From Hemiscyllium ocellatum (taxonomy: Eukaryota), in NCBI RefSeq assembly GCF_020745735.1, contig NC_083433.1, positions 17,061,363-17,125,362 on the forward strand: a DNA stretch of 64,000 bases. Reading direction: 5' to 3'. Shown one piece after another: positions 1-64,000 of the stretch. The translations under genes and the position numbers were made by a program. How positions within the stretch are numbered: the stretch's first letter is position 1; every line of letters begins with the position of its first letter. Under the pieces are notes generated by a model. It saw nothing but the letters and a program-made list of their open reading frames with translations. It had not been told where the DNA came from and ran no database searches.

Positions 1-1438
1 GCAATCCCTCAGCCGGAAATGTGAGGAGATGGTCTCTGTGAGTGCAGGACCTTGTCAGATAGGGAGCACGGTTGTTCCAACTCAGTTGGAGCTTCTTGCT
101 GCCAAACAGCTCACACCCTCCGCTTGGAGTCTCAGATCACATTTGGGACGCCCTAGTCTAACAAGTACCACCATTTATGTCACCTTTAGCTCCCAGTAAA
201 TCACAGTTTCATTCATGGAACAGGAACATTCTGAGATGTTTTGACTCTTTCTCTTTTAGTCCACCACAAGCCATGCCAAAGAGCAGAGCCATCTTGTTGG
301 TTTATCCTGTCAGGTAGACCAGGAATGCTAGATTTCCAGCCTAGTCTTTCCTGATCTTTGGGGTGGCTACCATTCACTGTGGTGCCCTGGCGCTGAAGTT
401 CCAGCTCCTTTGCACTAACCAGAAAAACACATTGGGTAACACCTATGTTTGAAGAAAGGCACCTCTCAGAGTGTAGCATCCCCTCAGTACTGCATGGGAG
501 CGTCAGCCTTGATCTTTGCAACATGGATGGGTAATAATGCTGACTAGCCAGCAATGCTGACATCACATAAATGAATAATTAAAAATGAACACCTACGCTT
601 GGACATCAAGTATGGATGAAATTGGGCAGAGTTGCTACCCCTGTTCCCTCTGTGTGTTCTTCACATTCATTGTTAATGTTAATTCACGAAGAATGACAGT
701 GAGTGAGATGGGATGAAGACTTTGCCTGAATAATTAATGTCCCTGCCCCGCATCCTCCCTCCCCTTGTTAAAACTCCAGTTTTTAAACCAGGAAGTGTAA
801 AGTTCAGAAAACAACTCACAACCTTCTCACTTATTCTGAAGATTGCACCTTCTTCTGATCGATACCTGACAAAACATTGATTCCATGATTAACTTCACCC
901 CTCCCCACTTCTTGTCACTTACTTATAGCAAATTGGCATTGGTTGTCCATCCCTAATTGCCCTTGAACTGAGAGCAGTTAAGAGTCAACCACAACAATGC
1001 CTGCTTAGTGTTCTGGGGTCATGGGTTCATCTCCCAACTTGGCAGCTGGTGGAATGTAAATGTAGCAGATGAATACATCTGGAATATAAAGCTCATCTTT
1101 GTAGCAGTGGCCATGAAACTGTACTCAGTAATAATGAAAATAGCATTTAGTTCACTACTATCATTTCGGGAAAGAGACCTGTCCCCTGAAACAGGTTAGC
1201 AAGCCATTATGTTCAAGGGTAATTGGGAGTGCGCAGTAAATGCTGGCCTAGCCAGTGAGACTACCATCCCATGAAAAAATAAATAAAAAGATTATCCATC
1301 GCAGCCTCCATCCCCAGTGTAGCCACTCTATTGTTACACAGCTCAGAATTAATTCTTGCTATATAAAGTTATCTCTGGCCTCACTGAGTTCTGGGTTCAA
1401 GTCTGATTGCAGAACCTGGATGCAAAGATCAGAGTTCA
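1..1438. repeat. 3' tail of a further, upstream tandem unit (homologous to the RPS19BP1 3' flank)
   Basis: 1-1438 aligns with 26864-28618 and 60811-62096; for example GCAATCCCTCAGC(C/A)GGAAAT begins all three. Confidence 0.85.
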
Positions 1439-1671
1439 TGCATTTATCTCCCTGATCCCCTTAACAGCCTCATTACATCTTGATAGAATGCTCAGAGATA
1501 TTTTTCTCTTATAGATGCTATCCGAATGAAACTGTAGTGATAGGAGCATACAATGGGTGAGGCATCCTCCATCTGGCTCCATGATGTTTCTTTAGCATCA
1601 GGGAATGCTGAAATGGGGAAATCTCATTTCATCTGGGCTCATGTACACAATGTTATAGCAACCTAAAGGTA

Positions 1672-1882
1672 TTATTGCCATAGTCCTATCAGACCACAGG
1701 GCTGCCCTCTCATTAGAGAGACAGAGACAACTGGTGGTGTTTTAATCTGAGGGTCACCATACCTCAGGTAAGGAGAATGGTTGTAAAGGAGAGCCCTTCA
1801 TAATATCTTCAGCCGATGCAGAAATTGAAGCCACACTGTTAGCGTTGTTCTGCATTGCAAACCAGCCACCCACTCCAACCAA
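1672..1882 (-). mobile_element. tRNA-derived SINE, non-HE1 family (related copies ~3430-3600, ~7805-8020, ~28852-29060, ~30375-30545)
   Basis: Recurring block TTTAACCTGAGGGTCACCA...GGAATTGAAC; B-box-like GTTCAATT on the - strand. Confidence 0.55.
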
Positions 1883-2108
1883 CTTAGATTAGATTAGATT
1901 AGATTAGATTAGATTACTTACAGTGTGGAAACAGGCCCTTCGGCCCAACAAGTCCACACCGACCCACCGAAGCGCAACCCAACCATACCCCTACATTTAA
2001 CCGTTACCTAACACTACGGGCAATTTAGCGTGGCCAATTCACCTGACCCACACATATTTGGACTGGGGGAGGAAACCGGAACACCCGGAGGAAACCCACG
2101 CAGACACG
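1883..2108 (-). mobile_element. HE1/V-SINE, 5'-truncated, specific to unit 1
   Basis: (TCTAA)n tail on the - strand and V-domain GGGTTTCCTCCGGGTG...CCACGCTAAATTG; absent at the homologous site ~29061. Confidence 0.85.
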
Positions 2109-2280
2109 TGGGTTCTTAGTAATTTCTTAGTAACAGTATATTTGACAGAACAGTCCTTGTTCCCATAGTTGCAAACTAATGTTACATTTAATATTCAGTC
2201 TGGGTATTCAGGAACCCAGTGTGAAAACTGAATGTTGTCTTTATCTAATGTGAAACAATTTGGGACTGCACTCCAGATCT

Positions 2281-2613
2281 TAGAATCCCTACAGTGTGGA
2301 AGCAGGCCATTTGGTCCATTGAGTCTACACCAACTGTCTGAAGAGCATCCCACCTAGACCCACGCTAATCCCTGTAACCCCATATTTCCCTTGGCTAATC
2401 CATGTAGCCTGCACCTCCCTGGACACTTTGGGCAATTTAGCATGGCCAATCCACCTAACCTGTACATCTTTGGACTGTGGGAGGAAACTGGAAGACCTGG
2501 AAGAAACCCACACAGACATGGGGAGAACGTGCAAACTTGGCACAAACAGTCCCTGAAGGCTGGAATTGAGCCTAGGTCCCTGGCACTGTAAGGCAGCAGT
2601 GCTAACCACTGAG
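2281..2613 (-). mobile_element. HE1/V-SINE
   Basis: tRNA-like head CTCAGTGGTTAGCACTGCTGCC, V-domain and CR1-type tail CCACACTGTAGGGATTCTA on the - strand. Confidence 0.85.
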
Positions 2614-4338
2614 AAGCATGCAGCCCAATGGGTTCGAAACAGGTGATTTCACTTCAGCACAGTTCAGGAGCCGTGCCGGACCGCCCTGGAGTAAGATCAC
2701 CTGATTCAGTACACTGGTATTTGGGTCATCTGTTCCAACAAGTTCAATATTAATTAGCAAAGAACCAAAACAAACTCCAGGATCTGTTTTGGACCATATC
2801 AATATTGAGTCATAGTGACAGCAGGTCACATAAGGGGGAAAAAGGCTTACTCTTCACTAGCAGCAACTCTCCTGAGACATTTCACATTGAGGTTGTATGT
2901 TTACAAGAACAGTGATGTGCAATGTAATATGGAACAATGGTTAATGCACATTGATGGTGTATGTGAGTTCAGCAATAATGGGATAGAATGAAACAGCATA
3001 TTCTGTGGCTGGTATATGCTGTTAAACAAAGTTAACATTCCAAAAAAATTGCATGTTAAAGTGTTTAATATAGCAGACACAATACTACTACTAGATTTCA
3101 TTAAGAGGTAAATTATCATCAGGTCTCTATTCTCTACGTGCATCTGGTTGCATTGTTTAGTATATTTCTTTTCTCTTGTTTTACTCATTTTTAGTCACTG
3201 TTGTGGGAAATTGATATATCGTTCAATCTGCTCGAGCAATTCACCCTCACCCTGTCATTCTCACGTTGCTCACCTCTATTGTGAAGATCGATAGCTCCTG
3301 ACTGTGGGAGATTGATAGCTTGCTAGTTCTCCCCAAAGACTTCCCAGTCTGTCGGAACTATGTGTTTTTCTAAGCTTTTCAAATATCTGAAGTTGGTATT
3401 GTTTATATTTATAAAGGTTAAAATTAAAATCACTGTCGTCCTGCTGTCTCATTATAGAGAGATAATTGGTAGTGGTTTAACTTAAGGGTCACCACACCGC
3501 AGAAAAGGGGAATGATAGGGAAGAAGTGCCCTAATAATAAACTCAGCTGGTGCAGGAATTGAACTGTGTTGTTGGTATCACAAACCAGTCTTCCACCTAA
3601 TTACTTATATACATATAAGCCATAATACGTAATTGTAGGTGTTCTCACCCAATCCTATGGTCCTGCAAGGATTGAGCACACTGGAAATGGGATCCTTAGT
3701 GGGATCAGTGAAGGAACTTTGAGGAAGTTACCAGGGTTCAGAATAGTTGCAGCCTGTTCTTGGATTGGGAAGAACTACAATGAATCCCAGTGATGTTAAA
3801 CGTAGATAGGGTCTCAGGAAAGTGTAGGGAAGTCCTGAGATGGCCAGGAGAGGCACATTTAGCAAATTAAAGTCTGTTAGGACTGGGGGAAATTGCTGAA
3901 ATTTGACAGTAGGTGAGTACATAGTCCAGGAGTGAAGGAATATGTGGAAATGGCACTAATTCCTTTTAGACTCTTGGGTCTTAACTCCCATTGCTACCTC
4001 TGTTGTCAACTGGTATCCATCTTTATGAACTGCCTTCAAATAATTTATTGAGTTTAAAAGCAAGTTGCAGCATTGTTAGTTTGTCGTCTTAAACAAGTCA
4101 GACTTTTTTTAGTTGACTCCATTAAATACCAGACTGGAAAGATTGCAAAACTTGCTTAAAACTGATACTCTGGGATAGGGTCTGTGCGAGATTCTGAGGG
4201 AGACTGAAACAATAGGGCGTCTGACTGATAGCTTAGAGGCTTCTTTGCAACTGAGTATAGGTTGGAAATAACCTACATCCTCCATCGGGGCACCAGTTTC
4301 AGAGGGGACTCAAACCAAGAGAGGGAGACCCGACAGAG

Positions 4339-5038
4339 TGTAACAGTACTGTGCCTTTAAGAGAGATGTGTTCTGTGCTGTTTCTCTTGTAGAGAGATAT
4401 TGTCACAATAGTTCAGAGATGTCTGTTTCACACAGGCGTTTGGTAAACAGCTTTGAGTAATCCCTGGTTGGTTATTTTAAATTAGACAAAAGAAGCATGA
4501 GTGGGTTGGGTCAGGGCTGACGCAGACCCAGGAAGGTTTTTAGTGTTGCTTTCAGCTCGTGATAGATTCCTGGTGCTGCTAAAATAACACCTTGAGTTCT
4601 CTGCTGCTCGAGTCTTAGAAGGTTTCCTTATAAAAAGAGGCAGAGTGTTTCTTTCAGTCTTCATTCTGAGGGACTGATGAGAGGCAGTATGTGAAAATCT
4701 TAACTGTTTGCTAAATTACTTTACCAAGGGTGTGTTTATAGAATACTGTCTATTTGGAACAGTTGATCATGAACGGTTATGTGATATATTATCTTGTTAA
4801 GTATTTCAATAGAGTTAAACTTATAACAATTCTTATGTTTTGAGTAGTAATTGTATTGTAAGAATGAAGTGTGTTTTGATTAAAGTCTGGTGGAGTAATC
4901 TGTGTCTAGGCTACTCGGCTAGTGGACATCTCGAACATAGGATCGTAAGCTTGCCTTGAAATAAATACGAAAGATAGAGGCTAGGCTTTCTCCTTCCTAT
5001 ATTTTGAGGGGGCTGGGGTGTCTGTCTGGTCCATAATA
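4339..5038 (+). mobile_element. Solo LTR (Gypsy-like)
   Basis: TGTAACA...CCATAATA termini with a 4-bp AGAG target-site duplication; copy at 31272-31962. Confidence 0.6.
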
Positions 5039-5195
5039 AGAGATGGCAGCATAAATATCTGGTGTAGGATTGAAGACCAGCACTGGCCATTGGAAGGACA
5101 GAAGTTGACCCCATTGTGATGATTGTGGCGAAGTTGGTGGAGGAAGATGTTTAGTGGGTGAAAGCAGTATTGACCACAAAGATGGAATTTTTGTT

Positions 5196-5937
5196 TGTTA
5201 TGGACCAGATCCCTTCAAAATATTTCAGGTAAGTAGCCTAGACTCTAACCTTTTCTTACATGAAGGGTAAATGTGAAGTGCTCTGTTCCAGATGCAATGT
5301 GGCTGGTCAAACTATTTGATGTTAAGCAAAAAGAGTCGATAAAGTGTGGGGCTAGAAAAAGCAGAGCAGGTCAGGCAGCATCTGAAGATCAAGAGAGTCG
5401 ACATTTCAGGCACAACCCTTCATCAGGACCATTAAGCAAAAACACAATTTATTTAAAAACTACAGTTAAAATACAAACAAAAGAAAGAAGAACTTAGAAT
5501 AACAACTCTGTTGAAAAACTTAACTGAATAATAGATACTATTACTAATTAACTGTTTCAATATAGTAACATCCCATAAACACATTCCTTGGCAAAGAGGC
5601 AAATTCAGACACAGATTCTTGCAGTTATCCAATCCAGAAGGAAAAAAAATCAAGATAAAATCCAGAAAGAGTAGCAGCACTGGAGTGTATGAAACCATGA
5701 CGATGAAATAGAAGTTGAGACCCTAAAAGCTTCTGAAGCTACTGAAAAACCAAATCCCAGAAATCCTCATTTTGCGGAGCTGGCCCCATCCATTCAGCTT
5801 GCATTTTAAAAGAACTCACGATCTCCCAAGCTGTTTCCTGAAGTGGTGTTAACTAGACAGCTCTGAACCTCTCATTCAATCTCTCTCTTAAAAGAAATCA
5901 GGACAAAATAACCTCTTAAAGCCACAGCATTGTCACA
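5196..5937 (-). mobile_element. Solo LTR related to 4339-5038, inverted, with a Penelope fragment inserted at ~5333-5430
   Basis: The - strand begins TGTGACAATGCTGTGGCTTTAAGAG and ends GTCCATAACA; flanks TGTT/TGCT; copy at 32121-32853. Confidence 0.55.
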
Positions 5938-8601
5938 TGCTTAACTTACAAAATCCTCTCCAGGGATAACAGCTCAAGTCTCATTGAGAAGGCACTCCTG
6001 ATTCACACTGCAGTTGTAAGCAAAGTTTGCTTTCTTGGCAGGTTTGGCCTGTCAGGCTCTGGAGATGTGAAGGACATCCTTAACATTATGGTAATCAGGT
6101 ACCCATTTCCTGACCCTCTAGTGGGCTCAGTGCTGGTGTGGGTGTTGTGGATAGGATCCTGGTTCTCTTTGGGATTGCGATCTGTTTGAATTTTGAAGGA
6201 AGAAAATAACCAAGTCTTTAGAGACAATCAGGAATTAGAACAATTTTTGTTGTCTCTGGAAATCAACATTGCAGCTACATGGAAGACAAAAAGATTTAAT
6301 ATCCCACAATTCCTTGTCTTTATCACTGATTCTAACTCCACCCTCTGACACCATCAACTGTATGGCTCTTAAGATTACAGCTCACCAACTTTCATTTTTC
6401 TGTATCTTATTCCCATCGAGTACAGTTTTAGTGCTAGTGTCAATCTGTATCCCTCCTGCGAGTTTGGGTTGATGTCTTGCCAGGCCAGTAGAACTCAAAA
6501 TTCTGAAAGAGCAAAGTGAAAAACAGAAATAGCTCCATTCTGACCAGTTTTGTTTTATCCTGGGCATGCTCTCAGACCTAGAAGATTCAACGTTGACAAT
6601 TAATTTGTCAAGATGAAAAACAAATCTAGTTTGAACCAAATTAGAGTGATTTAAGTGTCCAGGCTACATTGCAAATCATGTTGTCAGCAGATAATGAAAT
6701 GCTATGTAGTGTAACATTTTAGCATTATTCTGACCCCTTGGTTAAAAACTCAGAACCGTGTTCATTCCTGAGCTGAGTTTCTTGCCCATATTCTCTCCAT
6801 TGCTCAGCCATTTGCTCCCACCTTTGTAGATTCACCTGTCTCTAGCCTTGTCTCAGCTCTTTTGCAGCTGAAAAAATCATTCATGCCTTTGTTACCCCCC
6901 TTGACTATTTCAGTACTGTTATGGTCAGCTTCCAACACTAACAGATACTTGTATTGATGCAGCGTCATTAACAGGTTAAAGCACTTCATGAGCATTAACA
7001 GACAGAATTTGATGCTGATATAAATAAGATGATATTCAGACAACTGGCCAAAGGTGGTCCAATTCATAAGGATTAACTTAAAGAGTAACTTAAAGAAGAG
7101 GAGAATTGGAGAGATGGAGGTGTTTGTGAAAGCAATTTTAGAACTTGACCTCTTCCACCCTTTCAGGGCAGTAATGAGGAGAATTGTTTTCTTCCAGAGG
7201 GTTGTGTGACTTTGGATCTCTGCCTCTCTGTGAATATTTTTAAAATAGAGGTGGATAGATTCTTGTTAGGCAAAAGAATCAAGAGTTACCAGGAATAAGT
7301 TGGAATGTGGAATTCAAAGCACAGACAGATCAGCTATGATCTTATTGAATAGCAGATTAAGTTCGAGGGGCAGAATAGTCTACTTTTACTTTTATTTTTT
7401 ATGTTCATATGTAACTTCTGAGGCACCTGAATGGTGGGGTGAGGGAGGTTGGAACCTGTTAGAGATCAGGACTGGAGAAACAGAGGATGTAGGTTTTGAG
7501 GAGGCACAAAGTTGTGAAATATGGAAAAACAAGATTGAGAATTTTAATTAAAAATATGTATTTTACTGGTGTTATTACAACTAGAAATGCATATTAATAT
7601 ATGTTCATTATGGTCTTTCAACACTGCATATTGCAGAAAATATTTGAAGATCCTAACTCCAGCTATAATATTGATTTCTACAGGAATCGATGATTCACGT
7701 AAAGTTGTGATTTTCAGGAACAGAGCTATAATTTTAAATTGAGTAGTGAAGTCTTGGTTCAATTGTTTAGAAGCTTTAGATTAGATTCCACTGGATTAAG
7801 GTAAAGTTACCAGAGTCCAAGTGCATCTATGGCTTCTCTCGCATTTGGGAGAGAGAGGGGACAAGTGGCAGTTTAACCTGAGGGTCACCATGCCTCAGGT
7901 AAGGGAAGAGGCTGAGAATAAGAGTCCTACACGGTAACCACAGCCAGTGTGGAAATTGAACCCATGCTGTTGGCGTCACTGCATTATAAAGGAGCTGTCT
8001 AGCCAATTGAGCAATCCAACCCTCTGAAGTACTATGTGCAGTTTTGTTTTCCTTACCTCAGTAGGGATATTACTGCCATGGATGGGGTGCAATGAAGACG
8101 ACTCACCAGCCTTTTCCCAGGATGTAGCAGAAATGTATCTTCTAAACCATTGAAGCAAGACTTCACTACTCATTTTATGGTTCTGTTCCTGAAAAAACAG
8201 AACTGTAAGTGAATTATAGATGCCCATGGAAAAAAATGTTATAATGGGAATTACATTTCTTCAGAGATTTTCTGCCCAGAATTCCAGTGTACAATGTTGA
8301 AATACTGTAATGTCCATATATATTAATGTACATTCCTTGCTGTCTTTTTGGGAAAGGAACTGCTGTCCTTACCTGGTCTGGCCTGCATGTGACTCCAGAC
8401 CAGAATAATGTGGTTGAATTTTAACTGCCCTCTGGGCAATTAGGGTTGGCCAATAAATGCTGCTCTGGCCAATAATGTCAACACTGAATAAATGAATTTC
8501 ACAAACTCCCATCCTCTCTACTTCGTTTTCCCCCTTTAAGATATTCATGACCAGAATCGTATCTCCTAAAGTGATTCGGTATTTGGCTTTATAATTTTTA
8601 A

Positions 8602-8661
8602 GGAGGAAGCCCTGAAGAAGGGCTTATGCCCGAAACGTCGATTCTCCTGCTCCTCAGATGC
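8602..8661 (+). mobile_element. 60-bp Penelope-derived insertion carrying a minimal hammerhead motif
   Basis: CTGAAGA-A-GGGC-TTAT-GCCC-GAAAC-GTC; 10-bp TSD TAATTTTTAA; absent in unit 2 (~34370). Confidence 0.7.
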
Positions 8662-9019
8662 TAATTTTTAACCTAATTTTCTAATTTAACTAATTTTCAC
8701 TCAGGAGCAGATGTGACTTGAATTTGAGCTTTCCAGTCCAAGGCTAGGCACTGAGCCATAGTAATGTTTCTGTGAAGTAGCTTGGGACATCGTCTTACAT
8801 GAGTTAGATAAAGCTGTTGCTGTTTCATGTCCCCAGCATTTGCCGGAAACACTCTTTTTGCAGTATTGTATTTGAATTTTGTGCAAGAGTTGCATTAACT
8901 GATTCCATGCCTTTTGTGACCAGACCCATCAAAGCAATTTTTAAAAAAATAAAGTTGTTTGCAAGTGTGTAGCCACTACTTTACAGAGAGCAAGCAAATT
9001 ATAAAACTGCAGTTCCTGG

Positions 9020-9450
9020 CCAGGGTTTATTGTCGGTGGCCAGAGGTTTGTGTTTATGGGCAGGGTTTAGTGTCAGTGGGCAGGTTTTGGAGTCAGTGAG
9101 TTTCATGTCAGTGGGCTGGGTTTAGAGTTAGTAGGTTTAGTGACAGTATGCAGGGTTTAGAGTCAGTGGATTTTATGACAGTATGCAGGGTTTAGTGACA
9201 GTATGCAGGGTTTAGAGTCAGTGGATTTTATGACAGTATGCAGGGTTTAGTGCCAGTAGATGTTGTGACAGTATGCAGGATTTAGTGTGAGTAGACTTAG
9301 TGACAGGAGGCAGGGTTGAGATTCAGTGGGTTTTGTGACAGTATACAGGGTTTAGAGTAGTGGGCTGGGTTTAGAGTCAGTGGGCTGGGTTTAGAGTCTG
9401 GATTTAGAGTCAGTGGGTTGGGTTTAAAGTCAGTGGGTTTAGTGTCAGTC
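9020..9450. repeat. Degenerate G/T-rich minisatellite just upstream of sulfurtransferase A
   Basis: Tandem GGGTTTAGAGTCAGT and GGGTTTAGTGACAGTATGCA units ending ~36 nt before the ATG. Confidence 0.9.
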
Positions 9451-9486
9451 TGCTGGAGGTAATTCCGCGCACTGGGGGGAAGGAGA

Positions 9487-10066
9487 ATGGCGTTAGTGCA
9501 GGCTGTGGTATCTCCTGCCTGGCTGGCCAAGGCAATCAGCAGCGCTAAGGCCGGGCCGTTGCGGGTCTTGGACTCCTCTTGGTATTTGCCAGAAATGCAG
9601 AGGGACAGCAGGAAGGAGTTCAAGGAGAAGCATATTCCCGGCGCTACCTTCTTCGACTTGGACGAATGCAGAGACCGCTCCTCTCCTTACGAGCACATGA
9701 TGCCCGGGCAGGAGCTTTTCTCCCGATACTTGGCCAACCTGGGCATCTGCAACGACACCCACGTCGTCATCTACGATGCCAGCGATTTCGGGCTGTACAC
9801 TGCCCCCCGGGTCTGGTGGATGTTCCGGGCTTTCGGTCACAGCCGGGTGTCGGTGCTGGATGGCGGCTTTATCAATTGGTGCAGGGAGGGTCTCCCGGTC
9901 ACTTCGGAACTGCAGGACTACCCCGTGGCTGAGTACAAGGCAAAAGCCAAAGCCCAGGTCAAAAGTTACCAGGAGATCCTGGACAACATCCAGAGCAAAC
10001 AGTTCCAGCTGGTGGATGCCAGGCCAGAGGGCAGTTTCAAAGGAACCGAGCCTGAACCCTTAGAAG
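9487..10066 (+). CDS. MPST: 3-mercaptopyruvate sulfurtransferase-like, copy A, coding exon 1 (N-terminal rhodanese domain and linker)
   Basis: Motifs LDSSWYLP, HIPGATFFDLD, SPYEHM, VVIYD, APRVWWMFRAFGH, VLDGG and GTEPEP; CpG-rich; phase-1 donor AG|GTTCCT. Confidence 0.93.
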
Positions 10067-10619
10067 GTTCCTGAGAGAGTTTTATTTTACTTGTTTTAAC
10101 CCCCAAAAGAGCTTATTTCAGTATCGCACCCAGATCCTTTGTTTAAATTTCTTCCAACATTTCTAAGGCGGTTGCCAACTCTGCTTCCAGTAGTGGGCTA
10201 GTATGTATTGCCAATCAGGATTGGCTGTGTATGGGGAGATTGAGACAGTGAAGAGGTGGATATTTCCCTGAACTGATGCATTCTGTAATATGTTGCATTT
10301 ATTGTAATTTTAAACTGCTTTTCGGGTTTGCCAAGTTAGCTGTGACTTTCATTGCACTGTTACAGTAAGTTAGGGTAGTGATAGATTTATGCTGTGTATT
10401 TCACAGTCAAAGTTACCCAACTTGTTCACTTCACTTTTGAAAGGCAGACAGTAAATTTAGTCTGGTTACACTGAGGCCCTACTATGACACGGTTGACCAA
10501 GACCACATTTCATTGTCAAGTTTATTACAAAAGTGCCAGTGCTGAATTACAGAAAAACTGATTTAAACAGGCCAAATTACCTGATTTAAACAATCAGATT
10601 TCATATCAATTCAATACAC

Positions 10620-11232
10620 ATATAGACCGGGTGGTTAAGAAGGTGTTTAGCATACTTGCCTTCATTGCTCAGACCTTTGAGGATATGAGTTGGGATTTTG
10701 TGTTGAGGTTGTACAAAGTATTGGTGAGGCCACCTCTGGAAGATGATGTCCAGTTCCGGTCTCGCTGTTATAGGAAGATATTATTAAGCTAGGGAGGCTT
10801 CAGAAGAGATTTACCAGGATATTGCCAGGAATGGAGGGTTTGAGTTATAAAACTAGGCTGGGACATTTTTCACTGGAGCATCGGAGGGTGAGGGTGTTAT
10901 AGTGGTTTATAAAATTATGAGTGGTATAGATAAGGTGAATGGCAGGTGTCTTTTCCGTAGGGTGGAGGCTGACAAGACTATGGGTCATATTTATAAGGTG
11001 AGAGGAGAAAGGTTTAAAAAAGACATGAGGGTCAACTTTTTCACAGAGTGGTTGGTGTGTGGAATGAACCTCCAGACGAAGTGATGGATGTGGGTACAGT
11101 TACTTTTAACAGACATTTAGATAAGAACATGAATAGGAAAGGTTTGGAGGGGTATGGACCAGGAGCAGGCAGGTGGGACAAGTTTAGTTTGGAATTATGG
11201 TCAGCATAGACTGGTTGTGCTGAAGGGTCTGT
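10620..11232 (+). mobile_element. CR1-type LINE 3' fragment (intronic; copy at ~38330-38942)
   Basis: Decayed RT C-terminus (VYKIMSGIDKVN, GERFKKDMRVNFFT) followed by the CR1 tail. Confidence 0.85.
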
Positions 11233-11286
11233 TTTGTCCAAGAATACCGATGATGTTTGTCCATCTCTGTGATACAAACATTTAAT

Positions 11287-11628
11287 GGGTAGCATGGTGG
11301 CTCAGTGGTTAGCACTGCTGCCTCACAATGCCAGGGAATGGGTTCAATCCCACCCTTGGGCAACTGTCTTTGTGGAGTTTGCACATTCTCCCCATGTCTG
11401 CATGGGTTTCCTCCGGGTTCTCCAGTTTCCTCCCATACTCCAAAGGTGTGCAGGTTAGGTGAATTGGTCATGCTAAATTGCCCGTGGGATGTATAGATTA
11501 GGTGGATTAGTCAGGGGAAATGAGGAGTAATAGGATAGGAGAATAAGTCTGGGTCAGTAAATCTTTGGAGGGTCAGTGTGGACGTGTTGGATGAAATGAC
11601 CTGTTTCCACACTGTAGGGATTCTATGA
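11287..11628 (+). mobile_element. HE1/V-SINE (intronic; copy at 38996-39341)
   Basis: GGTGGCTCAGTGGTTAGCACTGCTGCC head, GGTTCAATCC B box, V-domain and tail. Confidence 0.85.
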
Positions 11629-12762
11629 AATAGAGAATGTAAGCAGGAAAGGTATTTGAATTCTAATAAACCTCTAATGTTTAAACATCCATTGTTGATA
11701 AGGCTAACAAACAGTGTTGCAAATGTTTGACTGTATGTTCAGGTTAATAGATTATGTGGTATTAACTTGCTTGTTTGTCTTATGGGAATATCATTACTCA
11801 TCAACTCACTTCAAATTTTAAACAGTGATATTAAAAGACTCCACTGAAGTCTGATTTAAGAGATCTGAAGGTACAGATTCCGAATTGTCCTGTAACACAT
11901 TAATCTAGCAGTGGAGGCCCACATCACATATAATGACCATGTTCAGTAATACAGCAACAAATAATTTGTCTTACATTCCTTTTCTAAGCAACCAGGGTAC
12001 TGCCACTCTGGAAGCTCATTATTATGGCTGGGTTTTCAAACCAAGTATCTTAGAAATCTACAGTAGTCAGGATAATCTATTCCTGTTGTATGTATAATCC
12101 CCCACCCTCACCAGGCAGGTTACTCATAGATTAGCAAAAGCAAATGTTAGGGGAGATTCCAAGTGCATTGAAATCTGAAAATTAGGGCCTCCACTGCTGA
12201 TTCCAAAGAAATCCAGACTTGCACTTGTTTCGTATCTTTCACAAGCACAGGCAATCTTTTCAGCCAGAAAAGTTCTTTTGAAGAATGATCTGCATTGGAA
12301 AGTGGCAGATTCAGCAGCGCAGAGTCAATTTCCCCTAAACACAACGTAAGAACGACCAGATAATCTTTTTGACTCAAGATAATCTTGAGTGAAGGATAAA
12401 TGCTGACCAAGACAAGTGGATCAGCTCCTCCATCTTTCTTCCAGTAGTTTTAAGGGTGATCAGCCAAGCTCAAAGGAATAAAACCCTTTTTTATCCAAAG
12501 GGGCGAACACCTCATATTCCAACCCAAAAACATTAGGAGAGCAGATTGGATAAAGTAAGAGGTTTTGGTTTCAGAAACCTGTTAACTTCTTGCAGGACAT
12601 CTGAGGAGAAATTGGACACAGGTTCTGAGAACAATCGTGGTATATTTGCCAGTATGCTAGTGAGATTTGTGCAGCATTTGACCATTGCGACAGATGTGAT
12701 TTCCTTGAACTGGATTGGGTTTCCTTCGATTCACACTTTTTAAATTTGTCTTATTTCTCAAG

Positions 12763-13064
12763 ATATTGAACCTGGGCACATCCCCGACAGTATCAATATC
12801 CCCTTTGAGACCTTCATGGATCCAGAGACTCTCAGGATGAAGAGTGAAAAGGAGCTGCAGTGCTTGTTTGAGGATCACAATGTCGACCTGAAGAAACCAC
12901 TGGTAGGGACGTGTAGTATCGGGATCACTGCCTGCTTTGTTGTCCTTGGTGCCCAAATCTGTGGGAAAGAAAATGTGATGATCTACGATGGTTCCTGGCA
13001 AGATTGGTTCACCCGGGCCGACCCCAGTCACATTATCTCGGAGAGAAAGGAGAAAGTCAAATAA
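12763..13064 (+). CDS. MPST: 3-mercaptopyruvate sulfurtransferase-like, copy A, coding exon 2 (catalytic domain)
   Basis: Acceptor TTATTTCTCAAG| joins exon 1 in frame (G+AT=Asp): DIEPGHIPDSINIPF...KPLVGTCSIGITAC...YDGSWQDW. 580+302=882 nt, 293 aa. Confidence 0.93.
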
Positions 13065-15309
13065 GCAGCACTGAAAGCAATGTTTTAGATTGTGCTGTTC
13101 CCGTACCAAAATTAGTAGATAATTTGAGAGTCATTCTTAAGTTTTATTTGACTGACCAACGAATCTATCTTTTATTGTGTTGGAGGTAAGAGGAGAAGGT
13201 CAAGTCAAACCAAGTATTTACTGGCATCCCCCACTATCCAAAAGCAGAGCATTTCTATGAAACGTGTAAAGCAAAGAAGCATCAACTCATATGGGGAAAA
13301 ATTTCACCTTTTTTCATAAAAGTGAAAATCCTCTTTGGATTTATGAAAACGTGTACTAATGTAGGTCTTTCGTAAAAATGAAGTGGCTTGAAGCGAACTA
13401 GCGAAAGACAGGGGATAGCTGTACTTGAAAGGTTTGATCTATTCCCTGGTAGAAGGGCCCTGTGAATAATTAGTAAGTGTTCTTCTGGGTATTGATGGCA
13501 ACAACAGGTGGCCCTCTTTTGTCTTGTTGTTTCAGTCATAGTTTTGGATTTCTCAAATGATGATTTGCCCGGAGACTCGACCTTTTTCACAAGATGCAGC
13601 AGGATGGCAGGTAAAAAGAAGCCAAGGACAGTTTGTTGAGAACCGCTCTAAATGTATAGTCAGTGATAGAAGAGTGATGAGAGACGTGTGACTTGTGAAG
13701 GGAAATGAAGCCATTTCTGGGGAAAGTTTAGCACCTTCCAGAATCATTCACTGTTTTGTTTCTTGCCATATTTGTTAGGGGCACGACGTTGTCATTTCCT
13801 GAAGGTGCTACATGTGCTGAGGCTGAGTGTCCACTGAGTTTCAAAATGCTTCTCTCAGTGATTTACTCCTTGAATGCAGTGACTGCTCTGTGTAGCCAAG
13901 ATTTTAAAGTGAGACCAGTTAGCTTTTGATGAGTATAGGAAGCCTGAAATTGAAATGAGTCTGGCATATCTTTGCTTTCCAAGTGAAATTATTTGTTATT
14001 GAGTCGATGTTCCTCTTCTTATTAACATTAACTGTAAACTCACAGCCTTTACAACATCACTTGTGGGTTAAGAGTTAGTTTACTTATGCTGCACCCAAGA
14101 GTGTGAGAGAAATAAAGGCTACATTCCTATTCTGTTCTTGATCTAACCCACACAACTGAAAACAGAAAACATTTCCCCTCAGCTTGGAAGAAATATTGTA
14201 GAGGAGAATAAGACTTGGCTGAACTATGCATCCTGTCTGGACTTGCTTCATAGAAATTGAGAATGTCTTCAGGGCAAGTTCTGACTTGTGAAATTGGGAA
14301 TGCTCCATTGTTAATGACAGTAAAGTTAGTCTGGATTGCAGAATAAATAACAGTGAACAATTCCTGGCATTGCAATGAAACCTGTTCCTTTCAATAACAT
14401 TCTGAACATTTTCTAGCAACATGTTCAGCCTTGTTATTAATCTTTATATGCTTAATACATATCGAATGCGCCTCTGTCCTTCTCAGTTTACACACAGGCC
14501 AAGTATGTTGTAATGTAGATTTAAAATATACATTGGAAAAGGAGATGGAACATTGTACAAAAAAAGCCTTCCCTGTACAGCTAACTAGAATAAAGGAAAT
14601 AATGGTACAGAAGTTGGCCAGTCAATACCAAAGTAATCTATTTTGTTGCTGTAAAAAGTTTCCCTTGAAATGTTTAATTAAAATTTTCAGAGTTTCGAAG
14701 GATTTTTGTTAGACACGTGTCCAGAAAAGTTTTGAGAAAAGCTTCATTCAGACGAATAGTCAAAGAGGGAATGAGGGGATCACATTACTGCATAAATTTG
14801 ATGAATTGTTGAATGTACCTGAAAATATAGAGGTAGGTTTGATACAATGAGAAGTCAAGCAATCTGAAGTATTCAATCAGTCTGTAACAGATAAGCAATT
14901 GCAGAGCAACTTGGCTGTGGGCTTAAGTCCCACTCCAGTGACATCCAGCACAAAATCTAGACTGATTCTCCAATGCAGCATCCAAGGAGTACTGCACTGC
15001 CAGACATACTCAGTTTCTAGTGAGACATTAAACCAAGGCCCTGACTATGCTCCTAGATCAAACTGAGAGGTAAATAAACAATGTTACAGCTTCAGGCCAC
15101 TTAAAGGCTTGTTAACACTTGTTGTACATTAATTATTAATTGTGTCCCTGACCCAAGGAATGCCAATTGTAATCATTTTAATAAAATTAATTCAGTTAAG
15201 TAGTTTGATTTGACTCCTTTTTGCATCAAAGATCAGAAATATGAGAAATGGGTTAGACTTTACTGCAGTTCATTTGGTCCAAAATGTTATCCTTGTTCTC
15301 ACAGAATCT

Positions 15310-15680
15310 GTAAGTGTGGAAACACGCCATTCATCCCAACAGGGCCACACCAACCCTCCGAAGAGCATCCCACCCAGACCCATCTCCTTATCCTTTCCCT
15401 GTAACCCTACGTTTCCCATGGTTAAAGCACCTAACCTATACATCCCTGAATACTATGGGGCAATTTAGCATGGCCAATCCACCTAACCTGCACATCCTTG
15501 GACTGTGGGAGGAAATCTCATTGTATCTCATCTACTCTATATTTTTTAAGTACATTAAAAAATTCAACTAGCAGACACAAGAAGAATATGCAAACTCCAC
15601 ATAGAAAGTTGCCCAAGGGTGGAAGTGAACCCAGGTTCCTGGGGTTGTGAGGCACTGGGGTGAACATCTCAGCCACCATT
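15310..15680 (-). mobile_element. HE1/V-SINE, older and interrupted (copy at ~43218-43588)
   Basis: GCAATTTAGCATGGCCAATCCACCTAACCTGCACAT V-domain read on the - strand. Confidence 0.75.
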
Positions 15681-15704
15681 TCATCTCTCATAACCCAAAG
15701 CTTC

Positions 15705-16828
15705 AAAAGTGCCTCTTCTGAGAGACAGGATTTACAGGCATTTGGACAGGCAAGTACTCATTTGGGATAGTCAGCATAGTGCAGGAAGTCCATCTTGCGA
15801 AATTGATTGAGGTTTTTGAAGGGGTGATCAAGAATGTTGATGAGAGCAGAGTGGTAGACATTGTCTGGCAAGGCCTTTGACAAGGAACTGCTTGGTAGGT
15901 TAAATCTCATGGGATCCAGGGAGACCTAGCCAACTGGATGCAAAATTGGCTTGACCATAGAGGACACGAGGTGGTGGTAGAGAGTTGTTTTTTTCAGACC
16001 TGAAACCAGGATGAGAATTTAGGAGGTATGGTTAGCAAGTTTGTGGATGATGCCAAGATTGGTGGTATAGTGAACAGTGAAGAAAATTATCTGGCAATGC
16101 AGCAAGATCTTGATCAACAGGTCCAGTGGGCTGAGGAACGGCAGATGGAGTTTAATTTAGACAAATGCAAGGTATTGCATTTTGATGGACCAAACCAGGG
16201 CAAGACTTACATAGTCAATGGTAGGGCCCTGGGGAGCATTATAAATCAAAGAGATTGAGGGGTAGATGTTCATAGCTCCTTGAAAGTCAAGTCACAGATA
16301 GACAGGATGGTAAAGGAGGCTTTCAGTATGCTTGCTTTCAAAGGTCAGGGCATTGAGTATAGGAAATGGGATGTCTTAGTTGCAGCTGCTCAAGATATTG
16401 GTGAGGCCACAGTTGGAGTACTTCATGTAATTCTGATAGCCCTACTATAGAAAGGAAACTATTAAACTAGAAAGAGAGCAGAAAAGATTTACGAGAATGC
16501 TACCTGGACTGGCAGGTTTTGAGCTATGAGGAGAGGCTGGATAGGCTGAGACTTTTTTCCTGGAGCAGAGGAGGCTGAGGGATGACTTGATAAAGGTCCA
16601 TAAAATCATGAGAGGCAGAGGTGCAGCAAAGAACCAACAGCTTTTCTCCATGGTAGAGGAGTTTGAAACTAGAGGCCATAGAGGAGAAATACAAAAGGGT
16701 CGAGAGGGGCAATTTCCTCACACAGAGGGTCGTAACTGTCTGGAATGGACAGCCAGAGTTAATGGTGGAAGAGAGTGCAATTTTGTCATTTAAGAAGCAT
16801 TTAGGCAGGTACATGGATAGGATAGTTA
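15705..16828 (+). mobile_element. CR1-type LINE, decayed RT region
   Basis: VSKFVDDAKIGG, MQQDLD, QMEFNLDKCKVLHF; the tail resumes at ~17801-17850. Confidence 0.9.
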
Positions 16829-17800
16829 TGTGAGATCTTGTGTTCTAATAACTCAGTCACTAGCTTGCTATATTCATTATTACTGGTTCCTGTTCATTCA
16901 TTCATAACCCTTTACTAGCCTGTTATTTATTATATCACTGTTTCATTCTTTCATTCATAAAACTACAGTTCTGTATTATAGTTTACTATTGCAAGATAGA
17001 CTAAGACTAAAGCAGTACTTCCAAACCCCTTACTGTTCCTTTACACCTTCAATCCTTATCAGACCTATTTACATCAAAAGCTACCTCTGTTAAATATCAG
17101 ACTACTAACCTATTCAGAACAATATCAGCCTTGACGTCATGCCTCCATTACCTACCCGAAACTATGGAAAGAATATGTTAATCAGCCCTTACCAACCGTC
17201 TCTCAGATCTGAATAGATTACAAAACATCAAACATGTTCCCCAATTAGTATGTACTTGTTAAATACCTTTTAACTGGGCTGTTATCCCTTTAAGAAACTA
17301 ATTGTCAAAACAGCACTTATGTGAAATTGTATAAATGAATGAAACTCTCAAATAGTAAACAAATTTCAACCCAGTATGGTAATCAGTTTAATATCCTTTA
17401 AAGTTTTATTAAGTACACGTACAATTTCTAACTTATTTAGATCATATAGGCCCAGTATTATTTACTAACATTAACTAACTTAAAAGATAAAAGGACTAAC
17501 ATCTCTTAATTATGCGATCAGATCAGACAGACACCCTTAATCCTAAGAGGAGCAGCAGCCACCTCTTAGCTCATGTTATAACTCATCTCCTGTTTCCCAA
17601 GACGGAAGCCCCTCAAACTTTTGTGTACCTGAGATAAAACAATGTAACACCATAGTATTGAAATTTTAATATATGTAAGAACTGTGTATAAAGAGGCTAT
17701 TGTAAGAGTTGTATTTCAGGATGTGCTAATCTGGCTGCTGAATAAAGAGACTATTTTTGCCATTCAGCGATTTTGGTCTTTATTTGAACATGATCCAACA
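16829..17800 (+). mobile_element. Probable solo LTR inserted in the CR1 tail (copy at 48527-49503)
   Basis: TG...CA termini, TATAAA (~17688) followed by AATAAA (17742); interrupts the CR1 tail. Confidence 0.5.
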
Positions 17801-19090
17801 AGTAGTTGGCGATACGGACCAGAAGCAGGCAAATGGGTCTAGTTTAATATGCCCTAAGAGGGTTTATGAAGGACTTATGTCCAAAAGGTTGACCCTCCTG
17901 CTCCTCAGATGCTGCCCAACCTGCTCTGCTTTTCATGCACCACACTTTTCAACTCTGTTCTCCAGCATCTGCATTCCTGACTTTCTCTGATTTGGGGCAA
18001 AGGGCTTGTTTCCATGCTGTAGACCTGTAAGTAATCAAGCTTTGCGGGACTGAAACAAGAACCAATTTGATCAGAAAGTGAGAGTAGAGCAAGAAGGAAT
18101 ATATTTGTAGCTGAAAGTACAGCAAGGGGAATTGACACTGTTCTCTGCAGCATAGAATGTGTATCCTGACAGCCATGATTTGGAGGTGCCAGTGTTGGAA
18201 CTGGGGTGGACAAAGTTAAAAATGACACAACACCAGGCTGTAGTCCAACAGGTATATGTGGAAGCACTAGCTTTCAATGCACTGTCTCTTCGCCCCCTGA
18301 AGAAGCAGCACCTGAACGGGGAGAATTGGGTGCAAGTTCATTGGGCAATGGTGCCAACATGGGAGAAAGTACAATTTGACCTGTTGAGATTGTGTACACC
18401 TGAACTGTGCCTGGACTAATCTCCTAGTGAGCTGCGTAATTAGGGACATGAAAAGTGATTTAAAATAAACAAGACGTTGAGTGATCAAGCCTACTGGATG
18501 TAGCAAAACAAGGGGTAGAGTCGAAACAGGTGATCAAATTGGTAATATGGGAAATTAAGGTCAGAGAGTCGCAGGAAGGCACAGGGAGGAAAAAAATTAA
18601 CAATGCCCCAACAGTCGAGGTTACATGTCATAAAGATAAGAAAAAGAGAAAACCAAAGGCCTTTTCTGAAGCAAACAAAAACAAAGTATTGGACAAACTT
18701 AGCAGGTCTGGCAGCATCTGTAGGGAATAAAAAAAAGTTCATGGTTTTTAGTTCGATGACCTTTCAGACTTGAAAGCAGTTCAGAAAAGGTATATGCGCT
18801 GATAACACAGGAGTCGGAGGGCAAAGGAGAGAGTGGACAAGTAGAGATAGAATCCAAAGAGAGAGATAAAGAATAGCAAATAAAGGCATTGTTGATGGTA
18901 AACTGGGCGAGAAAAAAAGCTAGGTAAGTGATGATGGCCAAAGTCTGCTCCCACGTCTTATGGTTAAACGTTGAAGTAACATTAGCTCCACCCTATCTGA
19001 CACTGTCATATTAGATGTTTTCTGCACAGTTCTTGCAAGTTCTGACAAGGAATGCAAACTGTACTAATAGCTATCATACAATAAACCATC

Positions 19091-19350
19091 TTGAGCACCC
19101 GAGGCAGAGGGTGGAGGACAAGTCAGAGGATCTCCTCGTGGGTTTGCTCCTGGGCCTGGCCAGGCTTGGCCATTAACAGGTCCAGGCAGCAGGCCATGGA
19201 GGCAGTCGTTATGGCTGATTGCCTGCCCCTCTTCCGCGGTTACGTTCAAGCTCGGCTATCCCTTGAGAAGGAGCACGCAGTATCTACCAATACCCTTGAG
19301 GTTTTCAGGACGTGGAGTGTTTTATTTCCCCCTCTAATTCTATTTTGATT
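19091..19350 (+). mobile_element. Tx1/L1-clade LINE 3' fragment (copy at ~51210-51530)
   Basis: LLLGLAKLAINRSR...CLPLFRGYVQARLSLEKEHAVS resembles the C-terminus of Tx1-type ORF2. Confidence 0.6.
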
Positions 19351-19852
19351 TAATCCCTACCCTCACTTTAACTTTTTCGTTCGCTTGGTTTATTTCTCTT
19401 TCTCATCAGTGGTGGTGGCGGGGGGGGGGGGTGATTCTGACCTCCCACCACCAAGGGTTGCTGTATGTGGTGTCTTCAGTGCTTTTTTCCCCTGGTCACA
19501 GATGAACAATCTTTGGCATTGGAACTTGGGCTTCCCAAAGTAGGAAATTCTGAAGAATAATGACTGGAATCCCAAACGTTAACTCTATTTTGTCTATCCA
19601 CAGATGCTGCTAGACTTGCTGAGTCTCTCCAGCAATTTCCACCAGGAATAGGAGCAGGAGCCACTTGAATCTGCTCTGCCATTCAATAGGATCTTGACTG
19701 ATCTGACATTCCTCAAATCCACTTTCCTGCCTTTTTCCCGTAACTCTTGATTCCCTGAGTGATTAAGAATCTGTCTACTTCAATCCTAAATATACACGAG
19801 GAGTCCAACCCCACAGCTCTTTCCTTACATAAGTGGACCAAACATCTCACAT

Positions 19853-20090
19853 GGAGAAAGTGAGGACTGCAGATGCTGGAGATCAGAGTCGAGAGCGTAG
19901 TGCTGGAAAAGTACAGCAGGTCAGGCAGCATCTGAGGAGCAGGAGAGTCGACATTTCAGGCATAAGCCCTTCATCAGGAATGAGGCTTGTGGGTCGGAGC
20001 TGAGAGATAAGTGTGAGGTGGGTGGGATTGGGGAGAGGTATCTGGGAAAGCAATAGTTGGATGAAGATGAGGGAGAAGGTGATAGGTACC
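19853..20090 (-). mobile_element. Penelope-like element 3' end (pseudo-LTR) with decayed hammerhead motif
   Basis: Reverse complement matches 37680-37906; CTGATGAAGGGCTTATGCCTGAAATGTC. Confidence 0.8.
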
Positions 20091-22290
20091 TTTGATAGAG
20101 TGTGTTTCAATGTCTTGTGTCTCTCTCGATGGCAGTTACTCTGACTGATTTTCAAAGTGCCTGCCTTTTTTATATCCCCAACATCGGATTGTCTCATTGA
20201 ATTTATTGTTTTGCCAACACTGAACCAAACGCAATTGGGTTTTAGTATCCTGGGGTATAACTTAAATTGATTGGTTAAATTATAATTGTTGTCAAAACAG
20301 CAACCAAGTCAGGTATTTATTTCAGTCAAATGTTACATATTTTAAATTTTCCAGTATACTCTTAGACTGCTCTTGTAAGCTGTCAGTGTAGAACAGCATT
20401 CACACTCTGTTAAAGGTACAGTACACGCCTTCAACTTCATAACATTAGGTTAGGGTATCTGGTCAGGAATGTGCAAGTTGGACCGAAGTGTCTGTTTCCG
20501 TGCTGTATATCTCTATGACTCTTTGTGTCCTTCCTGACTTGTTACAACATTTACTGACTTAATTGAATAGAACAATAGAAGTATATCTCACAGAAAGAGA
20601 ACCTACAACCAATATGATTGATCATCAACGAATCTGCTTATATGGTACTCATTAACTGCCCTTTGTTTGATCTTCCATGGGATGAGTGTGACATTGGTAT
20701 GGCCATCATTTGTTGCACCTCCCCAGTTGCCCTCAAATTGATTGGCTGTCTCAGTCATTTCAGACACAGTTAAACATTAACTACATTGCTCAAGGTCCAG
20801 GAAAGGCTGGTAGATTTCTTTCCATTGACTTCACATTCTCCCCAAAGTGGTGATACAGAAATAGATATAAGTCCTATCTGTTGTCCAGTTTTACAGGATT
20901 TTGGTGACATCAAGCTGGAGTTGTTTATGTAGCTTTGGTCTTGTTACCTAAAGAAAGAACTTCTATGCCTTGGATGGACTCAGACAGAGCTTTATTGGAT
21001 TGAATCCTGGAACAATTCGATTGTCTGAGCAGAAGAGATTCAGCGAAATGGGTCTTCTTTTTGCATTTTGAACAAAAAAATGGTGATTTTATATAAATAA
21101 ATTTTAAAATTCAGAGACTTAACAAGGTGGAGGCTCTGAGGCTCTTTCCCTTGACTGGACGTTATGGTCTCCAGAGCTAGAACGGAGGGGGGGGGGATCA
21201 ACCATTTAGGACTGAGGATCAAACCCACTACAATAACTGAATTTGAATTCAGTTAACAAAATTAGGAAAGGAAGCTTCTCTCAGTAATGGTGACCATTAA
21301 ATTATCATTGATTGGTATCAGAAACAATATCTGGTTCACTAATGACCTTGAAGGAATGGAATCGTCTGTCCTTACCTGGTCTGGCATGTATGGGACTGCA
21401 ATGTGGTAGATACTTGACAGGTTGTGACTGTATTTGACTCTGCAAAACCCAAGAATAAATGGTTTCTGTGAGGCTAATTCTCAAATGTTTTTTGGTGGAA
21501 AGAATTCCTTTCAATTGGTCTGGTAATCACAGAACTCCCTTTCTAAATTATCCTTGTGCTGCTCTAACTACTCCTCCATCTGAACTGTCCTCCTTAGCCA
21601 ATCAGGTACTGTGGTTACAAGAGCAGGCCAGAGATTGGGAATTCCACACAAATAAGTCTCCTCCCATTGACCATTAGGTCAGGAGTGTGATGGAGTACTC
21701 TCCATTTACCTGGATGGGTGCCGCTCCAACAACACTCAAGAACCTTGATACCATCCATGACAAAGCAGCCTGCTTGATTGACACCCCATTTCCAATCCTC
21801 AATCTTCACTCCCTACGGTCCCAACACACTGCAGCAGTAATTTGTACCCTGTACCCAATGCACTTCAGCAACTCAGAATCCACAGAATTGTTATGGCACG
21901 GAAGCAGGCCATTTGGCCCATTTTATCTGCACTGTGCATTCGCCAATGTGCATACCTTCCAGACCTTTGACCCCTAAAACCTGGAAGGACAAGGGCAGCA
22001 TGCACAAGAGGAACACCATCTGCAAGTTCCCTTGTAAGGCACTCACAATCCTGATTTGGAACTATATATCATTGTTCCAGGTACAAATTATTAGAACTTC
22101 CTTTCCAACAGTCCTGTGTGTGTGTGTGTGCTCAGTGTTTGAATGTAAGGAGTAGGAGTAGGCCATTTGCCCACTCTATCATAAACTTCTTCATTCAATA
22201 AGATTTTTGCTGATCTTGCCCTTAACTCCATTTAATTGCCAAGCCATCTCCCAACCCATGACTCCTTTATTGATCAATAATCTGTTGAAC

Positions 22291-23049
22291 TCTTATATCT
22301 GGCAAAGAAACCGCGAGTCGACTCTTAATAGTAATAAATGATAATATTTATTTATTTAACACAATTAATATTATCAAAAGAAAATGCACTATAAACTAAC
22401 CATTTACACTATAAATCTAATCAACTATCTTGTGCTTTAACTTAACTGTGGATGATCATATATCACCACACTAGATCTTGACCTTGATCCATGTGGTGAT
22501 GATCATTTGGTCGTCTTCTCGTGGTGGTCCCAGGGGTGACTTCCCTTCTTAGTGTTTGGTCTTGAGTTACCGCCCCAGGGTGGTGTTGCAGAGATTCTTA
22601 TACTTAGTAGTTGTTCGTGCCCTTTTAGGAGGGCCTCCAGTGTCCTCTAAAAGATCGATCATGGCTCGATCACCCTGATCGATTGGACCCAACCAGGCGT
22701 TAACATGTCGATGGCAGGGTGATCCTTAGGCATCCATTTCTGGAGGTGTTGCCCTCTCCAAATAAGGGTACGAGGCGTCCACGTGTCTGGCAAACAACCC
22801 GATGTTCCGATTGTCCTGGGGATGGCATTCAGACTGATTCTGTTCAGTTCAAATTCAAGTGTACTTTATATTGTTTGCAGCTGCTGTCAGTTGCTACACT
22901 GTCTGTAGCTGCAGCCTGTTTGGATTCTGTAGCTTGTTTATTCTAGAGCACAGTCACTTTTGGTTAAGGCTTGTCTCAATTTCCCAGCATGCCTCATTTA
23001 TTGACTATTTTTCATAAATCCATCATTTTAAGTGGCCCAGCTAGCCACA
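22291..23049 (-). mobile_element. Probable solo LTR specific to unit 1
   Basis: Absent in unit 2 (~57385); the - strand starts TGTGGC and contains TATAAG then AATAAA near its 3' end; TSD unclear. Confidence 0.45.
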
Positions 23050-23159
23050 AGTCTATCACAGACTCAAATGTACTCAATAGTACAAACTCCACTGCTATCA
23101 CAGGTAGAGAATAGTTCAAATCTGTATGCAGCATTCTGAGTGTGTTCCCAGGTTGGCGA

Positions 23160-23700
23160 TGCCATGCTTGGAGTACTGTGTACAGTTTTGGTTGCCTTGC
23201 TATAAGAAGGATGTTGTTGAATTGCAGAAAAGATTTACAAGGATGTTACCAAGACTGGGGATGAAAATGTGTTGCTGGAAAAGCACAACAGGTCAGGCAG
23301 CATCCAAGGAGCAGGAGAATCGACGTTTCGGGCATGAGCCCTTCTTCAGGAAGACTGGATAGAGTTATACGGAGAGGCTTGACAGGCTGAGACTTTTTTT
23401 TTAACTGGAGTGTAGGAGAATGAGGGCTGACCTTGTGGAGATTTATAAAATCAGGCAGGGCACAGATAAGTTGAATAACAAAGGTCTTTTCCTAGAGTAG
23501 GGCACTTCAAAATTGGAGGGCATAATTTTTAACGTGAGAGCAGAAAGATTTAAAAGGGATCTGAGGGGCAATTTTTTCACACAGAGGGTGGTTTTAAAGT
23601 AGAATGAACTGCCAGAGGACGTGGCAGGTGTAGGTACAGTTATAACATTTAAAAAACATTTGGATAGGTGCATGAAAGGAAAAGTTTAGAGGATGTGTGG
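23160..23700 (+). mobile_element. CR1 3' fragment with a Penelope-derived insertion at 23259-23350 (- strand)
   Basis: LEYCVQFWLPCYKKD; the insertion is flanked by an 8-bp TSD AAGACTGG. Confidence 0.85.
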
Positions 23701-24398
23701 CTAAAACAGACAAATCCATCACTGAATCCCCATCCTTGGGCTTACCATTGACCAAAACTCAACTGGACTCACCACATAAACACAGTGGCTACAACAGCAG
23801 GTCAGAGACTAGGGATACTGCAGCAAGTAAGTCACTTCCTGACACCCCAAAGACTATCCACTATCTACAAGGCACAGGTCAGGCGTGTGATGGAATACTC
23901 CCCACTTGCCTGGATGGGTGCAGCTCCTGCAACACTCAAGAAGCTTGACACCACCCAGGACAAAGCAACCTGCTTGATTGGCACCACATCTACAAACATT
24001 CAATCCCTCCACCACCAGCACCCAGTTGCAGCTGTGTGTACTATCTACAAGATGCAGTGCAGAAATTCACAGGAGATTCTTAAACAGCACCTTCCAAACC
24101 CATGACCACTTTCATCGAGAAGGACAAGGGCAGTAGGTACTTGGGAACACCACCACCTGCAAGTTCCCCTCCCAGCCACTCACCACCCTGACTTGGAAAT
24201 ATACGGCCATTCCTTCACAGTCATTGGGTCAACCTCCTGGAATTCCCTCCCTGCCGACATTGTGGGTCAACCCACAGCAAGTGGACTGCAGCGATTCAAG
24301 AAAGCAGCTCACCACCACCTTCTCAAGGGCAAGTAGGGATGGGCTATCAATGCTGTCCAGCCAGCAATGCCCAAGTCCCACAAATGAATCTAAAAAAA
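23701..24398 (+). mobile_element. Non-LTR retrotransposon 3' fragment, second family (related decayed copies ~21600-22080 and ~55690-56270)
   Basis: TIYKAQVRRVMEYSPLAWMGAAPATLKKLDTTQDKA, an RT C-terminal region, with an A-rich tail; nested in CR1. Confidence 0.8.
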
Positions 24399-25483
24399 TG
24401 GGACGAGTTTATTTTGGGAATCTCGATATGCATGAATGAGTTGGACCGAAGTGTCTGTGCTGTATAACTCTATCATTCCAAGTGTCCTGTGTATTTGTAG
24501 CTACTTCATACAAATATGTAGGAGCCATTCAGCCCTTCAGTCCTGTTCTACCAATCGATTAGATCATGGTGTACAGCTATTTTTTAAGTAATTTTGAGAA
24601 GATATTCTGATATTTTGACTCCTTCAATGAATTTGGGATTATGATATATTGAAAAGGTGAGATGGAATATCCAGGGTACTTGAGGACTCTAACAGTGTGG
24701 AGAAATGGAAGGGTAGATTGCTTAGACAGTGAAATCAGAGTATAATTGAGAAGGATCACTCTTTCTGACCATAAAGCTCTTTTATTCTGATATAACAGTC
24801 AGTAACTGTCAAATGGACTCATTCCAAAATAAACACATTAATGCCTTGGTTGTAGTGCAGACATCAAGTTTACACAAACACATTAACAGTGATGTTGTAT
24901 TCAGAGAATCAAACCACCTTGGCAATGGAAGACTGAAAAAGGTCTGGAAGATGAATTATATGGTCACATAGACTGACCATGCCAAGATCTATGGAACAGG
25001 CCATGAGCCTGTCTCTAGAAGCTGTAATTGAGTGGCACCTCTTCACATCCAGTGTGTGATGTGGCAAGATACTCACCAGCTCTCACTGCCTGCCACATTC
25101 CTTTGGGAAGCATTTACAGACTGCGAATTAACTTGTTCAGCCAGATTATGAACTCGTCTTCACATGGCCGTGAAATCCTTAAGTGGGACATGAACCCAGA
25201 ACTTCTGACCCAGAGATAAGAGCTCTATCCACTACAACACAAGCAAACCTGCTGTTATTTTGACGAATTTCCCTTTAAATTTCTCAAATGCTCCATTTGG
25301 CAATGAGTTCTATATTCGAACTGCTTTGCTGTTTAATTCCCTGTTGGATTTATCAGTGACTATCACATCAGTCACATTTAAACAGGAACACGTTCTCTAC
25401 ATCTTATGTTTGAAAATTAACTGATCAGTATTCATGGTAGTTACATATCTGTGAGTTAATGTGAGTCTTGTTTGCTTCCACAG

Positions 25484-26581
25484 AGGAGTATCAGAAGAAA
25501 AAGGCTGCAGATCACACAGAGGAAAATCTCCAGCACATGCTCGGTGCCAGGTTCCTGACTGAGAGCAAAGTGACTCAACAAGTGAGTGTTTCTAACACGT
25601 CAGTTTCTCACCATCTCCCACGTGTGTCGGAGTTTTGCAGATTGAAGGCCAGCTCAAAAACGTCTTGACTTTGTTGATAGCACTGGATTCTGAAGCTGCG
25701 TTAGACAAGGCTGGACAAAGGACTGGACCCATAAGAATGTGTCAGTCGTGGTTCAGTGGGTCACACGCTCACCTCAAAGTCTCAAGTCTAGAAACTTGCC
25801 ACAAAATGCAGACTGAGGGACTGCTGCACAGTCAGAGGTTCAGCCTTTTGGATATGACCTTAAACCAAGGTGCTGTCTGCCTTCTCAGGTGACTGTAAAA
25901 GGAAAAAAATCGCAGGGCTGTATTTTGAAGAAAGGTAAGGGAGTTCTACCAGTGTCGATGCTTATCCCTCAACCAATATCATTAAAACAGATGGTCAGCC
26001 CTTTCTAAACAAAAGGAGAAAGACTTTCATTTTTATCGTGCTTTTCATCACTACAGCCAGTGATGTAATTTCTGAAGTGTGCATCTCTGTTGTAATGATG
26101 GGAACATGACAGCCAATTGATACACAGCCAGCTCCGACAGACAGCAATGTAACAATAACCACATTGTGTGCCTTTGTGATGTTGAGTGAGGGATAAATAT
26201 TGGCCAGGACACTGGGGCGTACACGTTCTGCAGGACCTATGGGAAATTAGACAAATGTGGGAGTAATGATATCACATGATGACCTAAATGGCCTCCTTCT
26301 GCTGTATGATTCTGCGATTCTGTGAATGGTGTTGTAGAAATATAAAGCAGTTTCGTCCTTCAGTTTAGCACACAGGCTGCCAGTCAAAACTGATGCGGAA
26401 ATGAACTCTCAATGTAAAATCTTAATTTTTTAAAAAAAGTTAACTTTAGGTCTTGAATTTTTGTCGAGGAAGGAGAGCAAAGGATTGCCCAGAGAAAGGG
26501 GAAGTGAAGAAGGAAAAGAAGAGCATATTCACACATAGTGACTTTAGAAAGTTTGAGAGAGAGTATTTTGGGGCTTCCTAA
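25484..26581 (+). pseudogene. RPS19BP1: RPS19BP1/AROS partial duplicate: exon 3 (25484-25581) and exon 4 (26450-26581) only
   Basis: EYQKKKAADHTEENLQHMLGARFLTESKVTQQ | VLNFCRGRRAKDCPEKGEVKKEKKSIFTHSDFRKFEREYFGAS*. Splice sites are intact; exons 1 and 2 are deleted at ~19400 and ~22130. Confidence 0.85.
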
Positions 26582-26883
26582 CATTGGCCTTTGCTGAAGA
26601 GTGGACCAGCAGGCTTCAATTGTTGGGGAGAGATCAGATTACTGCATCACAAACCCTGTAAGCAGTGCCAAGCTCAAGACCTGCCTATCACATACTTAAA
26701 ACCTTGTGTTCTCTTTTTCTGTGTTTCACATCAACACACAAACATTTGTGTTAAGCAAAGAGTAAATATTGCATCATACCAGATTACTTGCGCTTATTAC
26801 TAGAATGCCATGTCTAACACTGTCTCTCCCTCTCTGACTCTATTTAGAGATTTGAATATTGTTGCAATCCCTCAGCAGGAAAT

Positions 26884-27191
26884 AAGATTAGATTAGATTC
26901 TCTACAGTGTGGAAACAGTCCAGTCCACACCGACCCTCCGAAGAGAAGCCCACCCAGACCCATTTCCTTCTGAAAGATGCACCTAACAGAACAGGCAATT
27001 TAGCATGGCCAATTCACCTGGCCTGACATATTTGGACTGTGGGAGGTAACTGGAGTATCCGGAGGAAACCCAGGGAGTATCCGGGGAGAATGTGCAAACT
27101 CCACACAGACAGTTGCCCAGGGCTGGAATCGAACCTGGGACCCTGGTGCTATGAGGCAGCAGTGCTAACCACTCAGCCACCATGCCACCCC
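26884..27191 (-). mobile_element. HE1/V-SINE specific to the end of unit 1
   Basis: Full head, V-domain and (TCTAA)n tail; empty sites at ~20 and ~60830. Confidence 0.88.
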
Positions 27192-29224
27192 ATGTGAGGA
27201 GATGTGAGTGCAGAATCTTGTTAGATAGGGAGCACGGTTGTTCCAACTCAGTTCAAGTTTCTTGCTGCCAAACAGCTCTCAACCTCCATTTGGGGTTTTA
27301 GATCACATTTGGGATGCCCTGATCTAACAAGTACCACCATTTATGAAACCTTTAGCTCCCAGTCATATCACAGTTTTATTCATGGAAAGGAACATTCTGA
27401 GATGTTTTGACTCTTTCTCTTCCAGTCCACCACAAACCATCCCAATGAGCAAAGCCATCTTGCTAGTTGATCCAGTCAGGTAGACCAGGAATGCAAGATT
27501 TCAAGCTTGTCTTTGCTGATCTTTGGGGTGGCTACCATTCACTGTGGTGTACCTGGCGCTAAGGTTCCAGCTTCTTTGCATTATCCAGAAAAACATATTG
27601 CATAACACCTATGTTTGAAGAAAGACACCTCTCAGAGTGTAGCATCCCCTCAGTACTGCATGGGAGCGTCAGCCTTGATGTTTGCAACAAGGATGGGCAA
27701 TAAATGCTGACTAGCCAGCAATGCTGACATCACATAAATGAATAATTAAAAATGAACACCTACGCTTGGACATCAAGTATGGATGAAATTGGGCAGAGTT
27801 GCTACCCCTGTTCCCTCTGTGTGTTCTTCACATTCATTGTTAATGTTAATTCACGAAGAATGACAGTGAGTGAGATGGGATGAAGACTTTGCCTGAATAA
27901 TTAATGTCCCTGCCCCGCATCCTCCCTCCCCTTGTTAAAACTCCAGTTTTTAAACCAGGAAGTGTAAAGTTCAGAAAACAACTCACAACCTTCTCACTTA
28001 TTCTGAAGATTGCACCTTCTTCTGATCGATACTCACAAAACATTGAAACCATGATTAACTTCACCCCCCCCCACACTTCTTGTAACTTAATTATTTAAAG
28101 GCTTATAGCAAATTGGCATTGGTTGTCCATCCCTAATTGCCCTTGAACTGAGAGCAGTTAAGAATCAACCACAACAATGCCTGCTTAGTGTTCTGGGGTC
28201 ATGGGTTCATCTCCCAACTTGGCAGCTGGTGGAATGTAACTATAACAGATGAATACATCTGGAATATAAAGCTCATCTTCGTAGCAGTGGCCATGAAACT
28301 GTACTCAGTAATAATGAAAATAGCATTTAGTTCACTACTATCATTTCGGGAAAGAGACCTGTCCCCTGAAACAGGTTAGCAAGCCATTATGTTCAAGGGT
28401 AATTGGGAGTGCGCAGTAAATGCTGGCCTGGCCAGTGAGACTAACATCCCATGAAAAAATAAATAAAAAGATTATCCATCGCAGCCTCCATCCCCAGTGT
28501 ACCCACTCTATTGTTACACAGCTCAGAATTAATTCTTGCTATATAAAGTTATCTCTGGCCTCACTGAGTTCTGGGTTCAAGTCTGATTGCAGAACCTGGA
28601 TGCAAAGATCAAGGCTGATGCATTTATCTCCCTGGTCCCCTTAACAGCCTCATTACATCTTGATAGAATGCTCAGAAGTATTTTTCTCTTATAAGTGCTA
28701 TCCGAATGAAACTGTAGTGATAGGAGCATACAATGGGTGAGGCATCCTCCATCTGGCTCCATGATGTTTCTTTAGCATCAGGGAATGCTGTAATGGGGAA
28801 ATCTCATTTCATCTGGGCTCATGTACACAATGTTATAGCAACCTAAAGGTATTATTGCCATAGTCCTACCAGACCACAGGGCTGCCCTCTCATTAGAGAG
28901 ACAGAGACAACTGGTGGTGGTTTAATCTGAGGGTCACCATACCTCAGGTAAGGAGAATGGTTGTAAAGGAGAGCCCTTCATAATATCTTCAGCCGATGCA
29001 GAAATTGAAGCCACACTGTTAGCGTTGTTCTGCATTGCAAACCACCCCACTCCAACCAACTTCTTAGTAGCAGTATATTTGATAGAACAGTCGTTATTCC
29101 CATAATTGCAAACTACTGTTGCATTTAATATTCAGTCTGGGTATTCAGGAACCCAATGTGAAAACTAAATGTTGTCTTTATCTAATGTGAAACAAATTTA
29201 GGATTGGGACTGCACTCCAGATCT

Positions 29225-29557
29225 TAGAATCCCTACAGTGTGGAAGCAGGCCATTTGGTCCATTGAGTCTACATCAACTGTCCGAAGAGCATCCCACCTA
29301 GACCCACGCTATTCCCTGTAACCCCATATTTCCCTTGGCTAATCCACGTAGCCTGCACCTCCCTGGACACTTTGGGCAATTTAGCATGGCCAATCCACCT
29401 AACCTGTACATCTTTGGACTGTGGGAGGAAACTGGAAGACCTGGAAGAAACCAAAGCAGACACGGGGAGAATGTGCAAACTTGGCACAAACAGTCCCTGG
29501 AGGCTGGAATTGAGCCCAGGTCCCTGGCACTGTAAGGCAGCAGTGCTAACCACTGAG
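29225..29557 (-). mobile_element. HE1/V-SINE (duplicate of 2281-2613)
   Basis: Same head, V-domain and tail. Confidence 0.85.
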
Positions 29558-29607
29558 AAGCATGCAGCCCAATGGGTTCCAAACAGGTGATTTCACTTCA
29601 GCACAGT

Positions 29608-32600
29608 TCAGGAGCCGTGCCGGACCGCCCTGGAGTAAGATCACCTGATTCAGTACACTGGTATTTGGGTCATCTGTTCCAACAAGTTCAATATTAATTA
29701 GCAAAGAACCAAAATGAACTCCAGGATCTGTTTTGGACCATATCAATATTGAGTCATAGTGACAGCAGGTCACATAATGGGGAAAAAAGGCTTACTCTTC
29801 ACTAGCAGCAAATTTCCCAAGACATTTCACATTGAGGTTGTATATTTACAAGAACAGTGATGTGCGAAGTAATATGATAAGGAACAATGGTTAATGCACA
29901 TTGAGGGTGTATGTGAGTTCAGCAATAATGGGATAGAATGAAACAGTATATTCTGTGACTGGTATATGTTATTAAACAAAGTTAACAAGCCAAGAGTATT
30001 GCATATTGAAGTGCTTAATATAGCAGACACAATACTACTACTAGGTTCCACTGAGAGAAAATTGTCACCAGGTCTTTATGTGGAGCTGGTTGCATTGATT
30101 ACTATCTTTCTTTTGTCTTGTTTGTATTCATTTTTAGTCAGACTGTTGTGGGAAATTGATGTATGGTTCAATCTAATCGAGCAATTCACCCTCACCCTGT
30201 CATTCTAACGTCCATCCCTCCATTGTGGAGATTGATAGCTCCTGACTGTGGGAGATTGATGACTTGCTAGTTCTCCCCGAAGACTTCCCAGTCTGTTGGA
30301 ACTATGTGTTTTTCCAAGCTTTACAAATATCTGAAATTGGTATTATTTATATTTATAAAGGTTAAATTAAAATCACTGTCGTCCTGCTGTCTCATTATAG
30401 AGAGATAATTGGTAGTGGTTAAACTTAAGGGTCACCACACCGCAGAAAAGGGGAGGGATTGGGGAGGAGTGCCCTTATAATAAACTCAGCTGGTGCAGGA
30501 ATTGAACCTGTGTTGTTGGTGTCACAAACCAGTCTGCCAGCTAATTACTTATAAACATATAAGCCATAATATGTAACTGTAGGTGTTCTAACCCAATCCC
30601 ATGGTCCTGCAAGGATTGAGCACACTGGAAATGGGATCCTTAGTGGGATCAGTGAAGAAACTTTGAGGAAGTTACCAGGGTTCAGAATAGTTGCAACCTG
30701 TTTTTGGATTGGGAAGAAGTACAATGAATCCCAGAGATGTTAAACATAGATAGGGTCTCAGGAGTGCTTAGGAAGTCCTGAGATGGTCAGGAGAGGCACA
30801 TTTAGCAAATTAAAGTCTGTTAAAACTGGGGGAAATTGCTGAAATTTGACAGTAGGTGAGTACATAGTCCAGGAATGAACATATGTGGAAACGGCACCAA
30901 TCCCATTCAAACTGTTGGGTCTTAACTCCCATTGCTACCAACTGGTATCCATCTTTACGAACTGCCTTCAAATAACTTATTGAGTTTTGAAGCAAGTTGC
31001 AGCATTGTCACAGTTTGTCTTCTTAAACAAGTCAGACTTTTTTAGTTGACTCGAACAAATACCAGACTGGAAAGCTTGCAAAATTTGCTTAAAACTGATA
31101 TTCTGATATAAGGTCTGTACGGGATTCTGAAGGAGACTGGAGCAACAGGGTGTATGACCATGCCTTAGAGGCTTCTTTGGAACAGAGTACAGGTTGTAAA
31201 TAACTTATGGCCTCCATCGGGGCACCAGTATCAGAGGGTACTCAAACCAAAAGCAGGGAGACCCCACAGAGTGTAACAGTACTGTGCCTTTAAGAGAGAT
31301 GTGTTCTGTGCTGTTTCTCTTGTAGAGAGATATTGTCACAATGGTTCAGAGATGTCTGTTTCACACAGGCGTTTGGTAAACAGCTTTAAGTAATCCCTGG
31401 TTGGTTATTTTAAATTAGACAAAAGAAGCATGAGTGGGTTGGGTCAGGGCTCGCGCAGACCCAGGAAGGCTTTTAGTGTTGCTTTCAGTTCGTGATAGGT
31501 TCCTGCTACTGCTAAAACAACACCTTGAGTTCTCTGCTGCTCGAGTCTTAGAAGGTTTCCTTATAAAAAGAGATAGAGTGTTTCTTTCAGTCTTCATTCT
31601 GATGGACTGATGAGAGGCAGTATGTGAAAATCTTAACTGTTTGCTAAATTACTTTACCAAGGATGTGTTTATGGAATAGTGTCTATTTGGAACAGTTGAT
31701 AATGAATAGTTTTGTGATATATTATCTAGTTAAGTATTTCAATAGAGTTAAAGTTATAACAATTCTTATGCTTTGAATAATTGTGTTGTAAAAAAATGTG
31801 TTTTGATTAAAGTCTGGTGAACTAGTCTGTCTAGGCTACTCGTCTAGTGGACATCTCGAAATAGGATTGTACGCTTCCCTATAAATAAATATGTAAGATA
31901 GGGTTGAGGCTTTCTCCTTCCTATATTTTGAGGGGGCTGGGGTGTCTGTCTGGTCCATAATAAGAGATGGCAACATAAATATCTGGTGTAGGATTGAAGA
32001 CCAGCACTGGCCATTGGAAGGATAGAAGTTGACCCCATTGTGATGATTGTGGCGAAGTTGGTGGAGGAAGATGTTTAGCGGGTGAAAGCAGTATTGACCA
32101 CAAAGATGGAATTTTCTGTTTGTTATGGACCAGACCCCTTCAAAATATTTCAGGTAAGTAGCCTGGACTTCAACCTTTTCTCATTAAGGGTAAATGTGAA
32201 GTGCTCTGTTTCAGCAATATGGCTGGTCAAACTATTTGATGTTAAGCAAAAAGAGTCGATAAAGTGTGGGGCTGGAAAAAGCAGAGCAGGTCAGGCAGCA
32301 TCTGAAGAGCAAGAGAGTCGACATTTCAGGCACAACCTTTCATCAGGACCATTAAGCAAAAACACAATTTATTTAAACCCTATAGTTAAAATACAAACAA
32401 AAGTAAGACAAACTTAGAATAACAACTCTGTTGAAAAACTTAGCAGAATACTAGATACTATTACTAATTAACTGTTTCAATATAATAACATCCCATAAAC
32501 AGGCAAATTCAGACACAGATTCTTGCAATTAACCAGTTCAGAAGGAAAAAAACATCAAGACAAAATCGAAAAAGAATAGCAGCATTGAACTATATGACTC

Positions 32601-34620
32601 CATGACTATGAAATAAAAGTTTCCCACTCTGTTGAGACCCTAAAAGCTTCTGAAGCTACTGAAAAACCAAAACGCAGAAATTCTGATCTGGGGGACCTGG
32701 CCCCACCCATTCAGCCTGCATTTAAAAACAAACCCATGACCTCCCAAGCTGTTTCCTGAAGTGGTGCTAGCTAGACAGCTCCGAACCTCTCATTCAATCT
32801 CTCTCAAAAGAAATCAGGACAAAATAACCTCTTAAAGCCACAGCATTGTCACATGCTTAACTTACAAAATCCTCTCCAGGGATAACAGCTCAAGTCTCAT
32901 CGAGAAGGCACTCCTGATTCACACTGCAGTTGTAAGCAAAGTTTGCTTTCTTGGCAGGTTTGACCTGTCAAGCTCTGGAGATGTGAAGGAAATCCTTAAC
33001 ATTATGATAATCAGGTACCCATTTCCTGACCCTCTAGTGCTGGGGCTCAGTGCTGGTGTGGGTGTTGTGGATAGGATCCTGGTTCTTCCTGGGATTGCGA
33101 TCTGTTTGAATTTTGAAGGAAGAAAATAACCAAGTCTTTAGAGACAATCAGGAATTAAAACAATTTTTGTTGTCTCTGGGAATCAACATTGCAGCTAAAT
33201 GGAAAACAAAAAGATTTAATATCCCACAATTCCTTGTCTTTATCACTGATTCTAACTCCACCCTCTGACACCATCAAGTGTATGGCTCTTAAGATTACAG
33301 CTCACCAACTTTCATTTTTCTGTATCTTATTCCCATCGAGTACAGTTTTAGTGCTAGTGTCAATCTGTATCCCTCCTGCGAGTTTGGGTTGATGTCTTGC
33401 CAGGCCAGTAGAACTCAAAATTCTGAAAGAGCAAAGTGAAAAACAGAAATAGCTCCATTTTTGTTTTATCCTGGGCATGCTCACAGACCTAGAAGATTCA
33501 ACATTGACAATTAATTTGTCAAGGTGAAAAACAAAACTAGTTTGAACCAATTTAGAGTGATTTAAGTGTCCAGGCTACATTGCAAATCATGTTGTCACCA
33601 GATTATGTAGTGTAACATTTTAGCATTATTCTGTCCCGAGGTTAAAAGTTCTGTACCGTGTTCATTCCTGAGCTGAGTTTCTTACCCATATCCTCTCCAT
33701 TGCTAAGCCATTTACTTCCACAGTGTGGAAATTAACCCATGCTGTTGGCACCACTGTGCATTATAAAGGAGCTGTCTAGCCAATTGAGCAATCCAACCCT
33801 CTGAAGTACTATGTGCAGTTTTGTTTTCCTTACCTCAGGAGGGATATTACTGCCATAGATGGGGTGCAATGAAGACGACTCACCAGCCTTTTCCCAGGAT
33901 GTAGCAGAAATGTATCTTCTAAACCATTGAAGCAAGACTTCACTACTCATTTTATGGTTCTGTTTCTGAAAAACACAACTGTAAGTGAATTATGGATTCC
34001 CATGGGAAAAAATGTTATAATGGGAATTACATTTCTCCAGAGATTTTCTGCCCAGAATTCCAGTGTACAATGTTGAAATACTGTAATGTCCATATATATT
34101 AATGTACATTCCTAGCTGTCCTTTAGGGAAAGGAACTGCTGTCCTTACCTGGTCTGGCCTGCACGTGACTCCAGACCAGAACAATGTGGTTGAATTTTAA
34201 CTGCCCCTCTGGGCAATTAGGGGTGGCCAATAAATGCTGCTCTGGCCAATAATGTCTACACTGTATAAATTTCAAAAACTCTCGTCCTCTCTATTTTGTT
34301 TTCCCCCTTAAAGATATTCATGACCAGAATCTACCTCCTAAAGTGAGTCAGTACTTGGCTTTATAATAATTTTAAAACTAATTTTCTAATGAACCTCAGG
34401 AGCAGATGTGACTTGAAGTTGAGCCTCCAAGTCCAAGGGTAGGGATACTACCACTGAGCACAATAATATTTCTGTGAAGTAGCTTGGGACATCGTCTCAC
34501 ATGAGTTAGATAAAGCTGTTGCTGTCCCCAGCATTTGCAGGAAACACTCTTTTTGCAATATTGTATTTGAATTTTGTGCGAGTTGCATTAACTGGTGCCA
34601 TGCCTTTTGTGACCAGAGCC
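29608..34620 (-). pseudogene. Unidentified multi-exon pseudogene or lncRNA, unit 2 (candidate exons: ?-34501, 33965-33834, partial ~33721-33686, 33422-33306, 33101-32866, 29673-29608)
   Basis: Paralogous splice sites are conserved; the acceptor of the third exon is removed by a ~1.1-kb deletion at ~33721. Confidence 0.5.
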
Positions 34621-34709
34621 ATCAAATCAATTTTAAAAAAATAACATTGTTTGGAAGTGTGCAGCCAGCACTTTACAGGGAGCAAGCAAGTGTTAAAACT
34701 GCAGTTCCT

Positions 34710-35205
34710 GGCCAGGGTTTATTGTTAGTAGCCAGAGTGTTAATTGCCAGGGTTTGGTGGCAGTGGGTTTAGTGACAGTTGACAGGGGTTTAGTGTCAGT
34801 GGGTTTACTGACAGTGTGCAGTGTTTGGAGTCAGTGGGTTTAAGCGACAGTGTGCAGGGTTTAGAGTCAGTGTGTAGTGACAGTTTGTAGTGTTTAGTGA
34901 CAGTGGGTTTAGTGACAGTTTGCAGTGTTGACAGTCAGTGGGTGTAGTGACAGTAGGCAGGGTTTACAGTCAGTGGGTTTAAGTGACAGTGTGCAGGGTT
35001 TAGAGTCAGTGGGTTTAGAGTCAGTGAGTTTAGTGACAGTATGCAGGCTTTAGAGTCAGTGGATTTAATGACAGTGGGCTGGGTTTGGAGTGAGTGGATT
35101 TAAATTTAATGACAGTGGGCAGGATTTCGTGTCAGTAGGCTGGGTTTAGAGTCTGAATTTAGAGTCAGTGGGTTGGGTTTAAAGTCAGTGAGTTTAGTGT
35201 CAGTC
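34710..35205. repeat. Degenerate G/T-rich minisatellite just upstream of sulfurtransferase B
   Basis: Same unit types as 9020-9450 in a different order and number. Confidence 0.9.
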
Positions 35206-35241
35206 TGCTGGAGGTAATTCCGCGCACTGGAGGAAAGGAGA

Positions 35242-35821
35242 ATGGCGTTAGTGCAGGCTGTGGTATCTCCTGCCTGGCTGGCCAAGGCAATCAGCAGCGC
35301 TAAGACCGGGCCGTTGCGGGTCTTGGACTCCTCTTGGTATTTGCGAAAAATGCAGAGGGACGGCAGGAAGGAGTTCAAGGAGAAGCACATCCCCGGCGCT
35401 ACCTTCTTCGACTTGGACGAATGCAGAGACCGCTCCTCCCCTTACGAGCACATGATGCCCGGGCAGGAGCTTTTCTCCCGATACTTGGCCAACCTGGGCA
35501 TCTGCAACGACACCCACGTCGTCATCTACGATGCCAGCGATTTCGGGCTGTACACTGCCCCCCGGGTCTGGTGGATGTTCCGGGCTTTCGGTCACAGCCG
35601 GGTGTCGGTGCTGGATGGCGGCTTTATCAATTGGTGCAGGGAGGGTCTCCCGGTCACTTCGGAACTGCAGGACTACCCCGTGGCTGAGTACAAGGCAAAA
35701 GCCAAACCCCAGGTCAAAAGTTACCAGGAGATCCTGGACAACATCCAGAGCAAACAGTTCCAGCTGGTGGATGCCAGGCCTGAGGGCAGATTCAAAGGCA
35801 CTGAGCCTGAACCCAGAGAAG
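35242..35821 (+). CDS. MPST: 3-mercaptopyruvate sulfurtransferase-like, copy B, coding exon 1
   Basis: Paralogue of 9487-10066; retains GRFKGTEPEPRE; phase-1 donor AG|GTTCCT. Confidence 0.93.
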
Positions 35822-35968
35822 GTTCCTTAAACAGTTTTGTTTTACTTGTTTTAAACCTCAAAAGAGCTTATTTCAGTATCGCACCCAGATCCTTTGTTTA
35901 AATTTCTTCCAACATTTCTAATGTGGTTGCCAACTCTGCTTCCAGTAGTGGGCTAGTATGTATTGCCA

Positions 35969-37906
35969 GGAAAAAGTGAGGACTGCAGACGCTGGAGATC
36001 AGAGATGAAAATGTGTTGCTGGAAAAGCGCAGCAGGTCAGGCAGCATCCAAGGAGCAGGAGAATCACAACCTCGATACGGGGTTGTGGGACTATCCTGCG
36101 CCGCCCGTTTCTACCTGCCTGCCCCGGCCGACCCATTGTCTCAGCCTGCTCCTGCCCCACCGAACTCATCTCTGCATACCTCGACACGGTCCTGTCCCCC
36201 CTTAGTCCAAGAACTCCCCACCACCTACGCCCTCTACCTCCTACATGATTTTCGCTTCCCCGGTCCCCAACGCCTTATCTTCACCATGGACATCCAGTCC
36301 CTGTACACCTCCATCCCCCATCATGAAGGATTCAAAGCCCTCCGCTTCTTCCTTTCCCACCGTACCACCCAGTACCCTTCCACTGACACCCTCTTTCGAC
36401 TGACTGAACTGGTCCTCACCCCGAACAACGTCTCTTTCCAATCCTCCCACTTCCTCCAAACCAAAGAAGTAGCCATGGGCACCCGCAAGGGCCCCAGCTA
36501 TGCCTGCCTCTTCGTAGGATATGTGGAACAGTCCATCTTCCGCAGCTACACTGGCACCACCCCCCACCTTTTCCTCCGCTACATCGATAACTGTATCGGC
36601 GCTGCCTCGTGCTCCCACAGGAGGTTGAACAGTTCATCCACTTTACCAACACCTTCCACCCCGACCTCAAATTTACCTGGACCATCTCAGACTCCACCCT
36701 CCCCTTCCTAGACCTCTCCATTTCTATCTTGGACGACCGAATCAACACGGACATTTACTATAAACCGACCAACTCCCACAGCTACCTAGACTACAACCTC
36801 CTCCCACCCTGCCCCCTGTAAAAACGCCATCCCATATTCACAATTCCTTCGTGTCCGCCACATCTGCTCCCAGGAGGACCAGTTCCAATACCAAACAACC
36901 CAGATGGCCTCCTTCTTCAAAAACTGTAATTTTCCCCCAGACGTGATCGACGATGCTCTCCACCGCATCTCCTCCACTTCCTGCTCCTCCGGCCTTGAGC
37001 CCCACCCCTCCAATCGCCACCAGGACAGAACCCCACTGGTCCTCACCTACCACCCCACCAACCTCCATATACATCGTATCATCCGTCGTCATTTCTGCCA
37101 CCTCCAAACGGACCCCACTACCAGAGCTATATTTCCCTTCCCTTCCCTATCAGCATTCCAAAAAGACCACTCCCTCCATGACTCCCTTATCAGATCCACA
37201 CCCCCCCAATCTCCACTCCCCGGCACCTTCCCCTGCAACGGCAAGAAATGTAAAACCTGCGCCCACACCTCCCCCCTTACTTCCCTCCAAGGCCCCAAGG
37301 GATCCTTCCATATCCGCCACAACTTCACCGGCACCTCCATACACATCATTTACTGCATCCACTGCACCCTCTATATTGGGGAGACAGGCCGCCTACTTGC
37401 GGAGCGTTTCAGAGAACACCTCTGGGACACCCGGACCAACCAACCCAACCACCCCGTGGCTCAACACTTCAACTCCCCCTTCCACTCCACCAAGGACATG
37501 CAGGTCCTTGGACTCCTCCATCGCCAGACCATAGCAACACGACGGCTGGAGGAAGACCGCCTCATCTTCCGCCGAGTAACCCCACAAGGGATGAACTCAG
37601 ATTTCTCCAGTTTCCTCATTTCCCCTCTCCCCACTTTGTCTCAGTCCCAACCCTCAAACTCAGCACCACCTTCCTGACCTCTGCGTCCCCAACCCCACTC
37701 CGGCCTATCATCCTTACCTTAACCTCGTTCCACCTATCGCACTTCCAACGCCCCCTCCCCCAAGTCCCTCCTCCCTACCTTTCATCTTATCCTGCTTGGC
37801 ACACTCCCCTCATTCCTGAAGAAGGGCTCATGCCCGAAACGTCGATTCTCCTGCTCCTTGGATGCTGCCTGACCTGCTGCGCTTTTCCAGCAACACATTT
37901 TCAGCT
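35969..37906 (+). mobile_element. Penelope-like retroelement (5'-truncated, frameshifted RT plus GIY-YIG endonuclease) in the intron of copy B
   Basis: TMDIQSLYTSI, AMGTRKGPSYA, LRYIDN, TDIYYKPT, YCIHC..YIGETGR..ERFREH. A partial inverted pseudo-LTR sits at the 5' end; 16-bp TSD CTAGTAT(G/T)TATTGCCA; empty site at ~10198-10213. Confidence 0.92.
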
Positions 37907-40476
37907 CTAGTATTTATTGCCAATCAGGATTAGCTGTGTGCGGGGAGATTGAGACAGTGAAGAGGTGGATATTTCCCTGAACTGATGCATTCTGTAATAT
38001 GTTGCATTTATTGTAATTTTAAACTGCTTTTCGGGTTTGCCAAGTTAGCTGTGACTTTCATTGCACTGTTACAGTAAGTTAGGGTAGTGATAGATTTACG
38101 CCGTGTATTTCACAGTCAAAGTTACCCAACTTGTTCACTTCACTTTTGAAAGGCAGACAGTAAATTTAGTCTGGTTACACTGAGGCCCTACTATGACACG
38201 GTTGACCAAGACCACGTTTCATTGTCAAGTTTATTACAAAAGTGCCAGTGCTGAATTACAGAAAAACTGATTTAAACAGGCCAAATTACCTGATTCAAAC
38301 AATCAGATTTCATATCAATTCAATACACATATAGACCGGGTGGTTAAGAAGGTGTTTAGCATACTTGCCTTCATTGCTCAGACCTTTGAGGATATGAGTT
38401 GGGATTTTGTGTTGAGGTTGTACAAAGTATTGGTGAGGCCACCTCTGGAAGATGATGTCCAGTTCCGGTCTCGCTGTTATAGGAAGATATTATTAAGCTA
38501 GGGAGGCTTCAGAAGAGATTTACCAGGATATTGCCAGGAATGGAGGGTTTGAGTTGTAAAACTAGGCTGGGACATTTTTCACTGGAGCATCGGAGGGTGA
38601 GGGTGTTATAGTGGTTTATAAAATTATGAGTGGTATAGATAAGGTGAATGGCAGGTGTCTTTTCCGTAGGGTGGAGGATGACAAGACTATGGGTCATATT
38701 TATAAGGTGAGAGGAGAAAGGTTTAAAAAAGACATGAGGGTCAACTTTTTCACAGAGTGGTTGGTGTGTGGAATGAACCTCCAGACGAAGTGATGGATGT
38801 GGGTACAGTTACTTTTAAAAGACATTTAGATAAGAACATGAATAGGAAAGGTTTGGAGGGGTATGGGCCAGGAGCAGGCAGATGGGACGAGTTTAGTTTG
38901 GGATGATGGTCAGCATAGACTAGTTGTGCTGAAGGGTCTGTTTTGTCCAAGAATACCGATGATGTTTGTCCATCTCTGTGATGCAAACGTTTAATGGGCA
39001 GCATTGTGGCTCAGTGGTTAGCACTGCTGCCTCACAGTGCCAGGGAATGGACTCGATCCCACCCTCAGGTGACTGTGTTTGTGGAGTTTGCACATTATCT
39101 CTATGTCTGCATTGGTTTCCTCCGGGTTCTCCAGTTTCCTCCCATACTCCAAAGGTGTGCAGGTCAGGTGAATTGGCCCATGCTAAATTGCCCATGGTGT
39201 CCAAGGATGTCTAGGTTAGGTGGATTAGTCAGGGGAAATGTAGAGTAATAGGGGCATAAGTCTAGGTGAGTTACTCATCAGAGGGTCAGTGTGGACTTGT
39301 TGGGCACATTCACCTGTTTCCACACTGTAGGGATGCTATGAAATAGAGAGTGTAAGCAGGAAAGTTATTTGAATGCTGATAAACCTCTAATGTTTAAACA
39401 TCCATTGTTGATACAGGCTAGCAAACAGTGTTGCAAATGTTTGACTGTATGTTCAGGTTAATAGATTATGTGGTATTAACTTGCTTGTTTGTTTTATGGG
39501 AATATCATTACTCATCAACTCACTTCAAATTTTAAACAGTGATATTAAAAGACTCCACTGAAGTCTGATTTAAGAGATCTGAAGGTACAGATTCCGAATT
39601 GTCCTGTAACACATTAATCTAGCAGTGGAGGCCCACATCACATATAATGACCATGTTCAGTAATACAGCAACGAATAATTTGTCTTACATTCCTTTTCTA
39701 AGCAACCAGGGTACTGCCACTCTGGAAGCTCATTATTATGGCTGGGTTTTCAAACCAAGTATCTCAGAAATCTACAGCAGTCAGGATAATCTATTCCTGA
39801 TGTATGTATAATCCCCCACCCTCACCAGGCAGGTTACTCATAGATTAGCAAAAGCAAATGTTAGGGAAGATTCCAAGTGCATTGAAATCTGAAAATTAGG
39901 TCCTCCACTGCTGATTCCAAAGAAATCCAGACTTGCATTTGTTTCGTATCTTTCACAAGCACAGGCAATCTTTTCAGCCAGAAAAGTTCTTTTGAAAAAT
40001 GATCTGCATTGGAAAGTGGCAGATTCAGCAGCGCAGATTCAATTTCCTCTAAACACAACATGAGAACGACCACATAATCTTTTTGACTCAAGATAATCTT
40101 GAGTGAAGGATAAATGCCGACTAAGACATGTGGATCAGCTCCTCCATCTTTCTTCCAGTAGAGTTAAGGGTGATCAGCCAAGTTCAAAGAATAAAACCCA
40201 TTTTTACCCAAAGCGGAAAACACCTCATATTCCAACGTTAAAAACATTAGGAGAACAGATTGGATAAAGTAAGAGGTTTTGGTTTCAGAAACCTGTTAAC
40301 TTCTTGCAGGACATCTGAGGAGAAATTGGACACAAGTTCTGAGAACAATCGTGGTATATTTGCCAGTATGCTAGTGAGATTTGTGCAGCATTTGACCATT
40401 GCGACAGATGTGATTTCCTTGAACTGGATTGGGTTTCCTTCGATTCACACTTTTTAAATTTGTCTTATTTCTCAAG

Positions 40477-40778
40477 ATATTGAACCTGGGCACATCCCCG
40501 ACAGTATCAATATCCCCTTTAATACCTTCATGGATCCAGAGACTCTCAGGATGAAGAGTGAAAAGGAGCTGCAGTGCCTGTTTGAGGATCACAATGTCGA
40601 CCTGAAGAAACCACTGGTAGGGACGTGTAGTATCGGGATCACTGCCTGCTTTGTTGCCCTTGGTACCCACATCTGTGGGAAAGAAAACGTGATGATCTAC
40701 GATGGTTCCTGGCAAGAGTGGTTCACCCGGGCCGACCCCAGTCACATTATCTTGGCGAAAAAGGAGAAAGTCAAATAG
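40477..40778 (+). CDS. MPST: 3-mercaptopyruvate sulfurtransferase-like, copy B, coding exon 2
   Basis: DIEPGHIPDSINIPFNTF...TCSIGITAC...YDGSWQEW; in-frame join gives 293 aa. Confidence 0.93.
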
Positions 40779-42843
40779 GCAGCACTGAAAGCAATGTTTT
40801 AGATTGTGCTGTTCCCGTACCAAAATTAGTAGATAATTTGAGAGTCATTCTTTAGTTTTATTTGACTGACCAACGAATCTATTTTTTATTGTGTTGGAGG
40901 TAAGAGGAGAAGGTCAAGTCAAAGCAAGTATTTACTGGCATTCCCCACTATCCAAAAGCAGAGCATTTCTATGAAACGTGTAAAGCAAAGAAGCATCAAC
41001 TCATATGGGGAAAAATTTCACCTTTGTTCATAAAAGTGAAAATCCTCTTTGGATTTACGAAAACGTGTACTAATGTAGGTCTTTCGTAAAAATGAAGTGG
41101 CTTGAAGCGAACTTGCGAAAGACAGGGGATAGCTGTACTTGAAAGGTTTGATCTATTCCCTGGTAGAAGGGTCCTGTGAATAATTAGCAAGTGTTCTTCT
41201 GGGTATTGATGGCAACAACAGGTGGCCCTCTTTTGTCTTGTTGTTTCAGTCATAGTTTTGTATTTGTCAAATGATGATTTGCCCGGAGACTCGACCTTTT
41301 TCACAAGATGCAGCAGGATGGCAGGCAAAAAGAAGCCAAGGACAGTTTGTTGAGAACCGCTCTAAATGTATAGTCAGTGATAGAAAAGTGATGAGAGACG
41401 TGTGACTTGTGAAGGGAAATGAAGCCATTTCTGGGGAACATTTAGCACCTTCCAGAATCATTCACTGTTTTGTTTCTTGCCGTATTTGTTTGGGGCACGA
41501 CGTTGTCATTTCCTGAAGGTGCTACATGTGCTGAGGCTGAGTGTCCACTGCGTTTCAAAATGCTTCTCTCAGTGATTTACTCCTTGAATGCAGTGACTGC
41601 TCTGTGTAGCCAAGATTTTAAAGTGAGACCAGATGGCCTTTGATGAGTATAGGATGTCAGAGTTGAATTAAGTCTGGCATTTCTTCCCTTTCTAAGTGAA
41701 ATGCTTTGTTATTGAGTCGATGTTCCTCTTCTTATTAACATCATTAACTATAAACTCACAGCCTTTACAACATCACTTGTGGATCAAGAGTTAGTTTACT
41801 TATGCTGCTCCCAAAAGTGTGAGAGAAATAAAGGCTACATTCCTATTCTGTTCTTTACCTAAGCCACACAACGGAAAACAGAAAACATTTCCCCTCAGCA
41901 TGGAAGAAATATGTAGAGGAGAATAAGACTTGGCTGAACTATGCATCCTGTCTGGACTTGCTTTGTAGAAATTGAGAATGTCTTCAGGGCAAGTATGTAT
42001 CTTACCTCCAGTTCTGACTTGTTAACATGGGAATGCTCCATTGTTAATGACAGTAAAGTTAGTCTGGATTGCAGAATAAATAGCAGTGAACAATTCCTGG
42101 CATTGCAATGAAACTTGTTTCTTGAAATAACATTCTGAACATTTTCTAGCAACATGTTCAGCCTTGTTATTAATCTTTATATGCTTAATACATATCGAAT
42201 GCGCCTCTGTCCTTCTCAGTTTACACACAGGCCAAGTATGTTGTAATGTAGATTTAAAAGAGACATTGGAAAAGGAGATGGAACATTGTACAAAAAAAAA
42301 GCCTTCCCTGTACAGTGCGATTAAAAGAAATAATGGTACAGGAGTTGGCCAGTCAATACCAAAGTAATCTATTTTGTTGCAGTAAAAAGTTTCCCTTGGG
42401 CTACTTGAAATGTTTAATTAAAATATTCAGAGTTTCAAAGGATTTGTGTGAGACAAATGTGTCCAGATCAGTTTTGAGAGAGGCTTAATTCAGAGAATAG
42501 TCAAAGAGGGTATATGGGGATTAGTATTACTGCATAAATTTGATGAATTGGAGTTTGCACATTGTTTAATGTACTTGAAAATATAGAGGTAGGTTTGATA
42601 CAATGAGAAGTCAAGCAATCTGAAGTATTCAATCAGTCTGTAACAGATAAGCAATTGCAGAGCAACTTGGCTGTGGGCTTAAGTCCCACTCCAATGACAT
42701 CCAACACAAAATCTAGACTGATTCTCCAATGCAGCATCCAAGGAATACTGCACTGCCAGACATACTCAGTTTCTCATAAGACATTAAACCAAGGCCCTGA
42801 CTATGCTCTTAGCTCAAACTGAGAGGCAAATAAACAATGTTAC

Positions 42844-42983
42844 GATTTGGAGATACCGGTGTTGGACTGGGGTGTACAAAGTTAAAAATCACACAACACC
42901 AGGTTATAGTCCAACAGGTTTATTTGGAAGCTAGTGTGCTTCCAATTAAACCTGTTGGACTATAACCTGGTGTTGTGTGATTT
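42844..42983. mobile_element. Short inverted-repeat insertion, second Penelope-like family
   Basis: AAAATCACACAACACCAGGTTATAGTCCAACAGG followed by its reverse complement; 13-bp TSD TAAACAATGTTAC; empty site at ~15075. Confidence 0.7.
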
Positions 42984-43712
42984 TAAACAATGTTACAGCT
43001 TCAGGCCACTGAAAGGCTTGTTAACACTTGTTGTACATTAACTGTTATTTGTGTCCCTGACCCAAGGAATGCCAATTGTAATCATTTTAATAAAATTAAT
43101 TCAGTTAAGTAGTTTGATTTGACTCCTTTTTGCATCAAAGATCAGAAATATGAGAAATGGGTTAGACTTTACTGCAGTTCATTTGGTCCAAATGTTATCC
43201 TTGTTCTCACAGAATCTGTAAGTGTGGAAACACGCCATTCATCCCAACAGGGCCACACCAACCCTCCGAAGAGCATCCCACCCAGACCCATCTCCTTATC
43301 CTTTCCCTGTAACCCTACGTTTCCCATGGTTAAAGCACCTAACCTATACATCCCTGAATACTATGGGGCAATTTAGCATGGCCAATCCACCTAACCTGCA
43401 CATCCTTGGACTGTGGGAGGAAATCTCATTGTATCTCATCTACTCTATATTTTTTAAGTACATTAAAAAATTCAACTAGCAGACACAAGAAGAATATGCA
43501 AACTCCACATAGAAAGTTGCCCAAGGGTGGAAGTGAACCCAGGTTCCTGGGGTTGTGAGGCACTGGGGTGAACATCTCAGCCACCATTTCATCTCTCAGA
43601 ACCCAAAGCTTCAAAAGTGCCCCTTCTGAGAGACAGGATTTACAGGCATTTGGAGAGGCAAGTACTCATTTGGGATAGTCAGCATAGTGCAGGATTTCCA
43701 TCTCGCAAATTT

Positions 43713-46394
43713 AAAGTCATAGAGATGTACAGCATGGAAACACTCCCTTCGATCCAACCCGTCTATGCCGACCAGATATCCCAAGCCAATCTAGTCCCAC
43801 CTGCCACTACCTGGCCCATATCCTCCAAACCTTTCCTATTCATATACCCATCCAAATGCCTCTTAAATGTTGCAATTGTACAGCCTCCACCACATCCTCT
43901 GGCAGCTCATTCCGTACACGTACCACCCTCTGTGTGAAAAAGTTGCCCCTTAGGTCTCTTTTATATCTTTCCCCTCTCACCCTAAACCTATGCCCTCTAG
44001 TTCTGGACTCCCTGACCCCAGGGAAAAGACTTTGTCTATTTATCATATCCATGCCCCTGATAATTTTGTAAACCTCTATAAGGTCAGCCATCAGCCTCCG
44101 ACGCTCCAGGGAAAACAGCCCCAGCCTGTTCAGCCTCTCCCTGTAGCTCAGATCCTCCAACGCTGGCAACACCCTTGTAAATCTTTTCTGAACCCTTTCA
44201 AGTTTCACAACATCTTACCGATAGGAAGGAGACCAGAATTGCTCGCAACCTTCCAACAGTGGCCTAACCAATGTCCTGTACAGCTGCAACATGACCTCCC
44301 AACTCCTGTACTCAATACTCTGACCAATAAAGGAAAGCATACCAAACGTCTTCTTCACTATCCCATCTACCTGCCACTCCACTTTCAAGGAGCTATGAAC
44401 CTGCACTCCAAGGTCTCTTTGTTCAGCAACACTCCCTAGGACCTTACCATTAAGTGTATAAGTCCTGCTAAGATTTGCTTTCCCAAAATGCAGCACCTTG
44501 CATTTATCTGAATTAAACTCCATCTGCCACTTCTCCACCCATTGGTCCAGATCCTGTTGTAATCTGAGGTAACCCTCTTCGCTGTCCACTACACCTCCAA
44601 TTTTGCTGTCATCTGCAAACTTACTAACTGCACCTCTTATGCTCGCATCCAAATCATTTATGTAAATGATAAAAAGTAGAGGGCCCTGCACCGATCTTTG
44701 TGGCACTCCACTGGTCACAGGCCTCCAGTCTGAAAAACAACCTTCCACCACCACCCTCTGTCTTCTACCTTTGAGCCAGTTCTGTATCCAAATGGCTAGT
44801 TAACATAGAACATTACAGTGCAGTACAGACCCTTCGGCCCTCAATGTTGCGCCGCCCTGTCATACTAATCTGAAGCCTATCCCACCTATACTATTCCATG
44901 TACATCCATATGCCTGTCCAATGACGACTTAAATGCACTTAAAGTTGGTGAATCTACTACCATTGCAGGCAAAGTATTCCATTCCCTTATTACTCTTAGT
45001 TAAGTAACTACCTCTGACATCTGTCTTATACCTATCTCCCCTCACTTTAAAGTTGTGTCCCGTCGTGTTTGGCGTTCCCATACTTGGAAAAAGGCTCTCC
45101 TGTCCACCCTATCTAACCCTCTGATTATCTTGTATGTCTCTATTAAGTCACCTCTCAACCTTCTTCTCTCTAACGAGAACAGCCTCAAGGCCCTCAGCCT
45201 TTCCTCGTAAGACATTCCTTCCATACCAGGCAACATCCTAGTAAATCTCCTCTGCACCCTTTCCAAAGCTTCCACATCCTTCTCATAATGCGGTGACCAG
45301 AACTGTACACAATACTCCAAGTGTGGCCAGAGCTTTGTACAGCTGCAGCATAACCTCCTGGTTCCGAACTCAATCCCTGTATTAATAAAGGCCAAAACAC
45401 TGTATGCCTTCTTAACAACCCTGTCAATCTGGGTGGCAACTTTCAGGGATCTTTGTACATGGACACCGAGATCTCTCTGCTCATCTGCACTCCCAAGAAT
45501 CTTGCTATTAGCCCAGTACTTTGCATTCCAATTACTCCGTCTCAAGTGTATCACCTCACACTTGTCCACATTAAACTCCATTTGCCACCTCTCAGCCCAG
45601 CTCTGCATCCTATCCATGTCTCTCTGCAACCTACTACATCCTTTGTCACTATCCACAACTCCACCGACCTTAGTGTCGTCTGCACATTTACTAACCCACC
45701 CTTCTAAGCCCTCATCCAGATCATTTATAAAAATGACGAACAGCAGTGGACTCAACACCGACCCTTGCGGTACGCCGCTAGTAACTGGACACCAGATGAA
45801 CATGTTCCATCAACTACAACCCTCTGTTTTCTTTCAGTAAGCCAATTACTGATCCATACTGCTATGTCTCCCACAATCCCATTCCTCCGCATTTTGTATA
45901 ATAGCCTACTGTGGGGAACCTTATCGAACGCCTTGCTGAAATCCATATACTCTCATCTACCTGTTTGGTCACTTTGTCAAAAAAGTCAATAAGATTCGTT
46001 AGGCACGACCTACCCTACACAAAACAGTGCTGACTGTCCCTGATCAAATTATTATTTTCTAGATAGTTATAAATCCTATCTCTTTTCCAACACTCACTGG
46101 TCTGTAATTACCAGGGTTGTCTCTACTACCCTTTCTTGAACAAGGGAACCGCATTTGCTATCCTCCAGTCCTCAGGCACTATTCCTGTAGACAATGATGA
46201 TTTGGAGATCAATGCCAAAGGCTCGGCAATCTCTTCCCTTGCTTCCCAGAGGATCCTAGGATAGATCCCATCCTGCCTAGGGGAATTGTCTATTTTCACA
46301 CACTCTATTCTCCCTGAATTCCATGAGATCTAACCTTGCTAATCAGTATCCCATGGGGAACCTTGTCGAACGCCTTACTGAAGTCCACATGGAT
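43713..46394 (-). mobile_element. CR1 LINE (43713-44801 and ~46306-46394) with a second CR1 nested inside (~44802-46305)
   Basis: Two RT sets: SGVPQRSVQGPLLF..YINDL..KFADDSK and SGVPQGSVLSPLLF..FINDL..ADDTK. 7-bp TSD CAAATTT; absent in unit 1. Confidence 0.92.
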
Positions 46395-46551
46395 CAAATT
46401 TGATTGAGGTTTTTGAAGGGGTGATAAAGAAAGTTGATGAGAGCAGAGTGGCAGACATTGTCTAGCAAGGACTTTAACAAGGATCTGCGTGGTAGGTTAA
46501 ATCTCATGGGATCCAGGGAGACCTAGCCAACTAAGATGCAAAATTGGTTGA

Positions 46552-47634
46552 TCAGATGGCCTCCTTCTTCAAAGACCGCAATATCCCCCCCAGACGTGAT
46601 CGACGATGCCCTCCACCGCATCTCCTCCACTTCCTGCTCCTCCACCCTTGACCCCCGCCTCTCCAATCGACACTAGGACAGAACCCCATTGGTCCTCACC
46701 TACCACCCCACCAACCTCCATATACATCGTATCATCCTTCGTCATTTCCGCCACCTCCAAATGGACCCCACCAACAGAGATATATTTCCCTCCCCTCCCC
46801 TATCAGCGTTCTGAAAAGACCACTCCCTCCGTGACTCCCTCGTCAGGTCCACACCCCCACCAACACAACCTCCAATCCCCGTACCTTCCTCTGCAACCGC
46901 AAGAAATGCAAAACTTGCGCCCACACCTCCCCCCTTACTTCCCTCCAAGGCCCCAAGGGATCCTTACATATCCGCCCCAAATTCACCTGCACCTCCACAC
47001 ACATCATTTATTGCATCCGCTGCACCCGATGTGGCCTCCTCTATATTGTGGAGACAGGCCGCCTACTTGCGGAACGTTTCAGAGAACACCTCTGGGACAC
47101 CCGGACCAACCAACCCAACCAACCTGTGGCTCAACACTTCAACTCCCCCTCCCACTCCACCAAGGACATTCAGGTCCTTGGACTCCTCCATCGCCAGACC
47201 ATAGCAACACGACGGCTGGAGGAGGAGCACCTCATCTTCCACCTAGGAACCCTCCAACCACAAGGGATGAACTCAGATTTCTCCAGTTTCCTCATTTCCC
47301 CTCCCCCCACCTTGTCTCAGTCAAATCCCTCGAACTCAGCATCACTTTCCTAACCTGTAATCTTCTTCCTGACCTGTCCACCCCCACTCCCACTCCGGCC
47401 TATTACCCTCACCTTGACCTCCTTCCACCTATCGCATTTCGAACGCCCCTCCCCCAAGGTCCACCTCCCTACCTTTTATCTTAGCCTGCTGGACACACTT
47501 TCTTCATTCCCAAAGAAGGGCTCATGCCCGAAACGTCGATTCTTCTGCTCCTTGGATGCTGCCTGACCTGCTGTGCCTTTCCAGCAACACATTTTCAGCT
47601 CTGATCTCCAGCATCTGCAGTCCTCACTTTCTTC
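46552..47634 (+). mobile_element. Penelope-like element 3' part (GIY-YIG region and pseudo-LTR)
   Basis: Highly similar to 36900-37906; ETGRLLAERFREHLWD; absent in unit 1. Confidence 0.9.
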
Positions 47635-48526
47635 TTGACCATAGAAGACACAAGGTGGTGGCAGAGAGTTGTTTTTTTCAGACTGGACGTGTGTGGCCTG
47701 AAACCAGGATGAGAGTTTAGGAGGTATGGTTAGCAAGTTTGTGGAAGATGCCAAGATTGGTGGTATAGTGAACAGTGAAGAAAATTATCTGGCAATGCAG
47801 CAAGATCTTGATCAACAGGTCCAGTGGGCTGAGGAACGGCAGATGGAGTTTAACTTAGACAAATGCAAGGTATTGCATTTTGATGGACCAAACCAGGGCA
47901 AGACTTACATAGTCAATGGTAGGGCCCTGGGGAGCATTATAAATCAAAGAGATTGAGGGGTAGATGTTCATAGCTCCTTGAAAGTCAAGTCACAGATAGA
48001 CAGGATGGTAAAGGAGGTTTTCAGTATGCTTGCTTTCAAAGGTCAGGGCATTGAGTATAGGAGATGGGATGTCTTAGTTGCAGCTGCTCAAGATATTGGT
48101 GAGGCCACAGTTGGAGTACTGCATGTAATTCTGATAGCCCTACTATAGAAAGGAAATTATTAAACTAGAAAGAGAGCAGAAAAGATTTACCAGAATGCTA
48201 CCTGGACTGGTAGGTTTTGAGCTATGAGGAGAGGCTGGATAGGCTGAGACCTTTTTCCGGGAGCAGAGGAGACTGAGGGATGACTTGATAGAGGTCCATA
48301 AAATCATGAGAGGCAGAGGTGCAGCAAAGAACCAACAGCTTTTCCCCATGGTAGAGGAGGCTGAAACTAGAGGCCATAGAGGAGAAATACAAAAGGGTCG
48401 AGAGGGGCAATTTCCTCACATAGAGGGCAGTAACTGTCTGGAATGGACAGCCAGAGTTAATGGTGGAAGGGAGTGCAATTTTGTCATTTAAGAAGCATTT
48501 AGGTAGGTTCATGGATAGGATAGTTA
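47635..48526 (+). mobile_element. CR1-type LINE, decayed RT (duplicate of ~15950-16828)
   Basis: VSKFVEDAKIGG, QMEFNLDKCKVLHF. Confidence 0.88.
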
Positions 48527-51500
48527 TGTGAGATCTTGTGTTCTAATAACTCACTCACTAGCTTGCTATATTCATTATTACTGGTTCCTGTTCATTCATT
48601 CATAACCCTTTACTAGCCTTTTATTTATTATATCACTGTTTCATTCTTTCATTCATAAAACTACAGTTCTGTATTATAGTTTACTATCGCAAGTTTACTA
48701 TAGACTAAGACTAAAGCAGTACTTCCAAACCCCTTACTGTTCCTTCACACCTTCAATCCTTATCAGACCTATTTACATCAAAAGCTACCTCTGTTAAATC
48801 TCAGACTACCTACCTATTCAGAACAATGTCAGCCCTGACGTCATGCCTCCATTACCTACCCGAAACTATGGAAAGAATATATTAATCAGCCCTTACCATT
48901 GTCTCTCAGACAAGAATAGATTACAAAACACCAAATATGTTCCCCAATTAGTATGTACTTGTTAAATACCTTTTAACTGGGCTGTTATCCCTTTAAGAAA
49001 CTAATTGTCAAAACAGCACTTATGTGAAATTGTATAAATGAATGAAACTCTCAAATAGTAAACAAATTTCAACCCAGTATGGTAATCAGTTTAATATCCT
49101 TTAAAGTTTTATTAAGTACGTGTACAATTTCTAACTTATTTAGAGCATATAGGCCCAGTATTATTTACGAACATTAACTAACTTAAAATATAAAAGGACT
49201 AACATCTCTTAAATATGCGATCAGATCAGACAGACACCTTTAATCCTAAGAGGAGCAGCAGCCACCTCTCAGCTCATGTTATAACCCATCTCCTGTTTCC
49301 CAGGATGGAATTTTCTCAAACTTTTGTGTACCTGAGATAAAACAATGTAACACCATAGTATTGAAATTTTAATATATGTAAGAACTGTGTATAAAGAGGC
49401 TATTGTAAGAATTGTATTTCAGGATGTGCTAATCTGGCTGCTGAATAAAGAGACTATTTTTGCCACTCAGCGATTTTGGTCTTTATTTGAACATGATCCA
49501 ACAAGTAGTTGGCGATACGGACCAGAAGCAGGCAAATGGGTCTAGTTTAATATGCCCTAAGAGGGTTTATGAAGGACTTATGTCCAAAAGGTTGACCCTC
49601 CTGCTCCTCAGATGCTGCCCAATCTGCTCTGCTTTTCATGCACCACACTTTTCAACTCTGTTCTCCAGCATCTGCATCCCTGACTTTCTCTGATTTGGGG
49701 CAAAGGGCTTGTTTCCATGCTGTAGACCTGTAAGTAATCAAGCTTTGTGGGACTGAAACAAGAACCAATTTGATCAGAACGTGAGAGTAGAGCAAGAAGG
49801 AATATATTTGTAGCTGAAAGTACAGCAAGGGGAATTGACACTATTCTCTGCAGCATAGAATGTATATCCTGACAGCCATGACTTGGAGGTGCCTGTGCTG
49901 GACTGGGGTGGACAAAGTTAAAAATCACAACACCAGGTTGTAATCCAACAGATTTATTTGGAAGCTTGCTTTCAAGGCGCTGCCTCTTCACCACCTGAAG
50001 AGGAGACAGCGCCTCAAAAGTTCGTGTTTCCAAATCAACCTGTTGGACTACAACCTGGTGTTGTGTGATTTTTAACTTTATCCTGACAGCTGTATTATAT
50101 ATCTGAATCAGTGGTGCTGGAAGAGCACAGCAGTTCAGGCAGCATCCAACAAGCAGCGAAATCGACGTTTCGGGCTTTTGCATCTGCATCTGCAGTCATT
50201 GTTTTTACCCTGTATTATATATCTGTCCAGTGCCAAGCTTAGGGTATCTGCCCTTGGGCTGATGAGAAACCTGTATTGAAAAAGGAAAAAATACAGTGGT
50301 ATTAAATTAATAAACAAGACCTAATAGGTACAAATTTCTGGATTATTATTCAAGCCATGTGCAAATTGTCATAGAGCAAATAAGGTTAGAGATATTAATA
50401 CATGACTCAAAGACTGGAAGAATTGGGTGCAAGTTCATTGGGCACTGGCACCAACATGGGAGAAAGTACAGTTTGTCCTGTTGGGATGGTGAACACCTGA
50501 ACTGTGCTGGGATTGGTGTCCTATTGAGCTGCATAACTGGGGACATGAAAAGCTCTTTAAAATAAACAAGACATTGAGGGATCAAGTTTACTAGGTGTAG
50601 CAAAACAAGGGGGAAGAGTCAAAACAGGTGATCAAATTGGTAATATGGGAAATGAAGGTCAGAGAATCGCAGGAAGGCACAGGGAGGAAAAAAATTAAAA
50701 ATTCACCAACAGTCAAAGTTACATGTCATAAAGATAACAAAAAGAAAACCAAAGGCCTTTTCTGAAACAAACAAAAATAAATAAACTTACCAGGTCTGGC
50801 AGTATCTATAGGGAGTAAAATAAGTTCATGGTTTTTTAGTTCGGTGACCCTTCAGACTTGAAAGCAGTTTGGAAAAGGTATTGATGTTGATGACATGGGA
50901 GTTGGAGGACAAAGGAGAGACTGAACAAGTAGGGATAGAATGCAAAGAGAGAAATAAAGATAGGCAAATAAAGGGATTGATGATGGTAAAGTGGGCAAGA
51001 AAAAATGCTTGATAAGTGATGATGGCCAACATCTGCTCGCACGTCTTATGATGAACATTGAAGTAACATTAGCTCCATCCAATCTGATGCTGTCACAGTT
51101 TTTCATAGAAGCATTGGGTTCTTGCTGACCGCTTGAAGGGATTAGATGTTTTCTGCACAGTTCTTGCAAGTTATGACAAGGAATGCAAACTGTACTACAA
51201 CAAAACATCTTGAGCACCCAATGTGGAGGATGGGGGGCACATCAGAGGATCTCCTCTTGGGTCTGCTCCTGGGCCTGGCCAAGCTGGCCATTAACAGGTC
51301 CAGGCGGTGGACCATGGAGGGGGTCGTTATGGCCGATTGCCTGTCCCTCTTCCACGGTTACATTCGGGCCCAAGTGTCCCTGAAGAAGGAGCACGCAGTA
51401 TCTACCAATACCCTTGAAGTTTTCAGGGAGAGGTGGGCACTACAGGCGTGGAGTGTTTTATTTCCCCCTTCCAATTCTAATTTACTTTCCTCCCTTTCAC

Positions 51501-52196
51501 TTTTTCATACACTTAGGCATTGCCCTTGATAGGAAAGAAATATAAACTATCTTGATAACTAAGACAAGAAGTTCTTTTTAGACACCATTGCTCTATTCTC
51601 TACCACTGATAGTTAGAACCCAGCCAGAGGATAAACAAAGGAAGATTGTTGGCAAGCAAACTTCCTCGACCCCCTTTACCCCAGTCCCAAATAACAGACA
51701 AATAACATGGAAACTAAATATTCTAAAAGATTAGACGGGAAACAAATAATACATTTTTTAATCTTTTTCTTTGTAAACTCATACATTGTCACAATTGGAA
51801 TAAAGAGTCAATTCTGAAGTAATATCCAACTGAAGACTTTTTTTTTCAGAGATGCTGCCAGACCCAATGAGTTTCTCCAGTACTCCCTTTGCAGTTCAGG
51901 TTTCCAGCCTCTGCAGTATTTAATCTGTTATTTATATATATTATCATTTTTGATTGGAAAACCTTTGGTGTCCCTGTCATTCAATAAACCAGGCCATTCT
52001 AACGCAGTACCTCAAACCCGCCGCTCGGAAAGACGGCGCTGTTGAGGCTGTAAACGGTCTGCCAGGCCTTCAGGGGGCGCTGTGGGATCGCTTTACTTCA
52101 GCTCGGGCACCTCTTGGCCTGGCCGTTTCATCCTGAGTCCTCGGCGCGGCTGGTGGAAGGCGGCCGCAGGCTGGAACGGCTCCGGGCAGCCGAGCG

Positions 52197-52251
52197 ATGT
52201 CGGCAGCGCTGGTCAGGAGGGGGCTCGAATTGATGAGCCAGGATTTGAGAG
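52197..52251 (+). CDS. RPS19BP1: Active regulator of SIRT1 (AROS), coding exon 1
   Basis: MSAALVRRGLELM matches the AROS N-terminus (human MSAALLRRGLELL); phase-1 donor AG|GTTTGT. Confidence 0.9.
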
Positions 52252-52343
52252 GTTTGTCTTCCGAGGGAAGAGTCGCCGGGTTAATGTTAAGCCGCCGTCC
52301 ATTCGCGCTCGGTCTCACGCGCTCCGTGGATCTGGAGGCAGCG

Positions 52344-52566
52344 ATTCCGACCTCCCGACACCGGATGGAGGGAGGGCGCAATTCTAACCTCCCTGCGCTG
52401 GAGGGGGGCAATTCCGACCTCCCGACACCGGATGGAGGGAGGGCGCAATTCTAACCTCCCTGCGCGTGGAGGGGGGCAATTCCGACCTCCCGACACCGGA
52501 TGGAGGGAGGGCGCAATTCTAACCTCCCTGCGCGTGGAGGGGGGCAATTCCGACCTCCCGACACCA
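52344..52566. repeat. GC-rich minisatellite, ~3.3 copies of 67-68 bp
   Basis: Unit starts ATTCCGACCTCCCGACACC at 52344, 52411, 52479 and 52547. Confidence 0.92.
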
Positions 52567-52749
52567 GTGGCGCTCTATGCGGTGTCTTCTGTTAGCTCTG
52601 TTTTCTTTCTACACAGATGCTGCCAGACTTGCTGAGTTTCTCCAGCAGTTTCTTCCAGAAATAGGATCGTGCCTGACCTGACATTCCTCACATCCACTTT
52701 CCTGCTGCTACAATTACTATATTTAAAAGGCACCTGGATGGGTACAAAG

Positions 52750-53450
52750 TGTCACAGAGATGTACAGCACAAAGATAGACCCCTGGTCCAACTTGTCCAT
52801 GCTGACCAGATATGCTAAATTAATATAAAGTCAAAAATCACACAACACCAGGTTATAGTCCAACAGGTTTAATTGGAAGCACACTATCTTTCGGAGTTAG
52901 TGTTGTGTGATTTTTAACTTTGTACACCCCAGTCCAACACCGGCATCTCCAAATCATAAATTAATATAGTCTCATTTGCCTGCACTTGGCCAATGTCCCC
53001 CTAAATCCTTCCTATTCATGTACCATCCAGATGCCTTTTAAATGTTGTAATTATTTGAGCCTCCATCACTTTGTGTGGTAGTTCATTCCATACAAGCACC
53101 ACCCTCTGTCTGTAAAAGTAGCCCTTTAGGTCCCTTTTAAATCTTTTCCTTATTATATTAAACCTACGTCCTCTAGTTCTGGACTCCCTCACCCCAAGGA
53201 AAAGACCCTGTCTGTTTACCCTATCCATGCCCCTCATGGTTTTATAAACCTTTATAAGGTTACCCCTCTGTCTCCAACGCTCCAGATAAAACAGCCCTAG
53301 CTTATTCAGCCTCTCCCTATCGCTCAAACCCTCCAACCCTGGCACCATCCTTAGAATTGTTTTCTGAACTCTTTCAAGATTCACAACATCTGTTAGGAGG
53401 GAGACCAGTATTGCATATAAATATTCCAAAAGTGGCCTAACCAAATGCTG
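52750..53450 (-). mobile_element. CR1 3' fragment with an inverted-repeat insertion at 52828-52956
   Basis: LVRPLLEY, LERVQK, VYKTMRGMDRV; the insertion has a 12-bp TSD TAAATTAATATA. Confidence 0.85.
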
Positions 53451-54910
53451 TAAGGTAGAAAGGGAGGCAAGAGAGAAGGGGGAATGGCATTTTTGATAAG
53501 CTATAACATTACGGCTGTACTTAGGGAGGATATTCCTGGGAATACATCCAGGAAAGTTATTTGGGTGGAAAAATAAGAACGGGACGGTCACCTTATTGGG
53601 ATTGTACTATAGTCAGAGGGAAATTGAGAAATAAAAGTGTAAGGCGATCTGAGTTATCTGTGTGAATATTAGGGTGGTTATGGTAAAGGATTTTAACATT
53701 CCAAATGTAGACTGGGACTGCCATAGTGTTAAGGATTTAGATGGAGAGTAATTTGTTAAGTGTGTACAAGAACATTTTCTGATTCAATATGTGGATGTAC
53801 TTACTAGGGAAGGTGCAAAATTTGAGTATGTGTTGGTGGAAGAGCACAGCAGGTAAAGCAGCATCAGAGGAGCAGGAAAATTGACGTTTCGGGCCGGAGC
53901 CCTTCATCAGGAATGATTCTTGATGAAGGACTCTGGCCCGAAGCATTAATTGTCCTGCTCCTCGGATGCTGCCTGACCTGCTGTGCTTTTCCAGCAACAC
54001 ACTCTCAACTCTGATCTTCAGCATCTGCAAACCTCACTGTCTCCTAAGTTGCAAAACTTGACCTACTCGTGGGAAATAAGGCTGAGGTGTCTGTGGGGGA
54101 CCAGTTTTGGGCCAGCGACCATAATTCTATTAGTTTTAAAATAGTGATGAAAAAGGATAGACCAGATCTAAAGTTAAAATTGGCTTTCCTCCAATTTAAA
54201 ATTTTAACAGTATTGAGCAAGAATTTTCAAAAGTTGATTGGGGACGGATGTTTGCAAGTAAGTAACAGCTGGAAAATCTCAAGCCTTCAAAAATAAGATA
54301 ATGAGAGCCCAGAAACAGTCTATTCCTGTTGGGGTGAAAGGCAAGGCTGGTAGGTGTAGGGAGTGCAGGATGACCCGAGAAATTGAGGTTTTGGTCAAGA
54401 AAAAGAAAGAAGCATATGTCAGGTACAGACAGCACAGATTGAGTGAATCCTTAGAAGATTTTAAAGGCAGTAGGAATATACTTACGAGGGAAATCAGGAG
54501 GGCAAAAAGGGGACCTGAGACAGCTTTGGCAAATAGGGTTAAGGAGAATTAAAAGGGACTTTAGAAATGTATTAAAGACCAAAGGGTAACTAGGGAGAGA
54601 AAAGGACCCCTCAAAGATCAGCAAGGCAGGAACCACAGGAGATAGCGGAGATATTAAATGAGTATTTTGCATCAGTATTTACTGTGGAATAGGAAATGGA
54701 AGATACAAAATGGGGGGAAATAGATGGTGACATCTTGAAAAATGTCCATATTACAGAGGGGGAGGTGCTGGATGTCTTGAAATGCATGAATAGAAAAGGG
54801 CTAGAGAGATATGGGCCAAATGCTGGCAAATGGACTAGAGTAATTTAGGATATCTGGTCAGCATGGACAAGTTGGATCAAATGGTCTATTTCCATGTTCT
54901 ATAACCCTAT
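53451..54910 (+). mobile_element. CR1 ORF2 endonuclease/linker fragment with a Penelope-derived inverted repeat at ~53822-54048
   Basis: Decayed DFN.P.VDW and ASDHNSISFKI motifs, followed by the CR1 tail. Confidence 0.8.
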
Positions 54911-56456
54911 GGCTCAATGACTCTGTAGACTTCACATTCTCCCCAAAGTAATGATACAGAAATGAACACAATGCCTACCAACTGTCCAGTTTTACAGGAG
55001 TTTGGTGAGATTGCAGCTGGACTTGTAGATAATTTTGGTCTCATTGTCTAAGGGAGGAACTTCCATGCCTTGGGGGCAGTCCAACAAAGCTTTTTTTGAA
55101 TTGATTCCTGGCACAATTGGGTCGTTCTGTCACAAGAAATTCAGTGAAATGGGTCTACATTCTTTGATATTTTGAACAAAAAATGGTGATTTTATGTAAA
55201 TAAATTTTAAAATTCAGAGACTTAACAAGGTGGAGGCTCTTTCCCCTGACTGGATGTTATGGTCTCCAGAGCTAGAACAGGGGGGGTCAACCATTTAGGA
55301 CTGAGGATCAAACCCACTACAGCAAGTGAATTTGAATTCAATTACCAAAATTTTGAAAGAAAGCTTCTCTCAGTAATGGTAGCCATTAAATTATCATTGA
55401 TTGGTATCAGTAACAATATCTGGTTCACTAATGACCTTGAAGGAAGGGAATCGTCTGTCCTTACCTGGTCTGGCATGTATGGGACTGCAATGCAGTAGAT
55501 ACTTGACAGGTTGTGACTGCACTTGCCTCTGCAAAACCCAAGAATGACTTGTATCTGGGACACTGATTCTCAAATGTTTTTTGGTGGAAAGAATTCCTTT
55601 CAATTGGTCTGGTAATCACAGAACTCCCTTTCTAAATTATCCTTGTGCTGCTCTAACTACCCCTCCATCTGAACTGCCCTCCCTAGCCAATCACGTACTG
55701 TGGTTACAAGAGCAGGCCAGAGATTGGGAATCCCACACAAATCAGTCTCCTCCTATTGACCGTTAGGTCAGGAGTGTGATGGAGTGCTCTCCATTTACCT
55801 GGATGGGTGCCGCTCCAACAACTCTCAAGAACCTTGATACTATCCAGGACAGAGCAGCCTGCTTGATTGACACCCCATTTCCAATCTTCAATCTTCATTG
55901 CCTCTGGTCCCAACACACTGCAGCAGTAATTTGTACCCTGTACCCAACGCACTACAGCAACTCAGAATTGACAGAATTGTTATGGCACTGAAGCAGGCCA
56001 TTTGGCCCATCATAACTGCGTCATACATTCACTGACTTCCAGACCTTTGATCTCTACAATCTGGAAGGACAAAGGCAGCACATGCATGAGAGCAACACCA
56101 TCTGCAAGTTCCCTTGCAAGGAACATACAGTCCTGACCTAAACCTATTTCATTGTTCTTGGGTCAAATTCCTGGCACTCCTATCCTAACAGTACTGTGTA
56201 TGTGTGCCTACAACCCAAGGATTGCTGCAGTTGAAGGAAGTGGCTCATCACTTGCTCAGAGTCTTTTACAGACAGACAAATGCTATCACACTAGACATGT
56301 AGTGATCACACTCCACTTTTGTTTCCTGGACTTCCTGGAATATCTCTGCAGATCCCCAGGATCCATAGACCTCAGTTTGAGAGCCATTGATCAGGTACAG
56401 AGCAGTACCTCCGGGCTGTGAAATGGAATTTAGAATCCATTATTATTATTATTTGT

Positions 56457-56780
56457 GGGCGGCACGGTGGCACAGTGGTTAGCACTGCTGCCTCACAGCG
56501 CCTGAGACCCGGGTTCATTTCCCGACTCAGGCGACTGACTGTGTGGAGTTTGCACGTTCTCCCCGTGTCTGCGTGGGTTTCCTCCTGGTGCTCCGGTTTC
56601 CTCCCACAGTCCAAAGATGTGCAGGTCAGGTGAATTGGCCATGCTAAATTCCCCATAGTGTTAGGTAAGGGGTAAATGTAAGGGTATGGGTGGGTTGCGC
56701 TTCGGCGGGTCGGTGTGGACTTGTTGGGCCGAAGGGCCTGTTTCCACACTGTAAGTAATCTAATCTAATCTAAATCTAAT
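56457..56780 (+). mobile_element. Full-length HE1/V-SINE, young
   Basis: GGGCGGCACGGTGGCACAGTGGTTAGCACTG head, intact CpGs and (TCTAA)n tail. Confidence 0.92.
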
Positions 56781-56976
56781 CATAACTGTCCATCCCAGGT
56801 ATGATTTTTCTCTGCCCTGTGAAATTCAAGAGCAACCTTAGCCAACAGTAAAGGAAATACATCTGATCCCAGTGCCACCTTTATTTCTAGATGTTCTTTA
56901 TCCAGTTTTGTGGCTGGAATTTGATTCTTGTCCTGATGCTGGTAGATGAAGCCAAACTTTGCCGTTGCTGTTTCAG

Positions 56977-57147
56977 ATAAAGGGAGGAGCAGGAAGGCCA
57001 TTCCCACGCACACGTCTGGTGCTGACCATTTGCACCAAGTTAATGCAAATAAGAAGGGAACAAAAAAGCATTTAAAGAGCTTGCAGGGACAAGGGAAGAA
57101 CAAGAACAAAGCAACTGTCAAGGGCAAAGTTATTAAATCAGCATTAG
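56977..57147 (+). CDS. RPS19BP1: AROS coding exon 2
   Basis: TGTTTCAG| ... |GTAAGT, 171 nt, phase 1-1; ends KGKVIKSAL (human KGKVPKSAL). Confidence 0.9.
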
Positions 57148-57469
57148 GTAAGTCACTCACTTGTGTTGGATTGAGTATCTTTCTCTACAGGTGTGTATGT
57201 GCACTTTCAGTTTCTGAGCTGCATCTGCTCAGCATTTGATCGTAAGGAGTACGAGTCGGCCATTTGCCCCCTCCATCCTGAACTTCTCCATTCAATAAGA
57301 CTATGGCTGACCTCACCTTGCCCTTAGCTCCATTTAATGCCAAGCCCCCTCTGAACCCTTGACTCCTTTATAGATCAAGAATCATTGACTTCCTCAAATG
57401 GCTTAAACCCCACTGCTATCTCAGGTAGAGAATGGGTCTAATCTGTATCTGATACTCTGAGTGTGTTCC

Positions 57470-57945
57470 CATAAGGCCGTGCTTGGAATACTGTACAATT
57501 CTCGTTGCCCTGTTATATGAAGAGTATTATTAAATTGGAGAAGGTGCAGAGAAGATTTACAAGGATGTTACAGGGACTGGAGGGCTTGAGTTAGAAGGAG
57601 AGTCTGGATAGAGCATAAGACATTTATAGAACTATGAGAAAAGGTGAATAGCAAAGGTCTTTTCCCTAGGCTAGGAGAGTTCAGAATTAGAGGGCATAAT
57701 TTTAAGGTGAAAGGAGAAATATTTAAAAGGGACCTGAAAGGCAACATTTTCACATAAAGGGTGGTTTGTACGTAGAATGAACTGCCAGGTGCAGGTACCG
57801 TTAAACCGTTTGAAAGACATTTGGATAAGTACATCGGTAGGAAAGGATTAGAGGGATATGGCCCAAATACAGGCAAGTAGGGCTAATTTAGTTTAGGAAA
57901 CTTGGTCAGCATGGACGAGTTGGACCGAAGGGTCTGCCTCCGTGC
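57470..57945 (+). mobile_element. CR1 3' fragment
   Basis: Decayed RT C-terminus and tail TTGGACCGAAGGGTCTG. Confidence 0.8.
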
Positions 57946-58947
57946 TGAGTGTCCTGTGCACTTGTATCCATTGCATAGAAATAGGTGGGGGGGCCATTCA
58001 GCCCCTCAATCCTATTCTGCCAATCAATTAAATCATGGTATATATTTTTAAAAATAATTTTGGTGAGGTATTCTGATGTTTTCATTCTTTTAATGGTTTA
58101 GGGTTTTGGTAGATTGAAAAGGTGAGATGGAATGTCCAGGGTAGTTGAGGACCCTACCAATGTGGACAAATAGAAGGGTAGATTGCTTAGACAGTGAAAG
58201 CAAAGGATAATTGAGAAGGATCACTCTTTCTGACCCTAAAGTTTTTTTGTTCTGATATAACAGTCAGTAACTGTCAAATGGACTAATTCAAAATAAATTA
58301 ATGCCTCAGTTGTAATGCAAGCATCAAGTTTGCACAAGCATGCTACCAGTGATGTTGTATTCAGAGAATCAAACCACCTTAGCAATGGAAGACTGAAAAA
58401 GGTCTGGAAGATGAATTATATGGTCACATAGACTGATCATGCCAAGATCTATGGAACAGGTCATGAGCCTGTCTCTAGAAGCTGTAATTGAGTGGCACCT
58501 CTTCACATCCAGCGTGTGGTGTGACAAGATACTCACCTGCTCTCACTGCCTGCCACATTCCTTTGGGAAGCATTTACAGACTGCGAATTAACTTGTTCAG
58601 CCACATTGCGAACACATCTTCACAAGGCCATCAAATCCTTAACTGGGACTTGAACCCGGAACTTCTGACCCAGAGGTAATAGCGCTGTCCACTGCAACAC
58701 ACTGCTGTTATTTTGCAGACTTTCCATTTAAATTTCTCTACGCTATGAACCGCAAATGCTCCATTCGTCAATGAGTTCTATATTCGAACTGCTTTGCTGT
58801 TTAATTCCCTGTTGTATTAGTGACTATTACGTCAGTCACGTTTAAACAGGAATACGTTCTCTACATCTTATGTTTGAAAATTAACTGATCAGTATTCATG
58901 GTAGTTACATATCTGTGAGTTAATGTGAGTCTTGTTTGCTTCCACAG

Positions 58948-59045
58948 AGGAGTATCAGAAGAAAAAGGCTGCAGATCACACAGAGGAAAATCTCCAGTAC
59001 ATGCTCGGTGCCAGGTTCCTGACTGAGAGCAAAGTGACTCAACAA
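58948..59045 (+). CDS. RPS19BP1: AROS coding exon 3
   Basis: TTCCACAG| ... |GTGAGT, 98 nt, phase 1-0; EEYQKKKAADHTEENLQYM...VTQQ. Confidence 0.9.
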
Positions 59046-59472
59046 GTGAGTGTTTCTATCACGTCAGTTTCTCACCATCTCCCACGTGTGTCGGAGTTTT
59101 GCAGATTGAAGGCCAGCTCAAAAACATCTTGACTTTGTTGATAGCACTGGATTCTGAAGCTGCGTTAGACAAGGCTGAACAAAGAACTGGACCCATAAGA
59201 ATGTGTCAGTCGCGGTTCAGTGGGTCACACGCTCACCTCAAAGTCTCAGTCTAGAAACTTGCCACAAAATGCAGGCTGAGGGACTGCTGCACAGTCAGAG
59301 GTTCAGCCTTTTGGATATGACCTTAAACCAAGGTGCTGTCTGCCTTCTCAGGTGACTGTAAAAGGAAAAAAATCGCAGGGCTGTATTTTGAAGAAAGGTA
59401 AGGGAGTTCTACCAGTGCCGATGTTTATCCCTCAACCAATATCATTAGAACAGATGGTCAGCCCTTTCTAAA

Positions 59473-59821
59473 GGTGGCACGGTGGCTCAGTGGTTAGCAC
59501 TGCAGTTTCACAGCACCAGGGGCCCAGGTTCAATTCCAACCTCAGGTTACTGTCTGTGTGAAGTTTGCACATTCTCCCCGTGTCTGTGTGGGTTTCCTCT
59601 GGGTGCCCTGGTTAACTCCCACAGTTCAAAGATGTGCAGGTTAGGTGAATTGGCCATGCTCAATTGTCCAAAGTCTTCAGGGAAGTGCAGGTTGGTGTAT
59701 TAGTCTGAGGTAATGTAAAGTAGTAGGTTAGGGGATTGAGTCTGGATAGGATACACGTCGGAGGGTTGGTGTGGACTACTTTGGTGTAATGGCCTGTTTC
59801 CACACTGTAGAGATTCTGTGA
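59473..59821 (+). mobile_element. HE1/V-SINE specific to unit 2
   Basis: Head, B box GGTTCAATTCC and V-domain; empty site at ~26008. Confidence 0.88.
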
Positions 59822-60266
59822 TAAACAAAGGGAGAAAGACTTTCATTTTTTAGTGCTTTTCATCACTAATGCCAGTGAAGTAATTTCTGAAGTGTCCGTC
59901 TCTGTTGTAATGACAGGAACATGGCACCCAATTGATGCACAGCCAGATCAGAGAGACAGCAGTGTAACAATAACCAGATCATGCGCCTTTGTGATGTTGA
60001 GAGAGGGATAAATATTGGCCGGGACACTGGGGCGAACACGCATAGTCTACACTTTCTGCAGGATCTATGGGAATTTAGCCAAGTGTGGGAGTAATGATAT
60101 CACATGATGACCTAAATGGCCTCCTTCTCCTGTATTATTCTGTGAATGGTGTTATGGAAATATAAAGCTATTGTCTCCTTCATTTTAACACACAAGCTGA
60201 CAGAGAAAACTGGTGTGCAAGTCAACTCTAAATATAAAATTCTATTTTTTTTAAAATTCATTTTAG

Positions 60267-60398
60267 GTCCTGAATTACAGTCAAGGAAGGAAAGCGAAGG
60301 ATCGTCCAGAGAAAAAGGAAGTGAAGAAGGAAAGGAAGAGCGTATTCACAGAGAGTGATTTCAGAAAGTTTGAGAGAGAGTATTTTGGGGCATCCTAA
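60267..60398 (+). CDS. RPS19BP1: AROS coding exon 4 (stop); spliced CDS 456 nt, 151 aa
   Basis: TTTTAG|; GRKAKDRP...SVFTESDFRKFEREYFGAS* matches the AROS C-terminus (human GRKACDRP...VFTEEDFQKFQQEYFGS). Confidence 0.92.
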   Translation, partial: VLNYSQGRKAKDRPEKKEVKKERKSVFTESDFRKFEREYFGAS

Positions 60399-62039
60399 TC
60401 TTGACCTTTGGTGAAAAGAGTGGACCAGCAGGCTTTCATTTTTGGGGAGAGATCAGATCACTGCATGACAAATCCTGTAAGCAGTGCCTACCTCAAGTCT
60501 TAATCATGAAGATGGTTTTTGGGGACTGATCTGGCACACGTGTGAGAGCAACAGAGACCTAACAAGGACAGAAAATCCAGTTCCTCTCAAGTTTGAGACC
60601 TGGCTGTAAAATCTGCCAGGGTCTACTCATCACTTATTTAGTTGTTGAAACCTTGTGTTGTCTTTTTCTGTGTTTCACATCAACATATAAACATTTATGT
60701 TAAGTGAAGAGTAAATATTGCATCGTACTAGATTACTTGCACTTATTACTAGAATGCCACTGTCTCCCCAAACCTTCTCCCACTGTGACTCTAGAGATTT
60801 GAATATTGTTGCAATCCCTCAGCCGGAAATGTGAGGAGATGGTCTCTGTGAGTGCAGGATCTTGTCAGATAGGGAGCACGGTTGTTCCAACTCAGTTGGA
60901 GCTTCTTGCTGCCAAACAGCTCACACCCTCCGCTTGGAGTCTCAGATCACATTTGGGACGCCCTAGTCTAACAAGTACCACCACTTATGTCACCTTTAGC
61001 TTCCAGTAACATCACAGTTTTATTCATAGAACAGGAACATTCTGAGATGTTTTGACTCTTTCTCTTTCAGTCCACCACAAGCCATGCCAAAGAGCAGAGC
61101 CATCTTGTTGGTTTATCCAGTCAGGCAGACCAGGAATGCTAGATTTCCAGCCTAGTCTTTGCTGACCTTTGGGGTGGCTACCATTCACTGTGGTGCCCTG
61201 GTGCTAAAGTTCCAGCTCCTTTGCACTATCCAGAAAAACACATTGGGTAACACCGACATGTGGACATCAAGAATGGATGAAATTGGGCAGAGTTACTACC
61301 CCTCTGCATGATATTCACATTCATTGTTCAGGCTCATTCCTGAGGAATGGTAATATGAGTGAGATGGGATGAACATCTTGCCTGATACCTACCACATCCT
61401 CCCCCTCCCTATTAAATTTTCAGTGTCTTTAAAACAGCAAGTATGAAGTTCAGAAAGCAACTCCCCATTTTCTCACATATTATGAAGATTGTATCTTCTT
61501 CTCATCAATGCCTCATGTAAGATTAAACCTATGGTTAACTTCACCCCTGTTATCCTCTTTAATATAACATAGTATATGCCACTGCTGGCATTGGTTGTCC
61601 ATCCCTAACTGCCCTTGAATTGAGGGCAGTTAAGAGTCAACCACATTAAGGCCACCTTAATGTTCTGGGGTCATGGGTTCAATTCCCAACATGGCAGCTG
61701 GTGGAATTTAAATGCAATGGATGAACAAATCTAGAATATAAAGCTAACCTTAGTATCAGTGACCATAAAACTATAATCAGTTACCATGAAAAGACCATCT
61801 AATGCACTAATATTAGTTGGGGAAAGAGACCTGTCCTGGAAACAGCTTATCAAGCCACTCTGTTCAAGGACAATTGGGGATGAACAGTAAATGTTGGCCT
61901 GGCCAGTGAGTGTGACATCCCATGAAACAATAAATTAAAAGACTGCCCCTAGCACCTGCCATCACCAGTAAGGTACACTGTATTGTTGCACAACTCAATG
62001 AATTCTTGTGATAGAACGTTATCTCTGGCCTCACTGAGT

Positions 62040-62410
62040 CACAGTATTCTGGGTTCAGGTCCCACCCCCGGACCTGGATGCAAAGATCAAGGCTGACCTT
62101 CCAATGCGGTACTGAGAGGATGCTCCACTCATAGAAGTAACTTGCTACAAATGTGATGTACATCTGCCCGATTGGATGAATGTAAAATCACCTGTAACTC
62201 CATGTTGAAGAGAAGTTATTCTTGGTTAATTGGTCAATATTTATCACACAATCAATGTCTCAAAAAGAGCAAACAATCTGATTATTATCACCCTGCTGTT
62301 TGTGGGAGCTGGCTGTGTGTAGATTGGCTGATGTGTTTCCTGCAATACAACAGTGACTGGAAGAACCTTTGGTGGTTGTCAAATGTGCCTTATAAATGCC
62401 AGTCTGTTTT
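62040..62410 (+). mobile_element. DeuSINE-like element (truncated at the unit junctions ~1438 and 28618; relatives at ~14895-15070, ~25745-26220, ~59210-60030)
   Basis: Deu-domain-like TGCTGTTTGTGGGAGCTGGCTGTGTGTAGATTGGCTG...ACAACAGTGACT. Confidence 0.6.
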
Positions 62411-62719
62411 ACTACTGGTGAAGCTGGATTTTCTTTAAAATAGATTGAGGTAACATGTTATGGAACTTATTACACACCCACCACTAAATTTGAATTTAAC
62501 ATGGAAATATAACTTCTGACAAATCCGTGATCAGCTTGCATTGTGGATGTATTTCATTTTCCCTGTTGCCTCTCTGGAGTTTCAAGCCCCAGTTTGTAAT
62601 GGGAGATGCAGGGCCGAGCATGTGTAACAGTGTCTTCTGTAGAGAAGTCAGGATCTAATTATAACATTTAAAAGACATGTGGATGGGTACATAAATAGGA
62701 AAGGTTTAGAGGGTTATGG

Positions 62720-62870
62720 CTGAAAATGTGTTGCTGATGAATTCCTGATGAAGGGCTTATGCCCGAAACGTCGAATTTCCTGTTCCTTGGATGCTGCCTG
62801 ACCTGCTGCGCTTTAACCAGCAACACATTTTCAGCTCTGATCTCCAGCATCTGCAGACCTCACTTTTTAC
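62720..62870 (+). mobile_element. Penelope-derived short insertion within a CR1 tail
   Basis: Pseudo-LTR sequence with a short inverted 5' piece; 14-bp TSD TTAGAGGGTTATGG. Confidence 0.85.
62740..62777 (+). ncRNA. Minimal type-I hammerhead ribozyme motif
   Basis: AATTC-CTGATGA-A-GGGC-TTAT-GCCC-GAAAC-GTC-GAATT: 5-bp stem I, 4-bp stem II and palindromic ACGT stem III. Confidence 0.65.
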
Positions 62871-63022
62871 TTAGAGGGTTATGGACCAAATACTGGCAAA
62901 TGGAACTAGATTACTTTAGGATATCAGAGGAAAATTGGACAGAAGGTCTGTTTCCGTGCTGTTTATTTCCATAACTCTGACTACAGTCATACTGCCTTCA
63001 GTGACTGCAGAAATACAAGAGT

Positions 63023-63315
63023 TTAGATTAGATTACTTACAGTGTGGAAACAGGCCCTTCGGGCCAACAAGTCCACACCAACCGGCCGAAGCGCAACCCA
63101 CCCATACCCCTACATTTACCCCTTACCTAGCACTACAGGCAATTTAGCATGGCCAATTCACCTGACCCGCACATCTTTGGACTGTGGGAGGAAACCGGAG
63201 CACCCGGAGGAAACACGGGGAGAACGTGCAAACTCCACACAGTCAGTCGCCTGAGGCGGGAATTGAACCCGGGTCTCTAGTACTGTGAGGCAACAGTGCT
63301 AACCACTGTGCCACC
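63023..63315 (-). mobile_element. HE1/V-SINE, young
   Basis: Closely matches the reverse complement of 56457-56780. Confidence 0.9.
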
Positions 63316-63930
63316 CATATCATCACAAAAATGAAACCCCACAAAAAAACCCTTCCAATTTATACAACTGCCACTTTGAATATTACTATTGCAGCCCTGT
63401 TTTCATCCAGAGCATCAGAAAAAGCGTGTTCAGGAGGGTCTCTTCCCCCTGCCCCCGAACCTCTAACTGAGCTCACCCCCAGATGCTAAAAGACCGTAAA
63501 TGTAGAATAAAAAGTAAGCCATTCAGCCCATCATGTCTGCTCTTCCTTTCAGTGAGGTTAGTGCATCCAGCAATACTTTTTAAAACCGCTGTTTGCTTTG
63601 CAATTCCTGTTGCACTAAATTGACTTTTTACGTTTTTATGCATATGCGTGACTTGATTATAGTGAGGATCTTGTAGTGCAAGAGATCATGAATACAAGCT
63701 AGGTAAAATATATTTAAAAAGTTACTAAAAAGAATGTTAGTCTTAGCTCAAAGAAGCTGGGACGGAGGGACTGAAGTCACTCTACAATTGTATAGCGTTA
63801 GAGTCCATCTGGAATTGTGAGTGCTTTCAGAGGGGAAGTTCACTGCAGATTCACCAGAGTGCTGCCAGGGTGAACAAGTTAAATTATAATACAACACCAG
63901 GTTATAGTCCAACAGGTTTAATTAGAAGCA

Positions 63931-63965
63931 CACAAGCTTTCGGAGCGACGCTCCTTCATCAGGTG
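63931..63965 (-). ncRNA. Minimal hammerhead motif of the second Penelope-like family (element ~63890 to window end)
   Basis: The - strand reads CAC-CTGATGA-A-GGAGC-GTC-GCTCC-GAAAG-CTT-GTG; an inverted partner starts at 63988. Confidence 0.55.
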
Positions 63966-64000
63966 ACAACCACCATCAGTTGACAACCACCTGATGAAGA

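Follow-up and report, generated by a model that had tools for sequence, protein, structure and literature searches.

3-Mercaptopyruvate sulfurtransferase (MPST) is one of the three vertebrate enzymes that produce hydrogen sulfide and persulfides, whose substrate pocket is regarded as unvarying. Arg188 and Arg197 form hydrogen bonds with 3-mercaptopyruvate, and a triad of Ser, His and Asp is proposed (2026 review, PMC12926118). The two arginines anchor the carboxylate and carbonyl groups of the substrate and are considered critical for specificity (PMC8513928, PMC5228037). In complexes of mouse 3MST with inhibitors, R197 is swung away from the site (PMC5228037). A literature search for mutagenesis data on these arginines returned secondary statements only.

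Two further systems are relevant. TST (rhodanese) shares the tandem-rhodanese fold, retains the first of the two arginines and uses a cationic CRKGVT loop for thiosulfate. Tum1, the yeast relative, and MPST can accept sulfur that Nfs1 carries as a persulfide and hand it on to Uba4/MOCS3, a relay for which binding of 3-mercaptopyruvate is not needed. Here, we describe a pair of MPST genes in a 64,000-nt stretch of the Hemiscyllium ocellatum genome (contig NC_083433.1; hereafter, the window). One of them, copy A, has lost both substrate arginines. Copy A is already annotated as MPST-like; its arginine loss is undescribed, and a literature search turned up nothing published on the MPST of hemiscylliid sharks or on any of the variants reported below.

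Results

Architecture of copies A and B

The window contains no N. Each of copies A and B lies in a unit of a tandem repeat; between the units, the longer alignment blocks show 84–98% identity. Both are two-exon genes with GT/AG splice sites (the donor of copy A is the GT at 10067-68), and the spliced CDS of each encodes 293 aa. The features, in window coordinates, are:

9487..10066, plus strand: copy A exon 1, codons 1-193 and base 1 of codon 194; CpG-rich; from ORF and tblastn
9592..9594, plus strand: copy A codon 36, GAA (Glu); K36E is an A-type marker and adjoins the active-site contact residue P35 (human P39)
10026..10103, plus strand: A/B divergence island, end of exon 1 and start of intron
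10033..10035, plus strand: copy A codon 183, AGT (Ser), ancestrally AGA (Arg); equivalent to human MPST Arg188
10060..10062, plus strand: copy A codon 192, TTA (Leu), ancestrally AGA (Arg); equivalent to human MPST Arg197
10067..12762, plus strand: copy A intron, GT...AG; 3.6-5.4% divergent from the copy B intron
12763..13064, plus strand: coding part of copy A exon 2, codons 194-293, stop TAA; from tblastn and splice sites
12912..12929, plus strand: copy A active-site loop C244-S-I-G-I-T; canonical MPST has CG[S/T]GVT
35242..35821, plus strand: copy B exon 1, with R183 at 35788-35790, R192 at 35815-35817 and a derived R35 at 35344-35346
40477..40778, plus strand: coding part of copy B exon 2, with the loop CSIGIT at 40626-40643

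The product of copy A is exactly the NCBI model XP_060705130.1 and that of copy B exactly XP_060705651.1 (both H. ocellatum), each annotated as '3-mercaptopyruvate sulfurtransferase-like'. Exon 1 has a CpG observed/expected ratio of 0.60 in A and 0.61 in B, compared to 0.28 for the window. Pseudogene hallmarks were sought in copy A (frameshift, stop, lost splice site, indel, loss of the CpG island), and none was found. Cys244, His70, Asp59, the reading frame and the CpG-rich first exon are all present in copy A, just as had been claimed from the letters alone.

A third repeat unit starts at 60811. When this unit was compared with the C. punctatum locus L001 in search of orthology, only interspersed repeats matched. 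A tblastn search of the window with MPST proteins found no rhodanese exon beyond those of A and B; therefore, no TST stands head-to-head here. The ORFs in 2400-9300 were checked for the relic of a minus-strand gene, and nothing recognisable was seen.

Both substrate arginines are replaced in copy A

At the 3′ end of exon 1, positions 10021-10065 of copy A translate to RPEGSFKGTEPEPLE, and positions 35776-35820 of copy B translate to RPEGRFKGTEPEPRE. Copy A thus has S183 and L192 (codons AGT and TTA), whereas copy B has R183 and R192 (AGA and AGA). The two spliced CDSs differ by 15 aa and 26 nt, and both they and the translated window bear out the sequence-only reading on these residues and on the total of 15 differences in 293. 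The same reading had equated the two sites with R188 and R197 of human MPST. This holds as well: in a phmmer search of the PDB, S183 and L192 align with both arginines of human MPST in TGRFRGTEPEPRDG (3OLH/4JGT), and numbering offsets anchored on C248, H74 and D63 lead to R188 and R197.

AGA is also found at both codons in the C-type paralogue of Chiloscyllium punctatum (locus L001, which has an N gap in exon 1 that was left as is). Its presence there and in copy B indicates that AGA is ancestral at both sites and that the state of copy A is derived. By the genetic code, AGA can become TTA via TGA, a stop codon, or via ATA (Ile). The A-type protein of C. punctatum has Ile192, which fits the stop-free route; this residue is seen as protein, not as a codon.

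Among the 97 other vertebrate MPST homologues, site 183 is Arg in 95 and site 192 is Arg in 96; position 36 is Lys in 84 of the 97. A rhodanese-type representative with the loop CRKGVT (P0138) has R at 183 and D at 192, in line with the earlier statement that the first arginine is conserved in rhodanese. The probability that the two named sites would both fall among 15 differences in 293 residues by chance is 0.0025, a post hoc value for sites that lie 27 nt apart in a cluster of differences. Of 13 published residues in contact with inhibitors, A and B differ at three (p = 0.023).

Copy B is itself non-canonical

The catalytic cysteine of copy A, C244, aligns with human C248. In A and B alike, it lies in the loop CSIGIT, with Ser in place of Gly immediately after the cysteine and Ile246 at the position of the triad serine (human S250). 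The loop of 72 of 103 vertebrate homologues reads CGSGVT. In addition, B has a private change at P35, to R in H. ocellatum and to Q in C. punctatum. The sequence-only reading had not remarked that copy B departs from normal MPST: B carries the derived CSIGIT loop and lacks the triad Ser. Because A and B have the derived loop in common, and the role of canonical gene falls to another paralogue that lies beyond the window, B is a poor comparator, and the C-type is the appropriate reference.

A trio of paralogues in Hemiscylliidae

The third H. ocellatum paralogue, C (XP_060705388.1; P0127), lies outside the window and has R183, R192 and the loop CGTGVT. The A/B/C trio is present in all three hemiscylliid species (H. 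ocellatum, C. punctatum and C. plagiosum), with three models in each:

C-type: 183 R; 192 R; loop CGTG(I/V)T, like other sharks
B-type: 183 R; 192 R; loop CSIGIT
A-type: 183 S; 192 L (H. ocellatum), I (C. punctatum) or R (C. plagiosum); loop CSIGIT

E36 and S183 are common to the A-type copies of all three species, while K36, R183 and R192 are found in all B-type, C-type and outgroup shark sequences. Residue 192 of the A-type is a hydrophobic one in H. ocellatum and C. punctatum. Two species retain an uninterrupted A-type ORF; in C. plagiosum, the A-type model breaks off after exon 1 and lacks a normal exon 2. C. plagiosum has S183 together with R192, and C. punctatum has I192, which indicates that the changes were sequential. 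A single mutational burst generating both replacements is ruled out by these same two sequences.

In a maximum-likelihood tree, the hemiscylliid copies form one clade (support 100/99), sister to the MPST of Stegostoma and Rhincodon, which implies that the triplication is specific to Hemiscylliidae. Within this clade, an A + B subclade is strongly supported (100/99), and the sequences point to a loop change that preceded the arginine losses. Inside the A + B subclade, A pairs with B by species (70/91); monophyly of the A-type is neither shown nor rejected (AU p = 0.35). Outside the A-type residues, the exon 1 copies of a species have become uniform: the three paralogues of C. plagiosum all carry A66, D69 and T154, and every Chiloscyllium copy carries R132.

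The double loss recurs in lampreys and other animals

We searched 1.84 billion representative proteins with copy A and obtained 120 matches in which the loop cysteine is aligned. R183 is present in 111 of these 120 homologues and R192 in 92. R192, too, is missing from all nine homologues that lack R183 (Fisher p = 6.6e-7, with no correction for relatedness). A side chain replaces the glycine after the cysteine in 5 of these 9, compared to 7 of the remaining 111 (p = 4e-4). Among the nine are 'TST-like' proteins of sea urchin and Lingula, as well as lamprey 'MPST'.

The MPST of Lampetra planeri/fluviatilis and Lethenteron reissneri (P0161 cluster) has S and L at the sites corresponding to 183 and 192 and the loop CISGVT, whereas that of Petromyzon marinus (P0294) has R and L and the same loop. 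This difference indicates that the lamprey loss was stepwise, in a gene that lampreys have conserved. A Lampetra-type sequence is also found on an intron-less 1.45-kb Logan contig. Lamprey MPST resembles copy A in that Ser (Lampetra and Lethenteron) and Leu occupy the positions of R188 and R197 and a side chain follows the loop cysteine. It differs from copy A in having a long insert between the domains and in having lost 192 first, and it is only 39% identical, which argues for an independent, convergent event. Collectively, the homologues indicate that this enzyme family has taken the path to the double loss repeatedly, step by step and with stable inheritance, and that it is not a one-off lesion.

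Fold and comparison with known sulfurtransferases

Copy A contains two stretches that match Pfam PF00581 (E = 3e-25), i.e. two rhodanese domains, and its AlphaFold model has a pLDDT of 93.4. The model superposes on human MPST (4JGT/3OLH) with TM 0.91-0.97 and rmsd 1.1 Å, and on mouse 3MST (5WQJ/5WQK) with TM 0.94-0.96. The best matches of copy A in the PDB and in the sequence databases are MPST.

Copy A shares with mammalian MPST/3MST 55-57% identity (phmmer E ~1e-110 to 5e-110), two rhodanese domains, a cysteine in a six-residue loop, the His and Asp of the proposed triad and a two-exon coding structure. It differs from the mammalian enzyme in having S183, L192 and a Glu at the equivalent of K40, and in having the loop CSIGIT without the triad Ser instead of CGSGVT. 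Moreover, MPST is a single gene in mammals, while copy A is one of three tandem paralogues. By its tandem-rhodanese fold, its descent within the vertebrate MPST clade and its catalytic loop cysteine, copy A belongs with MPST; it lacks the CG[S/T]GVT loop and the two substrate arginines of that enzyme, and these arginines are retained in B and C.

TST/rhodanese (1RHD, 8Q5Z, 8AGF) resembles copy A in fold (TM 0.94-0.95) and in missing the second arginine, with D at 192. Unlike copy A, TST keeps the first arginine and the cationic CRKGVT loop. Both are absent from copy A, which is thus not TST-like in charge. Yeast Tum1 (3UTN) likewise has the tandem-rhodanese fold (TM 0.88). This likeness is one of fold, and the partners of copy A would be assigned by analogy. 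A Tum1-type relay, which does without 3-mercaptopyruvate binding, is a plausible model for copy A.

Traces in sequencing runs and transcript models

Of the sequence words of copy A exon 2 plus 3′UTR, 0.82 and 0.60 are present in two small runs of the reference animal that look like RNA (the run type is guessed); the fraction of these words shared with unit 2, and hence expected if only B were present, is 0.36. The same runs contain 0.49-0.52 of the exon 1 words of A, a share no higher than B by itself would account for. In the runs of four further individuals, 0.84-0.91 of the exon 1 words occur, compared to 0.62 expected from B alone. The A-type gene of C. punctatum has two isoform models, one of which splices into a downstream exon that is also present in this window; isoform models of the NCBI pipeline usually rest on RNA-seq. 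A search for transcript-derived fragments carrying residues 150-293 of A returned none from hemiscylliids.

Maintenance versus decay of copy A

The sequence-only reading held that copy A is neofunctionalised rather than decaying at random. The main alternative to upkeep is relaxed constraint, or incipient non-functionalisation. In this scenario, drift abolished 3-mercaptopyruvate binding in A, a redundant copy from tandem duplication; the ORF of A is intact only through the small divergence between A and B (dS = 0.044) and through repair by conversion from B and C, and residue 192 drifts since R183 has already been lost. Gene conversion from B or C could indeed hold an unselected ORF intact, and concerted evolution is clear in exon 1.

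Several comparisons bear on this point. The NG86 dN/dS ratio of A versus B is 0.56 overall (exon 1, 0.36; exon 2, 1.14) and does not differ significantly from 1 (p = 0.22). The two copies diverge by 2.4% in exon 1, 4.0% in exon 2 and 3.6-5.4% in flanking noncoding DNA, such that exon 2 diverges as much as its noncoding flanks. Derived changes in A fall at sites no less conserved than average. Both the dN/dS and the site-conservation results are compatible with relaxed constraint, and neither excludes it. The scatter of residue 192 (L, I and R across the three species) and the C. plagiosum A-type model without a normal exon 2 point in the same direction.

Other observations are harder to accommodate under relaxed constraint. 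S183 and E36 persist in three species amid a homogenised exon. No CDS indel separates A from B, where the noncoding rate would predict 3.3 gap events (P = 0.04). The numbers of derived residues are similar, 7 in A and 8 in B, which means that A does not decay at a higher rate than B. The CpG content of exon 1 is undecayed, words from the 3′ end of A are over-represented in the RNA-like runs of guessed type, and lampreys and other animals have likewise stably retained proteins without the two arginines. Weighing both sides, we give relaxed constraint an appreciable chance but judge it unlikely.

The distribution of differences along the locus is also uneven. Within 10026-10103, 12 A/B differences fall in 78 nt (permutation p = 0.0035-0.006), and when they are polarised against B and the C-type sequence of C. 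punctatum, most of them prove specific to A. In the models of Innan and Teshima, a divergence peak around a selected difference is produced by selection against gene conversion. The island is the pattern expected if selection removes conversion tracts over codons 183 and 192. It holds synonymous and intronic changes as well, and part of it may be mutational or the edge of a conversion tract.

Thus, the earlier claim of neofunctionalisation fares well in one respect and less well in another. Copy A is likely non-random in character, considering that the A-type state occurs in three species, the ORF is intact in two, the fold is confidently predicted and the double loss recurs. The further step to selection for a new function goes beyond a dN/dS of 0.56 that is not significantly below 1, similar counts of derived changes in A and B, and an A-type whose monophyly is neither shown nor rejected.

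Discussion

On balance, we conclude with moderate confidence that copy A is a maintained MPST paralogue in which the anchoring of 3-mercaptopyruvate has been lost. We propose that the MPST gene was triplicated in tandem in Hemiscylliidae, with the canonical C-type duplicating first. The A/B ancestor would then have changed its loop to CSIGIT, eliminating the triad Ser and placing a side chain at the Gly position. In the A lineage, K36E and R183S would have followed, and replacement of R192 by I or L would have come later.

How might such an enzyme work? Cys244 in its six-residue cradle loop, His70, Asp59 and the fold itself are kept, which suggests that copy A probably still carries a cysteine persulfide. 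With the two guanidinium anchors of the 3-mercaptopyruvate carboxylate and keto groups gone, along with the neighbouring Lys, the pocket would change from cationic to neutral or acidic, and the side chains of Ile246 and Ser245 would reshape the floor of the site. Given this loss of cationic charge, very poor use of the anions 3-mercaptopyruvate and thiosulfate is expected from the sequence. The most economical reading is that the C-type keeps the ancestral job and that A, and partly B, may be freed for sulfur exchange with non-anionic partners. Candidate partners of A include a protein persulfide relay of the NFS1/TUM1/MOCS3/thioredoxin type and neutral small persulfides or polysulfides. A new uncharged or hydrophobic sulfur donor or acceptor, as the sequence-only reading had envisaged, is something that we infer from the altered pocket, as is the selective upkeep of A.

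It is also conceivable that copy A does the same job with other kinetics. In this case, A would still be a 3-mercaptopyruvate sulfurtransferase, its substrate held by loop backbone amides, Ser245, His70 and water, and the arginine losses would only tune Km/kcat or redox regulation. Retention of the catalytic Cys, His70, Asp59 and the fold fits this idea, as does the movement of R197 out of the site in the mouse inhibitor complexes (PMC5228037). So, too, does the situation in lampreys, where the sole MPST-family protein recovered in our searches is without R192 in every species and, in Lampetra/Lethenteron, without R183 too, although lampreys may have a canonical paralogue as well. However, the human structure shows hydrogen bonds from both arginines to the substrate, the two are reported to be critical for specificity, they are 98-99% conserved in vertebrate MPSTs, and K36E takes away a further positive charge. 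The canonical paralogue, moreover, is kept alongside, which argues for a division of labour. We consider an unchanged role improbable. An assembly or consensus error, or a collapsed or chimeric copy, can be rejected as the source of the A-specific letters with very little residual doubt, considering that the protein equals the NCBI model exactly, the window is free of N, S183 occurs in independent assemblies of two other species, and runs of four other individuals hold more of the exon 1 words of A than B alone would supply.

The A-type, with the B-type one step earlier, might represent an undescribed vertebrate sulfurtransferase subtype. Such a subtype would have a non-cationic site, would have arisen convergently in lampreys, again through Ser and Leu, and in several invertebrates, and would act on non-anionic donors or acceptors or on protein persulfides. 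We put this forward tentatively, as a possibility that is more likely wrong than right.

These genes provide a natural three-step series within one cluster, from C, which is canonical, through B, in which the loop is changed, to A, in which the loop is changed and the arginines are gone; the lamprey lineage independently repeats the same replacements. The C-B-A series therefore offers ready constructs to separate the contributions of the arginines and the loop. It also lets the retargeting of tandem-rhodanese enzymes to non-anionic substrates or to protein persulfide relay be tested directly. Epaulette and bamboo sharks are the classic hypoxia-tolerant sharks, and retention of the subtype in these animals could be tied to hypoxic, sulfide-prone reef flats. 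A possible link between copy A and sulfide handling in hypoxia-tolerant hosts is, at this stage, solely an idea worth testing.

Repeat units and their divergence

The tandem sulfurtransferase copies A and B lie within repeat units 1 and 2, and their features of concern here are as follows.

12912-12929: active-site loop CSIGIT of copy A, replacing the MPST motif CG[S/T]GVT
40626-40643: active-site loop CSIGIT of copy B, likewise replacing CG[S/T]GVT
35344-35346: codon for residue 35 (Arg) of copy B
25483-25581 and 58947-59045, + strand: short conserved exon 3′ of each sulfurtransferase copy
35969-37906 and 44215-45803: reverse-transcriptase (LINE-like) fragments
60811-64000: third repeat unit, starting at 60811

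Over its first ~440 bp, the third unit matches the beginnings of the other two at 89–97% identity, and at about 77% thereafter. One of the reverse-transcriptase fragments falls within a ~1.9 kb insertion in the copy B intron that is absent from copy A. Directly 5′ of the start codons, a 0.8 kb region (8700-9486 versus 34397-35241) containing short tandem-like repeats shows 13% divergence and 14 gap events, a divergence far above that of the exons, introns and more distal flanks. The promoters of the two copies may differ.

The downstream short exon serves as an alternative 3′ exon in the C. plagiosum A-type model and in C. punctatum A isoform X2, and bears a weak likeness to AROS/RPS19BP1 in the C. 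plagiosum model. Apparently, part of a second gene lies within the repeat unit, or else the unit supports read-through transcripts.

Order of active-site changes

Comparison of the three paralogues shows that the canonical loop is left solely in the third, which lies outside the window. The change to CSIGIT is older than the arginine losses of copy A. The B-type copies, for their part, seem to be altering a pocket residue of their own. Residue 35, equivalent to the inhibitor-contact residue P39 of human MPST, is Arg in copy B and Gln in the C. punctatum B-type, and the site is occupied by Pro in 93 of 97 vertebrate MPSTs. In one C. plagiosum protein (P0124, XP_043535746), an AB-type exon 2 follows an exon 1 that matches the C-type exon 1 exactly, which represents either a chimeric gene model or whole-exon gene conversion.

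Lampreys and teleosts

In all lamprey species examined (proteins P0161 and P0294, locus L002), MPST carries Leu at the R197 site; the R188 site is Ser in Lampetra and Lethenteron and Arg in Petromyzon, and the loop reads CISGVT. These changes are an independent, stepwise replay of those in the shark A-type. Some teleost MPST-like paralogues (P0045, P0115, P0119) retain just one arginine of the pair, carry the loops CSSGVT, CDSAVT or CSCGVT, and are therefore partial forms of the same trajectory in bony fishes.

Follow-up and report, generated by a model that had tools for sequence, protein, structure and literature searches.

A derived CSIGIT active-site loop in tandem 3-mercaptopyruvate sulfurtransferase paralogues of hemiscylliid sharks

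3-Mercaptopyruvate sulfurtransferase (MPST) is one of three vertebrate enzymes that produce H2S and persulfides, and between bacteria and humans its catalytic loop hardly varies. A locus of the epaulette shark, Hemiscyllium ocellatum, encodes two MPST-family proteins in which this loop reads CSIGIT, raising the question of whether CSIGIT is simply the ordinary chondrichthyan loop, a sign of decay in redundant duplicates, or the signature of paralogues with a changed substrate preference. The loop around the catalytic Cys is CGSGVT in MPST and CRKGVT in thiosulfate sulfurtransferase (TST, rhodanese), and it sets both activity and specificity (PMC10135228). What the loop contributes electrostatically is critical for persulfide formation by MPST, and swapping the rhodanese loop into MOCS3 raised activity 36-165-fold (PMC10135228). 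The literature searched yielded no paper on shark MPST paralogues and no mutational data for the Ser two positions after the catalytic Cys (+2).

Two MPST-family genes in tandem units

Within the window, the whole 64-kb stretch of DNA that was analysed and which contains no N, the 18-mer TGTAGTATCGGGATCACT occurs exactly twice, on the forward strand, at 12912-12929 and 40626-40643. In both places it encodes C244-S245-I246-G247-I248-T249 in frame. No further site was found in the window with up to three mismatches permitted, the chance expectation being 0.01. The exact search thereby confirms the two positions given in the original prediction and sets them in frame in genes that match RefSeq models.

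Each loop sits in exon 2 of an intact two-exon gene with a GT-AG, phase 1 intron and with conserved start, stop and splice sites. In copy A, exon 1 (9487-10066, forward strand) begins with the ATG at 9487 and ends in phase 1 at GAAG/GT, with the donor GT at 10067; it encodes the N-terminal rhodanese domain, the linker and the start of the C-terminal domain, and carries R183S and R192L. Exon 2 of this copy (12763-13064, forward strand), preceded by the acceptor AG at 12761-12762, encodes the catalytic rhodanese domain and includes the stop codon TAA. The exons of copy B, likewise on the forward strand, lie at 35242-35821, where R183 and R192 are retained, and at 40477-40778, which encodes the catalytic domain and includes the stop codon TAG. 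The spliced translation of copy A (293 aa) is exactly RefSeq XP_060705130.1 (P0121), and that of copy B (293 aa) is 100% identical to XP_060705651.1 (P0001). RefSeq names both proteins '3-mercaptopyruvate sulfurtransferase-like'. Their coding sequences are 97% identical, with 25 differing positions (17 non-synonymous, 8 synonymous).

The two genes belong to tandem units. Unit 1 (1-27190), which holds copy A, is colinear with unit 2 (27192-60800), which holds copy B and is longer through retroelement insertions; non-coding identity between the two is 91-96%. A 1.94-kb insertion in the copy B intron (35969-37906, forward strand) is missing from copy A and contains a reverse-transcriptase-like ORF with a weak RVT_1 match (E 1.5e-4, under Pfam's cutoff). 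A third repeat unit starts at 60811 and runs to the window end at 64000. Its first part, 60811-61254, matches 1-443 at 96.8%, beyond which identity falls to about 76%; its matches to the canonical MPST locus of Chiloscyllium punctatum are repeat-like only, and any gene of this unit would fall past the end of the window. The two occurrences of CSIGIT are thus the product of tandem segmental duplication, not of independent recurrence. A canonical MPST inside the window is ruled out, as tblastn matched only the four exons of copies A and B. In mammals, TST is arranged head-to-head with MPST. Such an arrangement was looked for here, but neither the window nor the flanking DNA of the C. punctatum, Rhincodon and Stegostoma loci (L001-L003) contained TST-like exons.

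The family of the two proteins is clear from their domains and structural matches. PF00581 (Pfam) matches two stretches of each (E about 3e-25), corresponding to two rhodanese domains. Alignments to the human MPST structures run end to end (E 1e-111 to 1e-112; 3OLH, 5.6e-112; 4JGT, 4.6e-111), whereas bovine and human rhodanese structures score lower (E 1e-100). Identity to solved MPST structures is 56-58%, and the fold is not in doubt. Together with their nesting among shark MPST in the tree described below, these matches indicate that copies A and B descend from a vertebrate MPST gene, as had been predicted.

It is at the active site that the two proteins depart from MPST. C244 aligns to human C248, and the loop is ungapped, six residues long, and retains Gly+3 and Thr+5. 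The MPST loop motif CG[ST]GV[TS] is nevertheless absent from both window genes and from three Chiloscyllium genes, all of which have CSIGIT. The loop is not the cationic TST type either, having no basic residue; the one representative with CRKGVT (P0137) shows 46-54% identity, depending on the exon. In the Ser-His-Asp triad (human S250, H74, D63), D59 and H70 are kept in A and B alike and the Ser/Thr position is Ile246, so that the predicted replacement of the triad Ser is borne out in both copies. The catalytic role of this Ser is itself a proposal. The arginines of the MPST carboxylate site (human R188 and R197) are present in copy B as R183 and R192 and replaced in copy A by S183 and L192. 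Of the motifs on which the MPST-like assignment was first based, YEHM is found in both copies, but EPEPR holds for copy B only (EPEPRED), copy A having EPEPLED in addition to R183S.

Distribution, rarity and age of the loop

The original prediction left open whether a canonical copy exists elsewhere in the genome. It does: XP_060705388 (P0128), on the same 50-Mb scaffold but outside the window, combines a CGTGVT loop with the two arginines. H. ocellatum therefore has three genes, the canonical one, a B type (P0001; CSIGIT, Arg at both carboxylate-site positions) and an A type (P0121; CSIGIT, Ser and Leu at those positions), in agreement with the predicted expansion of the family. The same trio is found in C. 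punctatum, with a canonical gene (P0124, CGTGIT), a B type (P0126; CSIGIT, both Arg) and an A type (P0003; CSIGIT, Ser and Ile), and in C. plagiosum, with a canonical gene (P0127, CGTGIT), a B type (P0125; CSIGIT, both Arg) and an A type (P0002) whose model ends before the loop and does not cover it. There are thus five full-length, intact CSIGIT gene models in three species and two genera, the sixth, C. plagiosum A, being partial. The Chiloscyllium gene models also include isoforms without the catalytic Cys.

Beyond these two genera, the other two orectolobiform genomes sampled, those of the whale shark Rhincodon and the zebra shark Stegostoma, have one gene each, with CGTGIT. Nine other chondrichthyan sequences, from Heterodontus, Heptranchias, Carcharodon, Mustelus, Pristiophorus and rays including Hypanus and Narcine, have CG[ST]GV[TS]. 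Given the loops of these other sharks and rays and the canonical gene that co-exists with A and B, CSIGIT is not the ordinary loop of a single chondrichthyan MPST. A word-seeded search with residues 222-275 against 5.8e9 proteins or clusters found CSIGIT only in two hemiscylliid clusters, and a protein search with exon 2 alone for fragment or transcript models carrying it returned just 2 candidates, both unrelated. CSIGIT thus appears to be the derived signature of a paralogue lineage restricted, as sampled, to Hemiscylliidae (Hemiscyllium and Chiloscyllium). The suggestion of a new vertebrate sulfurtransferase subtype survives in part: the loop is non-canonical and highly unusual, but it is confined to this one family and is neither vertebrate- nor shark-wide.

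How unusual the loop is can be gauged from its relatives. Of the 96 nearest homologues that are full-length, 85 have Gly at +1 and 85 have Ser or Thr at +2; Ile at +2 is found only in the five hemiscylliid proteins. In this set two teleost 'MPST-like' paralogues are aberrant as well, with CAFGVT in Cheilinus (with H70N) and CSSGVT in Brachyhypopomus (with R183Q). A wider survey of 149 family representatives (50% identity clusters) is dominated by CG[ST]G-type loops, with Gly+1 in 112 and Ser/Thr+2 in 115 of the roughly 130 that have the catalytic Cys. A minority combines a non-Gly +1 with an aliphatic +2, namely CAVGIT (XP_054764089) and CFVGIS (XP_054763425) in 'TST-like' proteins of the sea urchin Lytechinus, CQLGVT in Argonauta, CEVGVT in a Urechis unicinctus 'thiosulfate sulfurtransferase' (AEV92812) and CYIGHT in one further protein. 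Among the close homologues Ile+2 is thus unique to these sharks, but in the wider family an aliphatic +2 is not, as it is also found in invertebrate TST-like enzymes. The five proteins outside sharks with an aliphatic +2 all lack both MPST arginines and the His and Asp. Across representatives, the two arginines occur together in 93 of 115 proteins with Ser or Thr at +2 and in 2 of the 7 whose +2 residue is hydrophobic (Fisher p=0.006, with no correction for phylogeny).

The lineage with this loop is old. A maximum-likelihood analysis of 20 proteins, five of them with CSIGIT, unites all hemiscylliid sequences (100/98) as the sister group of Stegostoma plus Rhincodon within orectolobiform shark MPST, and the CSIGIT proteins are monophyletic inside this clade (97/98). 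Since the A copies of H. ocellatum, C. punctatum and C. plagiosum all carry K36E and R183S, the split between A and B is older than that between Hemiscyllium and Chiloscyllium. In non-coding DNA, the window units match the canonical unit of C. punctatum (L001) at 74-78%, and the window units and that canonical unit are each roughly as distant from Rhincodon (76-82%), which places the duplication that separated the canonical and CSIGIT genes near the base of Hemiscylliidae; on this measure Rhincodon and Stegostoma are 89% identical and the two window units 91-95%. In exon 1 the signal is blurred by concerted evolution. In C. plagiosum, SAPYDHM and KTKPQ are common to all three genes, and the B gene (4-kb span) joins a canonical-type exon 1 to a CSIGIT exon 2.

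Selection and rival explanations

To assess constraint, pN/pS was calculated from the window copies, exon 2 of the C. punctatum canonical gene (L001), Rhincodon (L002) and Stegostoma (L003). Along a path that lies wholly after the duplication, from the C. punctatum canonical gene to copy B, exon 2 pN/pS is 0.32 (14.5 N, 11.5 S; binomial p=0.003), and to copy A it is 0.41 (p=0.049). The canonical-only comparison of Rhincodon and C. punctatum also gives 0.32. Over the full length, the window copies compared with Rhincodon give 0.39-0.41 (p about 1e-5), and Rhincodon and Stegostoma give 0.47. As measured by these substitution counts, the CSIGIT lineage has been under long-term purifying selection. 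Between A and B, pN/pS is 0.57 (p=0.14), or 1.14 for exon 2 alone, and is indistinguishable from neutral drift. Hemiscyllium and C. punctatum orthologues differ at 14 residues for A, 16 for B and 10 for the canonical protein (1.4-1.6 times faster in A and B), a divergence that amounts to moderate relaxation, not neutrality.

The origin of the loop itself can be traced to a small number of changes. On the CSIGIT stem, exon 2 acquired about 4-5 replacements (N202D, G245S, T246I, L259I and perhaps N209E) and 5 silent changes; with no excess of replacements, positive selection on the loop is unsupported. The loop codons went from GGC ACC to AGT ATC by three transitions within five bases. Three of the roughly ten stem changes fall in the two specificity codons, for which the chance is about 1e-3 as a rough estimate on a pre-specified 6-nt target; alternatively, a single multi-nucleotide mutation could have produced the clustered transitions.

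On these data, A and B might be ordinary MPST copies in which the loop change was near-neutral and which add dosage or tissue-specific, normal 3-mercaptopyruvate activity. Copy B, which keeps both arginines along with Asp59, His70, Cys244, Gly247 and Thr249, fits such a view, as do the lack of a replacement excess on the stem branch, a constraint on A and B similar to that on canonical orectolobiform MPST (0.39-0.41 vs 0.47) and the tolerance of large residues at +1 and +2 in TST (CRKGVT). We nonetheless regard it as unlikely. Gly+1 and Ser/Thr+2 are normally strongly constrained, both in the close homologues (85/96) and in the wider family (112 and 115 of ~130), and the +2 hydroxyl contacts active-site ligands (PMC12926118). 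Moreover, the A copies of two genera have lost both arginines that bind 3-mercaptopyruvate, which is hard to square with unchanged use of that substrate. Still less can be said for an artefact of assembly or annotation, in which one gene was falsely duplicated or the loop contains a sequencing error. The 18-mers are identical and the coding sequences 97% so, but the non-coding DNA of the two units has diverged by 5-9%, the units also differ by insertions, there are 25 coding differences, and two independently assembled Chiloscyllium genomes have the trio of A, B and canonical genes in their annotation. We give this explanation virtually no credence.

A third possibility is that A and B are duplicates under relaxed selection, being either silent and turning into pseudogenes, or expressed as pseudoenzymes that no longer act as sulfurtransferases. 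Their proteins evolve 1.4-1.6 times faster than the canonical one, the pN/pS between A and B shows no significant constraint (0.57, p=0.14; exon 2, 1.14), and key catalytic determinants have been lost stepwise, the loop in both and then the arginines in A. In addition, the protein collection yielded no transcript-derived CSIGIT proteins, and Cys-less isoforms are among the Chiloscyllium gene models. Decay is, however, difficult to reconcile with five full-length intact CSIGIT models in three species and two genera plus the partial C. plagiosum A, and with the window genes themselves, both of which keep their start, stop and splice sites. Along the path that follows the duplication, replacements are significantly too few. 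Neutral DNA has diverged by ~25% from the canonical unit, and in simulations a neutral 879-nt frame stayed open in 2-3% of runs at 0.115-0.145 substitutions per site, so an open frame would be expected in only 2-3% of cases for each gene. Cys244, Gly247 and Thr249 are also invariant. We consider decay unlikely. The explanation that we favour, and that as a whole we judge to be probable though far from secure, is that CSIGIT is the shared derived loop of maintained hemiscylliid MPST paralogues whose preference has moved off 3-mercaptopyruvate.

Proposed function and comparison with known systems

Under the favoured explanation, MPST was duplicated in tandem in the ancestor of Hemiscylliidae, with the canonical CGTG[VI]T gene kept alongside, and the CSIGIT lineage later split into genes A and B. 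Both specificity positions have been exchanged, Gly+1 to Ser and Thr+2 to Ile, removing the hydroxyl that has been assigned to the triad and to ligand binding. The two rhodanese domains, the catalytic Cys, the six-residue loop, Gly+3 and Thr+5, which are all that a rhodanese-type enzyme requires for making a cysteine persulfide, remain in place, and persulfide chemistry would be retained with them. As the loop preserves its length and its Cys, Gly+3 and Thr+5, the backbone cradle for the persulfide is probably intact. A and B would then be maintained enzymes or persulfide carriers with a donor or acceptor preference away from 3-mercaptopyruvate, and copy A, which has also lost both carboxylate-binding arginines, would have moved further.

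Structural work on MPST indicates what these exchanges could affect. Arg188 and Arg197 hydrogen-bond 3-mercaptopyruvate, and active-site inhibitors contact Ser250 and Arg188 and, via water, Tyr108, Glu195, Arg197 and Thr253 (PMC12926118). Ile246 removes the +2 hydroxyl and adds a hydrophobic surface, and Ser245 offers a hydroxyl one position earlier. Side chains at +1 and +2 do occur elsewhere, with Arg and Lys in TST and, in invertebrate enzymes, Ala, Glu, Gln or Phe at +1 and Val or Leu at +2. By analogy with TST, which tolerates Arg and Lys at these positions, many different residues may fit into the loop at a modest cost. The other markers of the CSIGIT lineage are S62R, F104Y, S105T, G194D, N202D and L259I; of these, F104Y returns the human Tyr108 state and S62R puts a charge in the Asp59-His70 loop. 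Taken together, A and B are most likely persulfide-forming sulfurtransferases or carriers with a weakened use of 3-mercaptopyruvate, the weakening being more extreme in A.

A broader proposal is that A and B form a new vertebrate class converging on the loops of invertebrate TST-like enzymes. Such a class might use another donor, such as thiosulfate or a persulfide of glutathione or of proteins, and might serve sulfide or persulfide handling tied to tolerance of hypoxia and anoxia; B and then A would represent successive steps of a specificity switch, loop first and arginines second. Hemiscyllium and Chiloscyllium are documented to have exceptional hypoxia and anoxia tolerance (PMC10565405). 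Among elasmobranchs, epaulette and bamboo sharks are the best known for such tolerance. The link to sulfide and persulfide metabolism is a correlation only, drawn from five sampled orectolobiform genomes, and may be coincidence; we hold the broader proposal to be speculative and improbable.

The genes themselves were already annotated as MPST-like. What the genome comparisons add is that the loop is an old, family-restricted and selectively maintained signature beside a canonical copy, and that it has converged on invertebrate TST-like loops. The locus amounts to a natural experiment, tens of millions of years old, adjoining its unaltered parent gene. As the canonical, B and A proteins (90-95% identical) differ mainly at known active-site determinants, they provide a ready series on +1 and +2, the proposed triad serine and the arginines.

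The nearest comparison is with the canonical hemiscylliid MPSTs (P0128, P0124 and P0127). P0128 lies on the scaffold of A and B and has 91-92% protein identity to them, and the canonical proteins have in common with the CSIGIT copies the hemiscylliid-specific residues M210T, R227C, I234V, D264N, L273Q and A277T. They differ in their CGTG[VI]T loop, in a long intron that gives a gene span of 14.6-17.8 kb vs 3.6-5.5 kb in the CSIGIT genes, and in their slower protein evolution. Other vertebrate MPSTs (human 3OLH and 4JGT, mouse 5WQJ and 5WQK) resemble A and B in having two rhodanese domains, a two-exon structure and a similar length (297 aa, compared with 293 aa in the sharks), and share the catalytic Cys, Gly+3, Thr+5, Asp59 and His70, as well as both arginines in the case of copy B. 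A and B differ from them by the change of Gly+1 to Ser and of Ser/Thr+2 to Ile, and hence in the missing triad and ligand-binding hydroxyl; copy A differs further by R183S and R192L. TST (bovine 1BOH and 1RHD, human 8Q5Z) is alike in its two-domain fold, in a Cys loop of six residues that closes with G-[VI]-T and in a non-Gly +1, but TST has the cationic CRKGVT, whereas nothing in the shark loop is basic, and A and B cluster with MPST rather than TST.

The invertebrate TST-like enzymes come closest to the shark loop. Their pattern C-x-[VIL]-G-[VI]-[TS] is found in both A and B, and their loss of the arginines in A alone. CAVGIT of Lytechinus differs from CSIGIT by conservative A/S and V/I changes only. 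Overall, these enzymes are 40% (Lytechinus) and 42% (Urechis) identical to the shark proteins and lack Asp59 and His70, which the sharks keep. The likeness is convergent rather than a matter of descent, and it serves as a lead only to how the shark enzymes may work. A further parallel is found in lamprey MPST (Lampetra/Lethenteron, P0189 cluster), in which the loop CISGVT has a non-Gly +1 and Ser and Leu occupy the arginine sites, just as in shark copy A. The lamprey enzyme has kept the +2 Ser and belongs to a separate lineage, and its change is independent. Set beside these systems, the shark paralogues resemble an MPST that has gone part of the way which other lineages took before it, with His and Asp still in place, the loop altered in both A and B and the arginines gone in A.

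Organisation of the tandem units

Unit 1 (1-27190) and unit 2 (27192-60800), which carry the MPST-like copies A and B, respectively, are of different length, and much of that difference is due to retroelement fragments that comparison of the tandem units places in unit 2 only. The copy B intron holds one of these, an insertion of 1.94 kb that contains a weak RVT_1 ORF (35969-37906); two further fragments, reverse-transcriptase ORFs on the minus strand, lie downstream of copy B (44215-45803; RVT_1, E 1e-11 to 1e-12). A third repeat unit begins at 60811 and runs to the window end at 64000, with 96.8% identity to 1-443 and about 76% thereafter. The canonical H. ocellatum gene (P0128) may be located just past this point. 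Compared with the C. punctatum canonical locus, the third unit gave repeat-like matches only.

Extra 3' exon and predicted isoforms

Each copy is followed, 12-18 kb downstream, by a conserved extra 3' exon on the plus strand (25478-25581 for copy A, 58942-59045 for copy B), which is used in Chiloscyllium RefSeq isoforms. In the C. plagiosum A-type model (P0002), exon 1 is joined directly to the extra exon, while in isoform P0123 the exon is joined from a donor within exon 2. That donor, CTG|GTAGGG, lies just 5' of the Cys loop (12903 in copy A, 40617 in copy B). By either route, the predicted proteins lack the catalytic cysteine.

Exon 1 and gene conversion

The canonical copies begin MALARTVV versus MALVQAVV in the CSIGIT paralogues (9487-9510 and 35242-35265), and the resulting loss of Arg5 could alter mitochondrial versus cytosolic targeting. 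Compared with P0127 (canonical C. plagiosum) and P0126 (C. punctatum B), C. plagiosum gene B (P0125) combines a canonical-type exon 1 (ART, S62, F104, S105) with a CSIGIT exon 2. As SAPYDHM and KTKPQ are also common to all three C. plagiosum paralogues, these sequences provide evidence of exon-1 gene conversion among them.

Active-site changes in other fishes

Relative to copy B (35776-35821), copy A carries R183S and R192L (10021-10066) at the sites of the two MPST substrate arginines; its C. punctatum orthologue has Ser at 183 and Ile at 192. Aberrant loops also occur among teleost "MPST-like" paralogues: P0071 (Cheilinus undulatus) combines CAFGVT with H70N, and P0058 (Brachyhypopomus gauderio) CSSGVT with R183Q. 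In fishes, duplicated MPST genes may thus have had their active sites remodelled more than once. Like copy A, lamprey MPST (P0189) has Ser and Leu at the 183 and 192 sites, in combination with a CISGVT loop.
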